From Patescibacteria group bacterium (GTDB lineage Bacteria; Patescibacteriota; Patescibacteriia; UBA9934; GWF2-40-263): a stretch of 64,000 bases of DNA. The position numbers were made by a program, and so were the translations under genes. Positions within the stretch are counted from its first letter, which is position 1; each line of letters opens with the position of its first letter. A model generated the notes under the pieces. It searched no databases. It saw only the letters and a list, made by a program, of their open reading frames with translations, and was not told where the DNA came from. The stretch covers positions 742,716 to 806,715 of the forward strand of contig SCUM01000001.1 of the NCBI GenBank assembly GCA_004297215.1, read 5' to 3'. Below are positions 1-64,000 of the stretch, piece after piece.

Positions 1-2623
1 CCCCCTCCTTACCACCAGGGACGGCCGGGTGGTGAATGCCGCGTACGGGTTCTCGATGATGCTCGAAAAGATCCTCGAGCAGTTCCGCCCCGATTATGCG
101 GCCGTGGCCTGGGACCTCCCCGGGGACACCTTCCGCCACGAGGCGTATGCGCCGTACAAGGCGCAGCGCAAAAAAAAGGAGCAGGAGCTCTACGACCAGA
201 TCCCGCTCATCCAGGAAATCCTCAGGGCGCACGGCATCCCTTCCCTCTCGGCCGAAGGGTTCGAGGCCGACGACGTGATCGGCACCCTTTCGAAGACGGC
301 GGCGGACGAAGGGATGCAGACGCTCATCGTGACCGGCGACATGGACAGCCTGCAGCTCGTGGATGATTCGACGAAGGTCGTGTCGTTCGTGAAAGGCATC
401 AGCGAGACCAAGACGTACGACGAGGCGGCGGTGAAGGAACGCTTCGGCCTCACGCCTTCGCAGCTCATCGACTACAAGGCCTTCCGTGGCGACCCGAGCG
501 ACAACCTGCCGGGCGTCTCGGGGATCGGAGAGAAGTCGGCCGTGGAGATGCTGCATCAGTTCAAGACGGTGGATGGGGTGTTTGCCGCGCTCAAGGAGGG
601 GAAGGTGCCGGAAAAGTACGCGAAGAAGCTCGAGGGGCACGAGCAGACGGCTTCGCTCATGCGCGAGCTGGTGACGATCCGCCGCGACGTGCCGCTCCCC
701 GGCTTCCGCTTCGAGGACGCCAAGGCCGGCCGGGAGGACCTCACGAAGGTCGTCGAGATGTACCGCGACCTGGAGTTCCGCACGCTTCTCAAGAAGCACA
801 TGTCCGCCGGGGTCGTGGAGGCGCCGCCCATCGGGGCGGTCGGTTCAGGGCGCGACCCCCTGCCTGCCCACCGAAGCTTCAGCGAAGGTGGGTCGTCCCC
901 CTTGAAAAGGGGGACACTCGTCCTCGTGCGGAGCGCGTCCGAGGCGGAGAAATCGATGGACGGGTTGGGTCCGGAGGTCGGCGTTCTCGCGGCCGTGCAG
1001 ATCCAGCAGGCGCTGTTCGGGCCTACGGTGGCGGTGTGCGCCATCTCGGACGGAACGAAGACGGTCGTGTTCCCACGCCCCGCGAAGGAAACGCTCGACG
1101 CGATCCTCGTCGCGCTCGAGAGCGCCAAGCGCGTGGTCACGCACGACCTGAAGGGGCTGATGCACGCCACCGGGTGGAAGCCCGATCAGCGCTGGAGCGA
1201 CCTCATGGTGGGTTCCTACGTGCTGAATCCGGGCAGCCGCGCGCACGACTTGCACAGCGCGCTCGCGCAGCTCGCCGGCGCGAAGCTCCCGGAGTTCACG
1301 GGGTTCAATGGCGACGACGAGCTGCGCGCGTTCGGCGAGGCGGCGTCGCATCTTTCCGCGGCCGCGAAGACGCTATTCGCGAGGCTCGAGGAGACGGGAA
1401 TGAAAAAGGTGTACCTCGACATCGAGCTGCCGCTCGTCCCCGTCTTGTTCGACATGGAAGCCGCCGGCATCGAGCTCGACGTGAAGGCGCTCGGGAAGCT
1501 CCGGAAGACGTTCGCCGCCGACCTCGGCCGCCTGCGCGCCGACATCATCAAGGAGGCAGGCGAGGAATTCAACGTGAACGCGCCCGCGCAGCTCGCCACC
1601 ATCTTGTTCGACAAGCTCCATCTTCCCACGAAGGGCATCAAGCGCACGCAAAGCGGGTTCTCCACGGCCGCCTCCGAGCTCGAGAAGCTCGAGGACGCGC
1701 ACGCAATCATCCCGCTCGTGTCGCAGTACCGCGAGCTCGCGAAGCTGCAGTCCACGTATGTCGAATCCCTTCCCTCGCTGGTGCGACCCGACGGCCGCGT
1801 GCACACCACGTTCAACCAGACGGTCGCCGCGACAGGCCGCTTGTCCTCATCGGACCCGAATCTTCAGAACATTCCGATCAAGACCGAGCTTGGTAACAAG
1901 ATCCGCGAGGCGTTCGTGGCCGGCCGCGGCAAGCGCCTTATCGCCGTGGATTACAGCCAGATCGAGCTGCGCCTGGCCGCCGTCATCGCCAAGGACGAAC
2001 CGTTCGTGAAGGCGTTCCGCGAAGGAGCCGACATTCATACGCGCACCGCGGCCGAGGTGTGGGACGTCCCTGAAGACAAGGTCACGCCCGAACAGCGTCG
2101 CTCCGCCAAGGCCATCAACTTCGGCATCCTCTACGGCATGGGGCCGCGCTCCCTCGCGCGCTCGACCGGCATGAGCATGGGCGAGGCGCAGCAGTTCATC
2201 GAAAAGTACTTCGCCATCCACCACAAGATCCGCGAATACATGGACGCCACCAAGCTCCAGGCGCACGAGAAAGGCTACGTGGAAACGCTGTTCGGCCGCC
2301 GCCGCTACCTGCCGGAGGTCACGTCCGGGGTCCCGATGCTCGTCGCCATGGCCGAGCGCATGGCCGTGAACATGCCCATCCAAGGCACCCAGGCCGACGT
2401 GGTGAAGCTCGCGATGATTTCCGTCGACCATTGGCTGAAGACCAGCGGCTGGCCCGCGCGACTCCTCTTGCAGGTGCATGACGAACTGGTCATCGAGTGC
2501 GACGCGGACGCGGTGAAGGCGGTTTCAAAGGGCGTGAAAGAGTTGATGGAGGGCGTGGCGAACTTCGAGGTGCCGCTTACCGTCGAGGTGGAGGTCGGGA
2601 CCAGCTGGGGGAAGATGAAATAG
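1..2623 (+). CDS. polA: DNA polymerase I, 5'-partial (frame continues upstream of window)
   Basis: ORF 29..2623 in frame to position 2. N-terminal 5'-3' exonuclease motifs (AAYGF, GIPSL...EADDVIGTL, VTGDMDSLQLV, GVSGIGEKSA). C-terminal Klenow polymerase motifs (DYSQIELRLAA, INFGILYG, QVHDELV). Stop TAG at 2621-2623. Confidence 0.95.
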   Translation, partial: PLLTTRDGRVVNAAYGFSMMLEKILEQFRPDYAAVAWDLPGDTFRHEAYAPYKAQRKKKEQELYDQIPLIQEILRAHGIPSLSAEGFEADDVIGTLSKTAADEGMQTLIVTGDMDSLQLVDDSTKVVSFVKGISETKTYDEAAVKERFGLTPSQLIDYKAFRGDPSDNLPGVSGIGEKSAVEMLHQFKTVDGVFAALKEGKVPEKYAKKLEGHEQTASLMRELVTIRRDVPLPGFRFEDAKAGREDLTKVVEMYRDLEFRTLLKKHMSAGVVEAPPIGAVGSGRDPLPAHRSFSEGGSSPLKRGTLVLVRSASEAEKSMDGLGPEVGVLAAVQIQQALFGPTVAVCAISDGTKTVVFPRPAKETLDAILVALESAKRVVTHDLKGLMHATGWKPDQRWSDLMVGSYVLNPGSRAHDLHSALAQLAGAKLPEFTGFNGDDELRAFGEAASHLSAAAKTLFARLEETGMKKVYLDIELPLVPVLFDMEAAGIELDVKALGKLRKTFAADLGRLRADIIKEAGEEFNVNAPAQLATILFDKLHLPTKGIKRTQSGFSTAASELEKLEDAHAIIPLVSQYRELAKLQSTYVESLPSLVRPDGRVHTTFNQTVAATGRLSSSDPNLQNIPIKTELGNKIREAFVAGRGKRLIAVDYSQIELRLAAVIAKDEPFVKAFREGADIHTRTAAEVWDVPEDKVTPEQRRSAKAINFGILYGMGPRSLARSTGMSMGEAQQFIEKYFAIHHKIREYMDATKLQAHEKGYVETLFGRRRYLPEVTSGVPMLVAMAERMAVNMPIQGTQADVVKLAMISVDHWLKTSGWPARLLLQVHDELVIECDADAVKAVSKGVKELMEGVANFEVPLTVEVEVGTSWGKMK
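856..915. repeat. Composite palindromic repeat (CCGAAGCTTCAGCGAAGG + CCCCCTTGAAAAGGGGG) inserted in frame in the polA linker
   Basis: The same motifs recur at 54596-54624, 55450-55508, 36258-36334, 20039-20092 and 11444-11475. Encodes ...PAHRSFSEGGSSPLKRG... between the exonuclease and polymerase domains. Confidence 0.75.
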
Positions 2624-2626
2624 GTA

Positions 2627-3582
2627 TGCTCATCATCGTCTACGGCGACGACTCGTTCCGGGTGCAGGAGAAGGTGCGCCAGCTCACGGACGCCTTCAAG
2701 AAGAAATTCGACCCGACCGGGATGAATCTGGCTTCCTTCGGCGAGAAGGCCGACGTGGGCGAAGTGATGCAGGCCGTCCGTTCCATGCCGTTCATGGGGG
2801 AAAAGCGGATGGTGGTGATCCGCGATCTCGTGTCGAAGTCGAAAAAGGGAGACGAGGACGCATGGGTTGGGCTCAAGGCGACGCCGGACTCCACGATCGT
2901 CGTCCTATGGGAGAGCGATGACGCGAAGGCGCTTGAGAAGAAGGCGCTGTTCAAGTCATTGAAGGATGCGGCGGAGCTGCACCTCTATCCATTCCCCGTC
3001 CTTGAAGGTCCGGCTCTCACGAAGTGGATCACGGAACGCATCACGTCGCAGGGCGGGAAGATCGCCCCTGCCGCGGCAACGGAAATCGCTTCGCGCGTGT
3101 CCGGCGACTTGTGGCAGGCGGACGGCGAGATTCGGAAACTGACCGCGTTTGCCTCTGGTCGCGAAATCACGGCGGACGACGTGCGAGAGCTCGTCCGCCC
3201 GTCGTTCGAGGGGGAAATCTTCGCGTTCATCGACGCGGTGAGCCAGCGCAACGGGAAGGAAGCGTTCCGGCTCCTCGCGCAGGAACGGTCAGCTGGCAGC
3301 GAAGACCATTACCTGCTCGCCATGCTCGCACGCCAGGTAAGGATTTTGCTCGGCGTGCGCGCGATGATGGATGAGGACGTGCGCGTCGCCAAAGACGCGA
3401 TTGCGACGGAACTCGCGCTGCACCCGTTCGTGGCGCAAAAGGCCATGGCGGCCGCGCGCCGCTTCACGCTGTCCGAGCTCATGGCCGCGCACGACGCTTT
3501 GTTCGAACGCGAAGTCGGGGTGAAGTCCGGGATGGATCCCGAGACAGCGGTGGACCTGATGACTGTTCAGATGACGGGATAA
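2627..3582 (+). CDS. holA: DNA polymerase III delta subunit
   Basis: ATG at 2627, 3 nt after the polA stop. Begins MLIIVYGDDSFRVQEK.., typical HolA N-terminus, followed by a helical C-terminal domain. The annotated ORF start at 2497 (GTG) overlaps polA and is unlikely. Confidence 0.8.
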
Positions 3583-3712
3583 GGACCAAGGTCGGAAGGT
3601 TTTGAAAGGACCAAAGGACACGTGAAAGGATTGAAGGACGAAAAGACGAAGGTTTTAAAGCCTTCGTCTTTCAATCCCTTTGACCTTTCACGTGTCCTTT
3701 GGTCCTTGGTCC
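3583..3712. repeat. 130-bp imperfect palindromic element, probable bidirectional terminator (copy 1)
   Basis: Long inverted repeat GGACCAAGG..GAAAGGACCAAAGGACACGTGAAAGG..GACGAAGGTTTTAAAGCCTTCGTC..CCTTTCACGTGTCCTTTGGTCCTTGGTCC between convergent holA and rpsT. Second copy at 61791-61920. Confidence 0.8.
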
Positions 3713-3721
3713 GTTCAACCT

Positions 3722-3991
3722 TTAATCCTTCGAAGCCACATTTACGCGCTTCATGAGGCGGCTCTTTGTGCGGCTCACGGTGTTCAGCTTGAGGATTCCG
3801 CGGGAGACGGCCTTGTCGAGCTTCTTTCCGATCAAGGTCATGAGCTCGGTGGCCTCCTTGGCCTTCTTTGCCTCGAGGAGCTTGCGCAGTTTGACCTGCA
3901 TGGACTCGATCTCGGCCTTGGCGATCTTGTTGCGCAGGGTCCGTTTGACCGTTTGGCGCATCGCTTTTGCGGCACTGGCTTTATTGGGCAT
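3722..3991 (-). CDS. rpsT: 30S ribosomal protein S20
   Basis: 89 aa, MPNKASAAKAMRQTVKRTLRNK.., basic and helical, matches the S20 family. Confidence 0.9.
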   Translation of the reverse strand: MPNKASAAKAMRQTVKRTLRNKIAKAEIESMQVKLRKLLEAKKAKEATELMTLIGKKLDKAVSRGILKLNTVSRTKSRLMKRVNVASKD

Positions 3992-4003
3992 AGTGGGGCG
4001 ATA

Positions 4004-5116
4004 TTAGGATATCTCCGTTTCCCTGTCAATCTCGGGGGATGCAAGCGCCTTCCCCGTCTTCCCTGCGGCAATCTTGAAAATGTCCTTGTCGATTTTCTTC
4101 AGCTCGTTGCTCGACTCTGCATACGCGCGGGCGGTCGTCTCCAGATGCTTCCCGACCTTGCCGTGATACTCCTCGTACGCCTTGAGATGGCGATTGAGAT
4201 GTTCCGCCTGCACCTGGATCTCCTTCACCGAATCCTCGATCTGCAGCGCACGCAAGCCAAGCAGCACCGTCTGCAGGTAGGCGAAGAAGGAGGTGGGCGA
4301 CACGATCATCACCCCCTTCTCGAACGCGTACTCGATGAGATTGCGCGTGTTCACGTTCACGGCGCCGACGCTCGAGGTGATGAGATTGTGATAGACCCCT
4401 TCGGCCGGGACGAACATGAACGAAAAGTTCGTAGTTCCGCGCTCCGGACGGATGTATTTAGATGTCTCATCAATGCGCTTCTTGACGTCACTCTTGAATT
4501 CGCGCTCCAAGGCCTCTCGTCGGAGCGCATCTGTCTCAAGAGAAATTTTGTTGTAGTTCTCTAACGAAAATTTTGCGTCAATTGGTATCAACATTTCCTT
4601 CACGAAGATAACGGCATCTGGAATCAGTTTTGCATTCGTATCTTCGTCTACTCCCAGATCGTATTGCATTTGGTACTGGGTGGGTTGTAATACCTGTCCA
4701 AGAAGCGTTTCAAGCCAATATTCCCCAAGAATTCCTCGCTGCTTTGGATTCTTAAGAATATTTTCCAAGCTCTGTAGCTGTTTGGAGAAGTCCAGTACTT
4801 GCTTATTCGTTTCATCTAGCTTCGTGAGCTTTTCCGTTACATCCCGGACGATGCCAGAGGTATGAGCGGAATGCTTCTGGATCATCTGCATCGAATCATT
4901 CAGGCCTCGTGACATCCGGTCATCGATGCGATCCAGACGCCCCTGGAGTTCGGTTCTTCCCTTGGTTGATACCTCATCCATGTCCCGGCGGATGTCATTA
5001 AGCAGCTGGATCACTGACGAATCCAATGGGGCAGCTCCGACAGACCGCCTGGAATAGAAAAGAAAGGCGATAAGGCCGACAATCACGACAACCATGGCGA
5101 TTTCAATCGAATTCAT
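4004..5116 (-). CDS. rmuC: DNA recombination protein RmuC
   Basis: 370 aa. N-terminal TM helix plus coiled coil. C-terminal RmuC nuclease-like domain (FSFMFVPAEGVYHNLI...MIVSPTSFFAYLQTV). Confidence 0.85.
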   Translation of the reverse strand: MNSIEIAMVVVIVGLIAFLFYSRRSVGAAPLDSSVIQLLNDIRRDMDEVSTKGRTELQGRLDRIDDRMSRGLNDSMQMIQKHSAHTSGIVRDVTEKLTKLDETNKQVLDFSKQLQSLENILKNPKQRGILGEYWLETLLGQVLQPTQYQMQYDLGVDEDTNAKLIPDAVIFVKEMLIPIDAKFSLENYNKISLETDALRREALEREFKSDVKKRIDETSKYIRPERGTTNFSFMFVPAEGVYHNLITSSVGAVNVNTRNLIEYAFEKGVMIVSPTSFFAYLQTVLLGLRALQIEDSVKEIQVQAEHLNRHLKAYEEYHGKVGKHLETTARAYAESSNELKKIDKDIFKIAAGKTGKALASPEIDRETEIS

Positions 5117-5120
5117 ACGT

Positions 5121-5149
5121 TTGACGACTTGCTCGTATCCCCGTAAAAT
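5121..5149 (+). promoter_or_regulatory. Sigma70-like promoter reading toward the tRNA cluster
   Basis: TTGACG, 17-nt spacer, TAAAAT (about 5121-5149), located 110 nt upstream of tRNA-Arg. Confidence 0.45.
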
Positions 5150-5261
5150 GCGCCCACTGGAAGCTTAGTATAGCACGGACATTCACAACCCACCCATCCA
5201 GCACATGTACGTTTTACGACACATAAATGTTTCATGTGAAACAAAATGGGAGTTCGTTAAT

Positions 5262-5336
5262 GCCCTCATAGCTCAACGGATAGAGCAGATCCGTCCTAAG
5301 GATAAGATGGGGGTTCAATTCCCTCTGGGGGCACCA
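5262..5336 (+). tRNA. tRNA-Arg (anticodon CCU)
   Basis: Cloverleaf folds: acceptor GCCCTCA/TGGGGGC, T-loop GGTTCAATTCC, anticodon loop GTCCTAA, encoded 3' ACCA. Confidence 0.8.
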
Positions 5337-5437
5337 GCCTTCGCTCTTGATCGAGCCTAGGCAGACGCGCCAGCCACAGCTCGCTAGTGCGACATGTGGT
5401 AGCAGAGAATGTTTCACGTGGAACAAAATGGAAGTAT

Positions 5438-5513
5438 GGGCCGATAGCTCAGCTGGTAGAGCGCTGCATTCGCATTGCAGAGGTCTGGGGTTCGATTCCC
5501 CATCGGTCCACCA
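5438..5513 (+). tRNA. tRNA-Ala (anticodon CGC)
   Basis: 76 nt. Acceptor GGGCCGA/TCGGTCC with G3:U70, D-arm TAGCTCAGCTGGTAGAGC, anticodon loop TTCGCAT, T-loop GGTTCGATTCC, CCA encoded. Confidence 0.9.
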
Positions 5514-5545
5514 GAGATCACTACGGAAGTAGTGATTTTTGTTTT

Positions 5546-5726
5546 GCTCAGCCCCGACGCTACGCCATCGAGTCTCAAGGCGTAGGTCGGGGGTCCGACC
5601 GAAGCGTCGGACCTGGTAGAGCGCTGCATTCGCATTGCAGCCCAGACGCTTTCTGATGAAAGGTCGGGGTCCCGGACCCATCAGGCGTCGGGAAGGTCTG
5701 GGGTTCGATTCCCCACAGGTCCACCA
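5546..5726 (+). pseudogene. tRNA-Ala-like gene copy disrupted by two palindromic insertions (pseudo-tRNA or unusual tRNA)
   Basis: The 3' two-thirds matches tRNA-Ala(CGC) exactly (CTGCATTCGCATTGCAG ... GGTCTGGGGTTCGATTCCCCACAGGTCCACCA). A 52-nt hairpin (CCCAGACGC..GCGTCGGG) sits in the variable-loop position. The D-arm region GCTCAG / CTGGTAGAGC is split by a second CCCGACGCT..AGCGTCGG palindrome. No intact 5' acceptor strand. Confidence 0.5.
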
Positions 5727-5757
5727 AAAGTCGCCTTGAAAGTGGCGACTTTTGTAT
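5727..5757 (+). terminator. Rho-independent terminator after the tRNA cluster
   Basis: AAGTCGCC-TTGAAAGT-GGCGACTTTTGTATTT hairpin followed by a T-run. Confidence 0.75.
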
Positions 5758-6029
5758 TTCTAAGTCGTAACACTATTTGATTTCAAATATATGGATCCTT
5801 ATCATCTTCCTAGCGGGGGACACTGCGCCTTTGTTGTTGATTAATCGTGCGGATTGATGTCCACGAGATCATGGAAATATATTACTACTTGTCTACAACA
5901 TTGTACACAAACGTGTAATTCATTTTTTGAGCTGTGGATAACATGAGATTTCGAAGAGGATACGCGAGATTCATTTGAAAAACGTACAGTAGTAACAATT
6001 TTCTTTGCTGACGTTAGCAATAAAATGCT

Positions 6030-6058
6030 TTGACCAAAACATGTATTCAAGGTATAAT
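6030..6058 (+). promoter_or_regulatory. Consensus sigma70 promoter of surface locus 1
   Basis: TTGACC, 17-nt spacer, TATAAT. Preceded by AAAATGCTTTGAC, shared with the promoter at 32728. Lies in a 270-bp AT-rich island. Confidence 0.7.
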
Positions 6059-6077
6059 ATGGTCTGTAGCTTAGACT

Positions 6078-6983
6078 ATGCGTTACGCATCGGTCGCCGC
6101 GACAATTGTGGGGATGTTTATCTATGTGCCTTTTGCATTCGCGGAAATGTCCTCCGCGAATTTTGAGATCCGTTGGGATACGTTGAGTTCTGGTGGAGAC
6201 GATACGAGCTCGTCCGCATCGTATCTGCTTCGCGATACAGCGGGAGACGCGGGGATCGGAGATTCGACGAGCGCCAGTTACGAGCTTGCCGCCGGCTATC
6301 GCCAGGGCGTGAACGACCAGGTGATTACGTTCGAGGTGTTCGCCCAGGACAACGGCACGGAGCAGGCAGCCACGGCGCTCGTCTCGACGACCATCACCAC
6401 GAGCACGGCCGGATTGTCCATCGATGACTTCATCCTGCTCGTGCAGGACAAGGGCGCCTCGCAGGTTTCCGCCGTGGGCAGGATCGTTTCGATCGGCGCG
6501 GGAACCATCACGCTCGACGAACTCAAGGACGGCGGGACCGCGCCGACGATCGACGGGACGAACGACTTCGTCTACGCGCTCACGTCTTCGACCGCCGCAC
6601 TCGGTACGCTCGACGTCGCCGCGGTCAACACGTCGGTCGTCGCGTTCGACGTCACGGCCGAGGCGGATGCCGGATACACGGTGCAGATGATGGATGACGG
6701 CAACCTCCGCAACGGCGGCAACGACATCAACGACGTCGCGGACGGCACCGTGACCGCCGGCAGCGAGGAGTATGGCGGCCGTTCGTCCGATACGACGCTT
6801 GCGGGCTCCACGTTCGACACGGCTGACACGGCCGTAACGACGGGCTTCCAGGACGTTGCGGACCGCTCCGTCGCGTCGTTCTCTTCGCGCGATTTCGTGA
6901 CGCTCAAGGCATCGATGACCGGCGCGACCGAAAACCTCGCGTACGCGAACGTCACGAGCTTCGTGATTTCCGGGAACTACTGA
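6078..6983 (+). CDS. Secreted subunit-like protein (signal peptide, three SxNY-type repeats, C-terminal ...FVISGNY)
   Basis: 301 aa. Signal peptide MRYASVAATIVGMFIYVPFAFA. Paralog of 32767..33426 (shared DV(A/S)DG(T/A)VTAGSEEYG and terminal (I/V)(A/S)(T/S)GNY). Ser/Thr/Asp-rich. Confidence 0.75.
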   Translation: MRYASVAATIVGMFIYVPFAFAEMSSANFEIRWDTLSSGGDDTSSSASYLLRDTAGDAGIGDSTSASYELAAGYRQGVNDQVITFEVFAQDNGTEQAATALVSTTITTSTAGLSIDDFILLVQDKGASQVSAVGRIVSIGAGTITLDELKDGGTAPTIDGTNDFVYALTSSTAALGTLDVAAVNTSVVAFDVTAEADAGYTVQMMDDGNLRNGGNDINDVADGTVTAGSEEYGGRSSDTTLAGSTFDTADTAVTTGFQDVADRSVASFSSRDFVTLKASMTGATENLAYANVTSFVISGNY

Positions 6984-6984
6984 T

Positions 6985-7863
6985 ATGAAGCGTCTCGCCT
7001 CCGTCATCGCCATGCTCACGATGCTCACGCCGGTTGCCGCACGCGCTTTTTCCGTTTCTCCGGCGATCATCGACCTCTCCGCCACGCGCGGGACGGTCGC
7101 GTCGACGTCGATCACCATCACCAATGCCGACGCACGGGAGAAGACGTATTACCTGCAGGCGATCGCCTTCGAGCCGCGCGAGGACGCGGACGCGCCGCGT
7201 TTCCTCCCGCGCGAAGAGGGGACGGCGGGATTGTCGGAGTGGATTTCGATCGAGGACCGCGTGCGCGTGCCGGCGGGCGGGAAGCTCACGGTACCGGTAA
7301 AGGCGGCGGTGCCCATGGATGCGCTTCCCGGGACGCACTATGCCGCGATCACCGTGTCGGACGCGCCGTATGACGTGGTGGCTTCCCAAGGCGCCCCGAT
7401 CCAGGCGCGGGTGGCGGTCTTGCTGTTCCTGACGGTAGAAGGAGGGACGGCGAAGGCCGCGCTCCTGGATTTCCTGCCGGATCCCGCCGGAGCCATCCGG
7501 GAGAACACCTCGCACAGGTACGCCCTTCGCATCCAAAATCAGGGAGACGTGGTCGTGATCCCCGTCGGTACGGTAGAGACGAGGGACCTGTTCGGGCGAG
7601 TCGTCGCGTCGGCGCAGGTGAACGGGGAAGGGAAGCGCGTGGTCCCCGGATCGACGCGGACGTTCGAGGTGATCGTGCCGGAGAAGGGACTCGCCCTCGG
7701 CCCGGTGACGGCCACGCTCAAGCTGACCTACGCATCGGACCAGCCCGCCCTGTCTTCGTCCGACTCCTTCTGGGTATTCCCATGGCCGGTCGTCATCCTG
7801 TCGGCCTTCGTCGGCCTGATGGGTCTCATGATCCTGGTCGGCATCGTCCGACGACGCGCCTGA
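6985..7863 (+). CDS. Membrane-anchored PapD-like/DUF916-like beta-sandwich protein (candidate assembly chaperone)
   Basis: 292 aa. Signal peptide. N-terminus FSVSPAIIDLSATRGTVASTSITITNADAREKTYYLQAIAFEP resembles the pilus-chaperone N-domain motif. C-terminal FWVFPW followed by TM helix and RRRA tail. Paralog at 35280..36236. Confidence 0.75.
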   Translation: MKRLASVIAMLTMLTPVAARAFSVSPAIIDLSATRGTVASTSITITNADAREKTYYLQAIAFEPREDADAPRFLPREEGTAGLSEWISIEDRVRVPAGGKLTVPVKAAVPMDALPGTHYAAITVSDAPYDVVASQGAPIQARVAVLLFLTVEGGTAKAALLDFLPDPAGAIRENTSHRYALRIQNQGDVVVIPVGTVETRDLFGRVVASAQVNGEGKRVVPGSTRTFEVIVPEKGLALGPVTATLKLTYASDQPALSSSDSFWVFPWPVVILSAFVGLMGLMILVGIVRRRA

Positions 7864-7864
7864 T

Positions 7865-10800
7865 ATGCCCCATATAAGGAGGAACGTCCATCGTCTCATC
7901 GCCGCCGCGACCATCCTCGCGAGCGTCTTGCCGTTCCTCCCCGCGCGCGCGGCCACGGTCACCTCCGCGAGCGACGTCATGACCACCCTGGAGACGTCGG
8001 CCGCCGCGAACCACGTCATCGCCTTCGTCACCCCATCGGGCGTTTCGGAAGGGGACACGGTCACCATCGAGTTCGACGCGGATTTCGACACGTCGGGCCT
8101 TACCGAAGATGACGTGGACGTGGAGGACGACGGCGTCGACCTTACGACCGCCGCGGATTGCAGCGGCGCGGAACAGGCGTCGGTCATCCTTGCTGCCGAC
8201 ACGTTCACCATCACCATCTGTGCCGGAGACGGGGGCGCGATCGCCGCCACGAGCGAGGTGACGGTGGAAATCGGCACCAATGCCACCGCTTCGGGCACGG
8301 GCACCTCCCAAATCGACAACCCGTCCGCGGCGGGCACCTATTACGTGTCCGTGTCCGGCACGTTCGGCGACGCCGGCTCCATCGCCCTTCCCATCGGAGG
8401 GGATGACACGATCGGCGTGACGGCGACGGTCACCACCGGCGGCGCTGGAGGAGGTGGGCCGCCGGCCCCGCCCGCGGGCGACACCACGCCGCCCGTCATC
8501 AGCAACATCACCGTGAGTTCGATCACGGCCACCTCGGCAATCGTCACCTGGGACACGGATGAGGCCGCGGACAGTCGCGTGGATTTCGGGCCCACCGTCG
8601 CCTACGAGAACGGGAGCGTCACGAGCGGGACCCTCGTCACCAGCCACGCGCTTACCCTCACCGGGCTCACGGGAAGCACCGAATACCACTTCCGCGTGCG
8701 CTCGAAGGACGCGGCGCTGAACGAGCGGATCAGTTCCGACAACACCTTCATGACCACGGACGGCGTCGCGCCGCTCATCTCGGCGATCGTCGTGACGGAC
8801 ATCACGACGACCAGCGCGCGCGTGACCTGGACGACGGATGAGGCCGCCGACAGCGCGGTCGATTTCGGACCCACCGTCGCCTATGGGACGATCGTCACGG
8901 ACGGGAGCCTGGTCGTGAGCCATTCCGTGGTGCTGACCGGACTCACGGAGAACGCCCTCCATCACTTCCGCGTGCGCTCGAAGGACGCGGCGCTGAACGA
9001 AGCCGTGAGCGGCGACGGGACGTTTACGACGCTCGACGATCCCAACCCGGGCAACGTCACCGGACTGTCGGTGACGGCGGGGGACGCGCAAAACCAGCTT
9101 TCATGGACGAATCCCCCGGACGGCGACCTTTCGTCGATCCGCGTCATCGCGTGCACGAACGAAGCGCCGAGCAGCCCGACCGATCCGGATTGCACGGTCG
9201 TGTCCAGTTCGCTCGCTTCCTCTTTCACCCACACCGGCCTTTCCAACGGCACCACCTACTTCTACGGCGTCTTCGCCGTGGACGCCGTTGGGCAGTTCAG
9301 TTCTGGTACGCTCGGGCAGGGTACCCCGAGCGTGCCAGAAGAAGAGCTGCCGCCGGAGGAGCCTCCCCCGGAGCCTCCCCCGGAAGCGCCGCCGGAACCG
9401 CCCCCAGAGGCGGTTCCACCCCCAGCCCTCCCGTCCGGCCAGGCGGGAGGAGCGTGCGGGGACGGCATCTGTTCGGACCTGGAGTCCGGCGCATCTTGCG
9501 CCGTCGACTGCGGTCCGCTCCCGCCCGCGGCCGCGTGCGGGAACGCCGTGTGCGAAGCCGGCGAGGACAGCGCCTCGTGCGCACAGGACTGTCCTCCCGG
9601 CCTCGTGCCGGCCGATGTCCTGCGGCAAGACCTCACGTTCCTTGCGGGAGCCGCCGGGCTCGCGCTCCCCGTGTCCGACCGGGGATCGGTCGCGGTGCTT
9701 TCGCGCCGTGCGCTCGTCGCGCGGCTTTCCGCCATCCACCTTGATCGACCGGTGGATCGCGTCGAACTTGCCCTTGAGGGCGAGACCTACCTCATGGCCC
9801 CAACCTTCTCGGAAGAGGAGGGACAGGGGTTGCGCGCCGCCGCCGTGGGCGACGACGCGTACGAGACCACGATCACGACGCCGGAGACGTCGGGATCCCA
9901 TCCGTTAGCGGTGACCGTCCACTACGGGGACGGCACCGTGCAGGCCGTCGCCTTGCTCCTCGACGTAAAGGGCGACGGATATGCCTATGCGTCCGTCGAC
10001 GATGCCGAACAGCGCGTTTCAGGCGCCACCGCCACGCTTCACGAGGTCAACGGGGGAACGGCCGTATGGGACGGGTCACCCTACGGGCAATCCAATCCGT
10101 TGACGACGGGCGGCAACGGCGCGTTCGCCTGGTACGCGCCGAACGGGACGTACGCCGTGTCCGTTTCGGCCGCCGGGTATGCGCCCGCGCGGACCGCGAC
10201 GTTCTCGGTCACGGACCACATCATCAATCCTCGCGTGCGGCTCGCCCTCGAGGAGGAGCCGCCGCTGATCCCGCCCCCTTCGGCCCCCGTCGCGGCGATC
10301 CTGGACGCGGCCGCCGCCGTCAACGAGACGCTCGAGGCGGTACGCGACCTTCCCGCCGTGCAGACGGCCGCGGACATCTCGGTTCCCGCGCTTGCCGTGA
10401 CCGCCTCCCTCACGGGCGTCACGCTCGCGATCGGGTTCAATTTCGTTCCTTTGCTCCAATATCTCTTCACCGCGCCCGTCCTGCTCGTGGGACGGCGCAA
10501 GCGTCGCGCTTTCGGGATCGTCTACAATTCGATCTCGAAGCTGCCCGTGGACCTTGCCACCGTGCGATTGTTCCGCCTGCCGGATGAGCTTCCCGCCGAG
10601 GGGGTTCCGGAGACCGGGAGGCTGGTGCAATCCCGCGTGACGGACCGCGGCGGACGCTATTTCTTCCTTGCCAATCCCGGCCGCTACCGCCTGGCGGTGA
10701 CGAAGCAGGGATTCGATTTCCCGACGGGCTACCTCTCATCCTCGCGGGAAGACCATGACTTCCTCGACCTCTATCACGGCGAGCCCATCGTCGTCTCCGA

Positions 10801-11329
10801 GGCCGGGGCCGTCATCGCGGCCAACGTCCCGCTCGACCCGTCGCAGGCCGCCGCGTTCCACGCTCCGGCCGCCATCGTCCTCAAGGCGCGCCTGCGGACG
10901 ATCCAACACGTCGTTTCCATCTCCGGCATCATCGCCTCGGTCGCGTTCGCGGTGATCAGGCCGGGCGCCCTGACGGTCGGGATGGTGCTCGTGCAGGCGC
11001 TCGTCTACCTTGCCGTGCGCCGCCTCGCGCGCGCGGCCAAGCCCAAGAGCTGGGGGATCGTGTACGACCAGGGGACGGACAAGCCGCTTGGCCGCGTCAT
11101 CGCGCGCGTGTTCGAGCCGCGGTACAATAAGCTCCTTGAGACGGCCGTCACCGACGGCAACGGCCGCTACAACTTCGTGCTCGGGCCCAACGAGTATTAC
11201 GTGGTGTTCGAGCATGAAGGCTACGACAACGTCGAGATACGCCCGGTGGATTTCACCGGACGCAAAGAGGCATCGGACTGGGGCGTCCAGGTCCGCCTGC
11301 CGCCAAAGCTCCTTCCCGCATCCGCGTGA
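7865..11329 (+). CDS. Large multidomain surface protein (subunit-like N-domain, 3x FN3, Cys-rich modules, TM helices alternating with carboxypeptidase-regulatory-like domains)
   Basis: 1154 aa. N-terminal 190 aa homologous to the 34101 protein (ATxTSAxDxM, NHxIxFxTPxGV, ADCS, IGTNAT, SGTFGDxGxIAL). FN3-like repeats with TEYHFRVRSKDAALNE. Pro/Glu-rich linker. Two CG(D/N)GxC...C..DC modules. TM + GRRKRR + CarbopepD_reg-like (TDRGGRYFF..PGRYRL) + TM + second CarbopepD_reg-like (TDGNGRYNF). Confidence 0.8.
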   Translation: MPHIRRNVHRLIAAATILASVLPFLPARAATVTSASDVMTTLETSAAANHVIAFVTPSGVSEGDTVTIEFDADFDTSGLTEDDVDVEDDGVDLTTAADCSGAEQASVILAADTFTITICAGDGGAIAATSEVTVEIGTNATASGTGTSQIDNPSAAGTYYVSVSGTFGDAGSIALPIGGDDTIGVTATVTTGGAGGGGPPAPPAGDTTPPVISNITVSSITATSAIVTWDTDEAADSRVDFGPTVAYENGSVTSGTLVTSHALTLTGLTGSTEYHFRVRSKDAALNERISSDNTFMTTDGVAPLISAIVVTDITTTSARVTWTTDEAADSAVDFGPTVAYGTIVTDGSLVVSHSVVLTGLTENALHHFRVRSKDAALNEAVSGDGTFTTLDDPNPGNVTGLSVTAGDAQNQLSWTNPPDGDLSSIRVIACTNEAPSSPTDPDCTVVSSSLASSFTHTGLSNGTTYFYGVFAVDAVGQFSSGTLGQGTPSVPEEELPPEEPPPEPPPEAPPEPPPEAVPPPALPSGQAGGACGDGICSDLESGASCAVDCGPLPPAAACGNAVCEAGEDSASCAQDCPPGLVPADVLRQDLTFLAGAAGLALPVSDRGSVAVLSRRALVARLSAIHLDRPVDRVELALEGETYLMAPTFSEEEGQGLRAAAVGDDAYETTITTPETSGSHPLAVTVHYGDGTVQAVALLLDVKGDGYAYASVDDAEQRVSGATATLHEVNGGTAVWDGSPYGQSNPLTTGGNGAFAWYAPNGTYAVSVSAAGYAPARTATFSVTDHIINPRVRLALEEEPPLIPPPSAPVAAILDAAAAVNETLEAVRDLPAVQTAADISVPALAVTASLTGVTLAIGFNFVPLLQYLFTAPVLLVGRRKRRAFGIVYNSISKLPVDLATVRLFRLPDELPAEGVPETGRLVQSRVTDRGGRYFFLANPGRYRLAVTKQGFDFPTGYLSSSREDHDFLDLYHGEPIVVSEAGAVIAANVPLDPSQAAAFHAPAAIVLKARLRTIQHVVSISGIIASVAFAVIRPGALTVGMVLVQALVYLAVRRLARAAKPKSWGIVYDQGTDKPLGRVIARVFEPRYNKLLETAVTDGNGRYNFVLGPNEYYVVFEHEGYDNVEIRPVDFTGRKEASDWGVQVRLPPKLLPASA

Positions 11330-11443
11330 CGTCCCGGGTAACGTCGGGGATGTCACCCTCGGCACATCGTACGCGGCGATGTGCCCCGACCGTCGAGACT
11401 CATCAAGGATGGGTCGCGGCGGTCGGCCAACGGGCCGAATGTA

Positions 11444-11475
11444 CCCCCTCATGCTCCCCCTTTGATAAGGGGGAG
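11444..11475. repeat. Palindromic repeat CCCCCTCATG + CTCCCCCTTTGATAAGGGGGAG upstream of giant gene 1
   Basis: Same family as 20039-20092, 36258-36334 and 55450-55508. Sits 14 nt before the ATG at 11489. Confidence 0.75.
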
Positions 11476-11488
11476 ATAGCTCGTCCGC

Positions 11489-14400
11489 ATGCTCAAGCGG
11501 TTCAAGGACAACCCGGATCACTTTTTCAGGAGGCTGTTCGCCTTCACGGCCTTGGGTCTGGTGATGGCCGGAGCGGTGTCGTACATGCTTACGGACAGTT
11601 ACCTGTCCGTCTTCGCCGTCTCTCCTCCCAACATCATCCCGTACCAAGGCCGCCTGCTCAACGCCAACGGAGTGCCCGACGCTTCCGCTTCCCGCGACTT
11701 CCAGTTCCGTTTGTACGACTCCCTAGCCGCCGGCACGTGCCTGTGGAGCAACGACGACAGCTCCTGCGCCTCCGACGCCGATTTGGCCGTGACCCTCACC
11801 GACGGGTTGTTCTCCGAGAACCTCGGCGACACCGGGGCCGGATACGCCGCCATTCCGGATTCCGTGTTCGCGGATGATGCCTCCGTGTTCCTCGAGGTGG
11901 AGGTGGAAGGGGAGGTGCTTTCCCCGAGGAAGCAGATCGGAGCCGCGGCGTATGCGTTCAATGCCGACACGCTCGACGGGATGGATTCGGCGAGTTTCGC
12001 CCTCGTGGACGACGCGTTCGTGCAGGACGGCAACAGCTTCGGGGCAACGGCCGTCATCGGCACCAACGACACCGAGGATTTCGCGATCGAGACGGACGGG
12101 ACCACGCGCATGACGGTCCTTTCAAGCGGTGAGGTCGGAATCGGCACGGCCACCCCGCTCGACACCGTCAGCATCCTCGGGACGTCGGGTTCGACCGGCA
12201 TCGGCATCGATGACAGCACCGCGGGAGGGAACACCTATCTCATCCTCAACCACATCAGCGCGTCGGATTCGAGCGAGGAGATCCTCATGAACGGCGACGG
12301 AACGATCGGACTCAACATCACCAACCAGAACTCCGGCACGCTGGGCACCGACCTCACCGACATCCCTTCGAGCGCCAACTTCTACACCAACTCCGGGAAT
12401 GCCGGCGGGCTCATCCTCGCTTCCCAGCACGCCACGGCCCCGATGATCTTCGCCACCGGCGGCATCGCCACGGGCGACGAGCGCATGCGCATCGACTCCG
12501 CCGGAAACGTCGGGATCGGCACGACGACCCCCGGCGAGACGCTGGAAGTATCCGGCACCTCGTACGTCTCCGGCCACGCCGCGATCGGCGCGGACGCGGC
12601 CGTGGACGACGGGAGCCTCCTCTATCCCGGCTCGATCTTCTCCAACACGCTCAACGTGTCCGAGCGGAGCACGGACGCGAGCGTGGACTACGTCGAGGGC
12701 ACCACCAACTACCTCCTGTACGACCCGTCGGCGGACGCCTCGGGCATCTGGGCGATCGCCCTTGATTCCGAGGCGGCCACCGAGGCGACGAACGCCGAGG
12801 ATGTCGGCACCCTGTCCGCCGGGTATTTCAACGCGACCCACAACGGGACCGGCGACATCACGAGCTGGATGTCCGGCATCGAGGCGTACGCCTTCACCAC
12901 CGCGACCGGCGGAAGCTCGGTCGAGAGCATTGCCGGATACTTCTCGCTTAGCCTGTCGGATCCCCGTTCCTCAGGCACCGAGAACAACTACGGCGTGTGG
13001 TCGGCCGTGAGCCGCACCGGCGCCACCGGCGGCACCATCAACACCTACGGCGTGTACGTGGATGACACGGGCGTGGGCAACGCGGGAGCGGGCACTTCCA
13101 CCGCCTACGGCCTGTACCTCGAGGATTTTCCGACCGCCGACGCCCAATATTCCATCTACTCCGAGGGCGGCCAAAGCTACCACGCTGGCAACTTCGGGAT
13201 CGGGGCGACCACGCCCGACGCCGACCTCGACATCGAGGCCGCCGAGGACACGGAGCGCGTGAGGCTCACGGACACGAGCAACGCGGACTCGGTCGGTCTC
13301 TATGTCGGCGACGGCACGGCAGGGCTCGACGGGACCCTCTCGGCCCAGGCGGGGAGCCTGTTCCTCGACGAGGACGGGAAGCTGTGGGTGAACATGGACG
13401 GGGCGACCAACTGGGACCAGGTGGCGACCACGGCCGGAGGCGCCCTGGACCTCGACGGGGCGTACGACAACGATTCAGACAAGAAGATGGCCGTGGACAA
13501 CGCCTCGGGCCTCGAGTTCGAGAGCTCCACGGCCGGCAACGTGTTCGTGGACCTGCAAAGCACCGGCGACTTCGTGATCCAGTCGGTTGGCACCGCCTTC
13601 GCCACCTTCAACGACTCGGGGAACGTCCTTTTCGAGAACTCGCTCACGGTCGGTTCCAGCTCCGCCGACGTCGTCCTGTTCAACGCCGACGTGGACAGCC
13701 ACTTCATCCCCGACGACGACGACACCTACGACCTGGGCGCCGACGCCCAGCGCTGGAGGGACCTCTACCTTGGGGCCGCGACCCTCCACGTCGGTTCCCT
13801 TATCGGGGACGAGGGAACCATCTCCTATGACACCGGGGCGAACGCGCTCGTCGTGAACGAGGGTGGGGCCGACACCGACTTCCGCATCGAAGGCGACACG
13901 GAGGCGAACCTCCTCTTCCTCGACGCCGGCAACGGCCGCGTGGGGATTGGTACGGCTAGCCCGACCGCGCGCGTACACGCGACCCAATCGACGGACGGCG
14001 GCGGAGGATACGTCTTCGAGAATTCGAACGCGGGAGCGTCCGCCTTTTCCGAGGTTTCCGTCGTGTCCGATGGCGCGACGGGTTCGTGGAGGTCGTTCGG
14101 CACAGGAAATACGAACCTCGGCTTTGATTCCATTTCATTAGCCGATTCCGTGGCCATCGGCGCGAATACGGATGCGACCCGCATGTTCGTGGCCACCTTC
14201 GGCACCGCACCGCTCCTCATCGGCACCAATCTCAACACGAGCGGGACGCCACCGGGGATATTCATCGACACGTCCAACAACGTTGGGATCTTCGACGAGA
14301 CCCCGTCCGCCAAACTCGACGTAGGAGGGACCTTTGCCGTGCAAGGGAATTCGACCCTCGGCAACGCCTCGGGCGACACAGTCACCTCAAACGCCGCCGC

Positions 14401-17400
14401 CTGGACGTTCGCGAATGACACCACTGTCGCGCTTTCGGGCGGCGTGAACGGCCTCAACTTCGACTCGAACACCCTTTCCATCGACGCCGCCAACAACCGC
14501 ATCGGCATCGGCACCTCGACGCCATCGCACCTCGTGGACATCAGCGCCGGCACCTCCACCGGCTTCTGGCCGCTGCACATCGCCGCGACGGTCACGGACG
14601 GGTTCGCGGGGCTGCGCGCCGACATCACGAGTTCGGACACGATCGGGAACAACCAGCTGGCCGGCCAGTTCGTCCTCGCCGCCGGCGCCACCGGGGCAGG
14701 GTATTACACGGCCCTGGACGTGGAGAACCTGGCGGCCGGCACCGGGAGCGACCTCAAGCTCGATACGTCGTCGAACGCCTCCCTCGGCAACACCGGCCTC
14801 AGCAGCCTCGCCATCGCGACCACCACGGGCCTCAACGTCGGCTCTTACATGGAGGCCGCCAACGGCGCGACGAGCGTGGGCGGGGTGGGGAAGTCCATCA
14901 CGGCCAAGGCCTCGGGGACCAACATCGGCGTCCTGGGCGTGGGCCGCAACACGAGCGTGACGTCCCCCATCGAGATCGGCGGGTACTTCGGCCTGTTCAA
15001 CTCCACCCCCACCTTCGACGCCTCCTCCGGCCTCATCGCGAGCAACGGGTCGACCACCAACAACATCTTCCTCGCCCGCGACAACAACACGACGGTGTTT
15101 TCCATCGTGGACGGGGGGAGCGTGGGCATCGGCGACGCCACCCCCGACGCCCTGCTCGACGTGGCCGGCAGTTTCCAGTTCGACGGCGACGCGACCTTTG
15201 GCGACGCGGCCACGGACAACGTGGTGTTCACGGCCGACGTGAACAGCAACATCCTCCCCAACACCGATGACACGTACACGCTCGGCGACGCGGACCAGCG
15301 CTGGGCGGATATCTTCCTCGGCCCGGCCTCCATCCATATCGGCACCTCGGCCACGAACGAGGGCGTGATCAGCTACGCGGCCGGAACCTCGCTCGATTTC
15401 GGCACGGATTCGACCACGAACGCCGACATCGCCTTTTTCACCGACGACCTCTACCTCGACAAGTCCACGGGGCGCGTGGGTGTCGGCACCGCGGCGCCCG
15501 GTTACCTCCTCGACGTGAACGGCGCCATCCGCGCCGGCACGCCGGGCACGGATGGCCAGATGCGCGTCTACTCCGAGCAGGGAGCCACCGACTACGAGGT
15601 CGTGTTCGATCCCAACGCTGCGATGACCCAGAACGTGACGTATACCCTCCCAGCCAATGACGGCGACTCCGGCCAGTTCCTCACGAGCGACGGCGCAGGC
15701 GCGCTTTCCTGGACCACCTCGGCCGGCTCCGGCGACATCACGGCCGTCGGTTCAATGACGAGCGGCGACGCGTTCGCGGATTCCTCGGCCGATGACGACT
15801 GGCTCGGTCTCGGCGTGGCCGCCGGACGCATCGAGTTCGACGACCTCGCCACCGACGAGGTGAACGTCCTTGGGGCGCGCGTCGGCGTCGGCACCTCCGC
15901 GCCGGACGCGTTGGTTGACGTGGAAGGGAGCGTGAACGGCGAGGTCGCCACTTATGCCACGAATACGAACGCGGGCACGGCGGCCTTCGCCGCCGTCAGC
16001 CTCGTGAACGACCAAGGCAATTCGTTCCGATCCTCGGTGTACATGACCAGCAGCACGTACGTGGGTTCCGGTGAAGGCGCGAACGCGCTCGTGTTGCAAA
16101 ACGGCGTGACCACGGGGCCGATCCGCTTCATGCAAGGGACCACTTCCCGCATGCTCATCGACGGCTCCGGCGACCTCTCCTGGAGCGGGAACGCGACCTT
16201 CGGCGATACCTCGGGGGACGCGATTACCGTGAATGCCGCCACTTGGACGTTCGCGAACGACACCGCGGTGGCGCTCTCGGGCGGCGAGAACGGCCTCAAT
16301 TTCGACAGCAACACCCTTTCCATCGACGCGACGAACGACCGCGTGGGCATCGGGACCGCGTCCCCGGCCGCGATGTTCCATGCGACCCGGTCGGCTCCGG
16401 CCGCCGGCGCCGAGGCCTGGGCCGAAAACACGAGCGCGACCGGCTATGCCGCCATGCTCATCGTGAATGACGCCGGGTCCGGGAGCCGCAGCGGGTTGCA
16501 ATTCGCGGGTTCGGGCTATGCCGACACCATCGTCGGGAACAACGACCTCGCCCTCACGCAGGCCACGGCCAACGACCTCCATTTCGCCACCAGCAACACG
16601 CGGCGCGTGACGCTCGACGCGTCCGGGAACCTGGGGATCGGCGACGCCACCCCCGACTACCTCCTCGACGTGGCCGGCACTCTCGGCGTGGACGGCAGCG
16701 TCACCCTCGGCGACGCGGTCACCGACAACCTCACCGTGGGCGCGGCCATCCAAGGGACGAGCGCGCTCGTGTTCGACGGCTCCACGGATGACGCTAACGA
16801 GACCACCTTCTCCATCACCAACCCCACGGCTGACAATACGATTACCTTCCAAAACGGCACGGGCACCGTGGCGTTCCTTTCTGACATCCCGGCTTCCGGC
16901 GACATCACGGCCGTCGGCTCCATGACCTCGGGCGACGCCTTCGCCGACGCCACGGCCGACGACGACTGGCTGGGCCTCGGCGCCGCGGCCGGCCGCATCG
17001 AGTTCGATGACCAGGCGACCGACGAGGTGAACATCCTATCGTCCCTCGTCGGCATCGGGACCTCGACCCCGTCGGCCATGCTTTCCGTGGGCGCCAGCTC
17101 GCAATTCCAGGTGGATAGCTCTGGAAACATCACGACCTCCGGCACTTTGGCGGTGAACGGCGGGATCATCACGGCGACCGGTTCGCTCGATATCAACTCC
17201 CTTACGACGACCGCGCTTACGCTCGACTCGGGCACGACCGGCGACGTGAATCTCGGGACAGGCGCAAACGCGAAGGCGGTCTTCGTGGGCAACAGCACCG
17301 GTGCGACGAACCTTACGTTCAATGTCGGCACCGGCGGCATCAACTTCGGCGACAACGCGAATACGAAGACGATCGACATCGGCGGGGTCACCAGCAGCGG

Positions 17401-19933
17401 CACGGACACGATCAATCTCGCGACGAACGGGACCGCCGCGGACGTCATCGCGGTCGGCAACAGCAACGCCTCCACCACGCTTGCGCTTACGGGCGGCAAC
17501 GACTGGAGCATCAGCACGGCCGGCCTCATCACTACCGCGGGCGACGTGGCGGTGAACGGCGGGGACATCACCTCCACTGGCGCGATCACCATCACCCCGG
17601 CCTCGGGATCCAACGTTGACGTGGGACTTGCGAGCACCGGTGACTTTAACGTGAATGTCAGTGGAAGCCCGGTGTTCGTCGTCTCCGAAACGGGAGTCGT
17701 CGTCGCAGACTCGAACATTTTCGTCGGCAATGCGAGTTCGTCCAACGACGATTTCCTCTATTTCGACGGCGGGACGACCGAGTCCATCCGTTGGGATGAA
17801 ACAGGGAGCGAATTCGAGGTTTCCGACGACTGGAATATCTTGGGCAACTGCCTTGAGACGGGCGTGGCCTGCGACCTGGCGGAGACGTTCTTCGCGGATG
17901 CCGGGGAGGCGCTTGAGGCGTACGACGTGGTGGTGAGCGATGCCTCTGGAACGAAGAAGGTGAAGAAGTCGTCGATGGCGTATGATTCCGGGCTCATGGG
18001 CGCGGTGTCGCTGCAGCCGGCGATCCTCATGGAAGGCAGCTACGTGGTGGTGGGCAACGACGATGCCGTGGTGGATCCGGAGCGTCCGGCCGTGGTGCTC
18101 TCCGGCGTGGTGCGCGTGAAGGTGAGCGAGGAGAACGGGGTGCCGGCCATCGGCGACATGCTCGCCACCTCAACGGTCGCGGGGCACGCCATGAAGGCCT
18201 CGCAGCCGGGCATGGCGCTTGGCCGCATGGTGGGCGGGTATACCGCGGTCAGTCCCGGCATTGCCACGGCGCTCGTGGACGTGAAGGTGGGCTGGCACTC
18301 CGGCGGCGTGATCGCCACCGACGGCACCATGGCCACGATCAATGACGATGTCGCGTTCACGGCCACTGGCACCGCCGATGGCATTACCCAAGGTTTCGAC
18401 TCCTTCGGCCTCTCCCTTCGCGGCTCGGGCTGGGACGGCGCTGCCGCCCAGGAGCGCGCCATGAAGCTCGTGACCGACGTGACGGACGCCTCCACCTACA
18501 AGCTGTCCATCCGCAACCAGTCCGACGCCGAGGTCGCCTACATCACCGACGACGGGGTGATGAGCGTGGCTTCCGACCTGGTGGTGGGAGGAAAGCTGTA
18601 CCCCTCGGCCCTGGGAGTCGCCCAGACGGACAAGTACGTCTATTACGGAGGCTCCGGCGACGACTACATGCGCACCAACGCCTCGGGCTGGGGGACCGGT
18701 AGCTACGACTTTGCGGAAATGTTCCCCTCAAGCCTGCCTCTCGAACCTGGTGAGGTGGTGGCGTTCGATACGGTTTCCGAACAGGTGAAACGCGCCTCGG
18801 GCGAGGACCGCGCGCGCCTCGCGGGCATCGTGTCCACCAAGCCCGGGTTCGTGGCCGGCAACGTGAAGGCGGGCGACCACCCGATCGCGCTCGCGGGCCG
18901 GGTGCCCACCAAGGTGTCCCTCGAGAACGGCGACATCGCCGTGGGCGACGCGCTTACCGTATCCGAAACGCAGCCAGGCTACGCCATGAAAGCCACCGAG
19001 GCCGGCATGATCATCGGCTACGCGCTTGAACCGTTTGATGGCAGTGGGTCGGTTGATGGCAGTGGGCAGTTGGCAGTTGGCAGTGGGGAAGCGATCATCG
19101 TGTTCGTTCATCTTGGCTACTGGACCGACGGAAGTCAGCCCATGGCCGGCACGGACAACGCGGCGTCCGGCTCGGGCACCGGGAGCCTGTCGGCGCTCAA
19201 CATGACCGGCAACATCTACATGCAGGGGAACCAGATCCTGAACGTCGGCGCGATTGCCGGATTGGGCGGCATCTGGAGCGTGGACGGGGAAGGGACGTTC
19301 CGCACGGAGGCGACCTACAAGACGGTCATCACCAGCTACCAGAACGAGCAGGTGGAAACGATCGCCGTCACGAGTCCGGACGTGCAGATTACGCTTCTCG
19401 GGACCGCGGAACTCGTGAACGGGGAAGCGACCGTCTCGTTCGAGTCCGTCAATCCGTCGTTCAACGACGTCACGTCCACCACGGCCCCGGTGCGCGTGCT
19501 CGTGACACCCAACGGCCCGGTGTCGCTCTATATCGTGAGCAAGGACCACAACGGGTTCACGGTCCGTCAGGTCGGCCCTTCGACAAGCTCAGGGTCTTCG
19601 ACGGATTCGAACGTGACGTTCGACTGGATGGTGAGCGCGTTCAGGAAGGATTATGAAGTGGTTGAGTCGTTGAGTGGTGGAGTGGTTGAGGAAACGGCTC
19701 CAGCCGAGGAGACGGCTCCTTCGACGGAACCGACTGTCGAAAACCCGGCCTCGACGGACACGACGGCCACGGAACCAGCTCCGTCAGAACCCGTCCCAGA
19801 ATCGCTTCCCTCTGAACCTGTCCCAGAGTCCGCTCCCTCGGAAGAACTTCCCCCTGCCGATCCAGCTCCAGCTCCTGAAGAGCCGGCTCCTCCTGCGGAG
19901 GAACCCCCGGCTCCCACGGAACCGGCGCCTTGA
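11489..19933 (+). CDS. Giant surface protein 1 (N-terminal signal anchor, conserved head domain, GIGT-type repeats, two copies of a conserved C-terminal module, Pro/Glu-rich tail)
   Basis: 2814 aa. TM anchor FAFTALGLVMAGAVSYML. Head IIPYQGRLLNANGVPD..FRLYDS..CLWSN..LSPRKQIGAAAYA. Many xVGIGTxxP repeats. C-terminal modules with DxAExF..STKPGF..ALAGRVPTKVSLENGDIAVGD..PGYAMKA..GYALEP. PE-rich end. Confidence 0.85.
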   Translation: MLKRFKDNPDHFFRRLFAFTALGLVMAGAVSYMLTDSYLSVFAVSPPNIIPYQGRLLNANGVPDASASRDFQFRLYDSLAAGTCLWSNDDSSCASDADLAVTLTDGLFSENLGDTGAGYAAIPDSVFADDASVFLEVEVEGEVLSPRKQIGAAAYAFNADTLDGMDSASFALVDDAFVQDGNSFGATAVIGTNDTEDFAIETDGTTRMTVLSSGEVGIGTATPLDTVSILGTSGSTGIGIDDSTAGGNTYLILNHISASDSSEEILMNGDGTIGLNITNQNSGTLGTDLTDIPSSANFYTNSGNAGGLILASQHATAPMIFATGGIATGDERMRIDSAGNVGIGTTTPGETLEVSGTSYVSGHAAIGADAAVDDGSLLYPGSIFSNTLNVSERSTDASVDYVEGTTNYLLYDPSADASGIWAIALDSEAATEATNAEDVGTLSAGYFNATHNGTGDITSWMSGIEAYAFTTATGGSSVESIAGYFSLSLSDPRSSGTENNYGVWSAVSRTGATGGTINTYGVYVDDTGVGNAGAGTSTAYGLYLEDFPTADAQYSIYSEGGQSYHAGNFGIGATTPDADLDIEAAEDTERVRLTDTSNADSVGLYVGDGTAGLDGTLSAQAGSLFLDEDGKLWVNMDGATNWDQVATTAGGALDLDGAYDNDSDKKMAVDNASGLEFESSTAGNVFVDLQSTGDFVIQSVGTAFATFNDSGNVLFENSLTVGSSSADVVLFNADVDSHFIPDDDDTYDLGADAQRWRDLYLGAATLHVGSLIGDEGTISYDTGANALVVNEGGADTDFRIEGDTEANLLFLDAGNGRVGIGTASPTARVHATQSTDGGGGYVFENSNAGASAFSEVSVVSDGATGSWRSFGTGNTNLGFDSISLADSVAIGANTDATRMFVATFGTAPLLIGTNLNTSGTPPGIFIDTSNNVGIFDETPSAKLDVGGTFAVQGNSTLGNASGDTVTSNAAAWTFANDTTVALSGGVNGLNFDSNTLSIDAANNRIGIGTSTPSHLVDISAGTSTGFWPLHIAATVTDGFAGLRADITSSDTIGNNQLAGQFVLAAGATGAGYYTALDVENLAAGTGSDLKLDTSSNASLGNTGLSSLAIATTTGLNVGSYMEAANGATSVGGVGKSITAKASGTNIGVLGVGRNTSVTSPIEIGGYFGLFNSTPTFDASSGLIASNGSTTNNIFLARDNNTTVFSIVDGGSVGIGDATPDALLDVAGSFQFDGDATFGDAATDNVVFTADVNSNILPNTDDTYTLGDADQRWADIFLGPASIHIGTSATNEGVISYAAGTSLDFGTDSTTNADIAFFTDDLYLDKSTGRVGVGTAAPGYLLDVNGAIRAGTPGTDGQMRVYSEQGATDYEVVFDPNAAMTQNVTYTLPANDGDSGQFLTSDGAGALSWTTSAGSGDITAVGSMTSGDAFADSSADDDWLGLGVAAGRIEFDDLATDEVNVLGARVGVGTSAPDALVDVEGSVNGEVATYATNTNAGTAAFAAVSLVNDQGNSFRSSVYMTSSTYVGSGEGANALVLQNGVTTGPIRFMQGTTSRMLIDGSGDLSWSGNATFGDTSGDAITVNAATWTFANDTAVALSGGENGLNFDSNTLSIDATNDRVGIGTASPAAMFHATRSAPAAGAEAWAENTSATGYAAMLIVNDAGSGSRSGLQFAGSGYADTIVGNNDLALTQATANDLHFATSNTRRVTLDASGNLGIGDATPDYLLDVAGTLGVDGSVTLGDAVTDNLTVGAAIQGTSALVFDGSTDDANETTFSITNPTADNTITFQNGTGTVAFLSDIPASGDITAVGSMTSGDAFADATADDDWLGLGAAAGRIEFDDQATDEVNILSSLVGIGTSTPSAMLSVGASSQFQVDSSGNITTSGTLAVNGGIITATGSLDINSLTTTALTLDSGTTGDVNLGTGANAKAVFVGNSTGATNLTFNVGTGGINFGDNANTKTIDIGGVTSSGTDTINLATNGTAADVIAVGNSNASTTLALTGGNDWSISTAGLITTAGDVAVNGGDITSTGAITITPASGSNVDVGLASTGDFNVNVSGSPVFVVSETGVVVADSNIFVGNASSSNDDFLYFDGGTTESIRWDETGSEFEVSDDWNILGNCLETGVACDLAETFFADAGEALEAYDVVVSDASGTKKVKKSSMAYDSGLMGAVSLQPAILMEGSYVVVGNDDAVVDPERPAVVLSGVVRVKVSEENGVPAIGDMLATSTVAGHAMKASQPGMALGRMVGGYTAVSPGIATALVDVKVGWHSGGVIATDGTMATINDDVAFTATGTADGITQGFDSFGLSLRGSGWDGAAAQERAMKLVTDVTDASTYKLSIRNQSDAEVAYITDDGVMSVASDLVVGGKLYPSALGVAQTDKYVYYGGSGDDYMRTNASGWGTGSYDFAEMFPSSLPLEPGEVVAFDTVSEQVKRASGEDRARLAGIVSTKPGFVAGNVKAGDHPIALAGRVPTKVSLENGDIAVGDALTVSETQPGYAMKATEAGMIIGYALEPFDGSGSVDGSGQLAVGSGEAIIVFVHLGYWTDGSQPMAGTDNAASGSGTGSLSALNMTGNIYMQGNQILNVGAIAGLGGIWSVDGEGTFRTEATYKTVITSYQNEQVETIAVTSPDVQITLLGTAELVNGEATVSFESVNPSFNDVTSTTAPVRVLVTPNGPVSLYIVSKDHNGFTVRQVGPSTSSGSSTDSNVTFDWMVSAFRKDYEVVESLSGGVVEETAPAEETAPSTEPTVENPASTDTTATEPAPSEPVPESLPSEPVPESAPSEELPPADPAPAPEEPAPPAEEPPAPTEPAP

Positions 19934-20038
19934 TCGGACCGTTCTTTCTCCCAAGTCAGATCGCAGAGGGCGACCTCGGTCGCCCGCATGCCGTGTCCAT
20001 GAAGGAACCCCACACCTTCACGGCCACACGCATGCGCT

Positions 20039-20092
20039 ACCCCCTCATGCCTGCCTGCCGGCAGGCAGGCTCCCCCCTTTGATAAGGGGGAG
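20039..20092. repeat. Composite palindromic repeat (inverted orientation) upstream of giant gene 2
   Basis: CCCCCTCATG + CCTGCCTGCCGGCAGGCAGG + CTCCCCCCTTTGATAAGGGGGAG, the reverse-complement arrangement of the copy at 55450-55508. Confidence 0.8.
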
Positions 20093-20106
20093 GTAGCGCA
20101 GCCGTT

Positions 20107-23100
20107 ATGGATCTCCTCGAACGCAAGGACCACCCGCTTTGCCGCCTGATGCAGGGGGTGGTTGCGGTCGCGTTGGTGATCACCGGAGGGATCGCCTCGA
20201 CCTGGGTGATGTTCGAGGCTCTCTCCGTCTTTGCCGTCTCTCCCCCGAATATCATCTCGTACCAGGGGAGGCTCCTCAACGCCAACGGCGTGCCGGACGC
20301 TTCCGCTTCCCGCGACTTCCAGTTCCGCTTGTACGACTCGCTGGCCGCCGGCACCTGCCTGTGGAGCAATGACGACAGCTCCTGCGCCTCCGACGCCGAT
20401 TTGGCCGTGACGCTCACCGACGGATTATTCTCCGAGAACCTGGGCGACACCGGGGCCGGGTACGCCGCCATCCCGGATTCCGTGTTCGCCGATGACGCGA
20501 GCGTGTTCCTCGAGGTGGAGGTGGAAGGGGAGGTGCTTTCGCCGCGCAAGCAGATTGGCGCCGCGGCGTACGCCATGAACGCGGATACGCTGGATGGGAT
20601 CAATTCCACGAGTTTCTTCGTCCAAAATGGCAACTCCCTCGGCGCCGCGGCCGTGCTCGGGACCAATGACGGCTTCGGACTTGAGCTGGAGACGGGCGGG
20701 ACGACGCGACTGACGTTAGGGACAAGCGGCGCGATTACCGTTCCCCTTGCCGGCTCTTTCGTATTCGATGACGATGCGACCGACGGGTTGGATGACGACA
20801 TGACCCTCGAAGTCGCCGCGTCGCTGGCGTACCCCGGATTCGACGTCACCGTCATGCATCCGTCCTTCGGATTGCTTGAACTCGTGGATCCCGTGAATAG
20901 CGCCCCGGGAATCGCGTTGCACGGCGACCTCCCAGCATACGCCATCAACGTGGATAACCCTGGAGGGGCGGGGACGGCCTTCTTTCCCATGTCGTTCTTT
21001 CGCGAGGGCGCTTCAAGTTCTCCCTTCTTCTCGATGCAGACCTATCCGGATGACGACGGTTGGGCCATCTACGGACCGAGCGTCGCTGATCCCGGGGTCA
21101 TTCAGATCCTCGAAGCCGGCACGGTGAACGCCGGTGCCTATGCCGCTCGTAGCGACGCTTCGGCGATTCCGATCCTGTGCGCGTCCACGCGGGTCGAGGA
21201 GACCGCCGCGAACCTGGTCCAGGAATCATGCTTCATGGCCGACGGTTCTCTCGACCTCGGGCTCGCGCTCGCGGGCACGGACACGACCGTGGCCCAAGGC
21301 GGCATCGAGCGGTCCAGCGGATCGGACGAGACCTTCGCCTTCGCGAACCAGGGCGCGGGAGTCCTTTCTCTGACCGCGGATGGCACGGTGGACGTCTCCG
21401 GCCACGCCGCCATCGGCGCGGACGCGCTGATTGATGACGGAGGCCTCCTCTATCCCGGCTCCACCTTCTCCAACACGCTCAACGTGTCCGAGCGGAGCAC
21501 GGACGCGAGCGTGGACTACGTCGAGGGCACCACCAACTACCTCCTGTACGACCCGTCGGCGGACGCCTCAGGCATCTGGGCGATCGCCCTCGATTCCGAG
21601 GCGGCCACCGAGGCGACGAACGCCGAGGACGTCGGCACCCTGTCGGCCGGGTATTTCAACGCGACCCACAACGGGACAGGCGACATCACGAGCTGGATGT
21701 CCGGCATCGAGGCGTACGTCTACACCACTGCGACCGGCGGGAGTTCGATCTCGAACATCGGCGGGTATTTCTCGGTCACCGCCCAGGACCCGCGCGCCAC
21801 AGGCACCGAAGACAACTACGGCGTGTGGTCGGCCGTGCACCGCACCGGCGCCACGGGCGGCACCATCAACACGTATGGCATGTACGTGGACAACGACGGC
21901 GTGGACGCGGCCGGGGCCGGTACCTCCACCCTCTACGGACTGTTCCTCGAGAGCATGACCGGCGCGGACACCAACTATTCCATCTACTCCGCGGGCGGCC
22001 AGAGCTACCATGCCGGCAACTTCGGGATCGGGGCGACCACTCCGGACGCCGACCTCGACATCGAGGCCGCGGAGGACACGGAGCGCGTGAGGCTCACCGA
22101 CTCGAGCAACGCCGACTCCGTGGGATTGTACGTGGGCGACGGCACCGCCGGGCTCGACGGCACCCTTTCGGCCCAGGCCGGCTCCCTCTTCCTCGACGAG
22201 GACGGGAAGCTGTGGGTGAACATGGACGGGGCGACCAACTGGGACCAGGTGGCCACCACGGCCGGCGGGGGGACGGACCTCGACGGGGTGTACGACAACG
22301 ATTCGGACAAGAAGATGGCCGTGGACAACGCCTCGGGCCTCGAGTTCGAGAGCACCACCGCGGGCAACGTGTTCGTGGACCTGCAAAGCTCGGGCGACTT
22401 CGTGATCCAGTCGGTTGGCACCGCCTTCGCCACCTTCAACGACTCCGGCAACGTCAGTTTCGAGAACTCGCTCACGGTCGGTTCGAGCTCCGCCGACGTG
22501 GTGCTGTTCAACGCCGACGTGGACAGCCATTTTCTCCCCGACGACGACGACACCTACGACCTGGGCGCCGACGCCCAGCGCTGGAGGGACCTCTACCTCG
22601 GGGCCGCGACCTTGCACGTCGGTTCTCTTATCGGCGACGAAGGGACGCTCTCGTATGACAGCACGCCAAACGACTTCAATTTCGCAAATGGCGGCGCCAC
22701 GCGGATGACCATCCAAAGCGACGGCGACGTGGGAATCGGGGATTCGATGACCTCGCCCACCGCCCAGCTGCACATCAAGCAGACCGCCGCCGAGGACGCC
22801 CTGCGCGTGGACGACGAGGCGGCCGGCACCACCTATTTCGTGGTGGACGACGGCGGCAACGTGGGCATCGGGGTCACCTCCGGCCCGTCCTCCACGCTGC
22901 ACGTGGTGGGCGATACGCGCATCGGCGCCACGGATTACGTCACCATGGCGCAGGACGGCGGCGGGTTCTACGTGGAGCAGATCGGGAGTTCCGACGCGCT
23001 GCGCCCGATTCGCCTGCAGTCGCGCAACGCGGCGACCCAGTACAGCCAGTTCTTCGTGGACCCGGTGAACGGGTTCCAGTTCCTCATCAACGCCACCGGC

Positions 23101-26100
23101 GCCAACAACAACGTGGGCATCGCGGATTCCACGCCGGACAACCTGCTCGACATCCTCTCCGGTTCCGACGCCGCCCTCGCGCTTACCTCGACGGGCACGG
23201 ACACGGACCCGCTCATCAAGTTCGAGCTTGCCGACGGCACGCCTACCTTCACCTTGGGCGTGGACGATTCGGATTCGGACAAGTTCAAGATCTCCACCAC
23301 GGCGCTTGGCACGAGCGACCGCCTGGTCATCGACTCGTCCGGCTTCGTGGGCATTGGCACCTCGACGCCGGACGCGGCGTTCGACGTGGAAGCGGCCGTG
23401 GACGCCAACGGGGCGAATGTCCTGTTCGAAGCCAACGACTCGGGGGTGTCCGGCAGCTACTTCCGCATCGCCGACGGCACCGAGGCGGACACGCATTTCG
23501 TCCCCTACATCATGACGAAGGGGATCGGCACCGGGGCGGCGGACCGCGCCGGGCTGATCATCGACGCGCAGCCGGGCGAGGACGGGAGCGACGACGTCGC
23601 GGTGATCGTCGACGCGCATCTTTCCGGCGCGGCGCTCACGAGCGCGCACCTGTTCGAGGTGCGAAACGACGCGACGCCGCTGCTGCGCGTCGCAGCCAAC
23701 GGCAACCTCGTCTCGTTCGGTTCCGTCGGCATCGGGACGGGAACGCCCGGGGCCAGCCTCGACGTGGATCCCGCCAACGTCGTGGGCGGCGGCACCTCCG
23801 AGCAACCCTCGATCCTCGGATCGAACCAGGTGATTGCGCTTGCCGACGGGACGACCCGGGCGAATCAGCGCCAGTTCAAGTTCCTCGCGCCGACCCTGAA
23901 CGGGGTCGCGGGCGGAGGCACCGAAACGGTCACGGACGCGGCCACCTTCTACGTCTCCGACGCCCCGTCGGGTTCGGACATCACCTTCACCAACGGCCCG
24001 TACGCCCTGTGGGTGGATGCCGGGACGGCGCGGTTCGACGGGGACGCCATCGTGGGCGGCAGCACGTCGATCACGGAGACCCTCGCGAACGCCGGATTCT
24101 CGATTGGCGGCGACGACCTGTTCGTGGCCGGCACCGCGGGCGTGGAAGGGAACGTGTACACGGACGGGTCGTTCATCGCGGGCGCCACCCTCACGCTCGC
24201 GGATTCCGGCATCACCGAGAGCGGCGCGTTCACCTTCACCTCCCAGCTCGCCGCCGGCGGCACCACCTCTTCCGCCTACAACCTGGTCACGAGCAACGAC
24301 CTCGGTTCCGCCGACGAAGTGCTCCAGATCGGTGACTCGACAGGCACCTTCGCGACCGTCCTTGGGAACGGCAACGTCGGGATTGGAGAAGTCGACCCGG
24401 CCACGATCCTACACGTTTCCGGCACCCAGGCTCGCGTCACCATCGAGGACACGGGAAAGGGGACGGGGCCGGCCGTGCTTGGGCACGATTCCGGCATGTT
24501 GTTTCTCGAGAACAACGGCATACGCGTCATCTCCATCAACGACTCCGGCGGTTCCACGGGATTCGGCGACCAGAGCCCGAACGCCATCGTGGAAGTCGAC
24601 CAGGCCGGCGGCAGCGTCGACCCATTCCTCATCTCGAGCAACAACGGCGTGGACGGCGACCTGTTCAACGTGCAGGACGGAGGCGCCGTGGGCGTGGGCG
24701 ACGTTTCTCCGGACGCCAGGTTCGACATTGACGACGGCGCCGCGACCGGGACGATCGTGGGGGTGCTCTCGAACGCCGGGACGCAGGCCGGATCCTTGAT
24801 CGGCCTTTCGCTCGACTTCGACTCGTCGCTCGCCGGCGCCGCCAACCTGGACTTCACCGGCGTGAGGCTCCTCACCCCCAATCTCACGCAATCCACCGCG
24901 GATACCACCGACTACCTCGGGTACGACCTGGCGGCTGGCGCCATCACCCAGGACACGCTTGCCGGGACGATCAATTGGACCGGCGCGCGCATCGCCATGC
25001 CCGTGCAGGTGCAGACCACCGGCATCGTGAACACGAGCGGGCTCACGGTCACGGACAACGGGTCGAGCAACAGCGGGGTGAAGCGCGGATTGTTCGTGGA
25101 TTTCAGCGGCATCCAAAGCGGCGGGACCCTGGTGGGCCTTGACGTGGACAGCATCACAACCGGCGGCGGCAACGGGCTTGGCGTGCGCATCGGGTCCGGG
25201 TTCGACACGGATCTCCAGTTTGTGAACGCCGCCGCCGTCATCCGCGTTCCCAACGCGGGCACGCTCGACTTCCAGGACGCCTCGGAGAACTCCCTCATGC
25301 TGCTTACGGACGCGGGAAGCACGAGCACCCTCGACGTGAACGGCTCCATCCGCGCCGGGACGCCTGGCACGGACGGCCAGTTCCGCCTCTACTCCGAGCA
25401 GGGAGCCACGGACTACGAGGTCGCGTTCAACCCGCATGCGGCCATGACGCAGGCCACCGCCTACACCCTTCCGGCGGACGACGGCGGATCCGGCCAATTG
25501 CTCACCACCGACGGGTCCGGCGCGCTCTCTTGGTCAACCGCCGCTTCGGGCGACATCACGGCCGTGGGCTCCATGACCTCCGGCGACGCCTTCGCGGACT
25601 CCACGGCCGACGACGACTGGCTCGGCCTTGGCGCCAGCGCCGGCCGCATCGAGTTCGATGACCAGGCCACGGACGAGGTGAACATCCTCGGCGCGAACGT
25701 CGGCATTGGCACCTCGACGCCTGGTTCAACCATCGACGCCACGTCCCCGGCGACCCTCACCACGGCCTATCAGCTCCTGGCCGATTCGGTGACGGACGGG
25801 ACGGGATTGGAACTGTCCCTCGACAGCCTGAACGAGGGTTACGGCCTGCTCGTAACGAGCACGGCAGATGCGGATTACGGGTCTGACCTGGCCGGATTCC
25901 AGCAGTTCGCCGTGTCCACGGGTACCGCGACCATGGACGGGAACGTGGAGAGGATCGTTCAGAACCTGGACTCCAGTACCACGGGGACCCTCACGGTGAG
26001 CGGCAACGCGATGCGGATCCAGCGCGCGGTGAACGCCAACAGCGGCACGACCCTGGACGCGACGGGCGCGGTCATGCGTATCAGCGACCAGACCGGCGCC

Positions 26101-27555
26101 GGGACAGGGACCCTCAACTCGAGCTCGGACGTGCTTTCCCTCACCCAATTCATCACGACGAACAGCGGCGACGCGTTGGGCATCCTGCACCAGGGCACAG
26201 GCATCGGGGCCCACATCACCATGAGCACCGTGAGCGCCCCCGCATCCGGTTCCGTGGGCAACCAGGCCTTGGTGCTCGACACCAATGAGACGCAGAGCAA
26301 CGACGACATGTTCATCATCCGCTCCGACGCCGACGGCACTCCGGACACGGAGTTCATCTTCGAGGCCGACGGGGATGCCGTGGCCGACGGCAGCTTCACC
26401 GGCGGCGGGGCCGACTACGCCGAGTACTACCGTGTTTCCGACCAAGGGATTGAGGCCGGCGACGTCGTCTGCCTCGACCAGGAGAACCCTGGCGACGTCA
26501 CTCGCTGCTCCGCTTCCGCCCCTGTCCCCACCGGCGTCATCTCCACCAAGCCCGGGTTCCTCGCCAATGGCCAGGGCAGGGACGTGGCGGCCGACCCCTC
26601 GTTCAAGCCGGTCGGCCTGATGGGTCAGGTCCCGACGAAGGTCAGCCTTGAGAACGGCGACATCGCGGTCGGCGACCCCGTCGTCGCTTCCGTGACCGCT
26701 CCGGGACGCGCCATGAAGGCCGTCGAGGCCGGCCAGATCGTCGGCTACGCGCTCGAGCCCCATACCAGCCAGTCTCCTGACGCGGAGATCCTCGTATACG
26801 TGCGCCCTGGATACCACGCGGCACTCTCCTCCCAGACCGCCGCCGGCACCGACAACCGGGCTTCGGAGATCCCGTCCTCGGGCCTCACCGCGCTCAACAT
26901 GAGCGGCAACATCTACATGGCGGGCAACGGAATCCTCGACGTTGGCGCGATTGAGGGCATCGGCGCGCGCTGGTCGGTCGACGCCGATGGGAAATTCGCA
27001 ACCCAGGCTTCCTACGACGTGGTCATCAAGAGCTACCAGGACGAGGACGTGACCGTGCACGCGGTGCTCGGGCGCGAACACAAGGTGACGCTCGACGGCA
27101 CAGCGACCCTCGAGAACGGGGTCGCGACGGTCGCGTTCGAGACGGTCGACCCGCTCTTCAACGACATCACGTCGACGACGGCCGACATCCGCGTGTCCGT
27201 GACCCCCAACGGCCCCGCCTACCTCTATGTCGTCTCGAAGGACCACAACGGGTTCACGGTGCAGCAGTTGAACGGCAGCGACTCGGGCATCACCTTCGAC
27301 TGGTTCGTGAGCGCGTATCGGAAGGACTATGAGCCGGAGGTGATTGAGGTTGTTGAGGTGACGGAGGAGATGCCGGTCGAGGAATCGGTCCCGACCGAAG
27401 GACCCGTGCCGGAACCGGTCGTCGAAGAACCTGCACCTATCCAGGAGACGGCTCCCGTGACCGACCCGGCACCGACCGAGCCTGCTTCGACGGATTCGCC
27501 ACTGGTTGAAGAACCGGCGCCAGAACCGCCCCCGACAGATGAAACCCCGACATAG
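20107..27555 (+). CDS. Giant surface protein 2 (tandem paralog of giant 1)
   Basis: 2482 aa. The first ~135 aa after the TM and a ~1.3-kb internal block are near-identical to giant 1 at DNA level (20237-20610 vs 11617-11990; 21385-22650 vs 12560-13830). One C-terminal conserved module (26400-26780), conserved C-terminal domain, PE-rich tail. Confidence 0.85.
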   Translation: MDLLERKDHPLCRLMQGVVAVALVITGGIASTWVMFEALSVFAVSPPNIISYQGRLLNANGVPDASASRDFQFRLYDSLAAGTCLWSNDDSSCASDADLAVTLTDGLFSENLGDTGAGYAAIPDSVFADDASVFLEVEVEGEVLSPRKQIGAAAYAMNADTLDGINSTSFFVQNGNSLGAAAVLGTNDGFGLELETGGTTRLTLGTSGAITVPLAGSFVFDDDATDGLDDDMTLEVAASLAYPGFDVTVMHPSFGLLELVDPVNSAPGIALHGDLPAYAINVDNPGGAGTAFFPMSFFREGASSSPFFSMQTYPDDDGWAIYGPSVADPGVIQILEAGTVNAGAYAARSDASAIPILCASTRVEETAANLVQESCFMADGSLDLGLALAGTDTTVAQGGIERSSGSDETFAFANQGAGVLSLTADGTVDVSGHAAIGADALIDDGGLLYPGSTFSNTLNVSERSTDASVDYVEGTTNYLLYDPSADASGIWAIALDSEAATEATNAEDVGTLSAGYFNATHNGTGDITSWMSGIEAYVYTTATGGSSISNIGGYFSVTAQDPRATGTEDNYGVWSAVHRTGATGGTINTYGMYVDNDGVDAAGAGTSTLYGLFLESMTGADTNYSIYSAGGQSYHAGNFGIGATTPDADLDIEAAEDTERVRLTDSSNADSVGLYVGDGTAGLDGTLSAQAGSLFLDEDGKLWVNMDGATNWDQVATTAGGGTDLDGVYDNDSDKKMAVDNASGLEFESTTAGNVFVDLQSSGDFVIQSVGTAFATFNDSGNVSFENSLTVGSSSADVVLFNADVDSHFLPDDDDTYDLGADAQRWRDLYLGAATLHVGSLIGDEGTLSYDSTPNDFNFANGGATRMTIQSDGDVGIGDSMTSPTAQLHIKQTAAEDALRVDDEAAGTTYFVVDDGGNVGIGVTSGPSSTLHVVGDTRIGATDYVTMAQDGGGFYVEQIGSSDALRPIRLQSRNAATQYSQFFVDPVNGFQFLINATGANNNVGIADSTPDNLLDILSGSDAALALTSTGTDTDPLIKFELADGTPTFTLGVDDSDSDKFKISTTALGTSDRLVIDSSGFVGIGTSTPDAAFDVEAAVDANGANVLFEANDSGVSGSYFRIADGTEADTHFVPYIMTKGIGTGAADRAGLIIDAQPGEDGSDDVAVIVDAHLSGAALTSAHLFEVRNDATPLLRVAANGNLVSFGSVGIGTGTPGASLDVDPANVVGGGTSEQPSILGSNQVIALADGTTRANQRQFKFLAPTLNGVAGGGTETVTDAATFYVSDAPSGSDITFTNGPYALWVDAGTARFDGDAIVGGSTSITETLANAGFSIGGDDLFVAGTAGVEGNVYTDGSFIAGATLTLADSGITESGAFTFTSQLAAGGTTSSAYNLVTSNDLGSADEVLQIGDSTGTFATVLGNGNVGIGEVDPATILHVSGTQARVTIEDTGKGTGPAVLGHDSGMLFLENNGIRVISINDSGGSTGFGDQSPNAIVEVDQAGGSVDPFLISSNNGVDGDLFNVQDGGAVGVGDVSPDARFDIDDGAATGTIVGVLSNAGTQAGSLIGLSLDFDSSLAGAANLDFTGVRLLTPNLTQSTADTTDYLGYDLAAGAITQDTLAGTINWTGARIAMPVQVQTTGIVNTSGLTVTDNGSSNSGVKRGLFVDFSGIQSGGTLVGLDVDSITTGGGNGLGVRIGSGFDTDLQFVNAAAVIRVPNAGTLDFQDASENSLMLLTDAGSTSTLDVNGSIRAGTPGTDGQFRLYSEQGATDYEVAFNPHAAMTQATAYTLPADDGGSGQLLTTDGSGALSWSTAASGDITAVGSMTSGDAFADSTADDDWLGLGASAGRIEFDDQATDEVNILGANVGIGTSTPGSTIDATSPATLTTAYQLLADSVTDGTGLELSLDSLNEGYGLLVTSTADADYGSDLAGFQQFAVSTGTATMDGNVERIVQNLDSSTTGTLTVSGNAMRIQRAVNANSGTTLDATGAVMRISDQTGAGTGTLNSSSDVLSLTQFITTNSGDALGILHQGTGIGAHITMSTVSAPASGSVGNQALVLDTNETQSNDDMFIIRSDADGTPDTEFIFEADGDAVADGSFTGGGADYAEYYRVSDQGIEAGDVVCLDQENPGDVTRCSASAPVPTGVISTKPGFLANGQGRDVAADPSFKPVGLMGQVPTKVSLENGDIAVGDPVVASVTAPGRAMKAVEAGQIVGYALEPHTSQSPDAEILVYVRPGYHAALSSQTAAGTDNRASEIPSSGLTALNMSGNIYMAGNGILDVGAIEGIGARWSVDADGKFATQASYDVVIKSYQDEDVTVHAVLGREHKVTLDGTATLENGVATVAFETVDPLFNDITSTTADIRVSVTPNGPAYLYVVSKDHNGFTVQQLNGSDSGITFDWFVSAYRKDYEPEVIEVVEVTEEMPVEESVPTEGPVPEPVVEEPAPIQETAPVTDPAPTEPASTDSPLVEEPAPEPPPTDETPT

Positions 27556-27575
27556 CGTCGGGGTTTTGCTATACT

Positions 27576-29969
27576 GTGGGGACTATGACGCGCTCCTCCG
27601 ACCTGTACCTGCGCCTCGCGCGCGGGTTCCTGTATGTCCTGCTCGGGCTGTTGCCGCTGTTCTATCTCCCCGTGAGCCTGGAGCCCTTGGAGGTGAACAA
27701 GCAGACACTGCTCGTGCTGCTCACTTCCGCCTCGGCGCTCGCGTGGATCGGATCCATGGTGAGCGCGCGCGCCGTGTCCGTGCGCCGCGGGTGGGTGAAC
27801 CTGCTGCCCGTGCCGCTCGTCGCCTTCACGCTCCTTTCCGCGGCGTTTTCCTCGGGCCCGTACCTTTCCTGGGTGGGAACCGCGGGACAGGAATACATGA
27901 GCGCGCTCTCGGTGCTTGCGTACGCGCTGCTGTGGTTCTTGTGCGCCAACCTGCTCGCGCTTCCCGCGCATAGGCGCACGGCCTTTGCCGTGCTGCTTGG
28001 CTCCGGCGCGTTCGCCGGGATCCTGGGCATCCTCGGGATCCTGGGCGTGCGCGCGCTCCCCATCCCCGGCGGGATGCTGGGCAACACCGTGGGGAGCCCC
28101 AACGCCTTCGGGATGTACCTCGCCTCGGTCGCCGCGCTCGCCTGCGCCCTGTTCCTCGTGCACCGGGAGTCCGACGCGGTCATGTACCGGGGCCGCAAGG
28201 GCGCGTTCCAGCACGCCGCCATCTTCCTTGCCTGCGCCGTCGCATTTCTCGCGCTCATGCTGGTGGATTATGCGCCGGTGTGGGCCGCGCTTGAAGCGGG
28301 CGTGCTCGCGCTGTTCGCCCTTTCCATGGCGCGCGCCAAGGACATCGGCCCGGGGAACCGGTTCACGCTCCCGTTCCTCCTGCTGGTATCGAGCGTCCCG
28401 TTCCTGCTCGTGTTCGACCGGCCGCTGCCCGCGAAGATCCCCACCGAGGTCACGCCCGACGCCTCCTCCTCATGGGCGGTGGCGCGCGAGACGCTTTCCC
28501 ATGACGGCGCCTTGCTGGGTTCCGGCCCCGGCACCTTCGTGTACCAGTACGGCCGTTACCGTCCGGAGGAGGTGAACAAGACCGCCTTCTGGAACACGCG
28601 GTTCGACCGCGCGAGCAGCTTCGCGTTCACCGTGCTGCCCACCTTCGGCGTGCTCGGGACGCTCGGCTGGGCCGTCGCGCTCTTGGGCTCGCTCGCCTGC
28701 GGCATCGGCGCGTTCCTGCGCGCGCGCGAACGGGAACGCCTGGTCGCGCCCTTCGTGCTCGTCCCGCCGCTTGCCGCGCTCCTCATCGCCCTGTGCCTGT
28801 ACGGCGGCACCCTCACGCTGCTTACGCTGTGCTTCGCGCTCTCGGGGCTCGTCTGCGGCGCCGCGATGCGCGAGGGCCGCGCCGACCTCGACCGCGCCCC
28901 GCGCCTCTCGCTCGCGCTCTCGGCCCTGTTGGTGCTCGCGGCCACGGCCATCGCCACGGGGCTGTTCGGGAGCCTCATCCGGTACGCCTCGGAGGCCGCG
29001 TTCGCGCATGCCGTGCGCCTTGACCGCGCCGACGCCCCCATGAAGGAGATCGTGGCAAGCCTCGACCGCGCCGCGAGCCTCAACCGCTGGAACGACGTGT
29101 TCTACCGCAACCTCGCGCAGGCGTTCCTGCTCATGACCGGCGAGGAGATCAAGGCGCTTTCCGGCGCCGCGACCCCCATGACCGACGAGCAGCGCGCCTA
29201 CGTGCAGGCGCTCACGGGCGCGGCCGTGAACGCGGGGGTGCGCGCCACCGAGCTCGGGCCCGACAACGCGCTCAACTGGCTCGCGCGCGGGGCGCTCTAC
29301 CGCGAGTTCATCCCGCTCATCGGGAACGCCGGCGAGCACGCGGTGGAAGCCTACCAGCGGGCGATCGCGCTCGAACCCCTCGACCCGGAGAACCGCACCG
29401 AGCTCGGGAAGGCGTTCCTCACGCTCGCCGAGAACAACCGCGCGCTCACGGCCGCCGAGGACAAGGCCGTGGCCGACGAGGCGCTCGCCAAGGTGGCGGG
29501 GTACCTGAAGCAGGCCGAGGAGCAGTTTGACAAGGCGATCGCTCTCAAGGCCGATTACGCCCCGGCGCACTACCAGCTCGGCCTCATCTACGAACGCCAG
29601 GGGAAGATCGGCGAGGCCGTGGGAAAGATGGAATCCGTGTCGCAGTACAACCCGCTCGACGTGGGCGTGTTCTTCCAGCTCGGGATGCTCTACCTGCGCC
29701 GCGGCAGCGAGGGCGACCAGGACCGCGCGGAAAAGGCGTTCCTTTCGGCGATCGCGCTTTCCCCGAGCTATAGCAACGCGCGCTGGTTCCTGGCGAGCAT
29801 CTACGAGCAGAAGCGCGACCTGCCCAAGGCCATCGAGCAGGTGGGGAAGGTGCTCGAATACAACCCGGACAACCAGCTCGTGAAAGCGAAGCTCGACCGC
29901 CTCAAGGCCGGCAAGGTAAGTTCCACCACTCCGGTCCCGCTCACCGACCCCGCGCCCGCGACGCCATGA
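27576..29969 (+). CDS. Polytopic membrane protein with Wzy_C/O-antigen-ligase-like core and C-terminal TPR repeats
   Basis: 797 aa. About 10-12 predicted TM helices over the first 440 aa, including a GSGPGTFVYQY..loop motif reminiscent of the O-antigen ligase family. C-terminal 350 aa are TPR-like (AIALEPLDPEN.., AIALKADYAPAHYQLGLIYERQGK.., AIALSPSYSNARWFLASIYEQ..). Confidence 0.6.
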   Translation: MGTMTRSSDLYLRLARGFLYVLLGLLPLFYLPVSLEPLEVNKQTLLVLLTSASALAWIGSMVSARAVSVRRGWVNLLPVPLVAFTLLSAAFSSGPYLSWVGTAGQEYMSALSVLAYALLWFLCANLLALPAHRRTAFAVLLGSGAFAGILGILGILGVRALPIPGGMLGNTVGSPNAFGMYLASVAALACALFLVHRESDAVMYRGRKGAFQHAAIFLACAVAFLALMLVDYAPVWAALEAGVLALFALSMARAKDIGPGNRFTLPFLLLVSSVPFLLVFDRPLPAKIPTEVTPDASSSWAVARETLSHDGALLGSGPGTFVYQYGRYRPEEVNKTAFWNTRFDRASSFAFTVLPTFGVLGTLGWAVALLGSLACGIGAFLRARERERLVAPFVLVPPLAALLIALCLYGGTLTLLTLCFALSGLVCGAAMREGRADLDRAPRLSLALSALLVLAATAIATGLFGSLIRYASEAAFAHAVRLDRADAPMKEIVASLDRAASLNRWNDVFYRNLAQAFLLMTGEEIKALSGAATPMTDEQRAYVQALTGAAVNAGVRATELGPDNALNWLARGALYREFIPLIGNAGEHAVEAYQRAIALEPLDPENRTELGKAFLTLAENNRALTAAEDKAVADEALAKVAGYLKQAEEQFDKAIALKADYAPAHYQLGLIYERQGKIGEAVGKMESVSQYNPLDVGVFFQLGMLYLRRGSEGDQDRAEKAFLSAIALSPSYSNARWFLASIYEQKRDLPKAIEQVGKVLEYNPDNQLVKAKLDRLKAGKVSSTTPVPLTDPAPATP

Positions 29970-29974
29970 TCGAC

Positions 29975-30001
29975 AAAAAAGCCGCCCGGAGGCGGCTTTT
30001 T
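29975..30001. terminator. Bidirectional rho-independent terminator
   Basis: AAAAAAGCCGCCCGGAGGCGGCTTTTTT, a perfect GC hairpin flanked by an A-run and a T-run, between the + strand CDS and the minus-strand tRNA. Confidence 0.85.
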
Positions 30002-30077
30002 TGGTGGACCCTAACGGGATCGAACCGTTGACCTCTTCCATGCCATGGAAGCGCTCTACCAGCTGAGCTAAGGGCCC
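30002..30077 (-). tRNA. tRNA-Ala (anticodon GGC)
   Basis: Reverse complement GGGCCCTTAGCTCAGCTGGTAGAGCGCTTCCATGGCATGGAAGAGGTCAACGGTTCGATCCCGTTAGGGTCCACCA. G3:U70, anticodon loop ATGGCAT, CCA encoded. Confidence 0.9.
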
Positions 30078-30089
30078 GAACGTGCGGAA

Positions 30090-30118
30090 AGGATAGCGTC
30101 GAATTTGAACCCGGTCAA
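30090..30118 (-). promoter_or_regulatory. Promoter for tRNA-Ala(GGC), minus strand
   Basis: On the minus strand TTGACC, 17-nt spacer, TATCCT, ending about 10 nt before the tRNA 5' end. Adjacent triple GGTTGAACC/GGTTCGACC repeat and hairpin at 30124-30165. Confidence 0.5.
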
Positions 30119-30203
30119 GGGCTTGGGAGGTTCGACCTGGGAGGTTGAACCTCCCAGGTTGAACCTCGACACGCGACCGTTTCTCCGCTAGCATGCGCCC
30201 ATT

Positions 30204-31277
30204 ATGCTCAAAGTCGGCATCGTGGGGCTTCCGAACGTCGGCAAGTCCACCCTGTTCAAGACGCTCACCAAGAAGCAGGTTCCCTGCGAGAATTTCCCGT
30301 TCTGCACGATCGAGCCCAACGTGGGGATCGTGGAAGTTCCCGACGCGCGGCTCGCGGCGCTTGCCAAGGCGTCGAACACGGCGAAGATCATCTCGGCGGC
30401 GATCGAGTTCGTGGATATCGCGGGAATCGTGAAGGGGGCGAGCAAGGGGGAAGGGCTTGGCAACAAGTTCCTCACCAACATCCGCGAGACGGACATGATC
30501 TTGCACGTGGTGCGCGCGTTTGCGGACCCGAACGTCCACCACGTGGACGGGGCCGTGGACCCTAAGCGAGACGTGGAGACGATCGAGACCGAGCTCGCGC
30601 TCGCGGACATCGAGCTGGTCCAGAAGCGCCTCGACGGGGTGCGCGGCAAGATGAAGTCCGGGCGCACCAAGGAGCTTGAGAAAGAGGAGTCGGCGCTCGC
30701 CAAACTGTTTGCCGCGCTCGAGCAGGGGAGGATGGCCAACGCCGTCGAGCTCGACGAAGATGAGGAAAAAGCGGTGAAAGGGCTGCTATTGCTCACGCGC
30801 AAGCCCATCCTCTTTGTCTTGAACGTTGATGAGAAAGCGGCGGCGGATTCGTCCTGGACGAGCCCGCTCGGTCCGGAGCGCCTGTCCATTCCCATCAGCG
30901 TGAAGATCGAGAGCGAGATCATGGAGATGCCGGTCGAGGACCAAAAGGCCTTCCTGACCGAACTCGGATTGTCGATGAGCGGCCTCGACCGCGTGATCGC
31001 CAAGTGCTACTCGATGCTCGGGCTCATCACCTACTTCACGTCAGGGGAGAAAGAGACGCGCGCCTGGACGATCCCCGTGGGGACGAAGGCCCCGCAGGCG
31101 GCCGGCGTGATCCACACCGATTTCGAAAAGAATTTCATCCGAGCCGAGGTCACCGATTGGAAGGATTTCGTCGCGCTCGGCGAAAGCGGCGCGCGCGACG
31201 CGGGAAAACTCCGCATCGAAGGGAAGGACTACGTGATGCGCGACGGGGACACGTGTCATTTCCGGGTGGGGGGATAG
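30204..31277 (+). CDS. ychF: Ribosome-binding ATPase YchF
   Basis: 357 aa. [18 protein letters not shown].., G-motifs, TGS domain C-terminus ..[18 protein letters not shown]. Confidence 0.95.
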
Positions 31278-31294
31278 GCAGGTCGCATAGGCAG

Positions 31295-31370
31295 GAAGGC
31301 CTCAGGCCCCAGGCATGAAGGTTACACATGGCGCTCATGTTTTCCTTAGGCCTTTCCGCCTGAGGCCTTC
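31295..31370. terminator. Imperfect long hairpin between convergent ychF and the methyltransferase gene
   Basis: GAAGGCCTCAGGC ... GCCTGAGGCCTTC arms. The motif CATGAAGGCCTCAGGC recurs at 56050-56070. Confidence 0.5.
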
Positions 31371-32313
31371 ATGCCTTGCGCATCACCACGATCTCCCGCG
31401 CCACCTTTTGCCCCTTGCGTTCGTACAGGAACGTCCGTTCGATCGTGAATCCGATCGGAGCAAGGATGGTGTTCAAGGGGAGGCGCAGCTTCTGGGTGCC
31501 GCGCACGAAGGCCGGGAAGGCGATCGCGGCCCGCGCGCCCGGCTTCATCACGGCATGCACGCCGACGAGCATCTTTGCGTAGGACTGGCCCAAAACGGCC
31601 ATGTTTTTTTGGATCGTCTCAAGCGTTTCGCGGCCGGTCATCGGCGGGCCGAGATACGTTTCACCGGCCACGGCGTCGACGGGATCCTTGAGAATCGCCG
31701 CGAGGTCGGCCGCGTCACAAACGTACACCGACACGCGCGAGGCGCGAGCCTCCGGGAATTCCTTGCGCACCCATTCGAGGTTGCGTCCCGTGTCCGCAGT
31801 CGCCTTTTTCGAGATGTCCGAAGCGATGACCGCCTTGAACCCCATCAGCATCGCCTCCATCGGAACCGTCCCGCTCCCGCAGAACGGATCAAGGAGCACA
31901 AGGCTCGCTACCCCTCTCCTCTCGGAGGAGAGGGCATGGGTGAGGTCCGCGCCCGTGCCCGTGGCGAGGTTCACGAGCGTGCGCGCGAGCTTGGGCGGGA
32001 GCATCCCGCTTTTCGCGTCGCGGCTGGGGCGCCCGAAGTCACGTTTCGACCATGCCTCGAAATCCTGGACCGCCTCGGTGCGCCCGACGAGGATCCCGTC
32101 CTTGGTGGCAACGAGTACGATGTCGCCGGCCTTTGCCTGCGTGGTCACTGCCACGCTCGAGAGCGTGTCGCCCTTCATCGTGACGACACGCACCTTGCGT
32201 CCTTCGGCCTCGAGCGTGCGTTTCACGGTCATCCCGATCTTGCTTGCCTCGCCCTTGAGGTTGCCGAACAGGGGAGCGTTGCCGCCGTCATAGAGCGACA
32301 GGCCAAATGTCAT
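31361..32313 (-). CDS. Putative RNA (guanine-N2) methyltransferase, UPF0020/Trm11-RlmL-like
   Basis: Start MTFGLSLYDGG at 32313. Class I MTase motif I LLDPFCGSGT. The N-terminal region is consistent with a THUMP-associated family. The long ORF extension to 33168 runs through a repeat and is rejected. Confidence 0.7.
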
Positions 32314-32320
32314 TTTTTTC

Positions 32321-32410
32321 CCATCGTCATTGCGAGGAAGGAGCGAAGCGACTGACGAAGCAATCTCGTCGCTCGCGGGGGAACGGGATTGCTTCGCTTC
32401 GCTCGCAATG
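32321..32410. repeat. Palindromic element of the CATTGCGAG / GACGAAGCAATC family
   Basis: TCATTGCGAGGAAGGAGCGAAGCGACTGACGAAGCAATCTCGTCGC...GGGATTGCTTCGCTTCGCTCGCAATGA. Related copy at 49915-50040. Confidence 0.7.
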
Positions 32411-32727
32411 ACGGAACCGGCCTTGACGACTCCAGCCAACCTGTTTATTGCCTCTTTCGGACTCGGACCGGACTCGTCGCACACAAGAACCGTCTCCGAT
32501 GTCGCGACGGCCTTCGCGGACGGGTAAATGGCAAAAAATTCCGCCAATGACAGCGCAGGATTCGAGCCAAGGACGTAGAAGCGCATAAGCGTTTCAAAGT
32601 ATAGCAGATGTGGATAACCGGTGCTTGTGTCGTGGAATAGATGTGCATAGGACGACGGTTTGCTTCGGACAGTCCGAGTTACCCACATGGATTGGTATTT
32701 TTTCGCTAAAATGGCGACCAAAATGCT

Positions 32728-32756
32728 TTGACTGCCCATTCCAAAAAACGTAAAAT
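32728..32756 (+). promoter_or_regulatory. Consensus sigma70 promoter of surface locus 2 (near-leaderless)
   Basis: TTGACT, 17-nt spacer, TAAAAT. ATG at 32767 only about 4-6 nt after the predicted TSS. Shares AAAATGCTTTGAC with the promoter at 6030. Confidence 0.7.
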
Positions 32757-32766
32757 AGCTAAGAAT

Positions 32767-33426
32767 ATGGTCCGAGCCTTCATTTTTGCCGTAGGCGCTT
32801 GTGTTGGAACCCTGTTGCCCGGGATGGTTCTGGCCCAGTCCACCTCCACCAATTACATCCTGTGGGACACCGCGATCAATGCGGGAGGCGGAAGGACTAC
32901 GTCCACGAATTACATCAATTTCAACACGGTGGTGGACGTGGGGAGCGACCGTCTTTCCAGCACCAACTATCGCGCCTACCAGGGGTTCGAAGCGATCACC
33001 GAGGACCCGCGCATCACCATGAGCCTTACCCCCACAACCATCACCCTCTCGCCCAATCCGCTCACCACCGCGTCGGTGAGCACGGGCACCACCACGGCCA
33101 CCGTGAGCACGAACGCGGACTTCGGCTACACGCTCACGGCCACGGAGAACGACGCGTTCAAAAATCAAAGCGCCGATGAGCTCGCGGACGTCTCCGATGG
33201 CGCCGTCACTGCCGGGAGCGAGGAGTACGGCATCGCGGTGAGCGGTTCCGACGCCGCGTTCGGCGACGACCGCAGCGTTTCCGCGACCCCGCGCACGATC
33301 GCGAGCAAAAGCACCTGGGGAGCCGACCGCGCCACCGTCGTCACCGTGAAGGCCGCGATCGCGAGCGTCACGGACTCGGGGGAGTACTCGGGCACGCTCA
33401 CGTTCATCGCCACGGGGAATTATTGA
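32767..33426 (+). CDS. Secreted subunit-like protein (paralog of 6078), C-terminal ...TFIATGNY
   Basis: Start MVRAFIFAVGACVGTLLPGMVLAQS (signal peptide). The ORF-track start at 32728 lies upstream of the promoter. Three S-T-N-Y repeats, DVSDGAVTAGSEEYG, terminal TLTFIATGNY. Confidence 0.75.
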   Translation: MVRAFIFAVGACVGTLLPGMVLAQSTSTNYILWDTAINAGGGRTTSTNYINFNTVVDVGSDRLSSTNYRAYQGFEAITEDPRITMSLTPTTITLSPNPLTTASVSTGTTTATVSTNADFGYTLTATENDAFKNQSADELADVSDGAVTAGSEEYGIAVSGSDAAFGDDRSVSATPRTIASKSTWGADRATVVTVKAAIASVTDSGEYSGTLTFIATGNY

Positions 33427-33428
33427 AT

Positions 33429-33517
33429 AGTGCGTAGTGCGTAGTTGGTAGTACGTAGGAAAGAAAATCTACGCACTACGAACTACGTACTACGAACTAC
33501 GTACTACGCACTACGCA
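33429..33517. repeat. Hairpin built from ACTACGY heptamer arrays (left flank of the four-helix-bundle gene)
   Basis: AGTGCGTAGTGCGTAGTTGGTAGTACGTAGG..loop..CTACGCACTACGAACTACGTACTACGAACTACGTACTACGCACTACGCA. Confidence 0.8.
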
Positions 33518-33532
33518 AACATATGAACAACG

Positions 33533-33888
33533 AAAAAACGGGTTCGTACCAAGACTTGATCGTGTGGCAGAAGGCCATGGATCTTGTGGTCGGTGTTTAT
33601 GAGATTACAAAAGATTTTCCTACAGATGAGCGGTATGGGATCGTGAGTCAGATGAGACGTTCCGCCGTGTCTATCCCGTCGAACATTGCGGAGGGATATA
33701 GGCGAAAAAGCGAGGTGGATTTTCAAAGATTCCTCCGGATCGCCTATGGCTCAGCGTCTGAACTCGAAACACAGCTCCTCATTGCGCAACGGTTACGATA
33801 CGGGCCAGCAAGCTTTGCCCGAACGGATGCTCTCCTGGAAGAAATTCTGAAAATGTTAAACAAGATGACGGAAGGGAAGAGTTCGTAG
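33533..33888 (+). CDS. Four-helix-bundle protein (23S rRNA intervening-sequence protein family)
   Basis: MNNEKTGSYQDLIVWQKAMDLVVGVYEITKDFPTDERYGIVSQMRRSAVSIPSNIAEGYRRKS..FLRIAYGSASELETQLLIAQRL matches the TIGR02436-type family. The annotated upstream start lies inside the hairpin repeat. Confidence 0.8.
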
Positions 33889-33983
33889 TCCGTAGTCCGT
33901 AGTGCGTAGGAAAAACCTACGACTACGAACTACGGTCTAGGAAACCGGTCTACGTACTACGCACTACGTACTACGCACTCCGC
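33882..33983. repeat. Heptamer-array hairpin (right flank of the four-helix-bundle gene)
   Basis: TCGTAGTCCGTAGTCCGTAGTGCGTAGG..CTACGACTACGAACTACGG, followed by further CTACGTACTACGCACTACGTACTACGCAC units. Confidence 0.8.
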
Positions 33984-34100
33984 GCCCCCTAAACCACAAA
34001 GGTCGAGCACAACAGCGTATGGGTCGGGACGGGTGCCGAAGGGTTCGGCGCCGTCGACATCTATCAAGGCCCAGACGCCCATCTAATCCACGAACTTCAT

Positions 34101-35258
34101 ATGAACAAATTCCATTCATTCATCGCGAAAGTGACCATGCTCTCGCTGGTGGTCGCGCTGGTGGCGATCGTCTCCCCGGCGCAGGCGGCCACGATCACCT
34201 CCGCCAAGGACACGATGTCGCGCGTGCAGATCTCGACCCTCTCCAACCACGAGATCCTGTTCACGACCCCGACCGGCGTCGCGAGCGGCGCCACGATCAT
34301 CGTCACGTTCAACACCGACTTCTCGGTCGCGGCCGCGCTCGACTTCACGGATCTCGACCTCTCATCGGACTCGACACCGGATGCCGACTGTAGCGCGGAC
34401 GAAACGGAGGCGACCCTCGCGGCCGCCCCGTCGGGCGCCACGGTGGGCGCCGTGCGCACGTCCGGCACCGTCATCACCTTCACCAACGGCACGACCGTGA
34501 TCGCGGCCGGGTCGGAAGTGTGCATCCAGATCGGCACGAACGCCACGAACCAGACGACCGGCGTCCGACAGGTCACCAACGCCACGACGGACAGCTCGGC
34601 GAGCGCCAAGACCGTCGCTTTGAGCGGCACCTTCGGCGACTCCGGCACCATCGCGTTGGGCATCGTGGACGACGACACGGTAGCCATCTCGGCCACGGTC
34701 ACGTCCGCGCTCACCTTCGACCTCGATACGGTCACCACGGACACATGCAGCACCACCGAGACTGCGGCCGCCTACGCGGTCGCGCTCGGCACTATCACCA
34801 CCACCGACACCCGCGTGTCCGGCGGGACCGACTCGGTGGAATCCATCTGCGTAGACCTCAACACCAACGCCTCCGGGGGCGCCGTGATCACGGTCGTCTC
34901 GGCCAACGGGTCGAGCGGGCTCGTGAGCACCTCGGTGCCGGGCGACACCATCCCGAGCGCCGGAGCCACCATGGCCGACGGCACGGCCAACTACGGCATC
35001 TGCGTGGTGTCGGAAACGTCTTCCGCCGGCACGTTCGACGACGTGGCGCCGTTTGACAACGCCTCGTGCGCGGCCAACACCGAGACCAACGTGGTCGGCG
35101 GCCTCACCACCTCGGCGCAGACCATCCTCGACACCAACACCGACCCGATCGCCACCGGCCGCGCGCAGATCGCCGTGAACGCCGCCATCAGCGGAATCAC
35201 CCCGGCGCACAGCGACTACGCGGACACCCTCACGTTCATCGCGACGGGGACGTTCTAA
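34101..35258 (+). CDS. Secreted subunit-like protein 2 (homologous to the N-domain of the 7865 protein), C-terminal ...LTFIATGTF
   Basis: 385 aa. Signal peptide. ATITSAKDTM..NHEILFTTPTGV..ADCSADE..IGTNATNQ..SGTFGDSGTIALGI. Thr/Ser-rich. The terminal strand resembles those of 6078 and 32767. Confidence 0.75.
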   Translation: MNKFHSFIAKVTMLSLVVALVAIVSPAQAATITSAKDTMSRVQISTLSNHEILFTTPTGVASGATIIVTFNTDFSVAAALDFTDLDLSSDSTPDADCSADETEATLAAAPSGATVGAVRTSGTVITFTNGTTVIAAGSEVCIQIGTNATNQTTGVRQVTNATTDSSASAKTVALSGTFGDSGTIALGIVDDDTVAISATVTSALTFDLDTVTTDTCSTTETAAAYAVALGTITTTDTRVSGGTDSVESICVDLNTNASGGAVITVVSANGSSGLVSTSVPGDTIPSAGATMADGTANYGICVVSETSSAGTFDDVAPFDNASCAANTETNVVGGLTTSAQTILDTNTDPIATGRAQIAVNAAISGITPAHSDYADTLTFIATGTF

Positions 35259-35279
35259 CTCATCCGCAACGACATACAT

Positions 35280-36236
35280 ATGTGGAGGAAACTGTCATTT
35301 GCGGCCATGGTGGCGACCCTGCTCGCCCCGATCATGAACGTGCTTCCGGCCGCGGCGCTCACCGTGAGCCCGGTGGTGATCGAGCATGAGGCCGACCCCG
35401 GCGACGAGATCGTGGGGACCATCAAGCTGCACAACGAAGGGGCCCAGACGGAGACGTATTACCCGACCGTCCAGGACTTCGTGGGTTCCGACGAGTCCGG
35501 TACGCCCCAGTTCATCGGAACGAGCCCCGACCGCTCGCTCGTGGAGTGGGTGTCGTTCGGCCGCAGCTCCATCACCATCGATCCGGGCGACGGGGAGCTC
35601 GTGGTGTACACGCTCAAGGTGCCGAAGGATGCCGCCCCGGGCGGGTACTTCGGCGGCCTGCTGTTCTCGACCTCGCCGGCCAACGCCGCGTTCGGCGTGG
35701 GCACCGTGGGCGTCACGGGCCCGCTCCTGCTTGTGCGCGTGTCCGGCAACGTGGTCGAACGGGCGAGCGTCGCCTCGTTCGCGTCGAGCCAGGACTCGGG
35801 CACCTCGCTCCCGGTGGACTTCAAGCTGCGCGTGCAAAACGAAGGCACGGTGCACGTGAAGCCCACGGGCGTGATCCGCATCACCAACCTGTTCGGCGGC
35901 GTATCCGCCGTCATTCCGGTGAACGCGGGCGGCGGCAACGTGCTGCCTGGCGGTGCGCGCGTCTACTCCGAGAGCTGGGTCAAGTCCGAGCTTCCGGACA
36001 ACGCGAGCGAGCTCATGAAGGAATGGAAGAACTTCGGGTTCGGCCCGTACACCGCCACCCTTATCCTGAACTACGGGGAAGGGAAGCAGGTGATGAGCGC
36101 CTCCGACTCCTTCTGGGTGATGCCGTGGATGCTCATGGTGCTGTTCGTGATCCTCATCGCGGTCGCATTGCTCCTGCTCGCCCAGTACAACAAGTGGGTG
36201 ATCGCAAGGGCGATGATGAGCCAGAAGAAACGGTAG
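35280..36236 (+). CDS. Membrane-anchored PapD-like/DUF916-like beta-sandwich protein (paralog of 6985)
   Basis: 318 aa. Signal peptide, LTVSPVVIEHEADPGDEIVGTIKLHNEGAQTETYYPTVQDF, C-terminal SDSFWVMPW + TM helix + basic tail (QKKR). Confidence 0.75.
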   Translation: MWRKLSFAAMVATLLAPIMNVLPAAALTVSPVVIEHEADPGDEIVGTIKLHNEGAQTETYYPTVQDFVGSDESGTPQFIGTSPDRSLVEWVSFGRSSITIDPGDGELVVYTLKVPKDAAPGGYFGGLLFSTSPANAAFGVGTVGVTGPLLLVRVSGNVVERASVASFASSQDSGTSLPVDFKLRVQNEGTVHVKPTGVIRITNLFGGVSAVIPVNAGGGNVLPGGARVYSESWVKSELPDNASELMKEWKNFGFGPYTATLILNYGEGKQVMSASDSFWVMPWMLMVLFVILIAVALLLLAQYNKWVIARAMMSQKKR

Positions 36237-36257
36237 CTCCTCAGACCCCACCATGCC

Positions 36258-36334
36258 TCCCCTTTCCAAGGGGAGGGTAGCGGAAGCGAGCTATCTCCCC
36301 CTTGGAAAGGGGGAGCATGAGGGGGTCTGCGGCG
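36258..36334. repeat. Cluster of palindromic repeats upstream of giant gene 3
   Basis: CCTCCCCTTTCCAAGGGGAGGG, then CTCCCCCTTGGAAAGGGGGAG + CATGAGGGGGTCTGCGG (parts 1 and 3 of the composite element). Confidence 0.8.
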
Positions 36335-36341
36335 TGGGAGC

Positions 36342-39300
36342 GTGAGTTCCCACGTCCGCCCCGTGTCACGAGCGTCTCGTGGCATGAGGCGGGTGGATTC
36401 CACCCGAACTTTGCACGCCCCCATGCTTGTCGTGCAGCCAGACAAATCCCTCATCCGAAGAGTAAGCGCGAGCGAGCCGTTCGCGCTCGTTGTGGTTTTC
36501 CTCATGATGATTTCCGGGTTCAGCGTGTGGATGCTGCTGTCGCGCGCGCCCGGGGCGGTCGCGACGCTCGACACGCCGATGCTCATCACCTATCAGGGGA
36601 AGCTCACCAACGCGAGCCGCATCACGGTGCCGGACTCGGCGCTCAACATGAAGTTCGCGATCTACACCTCGAGCTCCGGCGCCTCCGGCTGCGTGTGGAG
36701 CGCGGGCGACGACCCGGGCGACGGCGCGGACACTACCTTCTCGCAATCAAGCGACTGTCCGAGCCATGTCCCGTCGACCGCGATTTCCGTGACGCCCAGC
36801 GAAGGGGTGGTCACGGTGATCCTCGGCGCCTCCCCGCAAAACGCCATCCCCGATGCGCTGTTCGACGACAACTCCGCCCTGTACCTCGGCGTCACCGTGG
36901 GGGCTGACAGCGAAATGACTCCGAGGATCCGCCTCACCGCCACGCCCTACGCCTTCCAGGCCGGCGACGCGGACCTGCTCGACGGCCTCGATTCCACGGC
37001 GTTCGCCACCACGAGCACCGCGTTCGTGAACAACGGCAATTCCTTCGCCGCCGCCGGGGTGATCGGCACCAACGACGCGAACTCGCTCTCGTTTGAGACG
37101 AACAACGTTACCTATCTCACCATCGCCTCCGGCGGCGGCTTCACGCTTCCCGTGGACACCGACTGGACGCTCACGGGCGGCACGAACGGGTTGAGCCTCG
37201 ACGGCACCACCTTCTCCGTGGACGCCGCCAACAACCGCATCGGCATCGGCACCGCGGCCCCGAGCCAGACCCTCACGGTGGTCGGCACCGGCGACGTGTC
37301 CGGCCACGTGGCCATCGGCGACGACGCCGCGATCAACGACGCGTCGCTCCTCTATGGCGCATCGACCATCACGAACGTCCTTACCGTCTCCGAGGAGATG
37401 ACGGACGGCGCCTCGGACTACGTGGACGGCATCACCAACCACATCCTGTACAACCCGTCCACCGACGCCTCAACCACGTGGGTCGACGGCATGGACACGG
37501 TCGTGGAGACGGCCGCGGCAAACGCGCAGGACATCGACGTGATCGATGCCGGATATTTCGGGACCACCCATAACGGCACGGGCGACATCGTGGGCTGGCT
37601 CAACGGCGTCTCGGGGGTCGTCAGCACGACGGCGACGAGCGGGAGTTCTATTTCGAACAACGCCGGGTATTTCGCGGTCACCGCGATCGACCCCCGCGCC
37701 ACCGGTACCGAGGACAACTACGGCTTGTGGTCGGCCGTGAGCCGCACCGGCGCCACGGGCGGCACCATCAACACCTACGGCGTGTACGTGCAAAGCAACG
37801 GCATGGACGCTGCCGGCGCCGGTACCTCCACCCTCTACGGCCTCTATATAGAGAGCATGACAGGGGCCGACACCAACTACGCCATCTACTCCGCCGGCGG
37901 CCAGAGCTACCACGCGGGGAACTTCGGGATCGGCGACGCCTCTCCCGCCTCCCTCCTCACCGTGGGCTCGGGCGACCTGTTCCAGGTGACCTCCGCGGGG
38001 AGGATCATCACGACCGTGACCCCCACGGCCGACTCGGGGACCACCAACAACGCGGCGTTCGTGATGCTCACCACCCCGGCGGACACCACCGGCACGAACG
38101 TGCACAACGCCCTGCGCGTGGACGGGAACGTGGGCAACGCCACCGGAGGCACCAACACCGTCAATCTCCTCGAGTTCGACGCTCTGACCGGCGACGCCCA
38201 AGTGACCCTGCGCGGCATCGACATCGGCGCGCTCACCGGCACCGCCGCCACGGAGGACGCCATCCTGGTCGGAAGCGGTTGGGACTGCACGTTCAAGGTG
38301 GGCTCCACCTGCGTGATCGATGGCTCCGGCACGCTCGGTTCCAGCGGCAACGCCTTCGTGAACGGGGGCAACTCCTTCGGCGCCAGCGCCATCCTCGGGA
38401 CGAACGACGCCAACTCCCTTTCGTTTGAGACCAACAACACCACCTACCTCACCATCGCCTCCGGCGGAGGATTCACCCTCCCCGTGGACACCGACTGGAC
38501 GCTCACGGGCGGGGAGAACGGGTTCTCCATCGACGGCACCACCTTCTCGGTGGATGGCTCGGCCAACCGCGTGGGCATCGGCGACGCCACCCCCGACGCG
38601 CTGCTCGACGTGGGCGGGGACGCGTTCATCGACAACGACCTCGTGGTGGGTGCCGCGACCTCGACCACCGAGACGCTCGCGAACGCCGGGTTCAGCTTGA
38701 GCAACGACGACCTATTCGTCTCTGACTCCATCGGCGCCGAGGGCAACGTCTACACCGACGGCTCCTTCATCGCGGGTGCCACCCTCACGCTCGCCGACTC
38801 CGGCATCACCGAGTCGGGTGCCTTCACCTTCACCTCGCAGCTCGCCGCGGGCGGCACTACTTCTTCCGCCTTCAACCTTGTCTCGAGCAACGACCTGGGC
38901 GCATCCGACGAGGTGCTCCAGATCGGCGACTCGGCCGCCACCTTCATGACCGTGCTCGGGAACGGCAGCGTGGGGATCGGGACGGTGAGTCCGTCAGTGA
39001 TTTTAGATATCGCGAAAGTGGGTTCGGGAAGTACCGCGGCCCAAGTGACCATTTCCGGGTATGCGAATGACGCTTCCAGCGGGGCATACATGAACTGGCA
39101 AAAATCACGCGGAACGTCCGTCGGTTCTTTGGTCACGACCGATAGCGGAGATTATCTCGGGGTGATGGGATGGGCGGGCGTTACTTCTTCCAACACGAGC
39201 AGTTATGGCGCGAGGATCCTCGTGCAGCAAGATGCCGCGGCATCAGCGACGCAAGTACCCGGCGCCTTCATCATCAGGACGAGCGATGCCAGCGCCGAGT

Positions 39301-42300
39301 CTGAAAGATTGCGCATCACGAGTTCCGGCAACGTCGGCATCGGCGATACCACCCCCGCCTCGCTGTTCACCGTGGGCGACGGAGATGATTTCCAGGTATC
39401 CTCGACCGGTAACCTCACCTCTCCGGCCGACACCACATGGACGATTGGTGGCGGCGTGAACGGCCTCAACTTCGATTCGGACACCCTTTCGATCGACGCT
39501 ACGAACAATTTCGTGGGAATCGGCACGAGCACCCCGGACTATCTCCTCCAGGCCGAGGCCAGCTCCGCGTCCGTTCAAGCCGCCGTGGTCACGAACACGA
39601 ACACGGCCGGCGCAGGGGTGGTCATGGCGCAGGCGGGAAACGTGACGGCGCGCTATGCGGCGTACGGGACGACGGCGGCGATTAACAACTTCGCGTCCGG
39701 CACGGCGGCCTTCTTCGGAAGCGGCGCCGTCACCTCCGTCCAGATGGTCACGCCGGACGTGGCCGCCCCGTTGGCGTTCGGATACAACGATTTCGTCTCC
39801 ACGAGCCGCGAATTCCTCCGCCTGACGGACGGGACGGCCGGCGCCGTGTTCAACGAGGACAGCCTCGACCGGGATTTCCGCGCCGAGACCGACGGGAACG
39901 TCAACGGCATCTTCCTCGACGCTTCCGCCGAGACCATCGACCTGGTGGGCGGCTCGGGCTCCACGGGCTGCTCCATCAGCTCGGCGGGCGCCCTGGTGTG
40001 CACCGCAGGGGTAGGAGGATGGACCGACGGGGGGACCGACGTCACCCTCACCACCTCCACCGACAACGTGGGCATCGGCGGTGCGTCGCTCGGCAAGCTC
40101 TCCGTGGACGGGGATACCGACGAGATCCAGCTCCTGGTGCAGGGAAACTCCAGCCAGACGGCCAACTACATGACGGTGGAGACGAGCGCCGGCACCGACC
40201 TGTTCCAGATTGACACTTCCGGGAACGTCATCCTCACCAACGACCTTGGCGTGGGCGCCGCCGCCTCCTCCGAGACGCTCGCGAACACGGGTTTCTCGCC
40301 GAATGGCGACGACCTGTTCGTGGCGGACTCGATCGGCGCGGAAGGCAACGTCTACACCGACGGCTCCTTCATCGCCGGCGCCACCCTCACGCTCGCGGAC
40401 TCCGGCATCACCGAATCCGGCGCCTTCATTTTCACCTCCCAGCTCGCTTCCGGCGGCACCACCTCCTCCGCCTTCAACCTCGTCTCGAGCAATGACCTGG
40501 GTGCCGCCGACGAGCTCCTGCAGATCGGGGACTCGGCCGGGACGTTCATGACGTTCCTTGGGAACGGCAACGTCGGGATCGGGACCGTAAACCCCTCGGC
40601 CCCGCTCACGGTGGTCGGGGGAGCGGACGTCAATCTCGCCGCGGACGACAACTTCGTCATCGACGGGAGCACCAACCAGCGCACCATCACGCTCGGAGCC
40701 ATGCGCTTCTTGCACACGCCGGCCATCCAGGGGACGCGCGCCATCAACCTGGTGGTGGACGCCAACAACCAGTCCGACACCTCCGGCATCGTGGTGGATT
40801 ACGCCGCCACCAACTTCGACAGCGACCAGAACGGCACGGCGCTCAAGCTCTCGGTGGATTCCACGAGCGCGACCGGCGGGGAAGTGCGGGCGATCGACGT
40901 CACGAAGACGGCCGGCGGCACCCTCGACGTGTACGCGGTGCAAGCCGGGGTGGGCGTGACCCCCCTGCGCCAGGTCTCGGGCACGTTCGGGAACGTGGAC
41001 ACGGCGCTCATCGAGGCCGGCGGATTCACGGCCGTCACGTCGAGCTTCAACTCCACCGGCACCGACGTGCAGATGTTCGTGGCCAACGGCGACCGCGTGT
41101 ACGTGGGCGCGGACACCACCTTCGGCGCCGTCTCCTTCGTGCTCGCCACCGTCGCCTCCGGCGCCGGAGTGAAGCCAACCTTCGAGTTTTCCACGGGCGC
41201 CGGATGGACGAGCTTCGGTCCCAACGACGGGACCAACGGGATGCGCACCAACGGGAGCATCAGTTGGGACGCCGCCGACCTCGCGACCTGGGCCACCCAG
41301 TCCGTGAACGCCACCACCAAGTACTGGATCCGCATCACGCGCACGCAGGCCGCGCTTACCACGCCGCCCACCGAGGACATCGTGCAATACGCGGCCGCGA
41401 CCAATTACACCTGGGACGTGAACGGCGACCTCGCGATCCGCGACCTCGCGGTCAACGGCGGCGACCTCACCACGAGCACTTCCACCTTCAACCTGGCCGC
41501 GTCGGTCACGACGCTCGCGATGGCCGGCGGCTCCGGCTCCACGGGCTGCACGATTGACTCCTCGGGGAACCTGGCGTGTTCCGGCACGGTGTCAGGGAGC
41601 GGAGCCGTCGGGTTCGTGAACGGGGGCAACTCCTTCGGCGCCAGCGCCATCCTCGGGACGAACGACGCGAACTCGCTCTCGTTTGAGACCAATAACACCA
41701 CCTACCTCACCATCGCCTCCGGCGGCGGGTTCACGCTTCCCGTGGACACCGACTGGACCCTCACGGGCGGCACGAACGGGTTGAGCTTCGACGGCACCAC
41801 CTTCTCCGTGGACGCCACCAACAACCGCATCGGCATCGGCACGGCGGCGCCGACGACGGAGCTTGATATTGTCGGTTCGGGGACCGGCTACAACTTCAAC
41901 GCGATCCGCAGCACGAACGGCAACATCGGCTATTTCTCCCAGAACGACACGGCCGGCACCGCCGCGACATCGCGCATGTGGTTGATTGCTGACGGGGTTT
42001 CGGGCAACAGCGTGCAAGGGAATCTCTGGGCGCTCTCCTCCTCCTATACGGATGCCTTCTGGGGAAGCTACGCGGCGGGCAAGGTCTTGCTTGCGGCTGC
42101 TGGTGAGGCGAGTCGGAAGGACCTGTTGATCGCGGCGGTCGGTTCCGGGACTGGCGGCAAGATCGCATTCCATGTCGGTGGATTGAACGAGGCGCCGTTA
42201 GCCGCCAACGAACGGGCGCAAATCGGCGCGACTGAGTTCGTCGTCAACGACAGCTCCAATAATTACGACTTCCGCGTGGAGGGCGACACCAACGCCAACC

Positions 42301-45300
42301 TCCTGTTCCTCGACGCATCCGCCGACCGCGTTGGCATCGGAGATGCCACCCCCGACCATTTCGTGGACATCGAGGCTGGTTCGCTCGCGAGCGCCGTGAA
42401 CGCGCTTTCCGTGACCGGCACGCTCTCTTCGACGGCCGCGGCCCAGACGGGCGTCTCGGTAGACATCACGGGAGCCGGTAGCGACTCGAATCTCCATGCC
42501 GGCTTGGCAGTCAATCTGGGAGCCGGATATACGGGGGCCGGAGCCTCGGCGGCGATGTATTACACGAACTATTCCGCGGGTACGGCAACCACGCCTGTCG
42601 GGAACGGGAACGGGAATTACGGCGTGTCAGGTTTCGCCTTGGGAACGACGACCGGGACGAACGTCAGCGTGCTCGGTTCCGCAGGCTACGGCGACGTCAA
42701 CTACGGCGTCATGGGGAAGGCCCAGGTCGCCAAGACGAGCGCGAAGAACGTCGCGGTCGCCGGCGTGGCGAATGCCGCCGGCGGTTCCGGCATGACGCTC
42801 CTCGGCGGGTATTTCGGCATCAATTCGACCGCCGGAGACCCGACGCTCGCAAGCGCCGCCCTCATCGCGGACAACGGCGACGTCTCCGCCCCCATCTTCC
42901 TCGCCCGCGACAACGGCACGGTCGTGCTCACGGTCGCCGATGGCGGCTCCGTCGGCATCGGCGACAGCACGCCTGCCTCATTGTTCACCGTGGGCGACGG
43001 GGACGACTTCCAGGTGGGCTCCGACGGCGATCTCGACAGCATCAAGAGCGTCGCGTATTCCTGGCCCTCGGCAAACGCCTCGGGCGTGCTCACCAACAAC
43101 GGCTCCGGCGTCCTTTCCTGGTCCTCGGCCGGCTCCGGCGACATCACGGCGGTCGGCTCCATGACCTCGGGCGACGCCTTTGCCGACGCCACGGCCGACG
43201 ACGACTGGCTGGGCCTCGGCGCCGCGGCCGGCCGCATCGAGTTCGATGACGTGACGAACGACGAGGTGAACGTGCTCGACGCGTACCTCGGCGTCGGCAC
43301 GTCCACTCCGGCCGGGATCTTCCACGTGTCGGCGGCCGACCCGCGCACGCGCGTCACGCACACCTCCACCACCGGGTACAGCGTGTTCGACCTCTACGAG
43401 AACGCCACGGCCCAAGGCTCCCTCACCACCTACGGCTCCGCGGTGGGCGGGGCGATGGCGAACGATTTCGTGATCTCGGGCCGCGGCACCTCGGACCTCG
43501 TGTTCGCGAGCGCCGACGATACCGAGCGCATGCGCATCGCCGCCGGCGGCAACGTGGGCGTGGGGGACGCCACTCCGGACGGGTTCTTCTCGGTGGGCAC
43601 CACTTCCCAGCTCCAGGTCACGAGCGCCGGCAACCTTTCCACTTCCGGCACCGTCACCTCCACGAGTTCCTCGGCCTCCGCGCTCGTGGTCGACACCACC
43701 ACGCTCGTGGTGGATGCGAGCGCCAACCGCGTGGGCGTGGGTACCGCCTCGCCCGCCGCCGACCTGCACGTGTCGGCGGCCGATACGCGCATGCGCGTCA
43801 CCCACACGTCGACCACCGGGTACGGACAGCTCGATTTCTACGAGAGCGGCACCGTCCAGGGCGACATCGTGGCGTATGGCTCCGGCGTGGGCGGGGCGCT
43901 TGAGAACGATTTCGTGATCTCGAGCCGCGGCACCTCGGACCTGGTCCTTGCGAGCAGCGCGGACACCGAGCGCCTGCGCATCACCGCCGCCGGCGCGTTC
44001 TCGCTCCCCGCGGACACCGACTGGACCCTCACGGGCGGGGTGAACGGCCTATCCTTCGACGGCACCACCTTCTCGGTGGACGCCACCAACAACCGCATCG
44101 GCATCGGCGACGCCAGCCCGTCCGCGCTGCTCACCGTGGGCGACGGCGACAAGTTCAAGGTCAACGCCGAGGGCGACATCACCTCCGCGTTCACGACCCT
44201 CGACGGTTCGACGACGGCGAACGGCGCGGGTTCCAACTCGACCACGCTCATCCTTACGAGCGCCACGAACTTCGATGTCGGGAATTACGTCCAGGTGGCC
44301 GCGACCGCCTGCGCCGCCAATCCTTGTTTTGCCAAGATCACGGCCATCGTGACCAATACGTTGACCGTCAGCCCTGCCATCTCCTGGAGCGACCTCGACG
44401 TCGTGACCGAGGTCCACGTCCCCGAGATCGGCGGCCTCGACCTCACCCAGGCGCTCGCCAACCGCTACGGCCGCGGCTACTTCATCGACGGCATCGTGGC
44501 CGGCAACGGCTCCACCTACATCACCGACGGCTCGATCGAGAGCGTCGGCGCGCTTCGCATCAACGCCTCCGGCAACCAGGCCGTGACCTTCGGCACCGGC
44601 ACGGTCACGGTCAACGGCCCGCTCGTGACCGCGGCCGGCAACGACCTCAACGTGGACTCCGGCACCCTGTTTGTCGACTCTACCAACAACCGCGTGGGCA
44701 TCGGCACGGCCACCCCCGGCTACCTGCTCGACGTTGCCGGCGCCATGCGCGTGGGCGTGGCCGGCACCGACGGCCAGATCCGCCTGTACTCCGAGCAGGG
44801 GGCCACGGATTACGAGGTGGTGATCAACCCCAACGCCGCCATGACCCAGAACGTCACCTACACCCTCCCGGCCGACGACGGCACTTCAAGCCAGGTGCTC
44901 ACCACCGACGGCTCCGGCGGCTTGAGCTGGGCCACCGCCGGCGGCTCGGGTGCCAACGTCACACTCTCGAACCTCACCACCGTTGCCCTCAACGCCGACC
45001 TGCTTCCGTCCGCGTCGCCGTCCACCTCCTCGAGCAGCAGGACGACCACGGTGGCGGAAACGACCACCTCCACGGGGACGTATTCGGACATGGCGGTTCC
45101 CGCGGATGGGTTGCCGGTCTTAAGTCATACGGACGCATCCGGTTACCTGCGGGTCAGCAAGTGCAGCGACGCCAACTGCTCTTCCGGTTCGATTACCAAC
45201 ACTATCGTGGATTCCAGTTCAACGTTCCAATACACTTCCGTCGCCATTTCCGCCGACGGGTATCCGGTGATCAGCTATTACGACAGCACGAACCTGGATC

Positions 45301-52486: not shown

Positions 52487-53437
52487 ATGCCCGAACAAGA
52501 ATGGGTCACCCAGGTCACGGCAGATGAGAGCGGGGAATGGTCCGCGCAGGTCGTTTCGGACGTGCCCTCGGGCATGCACACGATCACGGTCCTCGGCGAG
52601 GACGGCACCCGCTCCGACTCGCTCCTGTACGTGGACCGGGAAACGACCGAGGGCGAGGGCCGGCTCCTGTCCGGCGGGCTGTTCGTTTCCCGCACCGACG
52701 CGGTGGTGCCGCCCGCCTTCGCGCTGTCCATGTTCGTGTTCCTCACCGTCATCGTGCTGCTCGCGATCAACGGCGTGCGCCTCGGGCGCAAGACCGATAA
52801 GGCGGAGCGGCGTACGAGGGAAACGGCCCGACATCATCACGGTCGCAACGCCATGGTCGTATGCGTGATCGGCGTGGCCGCGTCGTTCTTCGTGGGCGTG
52901 CTCGTGAACCAGAGCGTGGGGGTGTTCGACCGGTTCTTTCCGGCGCCCGTCGCGCGAACGGTGCGCCTGTCGCTTTCCGGGGCAGTGATCGATCCCATCA
53001 CCTCGAGGCCGGTCGCGGGCGTGGACGTCGCCGCGGGGGACACGGCCGTGCGCACCGACGACGCCGGCCGCTTCGCCTTCTCTGACGTCGACGCCGAGCA
53101 GGGCATGCGCCTCACGCATCCCGCGCTCGCGCGCGCCCTGCGCGTGCGTTTTCCCAAGAGCATCGTCGAGGCCGACCGCTCGCGCGTGAGCGCCTTCCCG
53201 GTGTACGTCCCGTTCGACGCGGCCATGTACAACGCGCTCATCTACGCCGTGGACGCCGATGCCAGGGCGGGCCGCGGCATCTGGAGCCCGGGCGACCTGG
53301 GGGACCAGGAACTCGACCTCGTCGAGGTCACCGCGGACGCCGCCAAAGCAACGGTGGACGCGATCGTCGGCAACGACGGGAACAGCGCGACGTACCGATT
53401 GAGGAAGGAAGGGGACGGATGGAACGTCGTTCCCTAG
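52487..53437 (+). CDS. Continuation: Ig-like domain remainder + TM, basic loop, TM, carboxypeptidase-regulatory-like domain (membrane-anchor module)
   Basis: Same frame as the upstream ORF, separated by TAG + one codon. EWVTQVTADESGEWSAQVVSDVPSGMHTITVLGEDG completes an Ig-like fold. TM helices FALSMFVFLTVIVLLAINGV and AMVVCVIGVAASFFVGVLV. Then SGAVIDPITSRPVAGVDVAAGDTAVRTDDAGRFAF. Confidence 0.6.
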   Translation: MPEQEWVTQVTADESGEWSAQVVSDVPSGMHTITVLGEDGTRSDSLLYVDRETTEGEGRLLSGGLFVSRTDAVVPPAFALSMFVFLTVIVLLAINGVRLGRKTDKAERRTRETARHHHGRNAMVVCVIGVAASFFVGVLVNQSVGVFDRFFPAPVARTVRLSLSGAVIDPITSRPVAGVDVAAGDTAVRTDDAGRFAFSDVDAEQGMRLTHPALARALRVRFPKSIVEADRSRVSAFPVYVPFDAAMYNALIYAVDADARAGRGIWSPGDLGDQELDLVEVTADAAKATVDAIVGNDGNSATYRLRKEGDGWNVVP

Positions 53438-53446
53438 GCCGGGTCC

Positions 53447-53515
53447 CTTGACCCGGCCCTGCCTTGACCCTTGACCCGGCCCTGCCTTGACCCGGCAGAC
53501 GGGATTGATTAAGAT
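53447..53515 (+). promoter_or_regulatory. Tandem CTTGACCCGGCCCTGC repeats (4 TTGACC boxes) and the promoter of the rpsF-ssb-rpsR operon
   Basis: CTTGACCCGGCCCTGC x2 plus CTTGACC plus CTTGACCCGGCAG. The last TTGACC, a 17-nt spacer, then TAAGAT, about 70 nt upstream of rpsF. Confidence 0.55.
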
Positions 53516-53584
53516 GCCCGCGATCATTATTCATCTGTCCATGGCCGAAAAACGGCCGCTCGGTTCCCCCCGGGCCAGACCCAT

Positions 53585-54094
53585 ATGAAGTTTTACGAAT
53601 TCCTCTACATCCTCCCGAGCAAGTACGCCGAGAACGAGATCGACCCCGTCGTGAAGGCCGTGACCGAGATGACACAGAAGGCTGGCGCAGAGGTCGTGAA
53701 GACCACGGTGCTCGGCCGCCTCAAGCTGGCGTATGCGATCGAAGGGTCCCGGTACGGCACGTACGTGCTCACCTATTTCAACGCCGAGCCTGCCGCCTTG
53801 CAGGCGCTCGATCGCGCCTTGTCCCTTTCCGACGAAGTGCTGCGCCACACCATCCTTTCGGCCAAGGCCGGGGATGAGTCGAAGAAGGTCGAGCTCTCCG
53901 CCTACGTCGCGCCTCTCTCCGAGGAGGCCCGCGAGGAGCGCGCTCCCGACCGCCGCCCTGCGCCGCCGCGCGCCGCCGCCCCGGTCTCCGCCGTCGCAGC
54001 CGCGGTGAAGCCCGCCGAGCCCGCCATGTCCATCGAAGAACTCGACAAGAAGCTCGACGAGATCCTAGATTCGGATATTTCAAAAGGAGTTTAA
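53585..54094 (+). CDS. rpsF: 30S ribosomal protein S6 with Ala/Pro-rich C-terminal extension
   Basis: MKFYEFLYILPSKYAENEIDPVVKAV...YGTYVLTYFNAEP. The S6 fold occupies the first ~100 aa, followed by a low-complexity tail. Confidence 0.9.
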   Translation: MKFYEFLYILPSKYAENEIDPVVKAVTEMTQKAGAEVVKTTVLGRLKLAYAIEGSRYGTYVLTYFNAEPAALQALDRALSLSDEVLRHTILSAKAGDESKKVELSAYVAPLSEEAREERAPDRRPAPPRAAAPVSAVAAAVKPAEPAMSIEELDKKLDEILDSDISKGV

Positions 54095-54096
54095 CA

Positions 54097-54177
54097 TGCT
54101 ACGAACCAACGAACGGCTACGAAACTACTAAAATACCTTTTGTTCGTAGTTTCGTAGCCCGTTCGAAGGTTCGTAAC
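54097..54177. repeat. CTACGAA-heptamer hairpin between rpsF and ssb
   Basis: GCTACGAACCAACGAACGGCTACGAAACTAC..loop..GTTCGTAGTTTCGTAGCCCGTTCGAAGGTTCGTAAC. Confidence 0.75.
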
Positions 54178-54184
54178 ACCACCT

Positions 54185-54685
54185 ATGTACTCTCTCAACC
54201 GCGCCACCATCCTCGGCAACGTCACGCGCGACCCGGAGCTGCGTCAGACCGGCTCGGGCCAGAGCGTGTGTTCCTTCTCCGTGGCCACCAACCGCAACTG
54301 GACCGACGCCGCGGGCGCCAAGCAGGAGGCGGTCGAGTTCCATAACTGCGTGGCCTGGGCCAAGCTCGCCGAGATCTGCGGCTCCTACCTCGCCAAAGGC
54401 CGCAAGGTGTACGTCGACGGGCGCCTCCAGACCCGCGAGTGGGACGGCCAGGACGGCCAGAAGCGCCGCACCACCGAGATCGTCGTCGAGAACATGATCA
54501 TCCTCGATCGGGCCGGCACGGTCGCCGGGACCCCGGCAGCCGGCTCCGCCGCGCCTGCTGCGAACCGATTCTCCGCCCCGCCGTCTCCGCCTGTCCCCCG
54601 AAGCTTCAGCGAAGGGGGGAAGGCCAAGGACGACCCGGCCCCGAACCCGGACGACGAGATCAAGGTGGAGGATATTCCTTTTTAA
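54185..54685 (+). CDS. ssb: Single-stranded DNA-binding protein
   Basis: MYSLNRATILGNVTRDPELRQTGSG..VAWAKLAEICGSYLAKGRKVYVDGRLQTREW, OB fold. Acidic tail DDEIKVEDIPF. Contains an in-frame repeat insertion (PRSFSEGG). Confidence 0.92.
   Translation: MYSLNRATILGNVTRDPELRQTGSGQSVCSFSVATNRNWTDAAGAKQEAVEFHNCVAWAKLAEICGSYLAKGRKVYVDGRLQTREWDGQDGQKRRTTEIVVENMIILDRAGTVAGTPAAGSAAPAANRFSAPPSPPVPRSFSEGGKAKDDPAPNPDDEIKVEDIPF
54596..54624. repeat. CCGAAGCTTCAGCGAAGGGGGG repeat inserted in frame in the ssb C-terminal tail
   Basis: Same 18-mer as polA 871-888. Encodes PRSFSEGG in both proteins. Confidence 0.7.
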
Positions 54686-54686
54686 A

Positions 54687-54755
54687 GTGCGTAGGTGGTA
54701 GTACGTAGTGCGTAGGATTTATTTTCTACGCACTACTGACTACGCACTACGTACT
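54687..54755. repeat. ACTACGY-heptamer hairpin between ssb and rpsR
   Basis: AGTGCGTAGGTGGTAGTACGTAGTGCGTAGG..loop..TACGCACTACTGACTACGCACTACGTACT, nearly identical to the arm at 33429. Confidence 0.8.
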
Positions 54756-54768
54756 CCTTCATAAAACT

Positions 54769-55002
54769 ATGCGCAACACCTCCAACAACCCCATGCAGAA
54801 GCAGCGACATTGCCACTTCTGTGCCAACAAGATCGACGAAGTGGACTACAAGGATGTCACCCTCATCCGCCGCTTCCTGTCTTCCTTCGCGAAGATCGTG
54901 GCGCGCAAGCGTTCCGGCGTGTGCATGAAGCACCAGCGCCAGCTCGCGAACGCCGTGAAGCGCGCCCGCATCATGGCGCTCGTCCCGTTCGTGCAGCGTT
55001 GA
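54769..55002 (+). CDS. rpsR: 30S ribosomal protein S18
   Basis: 77 aa, ..CHFCANKIDEVDYKDVTLIRRFLSSFAKIVARKRSGVCMKHQRQLANAVKRAR. Confidence 0.95.
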   Translation: MRNTSNNPMQKQRHCHFCANKIDEVDYKDVTLIRRFLSSFAKIVARKRSGVCMKHQRQLANAVKRARIMALVPFVQR

Positions 55003-55009
55003 GAGAAGC

Positions 55010-56059
55010 ATGCGCCGCGTCCAGGACATCGCTTCTGAACGACAACGATTGAACGACCTCATCCGGTCGTTCTTTCGGTCTAGGGGCTATGCCGAAGTGG
55101 AAACGCCCACGCTGGTCGCGAGCCCAGACCTCGCGCCGAACTTTACCTATTTCGAGACGACGCTCGTCGCCCCGGGAGAGAAGCCGCGGCAGGGGGCGCT
55201 CATCACGAGCCCCGAGTTTTCCATGAAGAAGCTGCTCGGGCAGGGAATGGAAAAGATCTTCACGCTCGCTCGCGTCTTCCGCAACGACGAGGACCTGGGC
55301 GGCACCCCTTCGACAGGCTCAGGGCAGGTGCACAACCCGGAGTTCACCATGCTTGAGTGGTACAAGCAGGGCGCGGACTATCACGAGATGATGGATGAGA
55401 CGGAAGCGTTGGTGCGCGAGGCTTGCGCGGCGTTCTCAAAGCCAGCTACCTCCCCCTTGGAAAGGGGGGAGCCTGCCTGCCGGCAGGCAGGCATGAGGGG
55501 GTCTGCGGGCGCCTTCAGGCGCCTACGCGTCCGCGACCTGTTGCTCGACACCGCCGGCGTGGATCTCGACACGGCCTCCGCTGCCGACCTCGCCGAGGCC
55601 TGCGACCGGCTCGGCCTGCACCGCGACGCGGCAGACACCGAGAGCGACCTGTTCTACCGCCTGTTCCTCGCGAAAGCGGAACCGTCGATCGGCACGGTCC
55701 CCACGTTCGTCTACGACTATCCGCTCTGCCAGGCGGCGCTTGCGGCAAAGACGGCGGACGGGAAATACGCGCAGCGCGTCGAGCTCTATGTCGACGGGGT
55801 CGAACTCGCGAACGGCTTCACGGAACTCACGGACGCGACCGAACAACGCGCCCGATTCGAGGCGGAACGCGCCGAGCGCGTCGCGTCCGGGAAGAGCGCG
55901 TTCCCCGTTGACGAGGAACTGCTCGCGCTGCTACCATCCGTCCGTTCTCCGACGTACGGCAACGCGCTCGGCATCGACCGGCTGCACATGCTGTGCATCG
56001 GCACCAAGGAAATCGGGGATGTCCTGCTGTTCCCGGCAAGTAAATTATTTAAGGCATGA
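55010..56059 (+). CDS. epmA: EF-P lysine-34 beta-lysyl ligase EpmA (PoxA/GenX, class II LysRS paralog)
   Basis: HNPEFTMLEWY, VELANGFTELTDATEQRARFE, GNALGIDRLHMLC match PoxA. About 350 aa with no anticodon-binding domain. Immediately upstream of efp. Confidence 0.85.
   Translation: MRRVQDIASERQRLNDLIRSFFRSRGYAEVETPTLVASPDLAPNFTYFETTLVAPGEKPRQGALITSPEFSMKKLLGQGMEKIFTLARVFRNDEDLGGTPSTGSGQVHNPEFTMLEWYKQGADYHEMMDETEALVREACAAFSKPATSPLERGEPACRQAGMRGSAGAFRRLRVRDLLLDTAGVDLDTASAADLAEACDRLGLHRDAADTESDLFYRLFLAKAEPSIGTVPTFVYDYPLCQAALAAKTADGKYAQRVELYVDGVELANGFTELTDATEQRARFEAERAERVASGKSAFPVDEELLALLPSVRSPTYGNALGIDRLHMLCIGTKEIGDVLLFPASKLFKA
55450..55508. repeat. Full composite palindromic repeat inserted in frame inside epmA
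   Basis: CTCCCCCTTGGAAAGGGGGGAG + CCTGCCTGCCGGCAGGCAGG + CATGAGGGGGTCTGCGG, encoding ..TSPLERGEPACRQAGMRGSAG... Confidence 0.85.
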
Positions 56060-56128
56060 AGGCCTCAGGCGTTAAGGCTTCAGGATTTCCTGCGGCCTTG
56101 TCCGCCTAAGGCCTTGTCCGCCTCCCCT

Positions 56129-56692
56129 ATGTCCCCCAACGACATCAAGAAAGGCACCGTCATCCGTTTCAACGGCGACTTGTGGATCGTGATGGACTTC
56201 CAGCGCGTCTCCCCCGGCAAAGGGAGCTCGTTCGTGCGCACGAAGATGAAGAACCTCAAGACCGGCAAGGCGGTCGAGAACAACTTCAAGTCCGCCGAGA
56301 ACCTGGAGTTCGAGGACGTGCAGTACAAGAAGATGCAGTACCTGTTCACCGATGGGAACCTGTACACCTTCATGGACAACCAGACCTACGAGCAGGTCAC
56401 CCTGTCCGCCTCCGACATCGGGGATGACGTGAAGTACCTCAAGGAAGGGATCGAGGTCACCATCCTCACCTACAACGACCTTCCGCTCACCATCCAGCTC
56501 CCCAAGAAGATCGAGTTCACCGTGAAGGACACCGAACCGGCCGTGAAGGGCGACACCGCCTCCGGCAACGTCACCAAGGAAGCGTTCATGGACAACGGCC
56601 TCATGGTGAAGGTGCCCATCTTCGTCAGCGAAGGCGACGTGATCATCGTGAACACCGAGGACGGCAGCTACGCCGAGCGCGTCGCCAAGTGA
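56129..56692 (+). CDS. efp: Elongation factor P
   Basis: MSPNDIKKGTVIRFNGDLWIVMDFQRVSPGKGSSFVRTKMKNLKTGK.., three OB-like domains. The ATG at 56129 is preferred over the TTG at 56114. Confidence 0.95.
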   Translation: MSPNDIKKGTVIRFNGDLWIVMDFQRVSPGKGSSFVRTKMKNLKTGKAVENNFKSAENLEFEDVQYKKMQYLFTDGNLYTFMDNQTYEQVTLSASDIGDDVKYLKEGIEVTILTYNDLPLTIQLPKKIEFTVKDTEPAVKGDTASGNVTKEAFMDNGLMVKVPIFVSEGDVIIVNTEDGSYAERVAK

Positions 56693-56749
56693 TTCGGCTC
56701 TAGGCCGAATCATCCTGAAGCCCATCAGGGCTGAAGGATCTCGTGAAAG

Positions 56750-56777
56750 AAAAAACCGGCCCGTGAGGGTCGGTTTC
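56750..56777 (-). terminator. Hairpin terminator downstream of the aminotransferase gene
   Basis: AACCGGCC-CGTGAG-GGTCGGTT with a T-run on the minus strand. Same hairpin sequence family as 58153-58180. Confidence 0.6.
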
Positions 56778-56780
56778 GCG

Positions 56781-57710
56781 TCAGAGGGCATCGTCGATGA
56801 CCGCGAGCAGGCGGCGGATCGAGGCCGGCGATACGTCGAGCGGGATGCGGATGAAGTTGCCGGGACAGGAGAGATGCGGGGCTCCATTGATGATGACACC
56901 GTCGTGTCCCAAAAGGGCCATCTCCAGGTTTTCCCGTTCTCCCGTGTGGAGCACGCCGAAGTTGGTTCGGGACGAGCGCCAATCGAGATCCTTCTTGCCA
57001 ACGGCCCACGCCGCGATCGCGCGGTCGTTCGACTGGATCCGTTCGAGGAGTCTGGCGGGAGTCTTCTTGTCTTCGAGCAGGTGTTGGATCTTCCGAAGCG
57101 AACTGATGCCAGGCGTATGCGTGAACAGATGCAGGTCGAGCGGAAAGCATGGCATGACGACATATCCTACACGGTCCACGACTGCCCCGTGCGTCTTCGA
57201 GAACGACCGTACGACGGCCACGGTCTTGCCCGCTCCGGCCTGTCCGAGCCACCTCACCCCCAAGCGCTTCTCGGCGATGAGCGTCTGGTCAATGATGCAA
57301 AGCTGGTCCGCGTCGAGGGAAGCGAATAATCGTTTCAGGTCTCGGGATGGATAGATCGTCCCGAGCGGGTTGTTCGGCAGCGACAGGTAAAGCGCCTGCG
57401 GTTTACATTCCCCAACGAACCGCAGGAAGTCATCAAGCGAGTTCGCGGCGGACTGCGGAGGTCGGATGGTCCTGTGGCCGTGCAGAGCCGCTATCACGTG
57501 GATGTCGTAGTATTCGTACGGCATCGCGGCGATCATGGAGCCTTTCGGCAGTGCTCCGAACAGGAGGTCGATCGCACCGGTGGCCCCGCAGGTCACGGTA
57601 ATCTGGTCGGCCCGGCACCCTTCGTGCCGCGCAATGGCCCTCCGACTTGCCTTCAGGCGTTCCATATACGGGCCGTACCCGTCGCCAAAACGGAGATCGA
57701 CAGTCTTCAT
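56781..57710 (-). CDS. PLP-dependent aminotransferase, class I/II (HisC/CobD-like)
   Basis: 309 aa. PLP-lysine motif SFSKTHG, NNPLGT, fold-type I pattern. Good SD (GGGAGGA) 6 nt upstream of the ATG at 57710. Confidence 0.7.
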   Translation of the reverse strand: MKTVDLRFGDGYGPYMERLKASRRAIARHEGCRADQITVTCGATGAIDLLFGALPKGSMIAAMPYEYYDIHVIAALHGHRTIRPPQSAANSLDDFLRFVGECKPQALYLSLPNNPLGTIYPSRDLKRLFASLDADQLCIIDQTLIAEKRLGVRWLGQAGAGKTVAVVRSFSKTHGAVVDRVGYVVMPCFPLDLHLFTHTPGISSLRKIQHLLEDKKTPARLLERIQSNDRAIAAWAVGKKDLDWRSSRTNFGVLHTGERENLEMALLGHDGVIINGAPHLSCPGNFIRIPLDVSPASIRRLLAVIDDAL

Positions 57711-57836
57711 GCGTCCTCCCGTTACTTGGATTGCATTGGATTGTGAAAGAAGGACGCACCGTAACGGAAAAAGCGCATTCTGTCAATCTCCTATGGGTGG
57801 CACAGAAACGAACAAAGATTCATCCACTTCCGTTCA

Positions 57837-57865
57837 TTGACAGAAGGACGAAATCATGATTGAAT
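57837..57865 (+). promoter_or_regulatory. Candidate promoter with extended -10 in a gene-free interval
   Basis: TTGACA, 17-nt spacer, TGATTGAAT. It would start a plus-strand transcript that meets a terminator 45-90 nt downstream. Confidence 0.35.
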
Positions 57866-57906
57866 GGCAACAGCTGGATGAGGCAACGTGCTCAATCTCC
57901 CGGTGT

Positions 57907-57958
57907 CACGAATAAGACCCACGACCTTCAAAAAGTCGACGGGTCTTATTCGTTTTTT
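57907..57958 (+). terminator. Rho-independent terminator (plus strand)
   Basis: ACGAATAAGACCC...GGGTCTTATTCGTTTTTT. Confidence 0.7.
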
Positions 57959-57959
57959 G

Positions 57960-58150
57960 GCCCCGGGCCGTGTGAGTGAGGAGGGCCTATGGAGGCGACA
58001 CCTCAGTGTCGTCCTGAGGAGTCTCAACGACCAAGGATCTCGAGGTCCTTCGCTCTGCTCAGGATGACACTGACGTGTCGGTTCGACTCCCGCGAGGTCC
58101 ACCAACCTTCGCTCTGCGGAGTTTCGGTTGGCGTAGCCGCGGCCCGGGAC
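57960..58150 (+). ncRNA. Candidate structured small RNA with tRNA-like 3' end (GGTTCGACTCC...GAGGTCCACCA); identity unresolved
   Basis: 190-nt interval between two terminators with no plausible ORF. The ends pair (GCCCCGGGCCG / CGGCCCGGGAC). A 15-bp internal stem (CAGTGTCGTCCTGAG / CTCAGGATGACACTG). T-loop-like GGTTCGACTCC followed by GGTCCACCA. Confidence 0.3.
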
Positions 58151-58152
58151 CA

Positions 58153-58180
58153 AGAAAACCGACCTCTGAGGGTCGGTTTT
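58153..58180. terminator. Bidirectional hairpin terminator
   Basis: AAAACCGACC-TCTGAG-GGTCGGTTTTCG, with an A-run 5' and a T-run 3'. Confidence 0.7.
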
Positions 58181-58208
58181 CGCTTCTGGCCAACACCGGG
58201 CGTTGGAG

Positions 58209-59663
58209 TTAGAACGCATCGTTGAAGACGCGCGCAAGCGCCTCGATCTCCTGCCGCGTTTCGGTGCCGGCACTGATGCGCAAGAACGGCGGAGTCCCTT
58301 CCACGGCGTGGAGAGCGGTGAGATAGACGCGCGTCACGTCGAAGCCGAAGCTGGTGCCGGCCGTGAGGTCGAGTCCTTCTTGCTTGGCTCCGGCGATGGC
58401 GCGGGAGAGGAACCGGCGGGCGAGCTTCACGGTCGATCCCAGGTCGCGGAACGTGACCGTAAGGTTTCCGCCGCAAAATGGCAGGCCGTTCGTCCAAGCG
58501 CGTCCTGGGTAGGAGGGGAGTCCTGGGTAGACGACGGTCCGCGCGGAAGATGGCGCGTCCTCGAGCGCTCGGGCGAGGATGAGCGCGTTTCGTTCGATGC
58601 GGGCGAGCCGCTTGAGGAGTCGCGGTCGGTCAGGTCGGGGGAGCGCATGGACAGACGCGTCGGGGAGCACGGTGCCGCCGTGCATGCGGGCCGACCACAA
58701 TCTCCTCGTGCTGCCGATCGGTCCCCACACGATGCCGCCCGTGACCCGGTCGAACCCGTGCTCGTGGTACTTGTTCAGGCTCTCTAGGACGAGCAGTTTC
58801 GCGTGCCCGAGCACGGGAAACACCCTGAGCGGTTGGCATGCGGGGCCCAGCGCGCTGTTGTCGAGCACGAGACAGGCGTCTTTGGGCAGGGCGCGGCAGA
58901 GCCCGGGTACGAGCGTTTTGAGGTCTGGGAGCGGCAGGTCTGGCGCGTTGCACAGCGTGTCGAGAAACACGGCATGCGGCTGGATCGCCTTGGCGCGCGC
59001 GACGACTCCGACGGCATCCATCTCGTCCGCTTCCACGATGCGGCCAGGGAACAGCCCCTTAAGCAGCGTGCGGTTCTCGAAATAGGATCGCCGCCCAACG
59101 AGGATCGGGCCGCACGCGAGCGTGCCGCGCATCATGAGCGCCATCACCACGGTGGAAAGCGCCGCCATCCCGCTTACGGTGGCATACGCGGTTACGGGGA
59201 CGAGCGCCGAGCCGTCCACGTAGGCCTTCACGAACGCGCGCTCGTACGCGGCGGCGTCCATGTGGTGGTCGCGCTTGTAATCGTTGACCGTGCCGCGGAT
59301 GCGTCCCTCCTGCAGTCCTGCCTGTGAGCGCCGCGCGTGCATGAACGACGGCGACTGCCAGTCGGGCGCGGCTCGCGCGCCGGCGAACCGGCCATAGAGC
59401 GAGCGAAGGCGGTCGTGCGCGGTCGCCTTGAGTTCGCGCAGGCGCGGGATGTCGTCTTGCGTCCACCGCGGACGGCCCGCAAGCGCCGGCTCGAGTTCGC
59501 TCGACAGGAGTCCGCATGCCTGGGCAAGCGCCGCGCCCTCCATGCGCCCATCGAACTCCTTGAGACGGTCCCTCAGGTCCGACATGAGCGAGAAACGCTC
59601 CTCGAGGTCGGCCTGGAGGTCATTGAGCGTCTCGTCCGCCTGTGCTTCCCCGCGCGTGGTCAT
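58209..59663 (-). CDS. PLP-dependent enzyme of the Cys/Met-metabolism (cystathionine gamma-synthase/beta-lyase-like) family with N-terminal extension
   Basis: YATVSGMAALSTVVMALMMRG..LVGRRSYFENRTLL, DNSALGPACQ, LESLNKYHEHGFDRVTGG (PLP-lysine context). About 140 aa of extra N-terminal sequence. Confidence 0.6.
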   Translation of the reverse strand: MTTRGEAQADETLNDLQADLEERFSLMSDLRDRLKEFDGRMEGAALAQACGLLSSELEPALAGRPRWTQDDIPRLRELKATAHDRLRSLYGRFAGARAAPDWQSPSFMHARRSQAGLQEGRIRGTVNDYKRDHHMDAAAYERAFVKAYVDGSALVPVTAYATVSGMAALSTVVMALMMRGTLACGPILVGRRSYFENRTLLKGLFPGRIVEADEMDAVGVVARAKAIQPHAVFLDTLCNAPDLPLPDLKTLVPGLCRALPKDACLVLDNSALGPACQPLRVFPVLGHAKLLVLESLNKYHEHGFDRVTGGIVWGPIGSTRRLWSARMHGGTVLPDASVHALPRPDRPRLLKRLARIERNALILARALEDAPSSARTVVYPGLPSYPGRAWTNGLPFCGGNLTVTFRDLGSTVKLARRFLSRAIAGAKQEGLDLTAGTSFGFDVTRVYLTALHAVEGTPPFLRISAGTETRQEIEALARVFNDAF

Positions 59664-59685
59664 GCCATGTTAGGATGGGCTCGTT

Positions 59686-60597
59686 ATGGGTTCGCCGTTC
59701 CGTCTTGTCCGCGTCGACCTCGGGGCCGCCAAGGCGCGCATTCCCGTTTCCGAGTTCGGTTCGGGCACGGGAAAACGTTTCCTGGTGACCGCCGGCATGG
59801 ACGGGGACGAATACGCCGGCATCGAAGCCGCCTATGCCCTGGCCCAACGCCTGGACACGGAGGAAATCCAAGGTCGCGTCACGGTGATCCCTATCGTAAA
59901 CGTTCCTGGGTTCGAAAGCGAGACGAGCGCGAATCCCCTGGACGGACGGCTCCCGAAAGCGTTTTTTCCAGGAAAGGCGACAGGGACGCCGACGGAGCGA
60001 CTCGTTGACTGGTTGGCCCGGACCTATGCGCTTCAGGCCGACGCGTGGCTGGATCTGCACGACGGGGCGTTCGCCGAACGGCTGCGTCCGTTCGTGTGGA
60101 CCTGGGAGACGGGAGCGGCCGCGGCCGACGCGTTCACGGCCGCATGCCTTGCCAAGCTCCCTTGCGAACGGTTTGTCCGCGAGAAGGCCGCGCGCGGCTC
60201 CAAGCCGTCCCGCCTTGCCGAGGTCGGGTGCGCGTATGTCCTGTCCGAATCCGGGGAGCGGGGGAGGCGCGATCCCGAGGCGATCGCACGGCACCTCTGC
60301 GTCGCGGAGGGGATCATGGCGATCCTGGGCCTGTCGCGCACCCCGACCCCCGATCCCCGACCCCTGACGCCAAGGACCTTCAGGCGCCTGTCCTATCTTT
60401 CGGCTCCCGCGGACGGCCTCTGGCGTCCGGTCCCCCTGTCAGGGACCCTGAGAAAGGGAGACCTGCTTGGCCATGCCGTCTCCGTCGACGGAAAGGCCCG
60501 CCCGCTGCGCTCTCCGGCGACCGGCGTCCCGCTGTGGTGGAAGGAAACGATGCGCATGCGTAAGGGAGAGGTGTTGTGCGCGATCGGCGTTGAGTAG
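59686..60597 (+). CDS. Succinylglutamate desuccinylase/aspartoacylase-like (M14-related) protein, possibly non-catalytic
   Basis: FLVTAGMDGDEYAGIEAAYALAQ and VIPIVNVPGFE match the AstE/AspA family arrangement. The usual His of HGxE appears replaced (MDGDE). Confidence 0.5.
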   Translation: MGSPFRLVRVDLGAAKARIPVSEFGSGTGKRFLVTAGMDGDEYAGIEAAYALAQRLDTEEIQGRVTVIPIVNVPGFESETSANPLDGRLPKAFFPGKATGTPTERLVDWLARTYALQADAWLDLHDGAFAERLRPFVWTWETGAAAADAFTAACLAKLPCERFVREKAARGSKPSRLAEVGCAYVLSESGERGRRDPEAIARHLCVAEGIMAILGLSRTPTPDPRPLTPRTFRRLSYLSAPADGLWRPVPLSGTLRKGDLLGHAVSVDGKARPLRSPATGVPLWWKETMRMRKGEVLCAIGVE

Positions 60598-60634
60598 CAA
60601 AGCCGGCCCCTGCGGGCCGGCTTTGGTCCGTGTC

Positions 60635-61702
<1,068 letters not shown>

Positions 61703-61790
61703 AAGGGGGAGGGGGTAGGGGGTAGGTGGTAGTGGGTAGGGAACGGCTAGTAGCCTAGCAGACGGGTAGGGGCGCGCAAGCGGAAAAAAG

Positions 61791-61920
61791 GACCAAGGCC
61801 GAAAGGCTTTGAAAGGACCAAAGACGACGTGAAAGGATTAAAGGATGTAAAAATAAAGGCTTTTAAAGCCTTCGTCTTTTTCCTTTTAATCTTTCACGTC
61901 TCCGTTGGTCCTTGGCCCTT
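61791..61920. repeat. 130-bp palindromic element (copy 2), terminator downstream of the rodZ-like gene
   Basis: GGACCAAGGCCGAAAGGCTTTGAAAGGACCAAAGACGACGTGAAAGGATT...GCTTTTAAAGCCTTCGTCTTT...CTTTCACGTCTCCGTTGGTCCTTGGCCC. About 80% identical to 3583-3712. Confidence 0.8.
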
Positions 61921-62629
61921 AGATCCTCGGTTCTTCTCGTACGGCATCTGCCGTCTTTTCGCCTTCTTGGTCCAGGATCACGCGGCGGTAGAGCGAAGCG
62001 GTCTTGGAATACCGCTTGGCCCCCTCTACGGTTATGACGTTCAGCCCGCGCTCGAGCATCACGTCGGTCGCGAACGTCCCGTCGTCTTGCAGGAGCATGT
62101 GCACCCCGTTCACCAGCACCTTGGCGTCCGGATCGGCCTCGCCCGAAACGCGCACGCTCGCCTCATCGGTGGTGAATCCGTCCGAGGGCGAGGAGAGGGC
62201 GATGTCCGGGGCCGACACGATCCGGCGGACTTCGAGGCCGAGGTAGCCGCATAAGGCGAGCGCCACCGCCGCGAACCCTGCCGCCTTGAGGAGACGGCTT
62301 CCCACGAAGAGCTGCCTCGCGCTGGTGCGGCCGATGGGAAGCCGGGTGGCGCCGAGGAAATCGCAGGTGCCGCGTTCGGCATCGAAGCGGTGCAGGAAGT
62401 ATTCCGGGTCGCCGCCGAGCGCTTTGGCGTACACCTTGAGGTATTGGCGGGCGTAGAGCGGGGCAGGGAGCTTGTCGTGGGCGTCTTTCTCGATCGCGTC
62501 AAGGACCGTCTTCGGGATCTTGGTCTTCGCGGCGAGTTCGGACAGCGTCCAGCCAACCGCCTTGCGCATCGCGTGCAAGGTGGCCCCAACGGTCCCGTTC
62601 TCATTGAGTTTTCGGATGACGAAACTCAT
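61919..62629 (-). CDS. RodZ-like membrane protein with N-terminal XRE-type HTH
   Basis: 236 aa. HTH ..AVGWTLSELAAKTKIPKTVLDAIEKD.., single TM (AAGFAAVALALCGYLGL), extracytoplasmic C-domain. Immediately downstream of ftsK. Confidence 0.55.
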   Translation of the reverse strand: MSFVIRKLNENGTVGATLHAMRKAVGWTLSELAAKTKIPKTVLDAIEKDAHDKLPAPLYARQYLKVYAKALGGDPEYFLHRFDAERGTCDFLGATRLPIGRTSARQLFVGSRLLKAAGFAAVALALCGYLGLEVRRIVSAPDIALSSPSDGFTTDEASVRVSGEADPDAKVLVNGVHMLLQDDGTFATDVMLERGLNVITVEGAKRYSKTASLYRRVILDQEGEKTADAVREEPRI

Positions 62630-62640
62630 GCCCCGATCGG

Positions 62641-64000
62641 CTACTCCTTCTTATTCTGCTCCTCTTCCCCCTCTTCTACAACCGTTGTGCCGTCCCCGTC
62701 TTCCTCCCCTCCGTCTTCATCGCTTTCCTCTTCGGAAGGTTCCTCCGCGTCCGCCTTCTCAAGCTCCGTCTCGACCTCCCCGCCCGGGGGCCATTCGTCG
62801 ATCAGGATTTCCCGCGGCTTGGCCCCTTCGCCCGCGCCGATCACCCCGCGTTCTTCCATGAGGTCCATGATGCGGGCCGCCCGGCCGTAGCCCACCTTGA
62901 GCCGGCGTTGCAGCAGGGAGGTGGACGCCTTTCCGGATTGCAGGACCACCGCGACCGCGTCGTCGAGCAGCGGGTCGTCGTCGCCCTCGCCGTCGAAGGC
63001 GCTTCCTCCGCCCGGGGCGGGCTTCGTGATCGCCATGTTGTAATCCGGGACCCCCTGTTTCTTGAGGAACGCCACCACCCTGGCGCACTCGTCTTCGGAC
63101 ACGTACGCCCCCTGCAGGCGCCTGGGCTTGGACAGTTCGGCGCAGGTGAACAGCATGTCGCCGCGCCCGAGCAGCTTCTCGGCCCCGGAGGCGTCGAGGA
63201 TGGTGCGCGAGTCCATCTGGGAGGCCACGGCGAAGGCCACGCGCGCCGGGACGTTGGCCTTGATGAGCCCGGTGATCACGTCCACGCTCGGCCGCTGGGT
63301 GGCGAGCAGGAGGTGGATGCCCACGGCGCGCGCCATCTGGGCGATGCGCACCACGAGCGCTTCCACCTCGCGGCCGCTGGTCTGCATGAGGTCGGCCAGC
63401 TCGTCGATGATCACCACGACCTTGGGCATCTTCTCCTCCGTCCTGGCGTTGAAGGAAGCGATGTCGCGCGCGCCGAACTTCGCGAGCACGTCGAGGCGGC
63501 GGTCCATCTCGCGCACGGTCCACTTGAGCGCGTTCACGGTGTCCTCGCCCTTGGTGATGGGCGGGACCAGCAGGTGCGGGATCCCTTCGTAGATCCCCAT
63601 CTCGACGCGCTTGGGGTCCACGAGGATGAGCTTGAGGTCGTCCGGCCCGTTCTCGTACAAGAGCGAGATGATGAAGGTGTTGAGCGCGACCGACTTGCCC
63701 GAGCCCGTGGCGCCGGCCACCAGCATGTGCGGCATCTTGTCGAGCGCGACCACCGAGACGTTGCCGGACACGTCCTTCCCGAGCGGGAGCGCGAGGTTGG
63801 AGGCGCGGGCCTGGAACGGGCGGCTTTCCAGGAGTTCCCGCAGCGAGACCGTGGCCACGGTCTGGTTGGGCACCTCGATGCCCACCAGCGCCTTGCCCGG
63901 GATGGGCGCTTCGATGCGGATCGGGTGGGCGGCGAGCGCGAGCGCCAGGTCGTTCGTGAGCCCGACGATGCGCGCGAGCTTCACCCCCTGGGCCGGCCGG
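62641..64000 (-). CDS. ftsK: DNA translocase FtsK/SpoIIIE, C-terminal motor + gamma domain (N-terminus beyond window)
   Basis: Walker A VAGATGSGKSVALNT, ..LLLATQRPSVDVITGLIKANVPARVAF.., winged-helix gamma domain SGKASTSLLQRRLKVGYGRAARIMD. The ORF is open at the window end. Confidence 0.92.
   Translation of the reverse strand, partial: RPAQGVKLARIVGLTNDLALALAAHPIRIEAPIPGKALVGIEVPNQTVATVSLRELLESRPFQARASNLALPLGKDVSGNVSVVALDKMPHMLVAGATGSGKSVALNTFIISLLYENGPDDLKLILVDPKRVEMGIYEGIPHLLVPPITKGEDTVNALKWTVREMDRRLDVLAKFGARDIASFNARTEEKMPKVVVIIDELADLMQTSGREVEALVVRIAQMARAVGIHLLLATQRPSVDVITGLIKANVPARVAFAVASQMDSRTILDASGAEKLLGRGDMLFTCAELSKPRRLQGAYVSEDECARVVAFLKKQGVPDYNMAITKPAPGGGSAFDGEGDDDPLLDDAVAVVLQSGKASTSLLQRRLKVGYGRAARIMDLMEERGVIGAGEGAKPREILIDEWPPGGEVETELEKADAEEPSEEESDEDGGEEDGDGTTVVEEGEEEQNKKE

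Follow-up and report, generated by a model that had tools for sequence, protein, structure and literature searches.

Pam pili of CPR bacteria are donor-strand-exchange pili. In the published model, the FnIII protein PamR anchors the pilus to the cytoplasmic membrane through a C-terminal helix, and no dedicated trans-envelope machine is required (Troman et al., bioRxiv 10.64898/2026.03.03.709456). In the WxL loci of Firmicutes, the WxLIP proteins (DUF916/DUF3324 plus a TM segment) are proposed to hold their partner through an inserted β-hairpin strand, and this study of them describes no counterpart of the membrane module reported below (Hassan et al. 2023, PMC10599100). Surface proteins with sorting signals (LPXTG, PEP-CTERM, PGF-CTERM) carry a hydrophobic helix followed by a basic cluster near the C-terminus.

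We analyzed 64,000 nucleotides of DNA from a Patescibacteria group bacterium (GCA_004297215.1, SCUM01000001.1:742716-806715), called the window here. The 7865 protein, encoded in this window, resembles PamR. Each is a secreted, CPR-specific protein that carries FN3 domains and is anchored in the membrane at its C-terminus, and each is encoded beside genes for pilin-like proteins, here putatively of the donor-strand kind, and for membrane-anchored Ig proteins, here candidate 'chaperones'. For PamR, a pair of FnIII domains and a single TM helix have been described, whereas the 7865 protein has 1154 residues and an anchor of four helical segments, with two interleaved transthyretin-like domains that probably lie in the cytoplasm. 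In addition, no Pam model reaches its cut-off in this operon, Uhrbacteria are not among the lineages highlighted for Pam pili, and the operon also has genes for giant fibre-like proteins and for a polytopic protein with a TPR domain.

Architecture of the 7865 protein

The 7865 protein matches exactly an entry in the public collection, GenBank TAK04250.1 ('hypothetical protein EPO34_03855', Patescibacteria group bacterium). The genome is that of an uncultured, ultrasmall bacterium of Candidatus Uhrbacteria (CPR/Patescibacteria), and the matching entry lies on an 842-kb contig. Nucleotides 10300–11329 of the window encode the C-terminus; the start at 10300 given by the first-pass annotation is one base out of frame, and codon 813 begins at 10301. 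The features are collected in Table 1. At the N-terminus, a signal peptide is predicted, and a Kyte–Doolittle scan flags residues 11–30 as hydrophobic. The next domain shares 39 % identity (BLASTP, E 2e-33) with the 34101 protein, a small secreted pilin-like protein from the second locus; a Pfam search with this domain matched no family. Pfam then finds fn3 (72.7 bits, three stretches) and Pur_ac_phosph_N (60.8 bits).

Table 1. Coordinates of the 7865 protein, its operon, and the 49910/52487 pair in the window.
Feature	Residues	Nucleotides	Strand	Remarks
Operon gene 1, secreted 301-residue protein		6078..6983	+	related to Pam pilins (NCBIfam)
Operon gene 2		6985..7863	+	signal peptide, Ig-like domains, C-terminal TM helix (261–290); WxLIP-like
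7865 gene (whole)	1–1154	7865..11329	+	1154-residue surface protein; from ORF and translation
Predicted signal peptide	1–29	7865..7951	+	basic n-region, hydrophobic core, ARA|AT, read off the sequence
N-terminal domain	30–191	7952..8437	+	common to the 34101 protein
Three FN3/purple-acid-phosphatase-N-like domains	~205–490	8477..9334	+	Pfam
D1, transthyretin-like (CarboxypepD_reg) β-sandwich	706–795	9980..10249	+	predicted extracellular, adjoins membrane
Acidic amphipathic helix before the membrane	810–837	10292..10375	+	AF2 helix 810–827
Membrane stretch 1	838–876	10376..10492	+	helix 1a (842–858), D/N859 break, helix 1b (860–876)
Basic cluster 1, RRKRR	877–881	10493..10507	+	mean 4.8 Lys/Arg in six positions (877–882), 225 homologues
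D2, transthyretin-like β-sandwich with insertion	883–995	10511..10849	+	predicted cytoplasmic
Basic flank preceding hairpin 2	1002–1012	10868..10900	+	mean 4.35 Lys/Arg over 1000–1012, 225 homologues
Membrane stretch 2, helical hairpin	1013–1051	10901..11017	+	helix 2a, R1032-P1033-G turn, helix 2b
Basic cluster 2, RRLARAAKPK	1052–1061	11018..11047	+	mean 4.56 Lys/Arg over 1052–1062, 225 homologues
D3, transthyretin-like β-sandwich	1063–1145	11051..11299	+	predicted cytoplasmic
Two giant fibre-like proteins, 2814 and 2482 residues		11489..27555	+	ORFs; N-terminal hydrophobic membrane segment in each
Operon gene 5, polytopic membrane protein, 797 residues		27576..29969	+	many TM segments, C-terminal TPR domain
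49910 protein, secreted, 857 residues		49910..52483	+	upstream partner of 52487; ends in GTARPGSVVTIIIR and stop
52487 protein, 316 residues		52487..53437	+	acidic N-tail with part of an Ig-like domain, then TM1, loop, TM2

The full-length protein reaches 55.1 bits against CarboxypepD_reg (PF13620, gathering cut-off 32.3 bits), spread over three stretches, which bears out the profile match expected earlier. Two such domains had been described; there are three, as D1 precedes the membrane region. Scanned singly, each falls below the cut-off: D1 scores 26.0 bits (E 1.2e-5), D2 24.3 bits (E 4e-5), and D3 30.1 bits (E 6.2e-7). The AlphaFold2 (AF2) model, with a mean pLDDT of 79, contains three sandwiches and a confident hairpin, with low confidence for residues 800–879. 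The sandwiches adopt a seven-stranded transthyretin-like fold with pLDDT values of 80–96 (approximately 90 for the strands of D1, 80–94 for D2, and 83–96 for D3). Foldseek matches them to carboxypeptidase D, whose transthyretin-like domain aligns with them closely (PDB ID: 5aq0, 5aq0_B; TM 0.83, rmsd 2.1 Å), and SdrD and pilins were further matches. The CarboxypepD_reg families (PF13620, PF13715) share the fold of D1, D2, and D3 but are silent on the membrane stretches, the basic clusters, and the fixed order of parts.

The membrane foot is a tandem duplication

The order of elements in the C-terminus had been read correctly: a hydrophobic stretch (838–876), RRKRR, and a sandwich, followed by a second hydrophobic stretch (1013–1051), RRLARAAKPKS, and another sandwich. 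The count of helices had not. Each stretch, taken before as a single TM helix, is approximately 37 residues long and is made up of two helices of approximately 17 residues. The stretches are membrane-like, as the first-pass annotation had it. All four half-stretches have Kyte–Doolittle means of 1.76–2.51 (1.80 and 1.76 in stretch 1), residues 841–858 contain no charged residue across 225 homologues, and the flanks hold 4.4–4.8 Lys/Arg on average. Helix 1b carries the conserved motif LLPFLQYLFTAPILFF, and in stretch 1 the residues P871, L873, and F868 are conserved at 100 %, 97 %, and 93 %, respectively. AF2 models stretch 1 as two helices with low confidence (pLDDT 45–49); for stretch 2, the helices 1002–1031 and 1035–1054 are modeled at pLDDT 73–87, and P1033 in the turn is conserved at 95 %.

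The foot is a tandem duplication. The repeating unit is a charge-free two-helix stretch of about 37 residues, followed by an Arg/Lys cluster and a transthyretin-like sandwich. An hhalign comparison of unit 1 with unit 2 gave a probability of 99.3 % (E 3.8e-20), with an alignment that is collinear across the hydrophobic stretch and the domain, and D2 is homologous to D3 (probability 99.1 %).

The hydrophobic stretch followed by RRKRR also resembles the end of a cleavable C-terminal signal for sorting by a sortase, exosortase, or rhombosortase. We looked for the defining features of such signals and reject this explanation as most improbable: approximately 270 conserved, folded residues lie beyond the basic cluster, no LPXTG or PEP motif precedes the helix, and no NCBIfam sorting-signal model matches.

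Mean-field DCA on 204 sequences ranked the pairs 1029–1038 third, 859–1032 fourth, and 1021–1044 sixth. The pairs 1029–1038 and 1021–1044 are antiparallel, and AF2 and co-evolution agree that stretch 2 folds as a helical hairpin. The remaining pair links D/N859, the mid-point of stretch 1, with R/Q1032 at the hairpin tip. Residue 1032 is basic in 59 of the 62 sequences with D859 and in 26 of the 163 without D (Fisher 1e-29, kinship ignored). By parsimony, these two sites have changed at least 10 and 12 times, respectively, with five changes on the same branch, and the basic residue is never lost while D859 is retained. This co-variation implies that the two positions touch, which packs the four helices into one membrane unit.

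There are 26 close homologues, and 234 genome loci match, nearly all labeled Uhrbacteria or Patescibacteria. The foot matches 4893 cluster representatives at E≤1e-3, and 1364 match at the stricter limit of E≤1e-30, which lies far beyond chance. Among the best 150 of the 1364 representatives, the match mostly ends about 15 residues or less from the C-terminus, in proteins that range from 255 to 4040 residues. No Pfam or NCBIfam family covers the membrane part, and CarboxypepD_reg-type domains are the only annotation on homologues in public databases. The C-terminus of the 7865 protein is a conserved membrane foot that is not known to have been described before.

Topology of the foot

Under the positive-inside rule, a run such as RRKRK is a classic signal to stop transfer when it directly follows a hydrophobic helix. 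The charges on the two sides of stretch 1 differ in this sense: family-wide, residues 823–837 hold on average 2.9 Asp/Glu vs 1.2 Lys/Arg, and the basic cluster follows on the other side. The turn of hairpin 2 has a mean of 0.4 Lys+Arg across 225 homologues. Lys+Arg make up only 4 % of D1, a share as low as that of the ectodomain. The content is approximately 5.6–5.9 % (median 5.6 %) in the outside 90 residues next to the membrane, 11.6–11.7 % in D2, and 14.4–14.5 % in D3, and in 99.5 % of 203 proteins D3 is richer in Lys+Arg than the outside stretch. In 31 homologues, D3 is followed by a tail of 31–182 residues that is Lys/Glu/Pro-rich (Lys 10.9 %, Glu 11.5 %), and has no TM segment. Short motifs, PWE[LVM]xxLxK and a terminal IFG, are carried by tails of homologues; the 7865 protein itself has no tail after D3. 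From the flank charges, the Lys/Arg content, and the homologue tails, we infer that both C-terminal sandwiches, D2 and D3, reside in the cytoplasm. Stretch 1 would be the sole net crossing, from outside to inside, and hairpin 2 would enter the membrane from the cytoplasm and come back to it, which would leave D2, D3, and the tail that many homologues have on the cytoplasmic side. The earlier proposal of domains on opposite sides of the membrane therefore probably holds for the 7865 protein, but not in its alternating form, as D2 and D3 are predicted on the same side, with D1 outside.

In a composition test on the window, D2 and D3 scored +0.10 and +0.16 bits per residue, only intermediate relative to the cytoplasmic mean of +0.25, and two regions presumed to be outside scored +0.06 and +0.07. 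As an independent TM segment, helix 1b is poor (+4.5 kcal mol−1, a rough apparent free-energy sum). CarboxypepD_reg domains are usually extracytoplasmic, and a place in the cytoplasm right under the membrane would be unusual for them. A different arrangement is suggested by the duplication itself. Since stretch 1 is collinear with the hairpin and its mid-point touches the hairpin tip, stretch 1 would most naturally be a hairpin too, which would place everything outside: two hairpins with tips towards the cytoplasm, four membrane helices, and D1–D3 on the surface. The equal length of the two units fits this arrangement, the 859–1032 contact is simplest with both positions at hairpin tips, and the transthyretin-like domains of surface proteins such as SdrD and pilins are normally extracellular. 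The couplings 852–1044 and 849–1048 between helices 1a and 2b are antiparallel, as it predicts, but they are weak, and their register is not significant (permutation p 0.18). It would also leave approximately 14 Lys/Arg flanking the helices outside vs 0.4 inside, despite the stop-transfer character of RRKRK-type runs, and would put outside both D2/D3, whose Lys+Arg content is two- to threefold that of the outside region in 93–99 % of 203 proteins, and the Lys/Glu-rich tails. We consider this arrangement unlikely, including the role it would give the Arg/Lys collars in binding to wall polymers or to the head groups of anionic lipids.

Operon context and proposed function

The module is encoded by the third gene of an operon conserved in approximately 70 genomes, and the five-gene order is repeated in most of the 80 loci examined. 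Gene 1 matches NCBIfam NF058579 (PamT) with E 3.2e-15 and 56.2 bits, under the 240-bit cut-off, and NF058581 (Pam_pilin_C) with E 2.7e-4 and 21 bits, under the 55-bit cut-off. All 32 of its 32 homologues match PamT (E down to 3e-16). By these profiles, gene 1 appears to be a relative of the Pam pilins and not a member under NCBI criteria. No Pam model in NCBIfam matches gene 2 or the 7865 protein. Gene 2 has the architecture of PamC/PamD, with a signal peptide and a C-terminal TM helix. Its family profile matches E. faecium WxLIP1 (PDB IDs: 9i25, 9i1y; E 2.8e-8); the two are homologous and share two Ig-like domains and a C-terminal helix. By analogy, the gene 2 family may also hold its partner by insertion of a β-hairpin strand. 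In contrast to WxL loci, no WxL-domain protein was detected here, and a Pfam search matched neither gene 1 nor the 34101 protein to any family. A giant gene follows the 7865 gene in nearly all related loci; Pfam searches with the 2814- and 2482-residue proteins gave no matches. Gene 5 is conserved in position, and TPR families are found in 16 of 16 homologues, whose membrane part matches no family.

Anchoring is the best reading of the module because it ends secreted FN3/Ig proteins and sits in a conserved surface-fibre operon, in agreement with the anchoring role first suggested. The foot probably fastens a pilus-like fibre to the cell, with two folded domains placed inside. More specifically, we find it somewhat probable that the foot, with D2 and D3 in the cytoplasm, forms the base, embedded in the membrane, of a surface structure resembling a pilus or fibre, whose operon is distantly related to that of the Pam pili. 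The 7865 protein would then take the anchoring role proposed for PamR, with a multi-helix 'toggle-bolt' anchor in place of the single helix. Folded cytoplasmic domains cannot pass the membrane, so such an anchor could not be pulled through; these domains may also dock cytoplasmic partners. The giant proteins own N-terminal membrane segments and may therefore not need the foot as an anchor.

The foot had also been put forward as an export device. Oligomers of the four short helices could form a channel or platform for the giant proteins or pilins; the helices hold conserved prolines and polar residues, and the 7865 gene is directly upstream of the giant genes. Against this, the operon contains no ATPase or other energy source and no evidence for a channel, its products all bring Sec-type N-terminal hydrophobic segments of their own, oligomers are without support, and the published Pam model does without a dedicated trans-envelope machine (bioRxiv 10.64898/2026.03.03.709456). 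A conduit of this kind is very unlikely.

With the predicted topology retained, D2, D3, and the tail motifs could instead serve mainly to bind a cytoplasmic partner that reports on or controls the fibre. D2 and D3 are conserved at least as well as the membrane part, and polar residues (Q865, Y866, T869, Q1014, Q1044, and Y1048) are conserved inside the membrane helices. The homologue tails carry short motifs, and some 220 conserved cytoplasmic residues would not be needed for a simple anchor. However, the operon has no gene for a cytoplasmic partner, Pfam and NCBIfam find no enzymatic or known signaling domain in the foot protein, and the tail is absent from the window's own 7865 protein. We regard such a primary role in signaling as improbable. 

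A wider reading, less likely than not, is a CPR-wide family of feet. It would connect host-contact fibres of high variability with the two conserved transthyretin-like domains in the cytoplasm and with short-motif tails, a buried D859–R1032 (or N–Q) pair would hold the packed four-helix unit, and ultrasmall episymbionts would gain a direct mechanical or signaling line from fibre to cytoplasm. The strand-complementation anchor in 49910/52487 belongs to the same reading.

The 49910/52487 pair

The module had been thought to recur in the 52487 protein. TM1 (residues 77–97), a basic loop of 24 residues (98–121), and TM2 (122–141) are present as described, followed by a β domain (160–241) and an α/β domain (245–315). 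The CarboxypepD_reg assignment did not hold up: the score against PF13620 is 25.6 bits, below 32.3, over profile positions 1–48 of 82 only, and the best transthyretin-like Foldseek match has E 0.06 and TM 0.54, with none at E≤0.001. BLASTP finds no similarity between 52487 and the 7865 module (best E 1.3). The basic residues flank the helices in the 7865 protein and lie between them in 52487, whose β domain is predicted to share the outer side with the Ig part and not to lie opposite to it. Given no detectable homology, another order of elements, and the opposite predicted topology, we rejected a shared module.

The sequences indicate that 49910 and 52487 are a conserved two-gene pair that splits one Ig-like domain. 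If so, the two polypeptides would rebuild the domain between them by strand complementation, and the secreted partner would be tied to the membrane partner by non-covalent contacts. This genome would then have another way of anchoring, unrelated to the foot. The 49910 protein stops a few strands into an Ig-like domain, which 52487 carries on. The two ORFs share a frame and are separated by TAG and one codon. Three homologues of 52487 (311–323 residues) were found, and the split is kept in loci L081–L083. On Big_13, the fused 49910–52487 junction scores 24.9 vs 18.9 bits.

Architecture of the membrane module

The window (G+C 64.7%) is bacterial chromosome, and its genes include those for PolA, HolA, RmuC, YchF, S6, SSB, an Asn/Asp-tRNA-synthetase-like protein and FtsK. 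The nearest species genome is that of Candidatus Uhrbacteria RIFCSPHIGHO2_01_FULL_63_20, which is syntenic with the window from PolA onwards. The two proteins studied here, encoded by the ORFs starting at 7865 and 52487, have identical GenBank entries on one contig (EPO34_03855, TAK04250.1, and EPO34_03925, respectively). Both are named 'hypothetical protein'.

In the 7865 protein (1154 aa), the match to the Pfam family CarboxypepD_reg (55.1 bits against a cut-off of 32.3) falls into three stretches rather than two. We call these transthyretin-like β-sandwiches D1, D2 and D3 (see Table). The AlphaFold2 model of residues 700–1154, computed from 26 sequences (mean pLDDT 79), has the three sandwiches and a helix at residues 810–827. 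Membrane stretch 1 is modeled as helices 830–857 (1a) and 860–875 (1b), both with low confidence, and membrane stretch 2 as a confident helical hairpin, 1002–1031/1035–1054 (hairpin 2, helices 2a and 2b). Foldseek matched the model to the transthyretin-like domain of carboxypeptidase D (5aq0) with a TM score of 0.83.

Profiles were built from approximately 70 homologues for residues 838–1001 (unit 1) and 1002–1150 (unit 2). The profile–profile comparison gave a probability of 99.3% (E 3.8e-20), and no gap interrupts the alignment of hydrophobic stretch, basic cluster and domain. The hydrophobic parts compared alone showed no significant similarity. Judged from these profiles, the module is a tandem duplication. 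The first-pass annotation had described a hydrophobic stretch, a basic cluster and a sandwich, twice over. That order is correct, but there are three sandwiches, each stretch is a pair of helices, and the two copies are a tandem duplication.

A sorting signal at this C-terminus was rejected in view of the amount of conserved, folded sequence downstream of the basic cluster.

Table. Features of the 7865 protein (residues) and of the two loci (window positions, + strand for 7865, 49910 and 52487)
Feature	Position	Description	Source
D1	aa 706–795	before the membrane	CarboxypepD_reg E 1.2e-5, scanned alone
Membrane stretch 1	aa 838–876	then RRKRR, then β-sandwich	ORF 7865–11329
D2	aa 883–995		CarboxypepD_reg E 4e-5, scanned alone
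Membrane stretch 2	aa 1013–1051	then RRLARAAKPKS, then second β-sandwich	ORF 7865–11329
D3	aa 1063–1145		CarboxypepD_reg E 6e-7, scanned alone
Operon gene 1	6078–6983	secreted, ~300 aa	loci comparison
Operon gene 2	6985–7863	~310 aa; signal peptide, Ig-like domains, C-terminal TM helix	loci comparison
Operon gene 3	7865–11329	module-bearing protein, ~650–1420 aa where complete	loci comparison
Operon gene 4	11489–27555	one or two giants, 1000–3300 aa	loci comparison
Operon gene 5	27576–29969	polytopic, ~780–800 aa; C-terminal TPR repeats	loci comparison
Second locus	34101	pilin-like	
Second locus	35280–36236	WxLIP-like	
Second locus	36342–49241	4299-aa giant	
Second locus	49243–49908	221-aa secreted protein	
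Second locus	49910–52483, 52487–53437	49910/52487 pair	

Conservation and co-evolution of the membrane part

Residue statistics were taken from alignments of 77 and 225 homologues. Residues 841–858 are never charged in the aligned homologues, and either Asp (28% of 225 sequences) or Asn occupies position 859. The most conserved element is residues 860–876, LLPFLQYLFTAPILFF, with P871 at 100%. Three flanks are basic, with mean Lys/Arg counts of 4.8 (877–882), 4.35 (1000–1012) and 4.56 (1052–1062). The flank upstream of stretch 1 is acidic (Asp/Glu 2.9 vs Lys/Arg 1.2), and the turn of hairpin 2 (R/Q-P-S/T) carries 0.4 Lys/Arg.

Mean-field direct coupling analysis (DCA) was run on 204 non-redundant sequences (effective number 117). 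Only pairs within hairpin 2 and the pair 859–1032 stood out. The pairs 1029–1038 (rank 3) and 1021–1044 (rank 6) confirm that hairpin 2 is antiparallel, and 859–1032 (rank 4) places the mid-point of stretch 1 in contact with the tip of the hairpin. When residue 859 is Asp, residue 1032 is Arg, His or Lys in 59 of 62 sequences; without Asp859 it is basic in 26 of 163, and the commonest pair is Asn–Gln. A neighbour-joining tree requires at least 10 changes at one of the two sites and at least 12 at the other; five changes share a branch, and a basic residue at 1032 is never lost while Asp859 is kept. A register test between helices 1a and 2b was not significant (p 0.18), nor were those of the other helix pairs. 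Helices 1b and 2b co-evolve at the repeat offset (p 0.006), which may be an artefact of the repeat.

Topology

The N-terminal 800 residues of the 7865 protein would lie outside the cell, since they comprise a signal peptide and an ectodomain with FN3, Ig and Cys-rich parts. Hairpin 2 is basic at both ends, and by the positive-inside rule both ends, together with D2 and D3, would face the cytoplasm. From the sequence we consider a cytoplasmic location of D2 and D3 likely. Family-wide composition agrees with cytoplasmic D2 and D3: across 203 proteins, the median Lys+Arg content is 5.6% in the 90 residues just outside the membrane, 11.7% in D2 and 14.5% in D3, and D3 exceeds the outside region in 99.5% of them. 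Lys makes up 1.6% of whole ectodomains. These paired counts were used because a composition classifier within the window gave an intermediate result. The depletion of Cys in D2 and D3 counts as weak evidence, since D1 of the window's own protein, which is extracellular, likewise has no Cys.

The cytoplasmic reading contains a tension. Stretch 1 must cross the membrane an odd number of times, yet it is collinear with a hairpin and meets the tip of hairpin 2 at its own mid-point. Helix 1a could be kept in the outer leaflet, with 1b alone crossing, or the 859–1032 pair could be buried inside the membrane. The third way out is the rival four-helix model, in which everything is outside and the positive-inside rule fails. 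The helix registers from co-evolution, which could decide among these, gave no significant signal, and AlphaFold2 confidence is low in this region. Of all features of the module, the transthyretin-like domains that probably face the cytoplasm are both the most unexpected and the easiest to test. If D2 and D3 are cytoplasmic, they offer a concrete handle on whether host contact is relayed into the cell.

In 31 homologues, D3 is followed by tails of 31–182 residues (Lys 10.9%, Glu 11.5%, Pro 16.3%), in which no further TM segment was found. Some carry PWE[LVM]xxLxK motifs or IFG ends; such elements might be short linear motifs recognized by a cytoplasmic partner. The tails of homologues P0020, P0110, P0111, P0112, P0130, P0136, P0152, P0162 and others are Lys/Glu/Pro-rich and coiled-coil-like, with PWE[LVM]xxLxK repeated. 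Seven homologue tails end in (K/S)IFG or IFS; the window's 7865 protein has no tail.

Distribution

A word-indexed search found 26 homologues of the module (32–62% identity), and scanning genomes gave 234 related stretches, almost all of them in genomes labeled Uhrbacteria, Patescibacteria or Parcubacteria. An exhaustive profile search against cluster representatives gave 4893 matches at E≤1e-3, 3415 at 1e-10 and 1364 at 1e-30. All of the best 150 profile matches have the whole module, in proteins of 255–4040 aa, and in most of these 150 it forms the extreme C-terminus. Source names, where given, are 'hypothetical' or 'carboxypeptidase regulatory-like domain-containing'. No NCBIfam model matches the module, and a literature search on Uhrbacteria surface proteins, or on the transthyretin-like domain in CPR bacteria, returned nothing relevant. 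Very widespread in the CPR, the module is an undescribed element that is best read as a variant of the C-terminal membrane anchor of a surface fibre.

A putative Pam-like operon with a link to WxL loci

Much of bacterial diversity belongs to the CPR (Patescibacteria), which live attached to other cells, and little is known about how one membrane holds their surface fibres. To our knowledge, the sole published model is that of the Pam pilus of Saccharimonadia and Microgenomatia, for which a one-helix anchor is proposed (10.64898/2026.03.03.709456). According to this 2026 preprint, Pam pili comprise donor-strand-exchange pilins, membrane-anchored PapD-like chaperones and the FnIII protein PamR, which carries a single C-terminal helix and is proposed to terminate and anchor the filament; a co-located tail-fibre-like protein is also noted, and Uhrbacteria are not among the lineages highlighted (10.64898/2026.03.03.709456).

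The gene order around the module-bearing gene is kept in most of 80 loci examined. Gene 1 matches the NCBIfam model of the CPR pilus protein PamT (E 3.2e-15) and that of the Pam pilin C domain, and its homologues do so in 32/32 and 22/32 cases, respectively, with all scores far below the curated cut-offs. These matches suggest that Uhrbacteria have a divergent Pam-like system. The gene 2 family profile matches Enterococcus faecium WxLIP1 (PDB 9i25, 9i1y; E 2.8e-8). WxLIP, made up of two Ig-like domains and a TM helix, is predicted to place a β-hairpin strand in its partner (PMC10599100). Through the WxLIP1 match, the fibre operons of the CPR are connected with the WxL surface loci of Firmicutes; the PamC/D 'chaperones' are probably linked likewise. 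The WxLIP1-matching family includes the membrane-anchored Ig proteins of both loci (6985–7863 and 35280–36236).

No Pam model matches gene 2 or the 7865 protein. The latter has three FN3 domains, and comparison of its N-terminal domain with the N-terminal half of the pilin-like 34101 protein (second locus) gave 39% identity. Together with the Pam/WxLIP-like operon context, these features argue for the membrane base of a Pam-like surface fibre, the best-supported function. The module had been proposed as a dedicated anchoring or export device; anchoring is the best reading, but export found no support. The 7865 anchor is much more elaborate than the single C-terminal helix of PamR. The module would be a second anchoring solution, far more elaborate and very widespread (more than 1000 matching protein clusters), and Pam-like operons would extend to Uhrbacteria and connect with the WxL loci of Firmicutes.

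In gene 5 Pfam found only TPR repeats; the giant proteins, 34101, 49243 and the 7865 N-terminal domain gave no match to any Pfam family. Gene 5 encodes around ten membrane segments without a Pfam family, then the C-terminal TPR domain. The two giants beside gene 3 differ by one mismatch over at least 92 residues after the N-terminal membrane segment (within 11489–11900 and 20107–20500), which suggests recent duplication or gene conversion. The shared stretch includes LSVFAVSPPNII[P/S]YQGRLLNANG..., and the third giant (36342) has a related motif.

The 52487 protein and a split Ig-like domain

The module had also been thought to recur in the 52487 protein (316 aa). Its membrane layout is as described, with TM1 (77–97), a 24-residue basic loop and TM2 (122–141), but the resemblance is analogy, not homology; there is no similarity to the 7865 module. 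The CarboxypepD_reg match is partial and under the cut-off, and the AlphaFold2 model (pLDDT 65) gave only weak fold matches. Because the basic residues lie between its helices, the predicted topology reverses that of the 7865 module, with the loop inside and the two ends outside. The protein has an acidic 75-residue N-tail and no signal peptide.

The upstream ORF ends ...GTARPGSVVTIIIR, then TAG, and 52487 starts one codon on in the same frame, MPEQEWVTQVTADESGEW.... The joined ends match the Ig-like Big_13 family across the junction with 24.9 bits (profile positions 33–85; cut-off 27); the downstream half alone scores 18.9 bits, also under the cut-off. The Big_13-like domain is split within 52367–52640 (...VTIIIR* / M(P/A)(D/E)...). 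Three relatives (50–72% identity) have two ORFs broken at the same residue, with TGA, TAG or TAA as stop, and in one relative the ORFs are in different frames. A single gene with an in-frame TAG (pseudogene, sequencing error or read-through) is out, since the three relatives keep the split with varying stops, frame and an insertion. It is plausible that the two polypeptides rebuild one Ig domain and so tie a secreted to a membrane protein. Such candidate split-domain anchoring is similar in spirit to donor-strand complementation.

The insertion, of approximately 300 bp, lies exactly at the ORF junction of one relative (L081, 3139–3440). Its product is a GIY-YIG protein of 96 aa (48.9 bits in Pfam). 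With the inverted repeat CAGCACTACAACAACGAC/GTCGTTGTTGTAGTGCTG on either side, it looks like a small mobile element.

The 49910/52487 pair belongs to a second, rearranged paralogous locus (34101–53437), in which no TPR membrane protein was found. Pfam assigns no family to its 221-aa secreted protein, whose C-terminus looks by eye like dockerin-type Ca-binding repeats (GDVNGAG...DDVVNAVD...NQDVVVNSVD). From the annotated start of ORF 49910, a 52-residue basic leader precedes a signal-like segment (within 49910–50070). The ORF has 857 aa vs 807–814 aa in close homologues, and its true start probably lies further downstream.

What the first reader, a model, noticed from the sequence alone, without database searches (positions are those of the whole stretch)
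11489..27555. Tandem giant paralogs with mosaic near-identity: identical head (~390 bp) and a ~1.3-kb block, divergent middles
11617-11990 vs 20237-20610 and 12560-13830 vs 21385-22650 are nearly identical at nucleotide level, differing only at scattered synonymous sites. The sequence between and after these blocks is divergent. The pattern points to ongoing gene conversion or recombination between tandem 7-8-kb paralogs, a classic mechanism for surface-protein variation.
Basis: seen in the sequence. Interest (0 to 1): 0.7.

Follow-up and report, generated by a model that had tools for sequence, protein, structure and literature searches.

The report
Mosaic giant surface-fibre genes in Uhrbacteria
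Two neighbouring giant genes of a tiny groundwater bacterium encode tail-fibre-like surface fibres built from shared and private modules; the shared blocks reflect strong protein conservation plus old recombination, some of it between species, not gene conversion that is still running.

Summary
The blocks exist but are not "nearly identical". 11603-11998 vs 20221-20616 is 88.1% identical; 12564-13832 vs 21392-22660 is 89.3%. Protein identity is 98% (head) and 90% (block 2, with a 74% centre).

The genes (2814 and 2482 aa; Patescibacteria MAG, Candidatus Uhrbacteria-related) lie between polA/holA and a TPR gene/ychF. They resemble Bdellovibrio "mosaic adhesive trimer" (MAT) fibres.

- **Age.** dS in the shared blocks is 0.14-0.54; elsewhere it is saturated. 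The blocks are younger than the rest, but not recent.
- **Head.** Four copies from two genomes give a star tree (84.6-88.1% nt) with an almost invariant protein (dN/dS about 0.05). That indicates purifying selection, not concerted evolution.
- **Block 2.** The closest pair switches every 200-350 nt among A, B and the A ortholog of another species. This shows past short-tract recombination.
- **Between species.** A- and B-specific "divergent middles" are 86-100% identical in protein (dS 0.08-0.3) to genes in two other Uhrbacteria lineages. Neighbouring housekeeping genes there are 62-84% identical, with dS 0.7-1.2. Module combinations differ between genomes.

Verdict: a recombining module pool under purifying selection. 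Ongoing tandem conversion is not supported.

The parts
11489..19933 (+). Giant fibre gene A (2814 aa; NCBI TAK04251.1, EPO34_03860)
   Evidence: ORF. Exact match in the protein collection. Fibre repeats hit Bdellovibrio MAT fibre chains 8OND, 8OJN and 8OL4.
20107..27555 (+). Giant fibre gene B (2482 aa; TAK04252.1, EPO34_03865), tandem paralog of A
11489..11602 (+). A signal peptide or N-terminal membrane anchor (38 aa). It differs in every copy.
   Evidence: Read from the sequence. The hydrophobic stretch ends at LSVFAV|SPPN.
20107..20220 (+). B signal peptide or N-terminal membrane anchor (38 aa), unrelated in sequence to that of A
11603..11998 (+). Head block in A: a beta-rich domain of about 127 aa directly after the signal
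   Evidence: 88.1% nt and 98% aa identity to B. AlphaFold model with 8 strands, core pLDDT about 90. Found N-terminally in 29 Patescibacteria homologs.
20221..20616 (+). Head block in B
12563..13831 (+). Block 2 in A (aa 359-781). It ends in the motif DDDDTYDLGADAQRWRDLYLG.
   Evidence: 89.3% nt and 90% aa identity to B, ungapped in protein. The closest relative switches along the block.
21391..22659 (+). Block 2 in B (aa 429-851)
12623..12860 (+). Youngest A-B shared tract inside block 2 (partner is B 21451-21688)
   Evidence: 97% identity in 120-nt windows, with a 105-nt perfect run from 12637. A' is the odd one out here. dS is 0.14 for aa 359-470.
15508..15897 (+). Further A/B shared module (partner is B 25329-25715, 80%). 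Related copies occur in C and A'.
16892..17067 (+). Further A/B shared piece (partner is B 25543-25718, 89%; C 43129-43271 is 95% identical to A here)
18698..19762 (+). Conserved C-terminal module of A (aa 2404-2758; partner is B 26404-27498, 50% aa). It includes a DYAE..GVVS.P-type region related to Peptidase_G2 intramolecular-chaperone regions of homologs.
19631..19930 (+). Pro/Glu-rich C-terminal tail of A. B has one at about 27319-27552 and C at its end.
11454..11475 (+). Leader hairpin CTCCCCCTT-TGAT-AAGGGGGAG, 13 nt before the A start codon. It overlaps the likely ribosome-binding site.
20071..20092 (+). The same leader hairpin, 14 nt before the B start codon
36342..49241 (+). Third giant paralog C (4299 aa). 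It has a different head type and shares several modules with A and B at 78-95% nt.
7865..11329 (+). Conserved upstream neighbour D (fn3 and CarboxypepD_reg surface protein); marks the syntenic site
   Evidence: The ortholog in L001 is 65% aa identical, dS 0.88.
27576..29969 (+). Conserved downstream neighbour F (TPR protein with a hydrophobic N-terminal region)
   Evidence: The ortholog in L084 is 62% aa identical.

Best explanation
A and B are giant members of a tail-fibre-like surface-fibre family, closest to the MAT fibres of Bdellovibrio.

Each protein has these parts in order:
- an export signal;
- a beta-sandwich 'head' of about 127 aa, probably holding the fibre at the cell surface;
- a long shaft made of interchangeable modules;
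- a conserved C-terminal module followed by a Pro/Glu-rich tail.

The A/B mosaic has two causes.
1. The cell-proximal modules (head and block 2) are kept almost invariant at the protein level by purifying selection.
2. Modules have been exchanged in the past by homologous recombination in tracts of a few hundred bases or more. Exchange occurred among the paralog types A, B and C, and also between related Uhrbacteria lineages.

As a result each genome carries a different combination of well-conserved modules.

Shown here: the mosaic itself, the synonymous-site ages, the switching of closest relative, the cross-species conservation and the different chimeras.

Inferred only: the fibre's trimeric form, its surface location and a role in attaching to a host or partner cell.
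For: **Block coordinates and identities:**

**Synonymous divergence between A and B.**
- Head: dS 0.53, dN/dS 0.05.
- Block 2: dS 0.14, 0.54 and 0.34 for its three parts.
- Remainder: saturated, with four-fold-site identity 0.41-0.52 against 0.41 expected at random.

**Head across four copies.** A, B, A' and B' are 84.6-88.1% identical in nucleotides in all pairs, with no supported tree.

**Head boundary.** The block begins exactly where the divergent signal peptides end.

**Block 2.** The closest pair switches A-B, A-A', B-A', A-B along the block. Permutation p < 5e-5.

**Syntenic relative L001, Candidatus Uhrbacteria bacterium RIFCSPHIGHO2_01_FULL_63_20.**
- polA, holA, two unnamed ORFs and D are 65-78% aa identical, dS 0.9-1.2.
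- Long A segments are 92-97% aa identical, dS 0.1-0.3.
- Four-fold-site identity is 0.776 in the modules against 0.509 in the neighbours (Fisher p = 1e-30).
- Among windows that are all at least 90% aa identical, synonymous identity is heterogeneous (p = 5.6e-5).

**Third lineage L084.** B aa 740-1745 is 86-100% aa identical with dS 0.08-0.35. The adjacent F is 62% aa identical and YchF 84%.

**Codon bias.** It is similar in fibre and housekeeping genes (effective number of codons 31-42), so it does not explain the low dS.

**Different chimeras.**
- B' of L001 is a head joined to a module otherwise found in the C-type gene of L084.
- B'' of L084 has a C-like module where B has most of block 2.
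- After the end of block 2, A groups with A' (89%), B groups with B'' (93%), and A versus B is at random level.

**Family resemblance.**
- PDB hits to Bd2133 and other MAT chains.
- MAT features taken from PMC10769870.
- Head fold model.
- Conserved N-terminal position of the head in 29 homologs.
- C-terminal module shared with those homologs.

**Site synteny.** Other Uhrbacteria carry one fibre gene of 1233-1353 aa at the same site.
Against: - Only three related lineages could be recovered, and two of them are cut inside the giant genes. Donor, recipient and direction of exchanges are therefore unknown.
- Genome-wide divergence between the MAGs was judged from about 10 kb of flanking genes only.
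- dS came from Nei-Gojobori counts in a genome with 87% GC at third positions. Absolute values are rough and 'saturation' is approximate.
- Selection on synonymous sites of the fibre genes is not formally excluded.
- Membership in the MAT family rests on short repeat hits and on architecture. Pfam finds no domain in A or B, and the S74 motif is absent.
- Module borders are not enriched at the repeated GIGTxxP motif, so what guides recombination is unknown.
- No expression, localisation or population data were available.
Confidence: 0.65

Rival explanations
1. Ongoing intragenomic gene conversion between the tandem paralogs keeps the two blocks alike and produces surface variation.
For: - The genes are tandem, on the same strand, with shared blocks and sharp borders.
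- The blocks have lower dS than the rest of the genes.
- In 12563-12860 and 13463-13700, A is closer to B than to its ortholog A', including a 105-nt identical run.
Against: - The blocks are only 88-89% identical, and the youngest tract has dS 0.14.
- The head gives a star tree. In L001 the two heads of one genome are the least similar pair, at 84.6%.
- Other parts of block 2 group A with A' or B with A'.
- All modules are under purifying selection.
Confidence: 0.12
2. There has been no recombination at all. An ancient duplication was followed by very uneven constraint, so that only the head and block 2 stayed recognisable.
For: - The head protein is almost invariant, with dN/dS of 0.05.
- The head starts at a functional boundary, the end of the signal peptide.
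- The four head copies are about equally distant from each other.
Against: - Constraint on the protein does not lower synonymous divergence, yet four-fold-site identity is 0.69-0.89 in the blocks against 0.41-0.52 elsewhere.
- The closest relative switches within block 2.
- dS is heterogeneous among equally conserved windows.
- Fibre modules are younger than the neighbouring housekeeping genes in two other lineages.
- Module combinations differ between genomes.
Confidence: 0.1
3. The pattern is an assembly or binning artefact: reads of co-occurring strains were collapsed or joined wrongly inside repetitive giant genes.
For: Related contigs break inside these genes. L001 ends 940 nt into B', and L084 and L085 both start and end inside giant genes. 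This shows the genes are hard to assemble.
Against: - The shared segments are about 90% identical rather than 100%. Assemblers do not merge sequences that different.
- Both ORFs are intact for 7.4 and 8.4 kb on an 842-kb contig.
- The same module borders recur in independent assemblies. L084 and L085, from different assembly records, are identical over 13,957 nt, and the block-2 end junction is the same in three lineages.
Confidence: 0.03

Closest known systems
MAT (mosaic adhesive trimer) fibre proteins of Bdellovibrio bacteriovorus (Caulton et al. 2024, PMC10769870; PDB 8OND, 8OJN, 8OL4)
   Same: [quoted passage not shown]
- The fibre shaft carries ..G(N)VGIGTxxP..L.V repeats, which give direct sequence hits to MAT crystal chains (E 3.6e-7).
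- Several paralogs per genome share fibre parts and differ in others ('chimeric' or 'mosaic').
- The family is related to phage tail fibres.
   Different: - A, B and C are 2.5 to 4 times longer (2482-4299 aa against about 1000).
- They occur in Patescibacteria, which are thought to have a single membrane.
- Two of them are tandem at a conserved housekeeping site.
- There is no S74 SDxxxK motif. Instead there is a C-terminal module related to Peptidase_G2-type regions, then a small conserved domain and a Pro/Glu-rich tail.
- Homology of the head to the Bdellovibrio N-terminal domain was not established (hhalign probability 67% over 34 columns against a Bdellovibrionales protein).
- Trimer formation and surface display are untested.
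Mosaic phage tail-fibre genes (modular exchange between phages; conserved virion-attachment N-terminus and variable distal parts). From general knowledge.
   Same: - The proximal part is conserved and the downstream modules are interchangeable.
- Borders between near-identical and unrelated sequence are sharp.
- The DDDTYDLG..WRDLY motif at the end of block 2 recurs in 80 marine metagenome contigs.
- The proteins end with intramolecular-chaperone-type C-terminal regions.
   Different: - The genes are chromosomal in a cellular genome, between polA/holA and ychF, with no phage genes nearby.
- A scan of viral contigs with the head found nothing.
- The genes are far longer than phage fibre genes.
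Concerted evolution or gene conversion in tandem bacterial surface-protein paralogs (for example the opa, pil, vlp and msp families). From general knowledge.
   Same: Paralogs share conserved blocks that flank variable regions, and there is evidence for short recombination tracts.
   Different: - There are no silent cassettes and no near-identical tracts.
- Within-genome copies are not more alike than between-genome copies.
- The variable regions are themselves conserved across species.

Membership tests
MAT fibre family (PMC10769870) | N-terminal export signal | tested here: met
   Every copy has a basic N-terminus followed by a hydrophobic stretch of 19-22 aa ending at LSVFAV|SPPN. This was read from the sequence; no dedicated signal-peptide predictor was available.
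MAT fibre family (PMC10769870) | Conserved beta-rich domain of about 130 aa directly after the signal peptide, without PDB homologues | tested here: inconclusive
MAT fibre family (PMC10769870) | Fibre shaft homologous to MAT beta-helix repeats | tested here: met
   phmmer of A aa 1-834 against PDB sequences hits 8OND (bd2133) at E 3.6e-7 in three stretches, 8OJN at 0.0023 and 8OL4 at 0.0052.
MAT fibre family (PMC10769870) | Trimeric fibre displayed on the cell surface | not testable with these tools
   This needs a multimer structure prediction or an experiment.
MAT fibre family, S74 subgroup | C-terminal S74 chaperone/protease with the SDxxxK motif | tested here: not met
   A, B and C have no SD.R.K or similar motif, and Pfam gives no hit even at E up to 10. 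UniRef does label the ortholog A' 'Peptidase S74 domain-containing protein'. The proteins would fit the non-S74 subgroup at best.
Peptidase_G2 intramolecular-chaperone region (PF11962) | Match to the Pfam model | tested here: inconclusive
   There is no direct Pfam hit in A or B. A aa 2407-2570 aligns by BLASTP (E 1e-9 to 1e-15, 32-36% identity) to regions of P0004, P0009, P0018 and P0042 that do pass the PF11962 cut-off.
Concerted evolution by gene conversion between tandem paralogs | Paralogs within a genome are closer to each other than to their orthologs in a related genome | tested here: not met
   In the head, A-B is 88.1%, A'-B' 84.6%, A-A' 87.9% and B-B' 85.1%, and informative sites split 6/5/12. 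In block 2 the criterion is met only in two sub-tracts (12563-12860 and 13463-13700) and reversed elsewhere.
Concerted evolution by gene conversion between tandem paralogs | Converted tracts have much lower synonymous divergence than the flanking sequence | tested here: met
   dS is 0.14-0.54 in the blocks and saturated outside them. The lowest value is still far from zero, so the events are old.
Cassette-type antigenic or phase variation | Silent partial cassettes donating to one expression locus | tested here: not met
   A, B and C are all full-length ORFs with their own start codon, signal peptide and leader hairpin. Repeat searches found no truncated copies within the window.

The most novel reading that the evidence does not exclude
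Related Uhrbacteria lineages share a common pool of giant-fibre modules that moves between species by homologous recombination. The fibre modules, and the small surface-protein genes H and I, would then be the youngest and best-conserved DNA of the locus (dS 0.1-0.3) within genomes whose housekeeping genes are near synonymous saturation. This would amount to gene-specific spread of host-attachment structures among co-occurring episymbionts.
Probability: 0.45. Interest if true: 0.6.

Novelty: new member of a known kind. Interest (0 to 1): 0.45.

Why it matters
Patescibacteria (the candidate phyla radiation) are thought to live attached to other cells, and how they recognise and hold partners is largely unknown.

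These genes are plausible attachment fibres built on the same plan as the prey-recognition fibres of Bdellovibrio and as phage tail fibres.

If modules do move between lineages while each stays under purifying selection, partner range in these uncultured bacteria could evolve by reshuffling a conserved toolkit rather than by point mutation. The nearly invariant head would then be a handle for finding the unknown surface element that anchors such fibres.

For genome annotation, the case shows that mosaic similarity between tandem paralogs should not be read as ongoing conversion without checking synonymous sites and orthologs.

Tried and rejected
- **Codon bias as the cause of low dS:** rejected. 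The effective number of codons and third-position GC are alike in fibre and housekeeping genes.
- **GIGTxxP repeat motif as the recombination junction:** not supported. Module borders are no closer to the motif than random positions.
- **Close relatives in metagenomes:** It returned only distant marine contigs that match block-2 residues about 350-421.
- **Viral origin:** a scan of viral contigs with the head found nothing. PHROGs gave one weak family of unknown function for A and none for B.
- **Pfam on whole proteins and sub-regions:** no family for A or B.
- **Recovering DNA for a third A-type N-terminus (P0122):** not on record.
- **Protein database searches:** they listed no hits much longer than the query. 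The giant relatives B and A' never appeared, although both are in the collection.
- **Promoter and terminator scan of 11000-30500:** nothing above background between A and B.
Full report
**The observation.**
Two tandem + strand ORFs, A (11489-19933, 2814 aa) and B (20107-27555, 2482 aa), are present as described. blastn of A against B finds these matches:
- 11603-11998 vs 20221-20616: 88.1% over 396 nt, no gaps.
- 12564-13832 vs 21392-22660: 89.3% over 1273 nt.
- 15508-15897 vs 25329-25715: 80%.
- 16892-17067 vs 25543-25718: 89%.
- Weaker C-terminal matches.

The blocks are therefore real and far beyond chance, but they are not nearly identical. At the protein level the head (aa 39-165) is 98% identical. 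Block 2 (A aa 359-781) is 90% identical: its ends are 94-96% and its centre is 74%. Elsewhere A and B are 20-35% identical, except for a C-terminal module at about 50-60%.

**Genomic setting.**
The window is a cellular genome of about 65% GC. It carries polA, holA, ychF and a class II aminoacyl-tRNA synthetase.
- A and B are exact matches to TAK04251.1 and TAK04252.1 of a Patescibacteria MAG, on an 842-kb contig.
- The site is syntenic in Uhrbacteria: polA, holA, rmuC, two small ORFs, surface protein D, the fibre gene(s), a TPR protein, then ychF.
- Two other genomes hold a single fibre gene of 1233 or 1353 aa at this site.
- The window and its relative L001 hold tandem giants.
- A third giant, C (36342-49241, 4299 aa), has the same overall plan but another head type.

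**What the proteins are.**
Pfam finds nothing in A or B. A sequence search of the PDB hits crystal chains of Bdellovibrio MAT fibres: 8OND (bd2133) at E 3.6e-7, plus 8OJN and 8OL4. The hits run through the ..GNVGIGTxxP..L.V fibre repeats.

The MAT paper (PMC10769870) defines the family by four features:
- a signal peptide;
- a trimeric fibre;
- a variable tip, which either has an S74 chaperone or does not.

A and B compare as follows.
- They have an N-terminal hydrophobic signal.
- The head is N-terminal in 29 Patescibacteria homologs at 45-70% identity.
- The S74 motif is absent.
- The C-terminal module (A aa 2381-2770) is shared with those homologs at 33-50% identity.
- That module is related to regions that Pfam calls Peptidase_G2 intramolecular-chaperone domains.

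I file A and B as MAT-like fibres. Full membership is not proven.

**How old the shared blocks are.**
Nei-Gojobori estimates for A against B are in the table.

| Region | dS | dN/dS |
|---|---|---|
| Head | 0.53 | 0.05 |
| Block 2, aa 359-470 | 0.14 | 0.25 |
| Block 2, aa 471-570 | 0.54 | 0.36 |
| Block 2, aa 571-781 | 0.34 | 0.09 |

In the rest of the genes, four-fold-site identity is 0.41-0.52, against 0.41 expected from base composition. That is saturation. The blocks therefore share ancestry more recently than the rest, which selection on the protein alone cannot explain. None of them is recent.

**Test for concerted evolution.**
L001 (Candidatus Uhrbacteria bacterium RIFCSPHIGHO2_01_FULL_63_20) carries an ortholog A' (2545 aa) and the first 940 nt of a second gene, B'.
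- The four heads are 84.6-88.1% identical in nucleotides in every pair.
- 71 of 87 variable sites are third codon positions.
- Informative sites split 6 (AB|A'B'), 5 (AA'|BB') and 12 (AB'|BA').
- This is a star-like pattern. It shows no within-genome homogenisation.
- The head block starts exactly where the signal peptides end, and those differ in all copies. That is a functional border.

Within block 2 the closest pair switches along the sequence:
- A-B in 12563-12860 (97%, with a 105-nt identical run);
- A-A' in 12863-13220;
- B-A' in 13223-13460;
- A-B again in 13463-13700.

The clustering of site patterns is significant: permutation p < 5e-5, and chi-square on equal bins p = 1.7e-4. Short-tract recombination has therefore occurred, but not as a continuing process confined to the tandem pair.

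**The larger pattern.**
Between the window and L001, the flanking genes polA, holA, two ORFs and D are 65-78% identical in protein, with dS 0.9-1.2. A and A', by contrast, contain long segments at 92-97% protein identity and dS 0.1-0.3. These segments include the region between head and block 2 that is 'divergent' between A and B. They are interrupted by unalignable stretches.
- Pooled four-fold-site identity is 0.776 in these modules against 0.509 in the neighbours (p = 1e-30).
- Synonymous identity is heterogeneous even among windows that are all at least 90% identical in protein (p = 5.6e-5).

A third lineage (L084 and L085) shows the same thing for B.
- B aa 740-1745 is 86-100% identical, dS 0.08-0.35.
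- The adjacent TPR gene is 62% identical and YchF 84% (dS 0.7-1.0).

Codon bias does not differ between the gene classes.

Module combinations differ between genomes.
- B' is a head joined to a module that sits in the C-type gene of L084.
- B'' has a C-like module where B has most of block 2.
- Downstream of the block-2 end, A groups with A' (89%) and B with B'' (93%), while A against B is at random level.

They are found between lineages rather than within a population.

**Conclusion.**
The finding is a correct sighting of mosaic similarity, with an over-stated degree of identity and an interpretation that is only partly right. The best reading is as follows.
- A family of MAT-like giant fibre genes is assembled from a pool of modules, each under purifying selection.
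- The modules have been exchanged by homologous recombination among paralog types and among related Uhrbacteria.
- The cell-proximal head and block 2 are the most constrained modules.

Ongoing tandem gene conversion and fast 'variation' are not supported. They cannot be excluded without read-level data. The biological role, attachment to a host or partner cell, is inferred from the resemblance to MAT fibres and phage tail fibres.

**Limits.**
- Only three relatives were recovered, and two are truncated.
- Divergence between genomes was judged from local flanks only.
- dS estimates are rough at 87% third-position GC.
- No population data, multimer models or experiments were available.
- The protein searches listed no hits much longer than the query, and the giant relatives B and A' never appeared in them.

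Noticed in passing
window 11454-11475, 20071-20092, about 36290-36320, and 55450-55471: A G/C-rich hairpin, CTCCCCCTT-(3-4 nt)-AAGGGGGAG, sits 13-14 nt upstream of the start codons of A and B. Two similar hairpins precede C. The 3' arm overlaps the likely ribosome-binding site. A fourth copy lies inside the aminoacyl-tRNA synthetase ORF. None is expected by chance. The exact 16-nt core (CCCCTTTGATAAGGGG) was absent from all 86 fetched loci, including L001 and L084.
   Followed up: partly
window 31967-37004: This island is 85-90% nt identical to lineage L084. It includes an ORF of 219 aa (32767-33426), H (34101-35258; dS 0.28), I (35280-36236; dS 0.21) and the start of C. The neighbouring TPR gene, ychF and a methyltransferase are much more diverged (62-84% aa). 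H resembles the N-terminus of D (33% identity). Small surface-protein genes therefore show the same 'younger than the neighbours' pattern as the giants.
   Followed up: partly
window 36342-49241: Giant C (4299 aa) contains many internal direct repeats at 78-89% nt, for example 37019-37263 vs 41609-41853 and 38633-38983 vs 40238-40585. This suggests growth by internal module duplication.
   Followed up: no
window 13616-13825 (block 2 residues about 352-421); loci L002-L081: The motif ..DSHFIPDDDDTYDLGADAQRWRDLYLG..HVG matches 80 mostly marine metagenome contigs at 42-68% identity over 40-70 residues. These are possibly phage tail-fibre genes. Their context was not examined.
   Followed up: no
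window 19631-19930, 27319-27552, 49000-49238, and 9329-9430 (D aa 489-521): Pro/Glu-rich low-complexity tails end A, B and C. A similar stretch forms an internal linker in D, with 53-58% identity over about 33 aa to the tails of A and C. None has an LPXTG signal or a terminal membrane segment, so it is unclear which end of the fibre is anchored.
   Followed up: no
window 31375-32586 (- strand) vs ORF 31315-32355 (+ strand): The long + strand ORF here is probably spurious. The - strand encodes a homolog (62% aa) of the N6_N4_Mtase/UPF0020 methyltransferase of L084.
   Followed up: partly
L001 end (18611); L084 and L085 both ends: Public contigs of related genomes stop inside the giant genes: 940 nt into B', inside B'' and inside C''. 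Fibre genes of this family are therefore systematically truncated in MAGs and under-represented in protein databases.
   Followed up: no
window 4001-6000, 32001-34000, 56001-58000: These stretches have a local GC dip to 0.50-0.58, against about 0.65 elsewhere. The first holds tRNA-Arg(CCT) and tRNA-Ala(CGC) at 5262-5513. A third tRNA, tRNA-Ala(GGC), lies at 30002-30077 on the - strand.
   Followed up: no

Follow-up and report, generated by a model that had tools for sequence, protein, structure and literature searches.

A compact relative of the phi29 gp12 D4 domain and a candidate self-cleaving autochaperone at the C-terminus of three giant Patescibacteria proteins

Three giant proteins of a Patescibacteria genome end in a conserved cassette built around a module that is related, remotely, to the D4 domain of phage phi29 gp12. 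On sequence and model evidence we consider it probable, at roughly 60%, that this module is a compact, insertion-less form of D4 that serves as a trimerisation autochaperone and cleaves itself off in front of an Asp. The compact family itself adds to the known G2 intramolecular chaperones a new form, probably independent of ATP, that escapes present Pfam and NCBIfam models and occurs widely among the secreted fibre proteins of bacteria, Acidobacteria and KSB1 included. How the ultra-small episymbionts of the Patescibacteria (CPR) attach to host cells is largely unknown, and their giant "dark" proteins, which lack database annotation, can now be seen to end in what appears to be a phage-type autochaperone cassette. 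This offers a first concrete handle on how such giants fold, by trimer nucleation from the C-terminus. The mature protein would probably end just before the first module, which would make the hypervariable stretch in front of it the functional tip. The family is also now recognisable, as a profile retrieves hundreds of members.

The giants and their C-terminal cassette

The window (the whole 64,000-nucleotide stretch analysed) contains the following giant open reading frames.

11489..19933, + strand: giant 1, 2814 aa, with a signal-peptide-like N-terminal segment, a long repetitive fibre region and the C-terminal cassette
20107..27555, + strand: giant 2, 2482 aa
36342..49241, + strand: giant 3, 4299 aa counted from GTG

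The true start of giant 3 may be some Met downstream of this GTG. Giant 2 is identical to NCBI TAK04252.1, a hypothetical protein from a Patescibacteria group bacterium MAG, and a Pfam search of the whole of giant 1 returned no domains. An earlier sequence-only reading had claimed a duplicated C-terminal module in all three giants, and five homologous copies of about 140 aa are indeed found where it placed them, within 20-100 nt of its coordinates.

17870..18307, + strand: giant 1 module A (g1A), aa 2128-2273, a compact G2-like tandem beta-tulip
18704..19132, + strand: giant 1 module B (g1B), aa 2406-2548
26410..26826, + strand: giant 2 single module (g2), aa 2102-2240, with the canonical pre-site context ADGSFTGGGA/DYAE
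47271..47684, + strand: giant 3 module A (g3A), aa 3644-3781, with a match to PHROG 19602
48042..48452, + strand: giant 3 module B (g3B), aa 3901-4037, with the motif E-G-Y-A-E

By sequence comparison these copies are truly homologous and chance motifs are excluded, because BLASTP links g1A to g2 (E 2e-15) and to g1B (E 3e-12) and pairwise identities among the five are 37-75%. The predicted scissile bonds are Cys2128/Asp2129 in g1A (Asp codon 17873-17875, with Glu2132), Tyr2406/Asp2407 in g1B (Asp codon 18707-18709, in the near-invariant context W-x-T-G-S-Y-D-F-A-E-M-F-P-S), Ala2102/Asp2103 in g2 (Asp codon 26413-26415) and Phe3644/Asp3645 in g3A (Asp codon 47274-47276). The Asp of the motif string originally proposed is present in these four copies and missing from g3B, where it has been replaced by Gly3902 (codon 48045-48047), a rare change seen in 3 of 116 relatives. 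The most degenerate copy is g1A, in which GVVSTKPG has become GAVSLQPA. The remainder of the cassette is made up of the following parts.

18395..18652, + strand: giant 1 inter-module beta segment, aa 2303-2388 (FDSFGLSLRGSGWDG...KLYPS...YVYYGG), beta strands in the model
47733..47990, + strand: giant 3 inter-module segment, aa 3798-3883
19196..19657, + strand: giant 1 terminal domain, aa 2570-2723, in which an LNMTGNIYM...GAI segment modelled with low confidence precedes a small beta-sandwich
26893..27333, + strand: giant 2 terminal domain, aa 2263-2409
48516..48959, + strand: giant 3 terminal domain, aa 4059-4206
19658..19930, + strand: giant 1 acidic Pro/Glu-rich low-complexity tail, 91 aa
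27334..27552, + strand: giant 2 acidic Pro/Glu-rich tail, 73 aa
48960..49238, + strand: giant 3 acidic Pro/Glu-rich tail, 93 aa, with a weak low-complexity match to Extensin_1

The conserved terminal domain noticed earlier occurs in all three giants, and the copies of giants 1 and 3 are 57-61% identical to that of giant 2. The conserved 86-aa inter-module segment of giants 1 and 3 had not been mentioned before.

Relatives of the giants are mostly 1000-4500 aa long, and those with a name belong to Patescibacteria or Ca. Uhrbacteria. The order module A, about 119 aa, module B, about 20 aa, terminal domain and tail is found with fixed spacing in 116 of 147 representative relatives. Among 169 module homologues, 152 (~90%) have the module at their extreme C-terminus; the giants continue after it for about 250-690 aa of further conserved sequence. 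Mean identity is 18-19% in the fibre just upstream of the cassette, 40% in module A, 46% in the inter-module segment (over 105 relatives), 61% in module B and 45% in the terminal domain. Judged from these alignments, conservation rises sharply at module A, as expected where a conserved chaperone follows a variable tip. In module A the Asp and the Glu of DxAE are each present in 115/115 sequences, on a background of just 40% identity, and in module B in 109/116 and 114/116 respectively. Eight proteins have a degenerate B site, and all eight keep the A site intact; Glu to Asp swaps also occur in relatives. The tails of relatives are rich in Glu (22%) and Pro (13%).

Profile and fold evidence for kinship with Peptidase_G2

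The module, first described as belonging to an unknown family, is by both profile and fold a remote relative of Peptidase_G2 (PF11962, phi29 gp12 D4), which Pfam describes as the "IMC autoproteolytic cleavage domain". A profile built from 20 modules and run against PDB sequences matched 3GQH, the fragment released from gp12 (E 8.6e-6), and placed the motif Asp on residue 1 of its chain, corresponding to residue 692 of full-length 6QZ9 (Ser691/Asp692), and also matched the "chaperon domain D4" of Dpo31 and chain cU of 8H2I, a 1343-aa virion protein. A control profile lacking any canonical sequence recovered 3GQH in the identical register (E 0.014). When the module was compared with a canonical PF11962 protein by hhalign, the probability was 97%, with only the first 65 columns aligned. 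Nine cassette orthologues exceed the PF11962 gathering score of 25 bits (25.2-37.1 bits), through module A or module B, and short-form homologues reach 22-31 bits. All PF11962 matches span only profile positions ~5-105 of 228, and alignment to the canonical family is confined to the N-terminal tulip.

The five window copies have no match to PF11962 at E<=1. They fail its threshold because they are missing the canonical insertion of about 50-80 aa, which lies between the tulips (profile positions ~105-180; ~80 aa in the canonical P0050 alignment) and is found in none of them. They also fall under every Pfam, NCBIfam and PDB single-sequence threshold, and the one exception among the Pfam, NCBIfam and PHROG models is g3A, which matches PHROG 19602 "tail fiber protein" (E 3.3e-8). 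Weak Pfam matches of the module are to Phage_cement_2 and XM1_gp53.

At the N-terminal boundary, four of the five copies carry D-x-x-E in the register of gp12 Ser691/Asp692...Glu695, and g3B has Gly. Asp692 and Glu695 of gp12 reportedly have catalytic roles (MEROPS G2). The conserved Ser/Asp/Glu triad that the sequence-only reading suggested looking for was the wrong frame, the diagnostic feature being the first-strand D-x-x-E aligned with these two residues. Its guess at an autoprocessing or chaperone-like domain distinct from S74 gains partial support from the homology to PF11962. It was right that the S74 signature is missing: SDxxxK is absent from the translations and Pfam finds no S74 (PF13884) match on any giant.

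AlphaFold models of g1A (model residues ~21-165, pLDDT mostly >90) and g2 (model residues 17-152, pLDDT >90) have the tandem beta-tulip fold of D4. The best PDB fold matches of the g2 model are premature gp12 3SUC, which ranks first (E 1.2e-4), and 3GQH (TMt 0.56). Among viral proteins the leading fold matches carry the name "preneck appendage protein" (E 3e-10, TMt 0.66, rmsd 2.9 A over 144 columns). Non-processing beta-tulip decoration proteins are matched as well, namely those of phages T1, FCWL1, Pam3, XM1, BB1 and TW1 and phi29 gp8.5. The terminal beta-sandwich superposes on the last ~70 residues of the cyanophage Pam1 tailspike 7EEA (rmsd 2.3 A, 26-27% identity, Foldseek E 7e-4), a better match than the weak ones to the H-type lectins 3WMP, 2CCV and 4Q56 (Foldseek E 0.06-0.3, TMt 0.34-0.46). 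At the sequence level the C-terminal domain of the Pam1 tailspike gives a marginal signal (HMM E 0.37), and Pfam finds no match to H-type lectin PF09458 on the window.

Proposed maturation and rival explanations

We propose that the giants are exported by way of their signal-peptide-like N-terminal segments, and that three C-terminal cassettes would then associate through their beta-tulip modules and put the chains in register. As the homology to gp12 D4 suggests, the cassettes would serve as the nucleus from which the long and highly variable fibre folds. After trimerisation, the Asp/Glu pair would cut before the invariant Asp of X/D-x-A-E, uncovering the mature, variable tip and releasing the conserved cassette. 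Cleavage at module A would be essential, while module B would supply a second site that can at times be dispensed with. Release would probably be ATP-independent, since the insertion of about 50-80 aa is missing and folding would take place outside the cytoplasm. Several points count against this reading: the window's copies score under the thresholds given above, the alignment to the canonical family takes in one tulip and lacks the long insertion, the downstream beta-sandwich resembles a retained Pam1 tip domain or lectins, so that shedding it seems wasteful, and the beta-tulip fold also serves non-cleaving capsid decoration proteins. A more speculative extension, which we think unlikely, is that the cassette is a two-stage maturation device of CPR surface fibres, working outside the cell without ATP, in which two G2-type sites fire sequentially. 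The C-terminal piece (module B, lectin-like sandwich and acidic tail), shed or transiently retained, might then have a job of its own, either as a removable cap masking the variable adhesive tip until host contact or as a secreted trimeric lectin.

The last two of these points, together with the weak matches to Phage_cement_2 and XM1_gp53, would also suit a permanent, non-cleaving tip, in which the beta-tulips are only trimer clamps, the sandwich is a retained carbohydrate-binding or adhesive knob, resembling a receptor-binding tailspike fragment and more weakly lectins, and D-x-A-E is structural. Uncleaved C-terminal autochaperones are known, as in the P22 tailspike (PMC3357383). We nevertheless find this reading doubtful. 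A receptor-binding tip is expected to be variable, and these proteins, which cannot be aligned elsewhere, are most conserved in the cassette; by sequence and by fold alike the module best matches a processing domain, in a register that coincides exactly with the cleavage site of that domain; the Asp and Glu stay invariant amid low identity, with Glu to Asp swaps in relatives; and the module ends the protein in most homologues.

The conserved C-terminus with its acidic, Pro-rich tail could instead anchor the fibre in the S-layer or cell wall, leaving the N-terminus distal. Pro-rich C-terminal spacers are typical of Gram-positive wall-associated proteins, the tail is found in nearly all relatives (median ~95 aa), and the cassette shows the conservation expected of an anchor. 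The tail is nonetheless poorly conserved among relatives (26% identity), the phage homologue of the module is a chaperone that is released, and the C-terminus of the giants has no hydrophobic segment, sortase motif or known wall-binding domain. Their only hydrophobic segment is N-terminal and precedes a conserved domain, as in fibres that are attached by the N-terminus (PMC10769870), and an anchoring role is in our view very improbable. We give the least credence of all to the giants being structural genes of an integrated-phage remnant rather than cellular surface proteins, even though their close structural relatives are all phage tail-spike or fibre proteins and g3A matches a PHROG tail fibre. 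Their neighbours are housekeeping genes (PolA, holA, YchF, S6, SSB, a class II aaRS, FtsK and tRNAs), among which no phage genes were found. The three paralogues (2482-4299 aa) share one chromosomal region of an 842-kb contig, a single-sequence tblastn search with the giant 2 module returned nothing from 50,697 GenBank phage records, and hundreds of similar giants occur in Patescibacteria MAGs.

Comparison with known systems

The closest parallel to the proposed autochaperone is phi29 gp12 D4 (PF11962; 3GQH, 3GQK, 3SUC), a tandem beta-tulip autochaperone that is required for trimerisation (bioRxiv 10.1101/216911) and is cleaved off once folded (PMC3357383). The modules share with it the first-strand D-x-A-E, the tandem beta-tulip, the position behind a long trimeric fibre or spike, and the motifs GV(I/V)S and (V/A)GL(L/A)GQ/R(V/I)xV(K/R). 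They differ in being about 135 aa long, against 163-230 in the canonical family, and in occurring as tandem duplicates with a beta-sandwich and acidic tail behind them, an arrangement unlike that of the canonical family. The giants are also secreted proteins of 2500-4300 aa encoded on a cellular CPR chromosome, and any release step would therefore proceed without cytoplasmic ATP. Beta-tulip decoration and cement proteins (lambda gpD, P74-26 gp87, TW1, XM1 gp53 and the phi29 gp8.5 base) have the same fold, form trimers and give weak profile matches (bioRxiv 10.1101/216911), but they are small, stand-alone and unprocessed and have no DxAE site. The Pam1 tailspike 7EEA and, weakly, the H-type lectins 2CCV and 3WMP superpose on the terminal beta-sandwich; that of the giants, however, sits downstream of a putative cleavage site, and the sequence signal is marginal.

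Peptidase S74 (endosialidase K1F, T5 pb1, MyRF ICA) follows the same functional logic, in that a chaperone at the C-terminus promotes trimerisation and cuts itself away once folding is complete (PMC4690869, PMC8326128). The giants' module has no sequence or Pfam match to it and no Ser-Lys dyad motif, and its fold is different. An S74 chaperone also ends the mosaic adhesive trimeric (MAT) fibres of Bdellovibrio bacteriovorus, in which a signal peptide and a conserved N-terminal domain lead into a variable, phage-like fibre that ends in this self-cleaving domain (PMC10769870). The MAT fibres are about 600-1200 aa long, and their chaperone (SDxxxK) has another fold and catalytic type. They are otherwise similar in being cellular rather than phage proteins, with a layout that is analogous by inspection, in having a conserved domain of about 130 aa right after the signal peptide and many paralogues per genome, and in belonging to an organism that lives on other bacteria.

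Giant proteins and their C-terminal cassette

Three very long, putatively secreted fibre-like proteins (giants 1, 2 and 3) are encoded in the window. The sequence of giant 2 is the same as that of TAK04252.1, which comes from a Patescibacteria MAG (842-kb contig). A Pfam scan of all three giants (9595 aa in total) found no credible domain, the sole matches being low-complexity Extensin-type ones in the tails and sub-threshold chance ones (Pox_A11, EBNA2_N). The sequence-only reading had described a recurring C-terminal motif, and five copies were found, each within a few tens of nucleotides of the position proposed. In one detail they depart from the motif string as written: the fifth, g3B, reads E-G-Y-A-E, with Gly for Asp. 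These copies of a ~140-aa module are 37-75% identical, and their pairwise similarity is significant (E 2e-15 for g1A vs g2, 3e-12 for g1A vs g1B). The conserved terminal domain expected behind them is indeed present in all three giants, those of giants 1 and 3 being 57-61% identical to that of giant 2, and each is followed by a Glu/Pro-rich tail of 73-93 aa.

Giants and cassette parts in the window
11489-19933, + strand, giant 1 ORF (2814 aa)
17870-18307, + strand, module copy g1A
18395-18652, + strand, conserved inter-module segment of giant 1 (86 aa)
18704-19132, + strand, module copy g1B
19196-19657, + strand, terminal domain of giant 1
20107-27555, + strand, giant 2 ORF (2482 aa)
26410-26826, + strand, module copy g2
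26893-27333, + strand, terminal domain of giant 2
36342-49241, + strand, giant 3 ORF (4299 aa)
47271-47684, + strand, module copy g3A
47733-47990, + strand, conserved inter-module segment of giant 3 (86 aa)
48042-48452, + strand, module copy g3B
48516-48959, + strand, terminal domain of giant 3

The terminal-domain profile was run against 1.84 billion representative proteins and gave 4954 matches at E<=1e-3, of which 156 reached E<=1e-30. In the 150 best matches listed, the domain lies almost always ~70-270 aa before the C-terminus of a protein of 1000-4500 aa. Exactly two modules and one terminal domain occur in 116 of the 147 best representatives, with fixed spacing: module A, ~119 aa, module B, ~20 aa, the terminal domain and a ~95-aa tail rich in E, P, V, D, T and S. 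The single-module form of giant 2 is a minority (17/147). Named relatives come from Ca. Uhrbacteria, Parcubacteria and 'Patescibacteria group'. Beyond the Patescibacteria relatives, hundreds of secreted proteins of 150-500 aa, some named from Acidobacteria, KSB1 and other lineages, terminate in a short module of this type. The module forms the extreme C-terminus in 152 of 169 homologues, and Pfam annotation is absent from all 120 homologues listed in the short-module search.

In predicted models the last ~80 residues of the terminal domain form a confident small beta-sandwich. It matches best the final ~70 residues of 7EEA, the receptor-binding fragment of the tailspike of cyanophage Pam1 (Foldseek E 7e-4, 26-27% identity, rmsd 2.3 A; HMM E 0.37); H-type lectins, pyocin and AP22 fibre tips and the C-terminus of the Bdellovibrio Bd2439 fibre are among the weaker matches. 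The first half (LNMSGNIYM...GAI...W) is of low confidence in monomer models. Kinship of its LNMSGNIYMxGNxIxxVGxIxG segment with Roco/Rab LRR proteins (E 6e-5) was rejected at per-domain E >= 5.9; the match is an artefact, at most a single LRR-like turn, because sub-threshold matches were summed over many LRR repeats. The inter-module segment contains beta strands in the model and has no convincing relative among those found. Its only signal is a weak, sub-threshold one to Pfam DUF7265 (PF23927; E 0.0055, 17.3 bits vs a cut-off of 24.6) at residues 529-608 of the orthologue P0326, the counterpart of window 18395-18652. Between module B and the terminal domain, the linker (19133-19195, 26827-26892 and 48453-48515) has a conserved (P/A)-G-T-(D/S/Q/E)-N-x-(A/T)-S, in orthologues too.

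All three giants begin (11489-11700, 20107-20320, 36342-36640) with one hydrophobic segment, judged from its sequence a putative Sec signal peptide, then a signal-peptidase-like site (SVFA followed by VS, or AVA followed by TL) and a conserved domain starting I-x-YQG(R/K)L. The N-terminal thirds of giants 1 and 2 (11603-13434 vs 20221-22262) share blocks 90-93% identical in nucleotides, within which the post-signal domain is identical; these blocks point to recent duplication or gene conversion between paralogues. An ~80-aa block, GDITAVGSMTSGDAFADxxADDDWLGLGxxAGRIEFDDxxxDEVN, is shared by all three giants, with two copies in giant 1 (15728-15978, 16895-17145, 25546-25796, 43134-43384). Immediately upstream of module A, giant 3 has at least 10 tandem 153-nt (51-aa) Cys-containing repeats (45228-47054, roughly aa 2920-3610; consensus DSTGxVGxYTSIAVxADGxPVISYYDxxNxDLKVxKCGNAxCSSGNxTTT), which may form a propeller-like or disulfide-stapled tip region.

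Relationship of the module to Peptidase_G2

The module is distantly related to Peptidase_G2 (PF11962), the C-terminal autochaperone D4 of phage phi29 gp12, and probably works like it. The window's own copies went unrecognised in single-sequence searches of Pfam, NCBIfam and the PDB; g3A alone had a PHROG match ('tail fiber protein', E 3.3e-8). A five-sequence profile of the window copies alone found nothing significant in the PDB, and gp12 was matched only once homologues were added. Among 50 proteins obtained in a homologue search with the C-terminus of giant 2, four carry PF11962 ('Peptidase_G2, IMC autoproteolytic cleavage domain'); one of these four, P0050, is a canonical member (144.8 bits) and has the pre-site context ADGSFTGGGADYAE in common with giant 2. 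A module profile of 20 sequences matches 3GQH, the released C-terminal fragment of gp12 (E 8.6e-6), as well as 'chaperon domain D4' of tailspike Dpo31 and chain cU of 8H2I, a large virion protein of 1343 aa. In the alignment with 3GQH, the first residue of the chain falls on the motif Asp; it is Asp692, the immediate neighbour of Ser691 in the full-length structure 6QZ9. A 42-sequence control profile without a canonical member found 3GQH again in identical register (E 0.014) and matched P0050 with an hhalign probability of 97%.

We take Asp692 and Glu695 of gp12 to be its catalytic residues (MEROPS family G2), leaning also on the PDB chain boundary of the released fragment. Xiang et al. in 2009 reportedly gave them this assignment; our literature search on gp12 catalytic residues found no description.

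Nine whole-cassette orthologues exceed the PF11962 gathering score (25.2-37.1 bits), the match falling in module A (e.g. P0266) or module B (e.g. P0236), and PF11962-type matches are limited to the first ~100 of 228 profile positions. Aligned with P0050 and gp12, the window modules are without an insertion of ~50-80 aa between the domain halves. The giant 2 module had no tblastn match among GenBank phages. The S74 signature, already noted as missing by the sequence-only reading, is absent both as profile match and as motif in the giants, and an S74 identity for the module was rejected on these grounds.

For giant 2 aa 2086-2412, AlphaFold2 gives a model with pLDDT >90 across the whole module. 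Against the PDB this model matches premature phi29 gp12 best (3SUC, E 1.2e-4), D4 on its own (fragment 3GQH) gives TMt 0.56, and the next matches after gp12 are beta-tulip capsid decoration proteins. A search of a viral structure library ranked 'preneck appendage protein' models first (E 3e-10, 144 columns, rmsd 2.9 A, TMt 0.66), ahead of many phage tail-fibre proteins with ~150 aligned columns at 23-29% identity. D4 itself has been described as a pair of successive beta-tulip domains serving as a trimerisation autochaperone (bioRxiv 10.1101/216911), and it is removed by cleavage once folded (PMC3357383). The analysis established the module's homology to gp12 D4, its fold and motif register, the architecture of the cassette and the way it is conserved.

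Conservation and proposed maturation

Mean pairwise identity by region across 105 cassette proteins
300 aa upstream of module A, 18-19% (unalignable)
Module A, 40%
Inter-module segment, 46%
Module B, 61%
Terminal domain, 45%
Tail, 26%

These values place a conservation boundary at the D-x-A-E of module A. In this module, near-invariant polar residues are limited to Asp18, Glu21, Asp104 and Ser109 (positions in the 20-sequence profile), and the motif Asp and Glu are both present in 115/115 sequences. In module B, where the motif is embedded in an almost invariant W-x-T-G-S-Y-D-F-A-E-M-F-P-S, Asp is kept in 109/116 and Glu in 114/116. Eight proteins have a degenerate B site, all eight with an intact A site; giant 3 fits this pattern (A, FDLAE; B, EGYAE). 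Some short-form relatives have Asp for Glu (ADYAD), a swap that would be acceptable to an acid catalyst.

We consider it probable (about 0.6) that the cassette is an intramolecular chaperone that trimerises and is then cleaved before the motif Asp. After export, three cassettes would trimerise through their beta-tulip modules, set the chains in register and nucleate folding of the fibre, whereupon the Asp/Glu pair would cut the bond preceding Asp. A cut at module A would free the entire cassette and leave the hypervariable region as the mature tip; module B would offer another site, one that some proteins can do without. That the process would be ATP-independent is suggested by its location outside the cytoplasm and by the lack of the insertion.

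A trimer clamp with a lectin-like knob that stays in place uncleaved would also suit the fold matches to decoration proteins and the resemblance of the terminal domain to a tip. We regard such a clamp as unlikely, since the cassette is strongly conserved and its Asp and Glu are invariant. A wall-anchoring cassette is quite improbable. Highly improbable, too, is a prophage remnant: no phage genes were found around the giants, whose neighbours are housekeeping genes (PolA, DNA polymerase III delta, YchF, ribosomal protein S6, SSB, a class II aminoacyl-tRNA synthetase, FtsK and three tRNAs), and a prophage origin was rejected on this context.

tRNA genes in the window
5262-5336, + strand, tRNA-Arg(CCT)
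5438-5513, + strand, tRNA-Ala(CGC)
30002-30077, - strand, tRNA-Ala(GGC)

The first two lie within a low-GC stretch (4-6 kb) of a window otherwise of ~65% GC. Two ORFs without a Pfam match, 49243-49908 (221 aa) and 49910-52483 (857 aa), abut the giant 3 stop and one another; co-transcription is probable, and both are possible accessory factors. A weak CarboxypepD_reg domain was found in the ORF that follows (52487-53437). An ORF upstream of giant 1 (7865-11329, 1154 aa) with fn3, PhoD_N-like and CarboxypepD_reg domains and a TPR protein downstream of giant 2 (27576-29969, 797 aa) are likely envelope-associated.

Comparison with known systems

The literature searched contained no description of the compact module form, its tandem duplication or the full cassette (A, inter-module segment, B, sandwich and tail) on Patescibacteria giants. 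The observation that D4 is similar in sequence to a PBCV-1 capsid protein and 'some bacterial adhesion proteins' has been credited to Xiang et al. 2009 (bioRxiv 10.1101/216911), and since bacterial adhesins with a D4-type domain were foreseen in 2009, the cassette is not surprising in principle. The finding is useful in that a large family of wholly dark giant proteins gains an annotation and their maturation can be tested directly.

In order of parts, the giants resemble the Bdellovibrio MAT fibres, whose S74 chaperone was shown to self-cleave (PMC10769870): a signal peptide (putative in the giants), a conserved N-terminal domain, a variable phage-like fibre and a conserved C-terminal chaperone-protease (in the giants a proposed one). 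With Peptidase_G2 the module shares motif and fold, but its membership in the strict sense is only partial: the PF11962 threshold is reached by orthologues and missed by the window copies, the insertion is missing, and the C-terminal position is altered by the extra domains behind it.

Follow-up and report, generated by a model that had tools for sequence, protein, structure and literature searches.

The gene under study lies on the forward strand of the window (i.e. the whole 64-kb stretch of Patescibacteria DNA that was analysed) at positions 27585..29969 and encodes, according to the list of open reading frames and their translation, a protein of 794 aa when read from its likely ATG start at 27585; the open reading frame itself spans 27576..29969 (+) and offers an alternative GTG start at 27576. 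The product (P0001), which joins a transmembrane (TM) domain to a TPR domain and is here called the TM-TPR protein, is 100% identical to the NCBI entry 'hypothetical protein EPO34_03870 [Patescibacteria group bacterium]'. The genes of two paralogous giant proteins precede the TM-TPR gene in the same orientation, namely giant 1 (2814 aa; 11489..19933) and giant 2 (2482 aa; 20107..27555), the latter anchored by an N-terminal TM segment and equipped with a conserved module at the C-terminus and an acidic tail rich in Pro. These are in turn preceded by the gene of a 1154-aa protein with fn3 and CarboxypepD_reg domains in Pfam (7865..11329, +), the first gene of a conserved module, while the gene downstream encodes the GTPase YchF (ychF; 30204..31277, +), the usual downstream neighbour across the clade. 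The open reading frame of 857 aa at 49910-52483, which follows giant 3, was considered as a second TM-TPR gene and rejected; it encodes a secreted Ig/fn3-like protein and not a paralogue.

The distance between giant 2 and the TM-TPR gene is 20 nt when counted to the GTG start, in line with the original prediction, and 29 nt when counted to the ATG. The accompanying claim that both genes belong to the same transcription unit is unproven; a terminator-like hairpin and a promoter-like site lie between them. The hairpin (AAACCCCGAC-ATAGC-GTCGGGGTTTT; 27542..27567, +) overlaps the stop codon of giant 2, is strong and comes with a T-run (RNA fold dG -29.6 kcal/mol, z -4.1; 0 of 200 shuffles fold as well). 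The sigma-70-like promoter match (27547..27575, +), which is a consensus match only, has the form CCGACA-17-TATACT with TG before the -10 (extended -10), and because it ends right before the TM-TPR start codon the transcript could have little or no leader.

The extent and fold of the membrane domain (aa 1-461; 27585..28967, +) were established with AlphaFold (AF2), Foldseek, hhalign and a positive-inside count. Its proposed polytopic nature stands, with 13 TM helices in the AlphaFold models as opposed to the 10-12 that had been predicted. The models (pLDDT 89.4 and pTM 0.91 for the membrane domain; pLDDT 90.5 for the full-length protein) show a 12-TM O-antigen-ligase-like (GT-C_B) core with an extra helix, TM13 (aa 439-461), by which the C-terminus of the protein is placed outside the cell. 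The distribution of K+R over the domain follows the positive-inside rule (21/79 inside versus 10/132 outside). When the model was compared with the PDB by Foldseek, the best match was WaaL (7tpg_B; E 1.2e-5, TM-score 0.49/0.60), with the SEDS proteins FtsW and RodA next, in agreement with a GT-C_B fold, i.e. a core of 10-12 TM helices, the last three of which are preceded by a large loop outside the membrane. Matches to VMAT, MFS proteins and pyrophosphatases were noise (TM-scores 0.1-0.15), and an identity as an MFS or other transporter was rejected accordingly. The same holds for a PMT/TMTC-type GT-C_A identity: the best PMT match in Foldseek, Pmt4 (9i5k), had a probability of 0.30 and a TM-score of 0.25, and there were no PMT or DUF1736 matches in Pfam, which sets the protein apart from the ArnT/PMT-like type of fold, where the first outer loop bears an Asp-rich motif.

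The extracytoplasmic TPR domain (aa 462-775; 28968..29909, +) was assigned on the basis of the Pfam TPR models, the full-length AF2 model and the topology. The C-terminal TPR fusion had been predicted and is borne out by matches to TPR_11 (7e-16), TPR_17 (2e-13) and TPR_2 (9e-12); the 15 modelled helices at aa 462-774 correspond to about 7 repeats, where about 8 had been counted.

Membership of the Wzy_C family had been proposed with the proviso that the lack of a match to the profile PF04932 would refute it, and such a match is indeed lacking: scans of the full protein (E<=1) and of aa 1-500 (E<=10) gave none, i.e. the protein stays below the gathering score of 31.7 bits. Pfam and NCBIfam scans of the full protein and of aa 1-500 returned TPR matches only, and Wzy_C was not among the 25 Pfam families most often matched across 35 scanned homologues. 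The Wzy_C-like character itself is upheld by the first rank of WaaL 7TPG in Foldseek, by profile-profile comparison and by the homologue P0022, the only one of 49 homologues with a precomputed PF04932 match (41.8 bits versus the 31.7 threshold). The alignment by hhalign of the family with bona fide Wzy_C proteins extends over 471 columns with a probability of 99.8% (E 6.5e-29), and the tail of the family profile search consists exclusively of PF04932 proteins (E 3e-16 to 8e-4). Direct profile searches of the PDB were uninformative, as TPR proteins crowded the results of the full-length family profile (A1) and the N-terminal profile (A2) had no matches, and the link to 7TPG was therefore made through bridging Wzy_C relatives, which match WaaL 7TPG at 1e-21 and the O-oligosaccharyltransferase structure 9RMK at 1e-17. 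Judged by these profile comparisons and the structural model, the homology of the membrane domain to the O-antigen ligase/Wzy_C superfamily (CAZy clan GT-C1) is genuine and very distant. Recognising the branch to which the domain belongs takes profile or fold methods, and the Wzy_C model of Pfam does not see it, which leaves a gap in annotation.

Most residues that are conserved within the family reside in the long outer loop that links TM9 to TM10 (aa 276-345; 28410..28619, +), as found in alignments of 25 and 186 members, namely E288, G312-S-G-P-G-T317, R326, N331-x-T333, W336 and F340. The GSGPGTF motif to which attention had been drawn is located at aa 312-318 (28518..28538, +) and falls on the 'GxGPGTF' loop when genuine Wzy_C proteins are aligned; it is common to canonical Wzy_C (consensus LLGxGPGTF) and WaaL 7TPG (TGVGVGQF). 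Alignment with WaaL, which had been put forward for the loops as a means to locate the catalytic Arg and His residues, yields Ala230, Ser294 and Ser344 as their equivalents. Ser344 (28614..28616, +), within 'RFDRASS', takes the place of the catalytic His of WaaL (CmWaaL H313) and of the invariant His of the Wzy_C relatives (hhalign pairs 'ass' with 'AHn'), so that the suspicion of a substituted His at this site was justified. This His is essential in characterised ligases and O-oligosaccharyltransferases; the equivalent column in the 186 family members reads S56/A34/K13/I13/N13/T11/H3, i.e. His is found in 3/186. Ser294 (28464..28466, +) is equivalent to the second Arg that binds Und-PP (CmWaaL R265; invariant R262 in alignment A3), in a column that varies among the 186 members (K37/S36/G27/Q26/A19/R15), and Ala230 (28272..28274, +) to the first (CmWaaL R191, 'SRG' motif), in a column that holds mostly Trp or Phe. 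The full Arg-Arg-His triad occurs in none of the 186 members, among which there is no family-wide conserved Arg either. The roles of these residues in the WaaL structure 7TPG are summarised in PMC10920833, where other families of the GT-C1 clan are described in which Asp or Glu stands in for the His, or the His has moved.

The conservation that is found in the family is concentrated on the outer face of the membrane domain: 14 of the 17 positions conserved at >=85% lie in outside loops and 0 in inside loops. Lys39, at the outer end of TM2 (27699..27701, +), is the sole near-invariant basic residue (181/186) and part of a 'PK' that is common to the canonical Wzy_C-TPR relatives, while Glu288 in the outer loop (28446..28448, +) is a family-specific acidic residue (159/186) and a candidate replacement for the catalytic base. 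D341, three residues before the lost His, is present in 48% of the members, and F340-D341-R342 is invariant within the Uhrbacteria clade. Going by the topology, K39, E288 and R326 would cluster around the pocket known from WaaL.

The family of proteins of ~800 aa is apparently confined to the Patescibacteria (CPR bacteria), where it comprises at least 3,782 clusters at 50% identity that are annotated only as 'TPR protein' or 'hypothetical'. In the literature we found nothing specific on the TM-TPR family in CPR bacteria, and the paper on their Pam pilus system describes no TPR or ligase-like component. The genome context was compared over 57 loci from distinct Uhrbacteria species, found using an alignment of closer relatives (A4). 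In 46 of these (81%) a homologue of the C-terminus of the giant ends <3 kb upstream on the same strand, and an open reading frame of >=1000 aa lies upstream of the TM-TPR gene in 44; the TM-TPR family is in fact the most consistently linked neighbour of the giants in Uhrbacteria. The functional link between the TM-TPR gene and the giants is therefore well supported, and the tie to the giant genes is stronger than had been proposed. The order within the conserved module is 1154-aa protein, giant(s), TM-TPR protein, with orthologues of the 1154-aa protein at the same place in L009 and L003 and in many Uhrbacteria loci, and loci whose TM-TPR proteins share only 34-38% identity still have orthologous giants and an orthologous 1154-aa gene. 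Outside the Uhrbacteria the link to giants is patchy; for instance, the upstream gene encodes a Ser/Thr kinase in the case of P0007 and is gyrB in the case of P0036.

The very small CPR bacteria live as episymbionts, and contact with the host is presumed to be the task of their giant surface proteins. The giants of the window have no sequence match in the PDB, none in Pfam and only a sub-threshold one in NCBIfam. They had been described as extremely Ser/Thr-rich; their Ser+Thr content of 18.8-22.5% is elevated, not extreme, and the giant tails are acidic and Pro-rich, not consistently rich in Ser/Thr, and in some cases nearly pure Glu or Asp.

Giant 2 is likely the partner or substrate of the TM-TPR protein, which probably modifies or assembles the giant surface fibres via a chemistry that is not the textbook one. 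The reading that we tentatively prefer, with nearly as much credence as doubt, is that of a dedicated protein glycosyltransferase or maturation factor that acts on the giants with a rewired active site. Such a protein would work on the giants at the outer face of the cytoplasmic membrane, where the TPR domain would hold the exported giant, possibly via its disordered, acidic and Pro/Thr-rich C-terminal tail, and the ligase-like groove would present a polyprenyl-linked group for transfer; K39 and K/R326 are candidates for binding the phosphate, and E288, or the D341 that is invariant in the Uhrbacteria clade, may serve as the base.

Glycosylation of the giants is hypothesised here by analogy and from the gene neighbourhood. 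The enzymes PglL, TfpO (PilO) and PglS (9RMK) belong to the same superfamily; the TfpO gene directly follows that of its acceptor PilA, as the TM-TPR gene follows the giants, and PglS is likewise encoded next to its acceptor ComP. In contrast to the TM-TPR protein, these enzymes keep the His and Arg residues, lack a TPR domain and act on pilins or on periplasmic proteins in general. A parallel to the proposed arrangement would be offered by TfpO and TfpW, encoded right after their pilin substrates: both tfpO and tfpW come straight after pilA, and the GT-C enzyme TfpW carries a TPR domain in the periplasm (bioRxiv 10.1101/2020.04.19.049825). By the same analogy, the retention of the gene directly downstream of that of a putative acceptor, as is typical of a dedicated O-oligosaccharyltransferase, is seen in the 46 of 57 loci. 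Several observations count against the preferred reading, namely the full triad in 0/186 members and the lack of a conserved Arg, the occurrence of D341 in only 48%, the giant tails that are not consistently Ser/Thr-rich, the patchy link to giants outside the Uhrbacteria, the hairpin and promoter-like site before the gene, and the donor genes, of which there are none in the 64-kb window (i.e. no glycosyltransferase, initiating phosphoglycosyltransferase or flippase gene).

Some of these observations also fit a pseudo-enzyme, i.e. a non-catalytic descendant of a ligase, the core of which binds lipid or acts as an anchor, while the outside TPR domain serves as chaperone, docking platform or anchor in the secretion, folding or trimerisation of the giants, for instance as a clamp on the acidic tails at their C-termini. 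Extended acidic peptides are common ligands of TPR domains; the giant tails are acidic, disordered and often poor in Ser/Thr, and the absence of the complete Arg-Arg-His set and of glycan-donor genes, together with the strong synteny with the giants, is as one would expect. We consider this reading rather doubtful all the same: the 14 near-invariant outer-face positions (including the GSGPGT loop, K39, E288, N331 and W336) have been kept across thousands of lineages, a pattern that suggests a preserved small-molecule or catalytic site over a mere anchor, and activity with Asp or Glu in place of the His is known from other GT-C1 families (PMC10920833).

It is unlikely that the protein is a housekeeping enzyme of the envelope, i.e. 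a Wzy-like polymerase or a ligase that attaches wall glycopolymers to peptidoglycan or lipid, in which case the adjacency to giants would reflect conserved gene order near ychF and rpsF-ssb-rpsR. The family is very widespread in Patescibacteria, its genes are usually found beside such core genes (ychF, rpsF-ssb-rpsR, and FtsW/RodA in Moranbacteria-like loci), distant members have no adjacent giants, and SEDS proteins are the next-best fold matches. On the other hand, many genomes contain two TM-TPR paralogues in different genomic places, each behind a giant family of its own, and the next gene downstream of the distant member P0020 is related to the 1154-aa gene; moreover, the outward-facing TPR domain argues for a protein partner. 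Least probable is the canonical WaaL/PglL-type O-oligosaccharyltransferase that the original prediction had in mind, which would move a whole glycan from Und-PP to Ser/Thr of the giants and would accord with the superfamily homology, the fold, the common GxGPGTF loop and a place directly after the putative acceptor gene (like tfpO/pilA). The residue test has already largely refuted this reading: R191, R265 and H313 correspond to Ala, Ser and Ser, at positions unconserved in the family, such that canonical ligase chemistry is unsupported. In addition, PF04932 does not match, and donor genes are absent from the window.

A wider reading, which we regard as possible and somewhat speculative, is that the O-antigen-ligase fold has been repurposed throughout the phylum without its Arg pair and His, either as a protein-modifying enzyme of other chemistry or as a lipid-coupled machine for assembly or anchoring, and is in either case paired with cognate giant fibres for host attachment, with two paralogues per genome that each stand behind a giant family of their own. 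If so, the TM-TPR protein would be the first factor identified that is dedicated to the biogenesis of giant surface proteins in CPR episymbionts, and the family is a candidate handle on the making, modifying or anchoring of these giants. Activity would widen the catalytic repertoire of the ligase/SEDS/Wzy clan; inactivity would make the family a large group of pseudo-enzymes with a structural role.

The comparison with known systems shows in what respects the family departs from them. With WaaL (PF04932; CAZy GT121; 7TPG), its best fold match and its homologue by profile-profile comparison via bridging sequences, it has in common the 12-TM GT-C_B core and an outer loop between TM9 and TM10 with GxGxGxF, followed by a helix that ends in GxxG, whereas it differs by the lack of a direct HMM match, the replacement of R191, R265 and H313, the extra TM13 and the outward-facing TPR domain. 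In contrast to the hosts of WaaL, Patescibacteria are generally described as lacking both an outer membrane and LPS. TfpW (the group IV pilin arabinosyltransferase of P. aeruginosa) and the eukaryotic TMTC1-4 likewise combine a polytopic GT core with a C-terminal extracytoplasmic or luminal TPR domain that is thought to engage the acceptor, but theirs is a GT-C_A/ArnT-PMT-like core with a DDX/DE motif that uses polyprenyl-monophosphate sugars, whereas the TM-TPR model matches WaaL and SEDS proteins. The same domain order is found in the canonical fusions of Wzy_C and TPR (such as P0054 and P0055), with which hhalign aligns the family from TM1 into the first TPR helices, including the Lys of 'PK' and the GPGTF motif. 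These fusions retain the invariant Arg and His, whereas the Patescibacteria family has lost them and gained E288, N331-x-T and W336-x-x-x-F340; the family thereby represents a natural experiment in GT-C_B enzymes, in which the textbook Arg-Arg-His is gone and the fold and outer-face pocket have been kept.

The TM-TPR gene is an ORF of the plus strand (27576..29969) whose likely start, the ATG at 27585, gives a protein of 794 aa, identical to NCBI 'hypothetical protein EPO34_03870 [Patescibacteria group bacterium]' of an 842-kb contig. TPR repeats in the C-terminal third were the sole Pfam/NCBIfam detections, and PF04932 (Wzy_C) had no match to the whole protein at E<=1 or to residues 1-500 at E<=10, so that the profile match on which the original prediction had made its Wzy_C-like assignment depend is lacking. 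At the level of the superfamily, however, the assignment stands. Residues 1-500 retrieved 49 relatives, nearly all of 700-860 aa with TPR repeats and, where a taxon is given, nearly throughout from Patescibacteria; just one of these, P0022, carries a Wzy_C annotation. Its membership of the family is clear (E 1.8e-128 against the profile of A2, our 25-sequence alignment of the membrane domain), and it scores 41.8 bits against Wzy_C (cut-off 31.7) over profile positions 3-148 of 149. The tail of the A2 matches in a large protein collection (P0054-P0065, E 3e-16 to 8e-4) contained nothing but PF04932 proteins, a few of which bear the name 'O-antigen ligase family protein', and hhalign aligned A2 to A3, an alignment of canonical PF04932 proteins, with 99.8% probability (E 6.5e-29) over 471 columns, from TM1 through to the first TPR helices. 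A2 matched no PDB sequence; A3 matched the WaaL structure 7TPG (1.1e-21) and the oligosaccharyltransferase structure 9RMK (1.2e-17).

Confident AlphaFold2 models were obtained for the full-length protein (pLDDT 90.5, pTM 0.87) and the membrane domain (pLDDT 89.4, pTM 0.91). Foldseek against the PDB ranked WaaL first (7tpg_B, E 1.2e-5, TM-score 0.49/0.60), followed by FtsW and RodA. The protein thus belongs to the O-antigen ligase/SEDS/Wzy structural class (GT-C_B, CAZy clan GT-C1; PMC10920833), as a true member though a very distant one. A transporter identity was rejected; the Foldseek TM-scores of transporters and GPCRs, 0.1-0.15, are noise. The protein is polytopic as predicted, with 13 TM helices in the models rather than 10-12, and a large TM9-TM10 loop (aa 276-345). 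The expected fusion to TPR repeats was confirmed by the Pfam matches and by 15 helices (aa 462-774, about seven repeats) that follow TM13 (aa 439-461) and precede a short Pro/Thr tail. The N-terminus is predicted to be inside and the TPR domain outside, because Lys and Arg make up 21/79 residues in predicted cytoplasmic loops versus 10/132 in outside loops, and because both short beta-strands (aa 63-68 and aa 429-434) fall within predicted cytoplasmic loops.

In the canonical proteins of A3 the three WaaL triad positions are invariant or nearly so and align to those residues of 7TPG. The hhalign columns, solidly anchored by the GxGPGTF motif (the ligase-like loop noted originally, indeed common to both groups) and by the next helix, ending in GxxG, place Ala230, Ser294 and Ser344 of the window protein at the positions of CmWaaL R191, R265 and H313; motif and His position are spaced 32 residues apart, versus 33 in canonical proteins. 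The suspected substitution of the catalytic His is thereby borne out, and the alignment with WaaL that was to locate catalytic Arg and His residues finds others in their place. In a 186-member alignment from a profile search of 1.84 billion representatives, the R191 column holds W78/F20/..., the R265 column K37/S36/G27/Q26/A19/R15 and the H313 column S56/A34/K13/I13/N13/T11/H3. The full triad occurs in 0/186 members, and its residues are absent from P0022 despite that protein passing the Pfam threshold.

What the family conserves instead comprises K39 (181/186), S89, G98, N167, G170, W233, E288 (159/186), G312-[ST]-G-P-x-T317, K/R/H326 (181/186), N331 (176), [TS]333, W336, F340 and G355. Since extracytoplasmic loops hold 14 of the 17 positions conserved to at least 85%, and cytoplasmic loops hold none, the pattern looks like a preserved outer-face site and not like decay. 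F340-D341-R342 is invariant in the closer Uhrbacteria clade, which therefore has an Asp three residues ahead of the lost His; other GT-C1 families have Asp or Glu replacing that His, or Glu elsewhere (PMC10920833). Judged from sequence, the conserved residues and D341 form a candidate active site. The N-x-[TS] tripeptide at aa 331-333 of the outer loop (nt 28575-28583; Asn in 176/186, Thr/Ser in 163/186) has the form of an N-glycosylation sequon.

Profile searches recovered 3,782 representatives (50%-identity clusters) at E<=1e-30 and 13,214 at E<=1e-10, the latter including ordinary Wzy_C proteins. Hosts, where sources name the organism, are always Patescibacteria (Uhrbacteria, Moranbacteria, Taylorbacteria, Niyogibacteria, Parcubacteria). 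Many MAG records with an Uhrbacteria-type locus of giant, TM-TPR and ychF (L011-L014, L020, L021 and others) are titled 'uncultured Gammaproteobacteria bacterium', labels that look wrong.

The gene order in the window is a 1154-aa fn3/CarboxypepD_reg protein, giant 1 (2814 aa, 11489-19933), giant 2 (2482 aa, 20107-27555), TM-TPR and ychF, and homologous loci L009 and L003 have the same module with orthologous genes though their TM-TPR proteins are only 34-38% identical. One genome per species gave 80 loci, essentially all from Uhrbacteria, and for 57 of these the upstream sequence spans 3.5 kb or more; a same-strand homologue of the giant C-terminal module ends within 3 kb upstream in 46/57 (81%), and an ORF of at least 1000 aa occupies that position in 44/57. 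More distant members are mixed: P0020 has a relative of the 1154-aa gene directly downstream and P0025 a giant 3.5 kb upstream, and in others the upstream gene is a Ser/Thr kinase or gyrB. The proposed functional link to the giants is thus well supported within Uhrbacteria and only putative elsewhere. Two TM-TPR paralogues, at different sites or on different contigs, are present in many genomes; the second likewise lies behind a giant, but one of another C-terminal family ('EFNWIAIGV...'), an arrangement that suggests co-duplicated cognate pairs. Uhrbacteria paralogues (L010-L089; e.g. L016/L058, L019/L061, L038/L060, L042/L071) share ~40-47% and ~34-37% identity with the window protein. An FGE-sulfatase-family (formylglycine-generating-enzyme-like) gene is inserted on the opposite strand between giant and TM-TPR gene in one orthologous locus (L003 8890-9867, minus strand; also L004), potentially another protein-modifying enzyme of the neighbourhood. 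A hairpin (AAACCCCGAC-ATAGC-GTCGGGGTTTT, dG -29.6 kcal/mol, z -4.1) spans the giant 2 stop codon and a promoter-like CCGACA-17-TG-TATACT site ends at 27575; co-transcription of giant 2 and TM-TPR by read-through is possible.

The best-supported reading is a factor that faces outward and serves the giants specifically: its TPR domain would bind the giant once exported, while a group linked to a membrane lipid would be presented by the ligase-like groove. Its nearest functional counterparts are the protein glycosyltransferases TfpO and TfpW, whose genes directly follow their pilin substrates as TM-TPR follows the giants; TfpW, too, has a periplasmic TPR domain (bioRxiv 10.1101/2020.04.19.049825). 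With the outer-face site preserved, we tentatively favour a rewired glycosyltransferase, at slightly less than an even chance. A non-catalytic assembly or anchoring factor is rather unlikely; in its favour, the triad is lost and the 64-kb window holds no glycosyltransferase, initiating transferase or flippase, and against it stands the same outer-face conservation. Improbable is a wall-polymer enzyme with incidental synteny, which the FtsW and RodA fold matches and the mixed distant neighbours would suit and the recurrent giants would not. Least likely, and very much so, is a canonical O-OTase; ligase chemistry of this kind is not upheld despite the WaaL-like fold, and the loss of the Arg-Arg-His set is why the protein is not filed with the WaaL- or PglL-type enzymes.

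Each giant has a TM anchor at its N-terminus, where a conserved region also matches the Bdellovibrio 'mosaic adhesive trimer' fibre N-domain (NF053851) below threshold. At the other end comes a conserved C-terminal module ending '...FDWxVxAYRKxYEP', followed by a disordered tail of 60-100 aa that is acidic, Pro-rich and only sometimes Ser/Thr-rich; Ser+Thr overall is 19-22%. Giants 1 and 2 are paralogues, and within their N-terminal ~120 codons a single residue differs over ~80 aa (SVFAVSPPNII[P/S]YQGRLLNANG...GAGYA), the rest being ~65% identical, which suggests recent gene conversion or duplication. A third paralogue, giant 3 (4299 aa, 36342-49241, plus strand), is followed on that strand by an Ig/fn3-like secreted protein (857 aa, 49910-52483) and a CarboxypepD_reg protein (316 aa, 52487-53437), a pair that looks like the 1154-aa gene split in two; within the window, this second giant cluster has no TM-TPR gene behind it.

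Two plus-strand ORFs of ~300 aa immediately precede the 1154-aa gene. In NCBIfam the first (6078-6983) matches PamT, the pilus tip protein of CPR type (56 bits versus a 240-bit cut-off), and the Pam pilin C domain, both below threshold, and the second (6985-7863) weakly matches the 'choice-of-anchor D' domain. A Pam-like donor-strand pilus module (bioRxiv 10.64898/2026.03.03.709456) may lie next to the giant cluster. ORF 33445-33888 (plus strand) matches Pfam 23S_rRNA_IVP (1.4e-39), with a weak further match to bAvd-like; accessory proteins of diversity-generating retroelements belong to this four-helix-bundle family, and the neighbouring ORFs tested included no reverse transcriptase. Around it, at 32-34 kb, GC is 0.57 versus about 0.66, and GC falls to 0.50 at 4001-6000, around rmuC (4004-5116, minus strand), from about 0.65 elsewhere.

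Follow-up and report, generated by a model that had tools for sequence, protein, structure and literature searches.

A conserved unit of four-helix-bundle gene and inverted heptamer arrays in the spacer of a CPR pilus operon

In the 64,000-nucleotide stretch of DNA analysed here, to which we refer throughout as the window, a gene for a four-helix-bundle (4HB) protein sits between two coding genes (32728-33426 and 34101-35258), and arrays of tandem heptamers stand on both of its sides. The protein belongs to a family named after the intervening sequences (IVSs) of 23S rRNA. The locus therefore raises the question of whether the gene and its arrays form a single unit and, if they do, how that unit is related to the IVSs of ribosomal RNA. 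An earlier interpretation, made from the letters of this stretch and referred to below as the sequence-only reading, proposed that an IVS-like cassette had transposed into a protein-coding operon. The features on which our own answer rests are collected in Table 1, in which F denotes the TAG-containing strand of an array and R denotes its complement.

Table 1. Coordinates of the 4HB cassette, of its component arrays, and of related arrays elsewhere in the window (H1 and H2 are the hairpins on the left and on the right of the gene; L081 and L083 are related loci described in the text).
Feature	Coordinates	Strand	Description
Whole insert	33427-34001	+	575 nt, compared with 60 nt at the empty L081 site; GC 48.7%, compared with 64.7% for the window
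F1, left arm of H1	33428-33458	+	(TAGTNCG) x4.4, TAGTGCG-type
Loop of H1	33459-33468	+	A-rich
R1, right arm of H1	33469-33517	+	(CTACGNA) x7
4HB gene	33523-33888	+	121 aa, PF05635 / TIGR02436
F2, left arm of H2	33880-33909	+	(AGTNCGT) x4.3
R2a, short inner right arm	33917-33935	+	CTACGNC-type, ~2.7 units; alternative partner of F2
R2b, outer right arm	33950-33983	+	(CTACGNA) x4.7
Diverged hairpin	54093-54178	+	CTACGAA / TTCGTAG units; between rpsF and ssb; -42.4 kcal/mol, z -9.7
Solo hairpin, same heptamer family	54686-54755	+	F-loop-R; -42 kcal/mol, z -8.2; between ssb and rpsR, without a 4HB gene
Solo direct array	61704-61745	+	GGGGGTA/GGTGGTA heptamers, the type that flanks the 4HB gene of L083

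The 4HB gene begins at its first ATG, at 33523; position 33514 is in frame upstream and is not a start. Judged by the curated cut-offs, its product is a full-length member of PF05635 (23S_rRNA_IVP; E = 1e-39, 135.4 bits against a cut-off of 33.8, model positions 1-106 of 106) and of TIGR02436 (128.6 bits against a cut-off of 24). NCBI holds an identical protein of 121 aa, named 'four helix bundle protein [Patescibacteria group bacterium]'. The protein matches the structure of XCC0516 (PDB 2GSC, a pentamer) with E = 2.2e-25 and that of 2RLD with E = 1e-4, and the conserved RxxxSxxxNxxE segment described for the family (PMC3936711) is present in it as RRSAVSIPSNIAEG. Purifying selection acts on the gene, as dN/dS between it and its relatives is about 0.1 (dN is 0.2-0.3, and dS is saturated). 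No anti-phage defence or transposase model matches the protein. Profile searches return matches to PF05635 and bAvd only, and none of them identifies the protein as an HUH Y1 transposase.

The bAvd matches bring to mind another function, namely that of Avd, the accessory gene of a DGR, which in this case would target the adjacent surface or pilus proteins. DGRs are frequent in CPR bacteria, and surface-protein genes do lie near the 4HB gene. Moreover, the two proteins are distant homologues, and Avd forms a barrel of five protomers, all of which grip an RNA stem-loop; PHROG 3206, which is bAvd-type, weakly matches the window protein with E = 5e-7. The scores against the Avd models themselves, however, are far under the cut-offs (PF22296, 23 bits against 40; NF033474, 19.4 bits against 80), whereas those against PF05635 and TIGR02436 are far over theirs. 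Avd systems also possess a reverse transcriptase and a TR/VR pair, and this locus has neither: Pfam searches of five flanking genes (30204-36236) find no reverse transcriptase, and no TR/VR pair is found in the region of 26-42 kb, where the direct repeats are protein-domain repeats in the giant gene only. Sub-cut-off scores, together with the lack of a reverse transcriptase in the five flanking genes and of a TR/VR pair, effectively refute the Avd reading.

The gene immediately upstream of the 4HB gene, on the same strand, encodes a PamT-like CPR pilus protein (a weak match to NF058579), and the other same-strand neighbours encode a pilin-like protein of 385 aa, a protein of 318 aa and a surface protein of 4299 aa. 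We take the host to be a CPR pilus (Pam-like) operon, with the cassette placed in the spacer between two of its cistrons. There is no rRNA in the 64-kb window.

That heptamer arrays flank the 4HB gene, as the sequence-only reading had it, is confirmed by five arrays and by the family match at 33523-33888. The unit had been given as ACTACG(T/C); in fact its seventh base can be any base. A 13-mer that comprises two units, ACTACGYACTACG, has 18 matches in the window when at most one mismatch is allowed, compared with 0.05 expected. On the left, F1, in which one unit is the odd TTGGTAG, begins 2 nt past the stop codon of the PamT-like gene, and R1 ends 5 nt upstream of the 4HB start codon. On the right, F2 overlaps the final codons of the 4HB gene together with its TAG stop codon, and the last unit of R2b, CACTCCG, is degenerate and aligns with host sequence in the related locus L081.

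These arrays can fold into two hairpins of about 30 bp, H1 and H2, one on either side of the gene, which are built of CGTAGTN/ACTACGN heptamers. H1 (F1 with R1) folds with -53.6 kcal/mol (z -9.6), and H2 (F2 with R2b, as paired in the minimum-energy fold) with -49.5 kcal/mol (z -5.3). Pairing of the flanks across the gene, which had also been proposed, is possible too: F1 pairs with R2b at -48.5 kcal/mol, and the inner arms, R1 and F2, at -47.1 kcal/mol. The local hairpins nevertheless fold slightly better, as the structure that nests the ORF reaches -206.2 kcal/mol and the minimum with two local hairpins reaches -212.5 kcal/mol, a difference of about 6 kcal/mol. As for the arm that starts at 33429, the partner originally assigned to it, at 33916, gives merely -26.7 kcal/mol, and its best partner is found at 33950-33979, to which it is 90% complementary.

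Hairpins of this kind could be generic intercistronic elements, such as terminators, stabilisers or processing sites, in which case the 4HB gene would lie between two of them by chance and there would be no unit to explain. Several features of the region favour such an account. The minimum-energy fold consists of local hairpins; the 64 kb contain about ten long intergenic hairpins, from several sequence families; and, since the heptamers of the window also occur without the gene, as they do in the solo hairpin at 54686-54755, a host function independent of the gene is conceivable for the hairpins. The relative L081, which lacks the gene at this site, has a hairpin there as well, and elsewhere it has a solo direct array. 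Other features speak against this account. The terminator, which the sequence-only reading itself had named as the alternative for the flanks, can be rejected: no U-tract follows H1 or H2, whose downstream sequences are AAACAUAUG and CGCGCCCCCUAA, and no terminator-like site is called at either hairpin. The remaining objections come from close relatives and from the gene family at large.

Among the relatives, L081 is a metagenome contig with the same operon and the same gene order as the window (its PamT-like protein is 88% identical, and the flanks are 84-90% identical at the nucleotide level). At the site of the insert it has 60 nt, which contain an unrelated GC-rich hairpin, and there is no 4HB gene across its 10 kb. 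It does have a gene-less array of the window's heptamers, at its positions 8996-9034, following the gene for the 318-aa protein, a place at which the window has a different hairpin. L082 contains the closest 4HB homologue (75% identical; its YchF is 86% identical to that of the window), and there the gene has TAGTNCG/CTACGNA arrays, as in the window, in a simple F-gene-R layout. The L082 cassette lies directly after ychF, however, where L081 is empty and the window has another hairpin. In L083, which is more distant (PamT-like protein 54% identical), a 69%-identical 4HB gene occupies the same site as in the window, with GGTAGNN arrays.

The recurrence of the same heptamer around the closest homologue at a different site argues against a chance position between generic hairpins. 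It also upholds, together with the 60 nt that stand in place of 575 nt within the same gene order in L081, the earlier proposal of an IVS-like cassette inside a protein-coding operon. These alignments show the cassette to be an insertion or deletion polymorphism, and loss in L081 or gain in the window both fit. At the junctions with L081 we see neither a duplicated target site nor a clean insertion boundary, and the cassette stands in place of the host hairpin instead of splitting it. We found no recombinase or transposase for the cassette which, despite its inverted repeats, does not qualify as an insertion sequence or a MITE. The low GC content of the insert, taken as proof of recent transfer, is not decisive: 4HB genes have a GC content about 8 points below that of their flanks in 82 of 83 loci, while following the GC content of the host (r = 0.91). 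Since low GC is a family-wide trait, composition alone cannot date the event.

We surveyed 80 genomic loci with homologues 46-71% identical to the window protein, drawn from CPR groups, Gammaproteobacteria, Bacteroidota, Planctomycetota, Chloroflexota, Acidobacteriota and others. Each locus was assigned a bracket score, defined as the best ungapped inverted repeat between the 160-180 nt upstream and the 160-180 nt downstream of the gene, with a threshold of at least 12. An inverted repeat across the gene reaches this threshold in 54 of 78 loci (77 homologue loci and the window), compared with none of 68-70 loci when control segments displaced by 1 kb are used. A first run on the survey loci had given 51 of 75, with 3.6% for mismatched pairs of flanks. 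Homologues on IMG/VR contigs have the bracket in 6 of 11 cases. The prevalence of the bracket is a further argument against reading the flanks as simple terminators.

The arms of the bracket are tandem arrays of period 7. Only this period is enriched; arrays of period 8 are few, and none has a period of 5, 6, 9 or 10. Arrays at a lag of 7 are found in 49% of the intergenic gaps adjoining a 4HB gene and in 12% of the other gaps of the same loci, that is, they are four times commoner next to the gene, whereas arrays at a lag of 6 or 8 are found in 4-6% of gaps. The heptamer varies from locus to locus (TAGCTGG, TAGTGGT, GTGAATG and CAGTGGA, among others), and the polarity is fixed: the TAG/CAG-rich strand is upstream of the 4HB gene in 39 of the 41 informative loci. 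The arrays typically extend from the stop codon of the upstream gene, at it or a few bases off, to just before the start of the downstream gene, as for example between guaB and guaA in Gallionella or between accB and accC in Xanthomonas. Fifty loci show the plain F-gene-R layout. A full hairpin on both sides occurs in only 2 of 78 loci, the window and L049, and the window cassette is thus a rare variant, with an F-loop-R hairpin on each side. Mismatches within the arms comprise 26 G:U, 43 A:C and 74 others, without the excess of G:U that would point to a stem formed by the sense-strand RNA, although the register of the repeats is ambiguous in an ungapped alignment, which weakens this comparison. 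Selection of the arrays for stop codons in three frames is not a general explanation, as only 18 of 53 upstream arms provide them.

These data show a conserved unit of fixed polarity, made up of the 4HB gene and its inverted heptamer arrays, in spacers between cistrons, and a bracket that is characteristic of the gene family and not of ordinary terminators. With a bracket that spans phyla, uses locus-specific heptamers and keeps its polarity, we consider it unlikely that the 4HB gene of the window stands between generic hairpins by accident. In the literature we found no paper on a general link between 4HB genes and heptamers, except for a note on Coxiella (PMC4990558); as far as we have found, the family-wide association is apparently undescribed.

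The same arrangement is present in cultured organisms. In X. campestris, the orthologue of XCC0516 lies between accB and accC, with four copies of GGGAATC upstream and a complementary array downstream. This heptamer is the published genome-wide repeat of Xanthomonas, which occurs about 186 times, with about 70 convergent pairs, and has no known function (PMC4692102). Free-standing TIGR02436 genes of the XCC0516 type therefore resemble the window gene in family, in their placement within an operon (accB-4HB-accC as against pilin-4HB-pilin) and in the heptamer bracket; the Xanthomonas locus differs from the window in its unit, GGGAATC rather than CGTAGTN, and in its layout, the canonical F-gene-R rather than a double hairpin. 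In a plasmid collection, 42 records contain a 4HB homologue, nearly all of them from Nostocales. The gene is bracketed by GGGTGTA on a Calothrix plasmid and by GTGACAG on a plasmid of Anabaena sp. 90, with cas6 on one side of it and cas4 on the other; on an N. punctiforme plasmid it is preceded by five copies of TCAGGAG, and the complementary array downstream is weak. Two CRISPR surveys class the 4HB family as cas-associated. To judge by the cas6-4HB-cas4 arrangement of Anabaena sp. 90, the reported associations with CRISPR-cas may merely be insertions of the cassette into cas operons.

The GGGAATC repeats of Xanthomonas, the cyanobacterial heptamer arrays (STRR) and the TAACTGA repeats of Beggiatoaceae are all like the arrays of the window in being intergenic, in having a period of 7 and in using species-specific units. 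The published repeats occur singly or as convergent inverted pairs (PMC4692102, PMC4679880), and the solo arrays of the window at 54686 and 61704 are of the same kind. The papers on these repeats make no connection to PF05635, whereas in the window it is the genome's own heptamer that flanks the gene.

Arrays are indeed dispersed in a manner that reflects the nearby gene. In the homologue loci, arrays that lie more than 200 nt from the 4HB gene match the heptamer flanking that gene in 25 of 38 cases, where a cross-locus null gives 3.8%. One genome has two paralogues, 45-56% identical and separated by a few kb, whose heptamers differ; the heptamer therefore belongs to the cassette and not to the host. 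Such a pattern recalls the REP/RAYT systems (REPINs), in which inverted copies of a short repeat, also scattered between genes as hairpins, enclose one small gene, and the window likewise has inverted flanking copies (33428-33983) of a repeat found again in a solo hairpin (54686-54755). By this analogy the 4HB protein would recognise, maintain or disperse its cognate arrays at the level of DNA or ssDNA, and solo arrays would be its non-autonomous progeny. The match of distant arrays to the flanking heptamer, the differing heptamers of paralogues and the difference in the sites of solo arrays between the window and L081 are what this reading would lead one to expect, as are the presence of the genome-wide GGGAATC, with its convergent pairs, around XCC0516, and the near restriction of plasmid homologues to the heptamer-rich Nostocales. 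But a RAYT is an HUH Y1 transposase, whereas the window protein is a helical bundle of 120 aa that shows none of the known nuclease or recombinase folds and that escapes the defence and transposase models; a REP is a single palindrome, whereas the window has tandem heptamers; and slippage and recombination alone could spread the arrays. We hold this reading, in which the protein acts on its arrays at the level of DNA or ssDNA, to be improbable.

We turn to the relationship between this unit and the IVSs of 23S rRNA. The 23S IVS of Coxiella has a terminal stem of 28 bp that is cut by RNase III, and it carries two or three GACAGAT heptamers, whose copy number differs between strains, at the 5' cut site just upstream of a homologous ORF (PMC4990558). 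Excision by RNase III has been shown for Coxiella and for other IVSs (PMC4990558), and 23S_rRNA_IVP (PF05635) ORFs have been found in CPR rRNA insertions (PMC11270868). The helix-45 IVS of Coxiella burnetii with S23p, and the Leptospira IVS, are like the window cassette in having a PF05635 ORF inside a terminal-repeat stem of about 28-30 bp; the Coxiella IVS further resembles it in the tandem heptamers just before the start codon and in its sporadic occurrence among relatives. For its part, the window cassette has terminal inverted repeats that are able to enclose the ORF in a long stem, and its presence among close relatives is sporadic (L081 is empty, and L082 has it elsewhere).

The window cassette is unlike an rRNA IVS in its location, which is a spacer between coding cistrons rather than helix 9, 25 or 45 of 23S rRNA, and in its flanks, each of which is a complete hairpin. 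The proteins differ as well: that of the window is clearly subject to purifying selection, and decay has been reported for the Coxiella ORF. No 23S motifs are present in the 80 homologue loci, and there is no rRNA-borne copy among the nearest genomic relatives. The premise that the family is normally encoded inside 23S rRNA thus fails for these relatives, of which 0 of 80 lie in a 23S gene, and we found no support for the derivation of the window copy from rRNA. The sequence-only reading is therefore partly supported: there is an IVS-type cassette in an operon, yet most members of the family lie outside rRNA.

Taking these results together, we assign a probability of about 0.6 to the reading that 33427-34001 is a copy of a widespread cassette that is gained and lost, consisting of a PF05635 gene between inverted, cassette-specific heptamer arrays, and that it is the same module as the ORF-bearing 23S IVS. 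The cassette would be transcribed together with the operon. Its heptamer stems of about 30 bp, whether formed locally or across the gene, would present dsRNA to RNase III, and cutting would release the host transcript from the foreign segment, with no ligation required. We propose that, because cutting without ligation suffices, such cassettes would be tolerated only in the loops of rRNA helices and in intercistronic spacers. In the DGR ribonucleoprotein, all five Avd protomers touch one RNA stem-loop (bioRxiv 10.1101/2023.10.23.563531). By homology to Avd, the 4HB protein would be a pentameric binder of RNA hairpins, and it would most likely bind its own periodic stem, in self-regulation or self-protection. 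We infer both steps, processing by RNase III and binding by the cassette's own pentamer, by analogy with the IVSs and with Avd.

The double hairpin of the window also admits an integron-like account, in which a hairpin would serve as an attC-type site and a circle with the gene and one hairpin would have joined a solo hairpin by a single crossover. The F-loop-R-gene-F-loop-R layout is exactly what such a crossover predicts, and recombination between the direct repeats of the double hairpin would leave a solo hairpin like that at 54686-54755; we regard this as no more than a lead to the origin of the rare double-hairpin layout. As an explanation of the cassette itself it is very improbable: the double hairpin is rare (2 of 78), and the common F-gene-R layout does not fit; no integrase, attI site or cassette array was noted, with the integrase search covering part of the window; and the arms are plain heptamer arrays rather than a structured attC consensus, around a cassette that is single.

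If the window cassette is, as we think, one copy of a widespread module, then what is new at this locus is its location in a spacer and its double hairpin, the IVS-type cassette being of a kind already known. The broader result concerns the family. From CPR to Proteobacteria and cyanobacteria, the 4HB gene is accompanied by its inverted heptamer arrays in a fixed polarity, and the type of array around the gene is the type dispersed nearby. The bracket points to a candidate partner for heptamer repeats that have long gone unexplained in Xanthomonas and in cyanobacteria. The 'S23p / four helix bundle' family has thousands of copies, a solved structure and no known role, and three puzzles may prove to be one: the role of the 4HB protein, the presence of ORFs in some rRNA IVSs, and the purpose of heptamer repeats. 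The connection between gene and heptamer can be tested in cultured hosts, in the accB-4HB-accC locus of Xanthomonas and on the plasmids of Nostoc and Anabaena. It is also conceivable, although we regard it as doubtful, that PF05635 pentamers are sequence-specific binders of periodic heptamer stems, that each cassette seeds or maintains the solo arrays of its genome, and that heptamer repeats and ORF-bearing IVSs form one REP/RAYT-like system that works through RNA or ssDNA hairpins. If true, the pentamer-binder reading would cover the cyanobacterial STRR-type repeats, the GGGAATC repeats of Xanthomonas and perhaps the TAACTGA repeats of Beggiatoa.

Near-identical operons have their intergenic hairpins swapped. 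In the window, the spacer between the gene for a 318-aa protein and the adjacent giant surface-protein gene (36239-36332) holds a hairpin with arms of 43 nt, while the counterpart spacer in L081, a close relative with the same operon, carries a solo direct array of CGTAGTN heptamers and a small hairpin (L081 8996-9060). The convergent junction of ychF and the methyltransferase gene is found in three states among L081, the window and L082, a relative with the same heptamers and a 75%-identical four-helix-bundle (4HB) gene (see table).

The site in L081 that lacks the 4HB cassette, that is, the 4HB gene with its inverted heptamer arrays, has a hairpin of its own (L081 6707-6750), whose outer stem is CGGATGCG...GCATCCG. 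This stem matches a single heptamer pair of the window, TAGTGCG...GCACTCCG (33428-33440 and 33976-33985), at approximately 5/7 positions; the likeness may reflect chance, or it may be a remnant.

Features in the window and in related loci (window coordinates unless stated)
Feature	Location	Context or content
ychF/methyltransferase junction, L081	L081 4672-4700	spacer almost absent
ychF/methyltransferase junction, window	31289-31376	~90-nt hairpin, GGCAGGN-like units
ychF/methyltransferase junction, L082	L082 1013-1470	whole 4HB cassette
Near-perfect palindromic element, ~100 nt, copy 1	3606-3707	intergenic
Near-perfect palindromic element, ~100 nt, copy 2	61813-61913	intergenic
Palindromic element, 85 nt, GTCATTGCGAGGAAGGAGCGAAGCGA...TCGCTTCGCTCGCAATGAC	32328-32412	immediately upstream of minus-strand methyltransferase gene
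GGCAGTG/GGCAGTT array, ~4.3 units, 30 nt	19058-19087	inside ORF 11489-19933
GGCAGTG/GGCAGTT array, ~4.3 units, 30 nt	48378-48407	inside ORF 36342-49241
Period-8 array, AGTGGTTG	19657-19690	
Tandem repeat, ~11 copies, 153-nt unit	45206-47025	inside 4299-aa gene
15-nt repeat, proline/glutamate-rich	48992-49219	end of 4299-aa gene
4HB gene with flanking GTGACAG/CTGTCAC arrays	Anabaena sp. 90 plasmid pANA02, NC_019429.1 43892-45030 (L102)	between cas6 and cas4

A second family of dispersed hairpins in this genome is formed by the ~100-nt palindromic element, both window copies of which are of the type AAGGACCAAAGGAC...GTCCTTTGGTCCTT and have arms of 33-51 nt with a loose heptamer periodicity. The 85-nt palindrome, which resembles one known from many CPR and other metagenome assemblies, inflates the ORF call of the methyltransferase to 599 aa.

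Heptamer arrays are also found in frame within coding sequence: the two GGCAGTG/GGCAGTT arrays encode the peptide ...GSGQLAVGSG... at an equivalent position in the conserved C-terminal domain of two paralogous giant surface proteins. The 153-nt units of the 4299-aa gene yield protein repeats of 51 aa, ending in ...LKVLKCGNAACSSGNTTTT.

Across the homologue loci, the GC content of the PF05635 gene, the family to which the 4HB gene belongs, is lower than that of its flanks in 82 of 83 cases (by 7.6 points on average), yet it follows host GC (r = 0.91). The published 'CRISPR association' of the 4HB family may reflect insertions such as the cas6-4HB-cas4 arrangement in Anabaena, rather than a Cas function.
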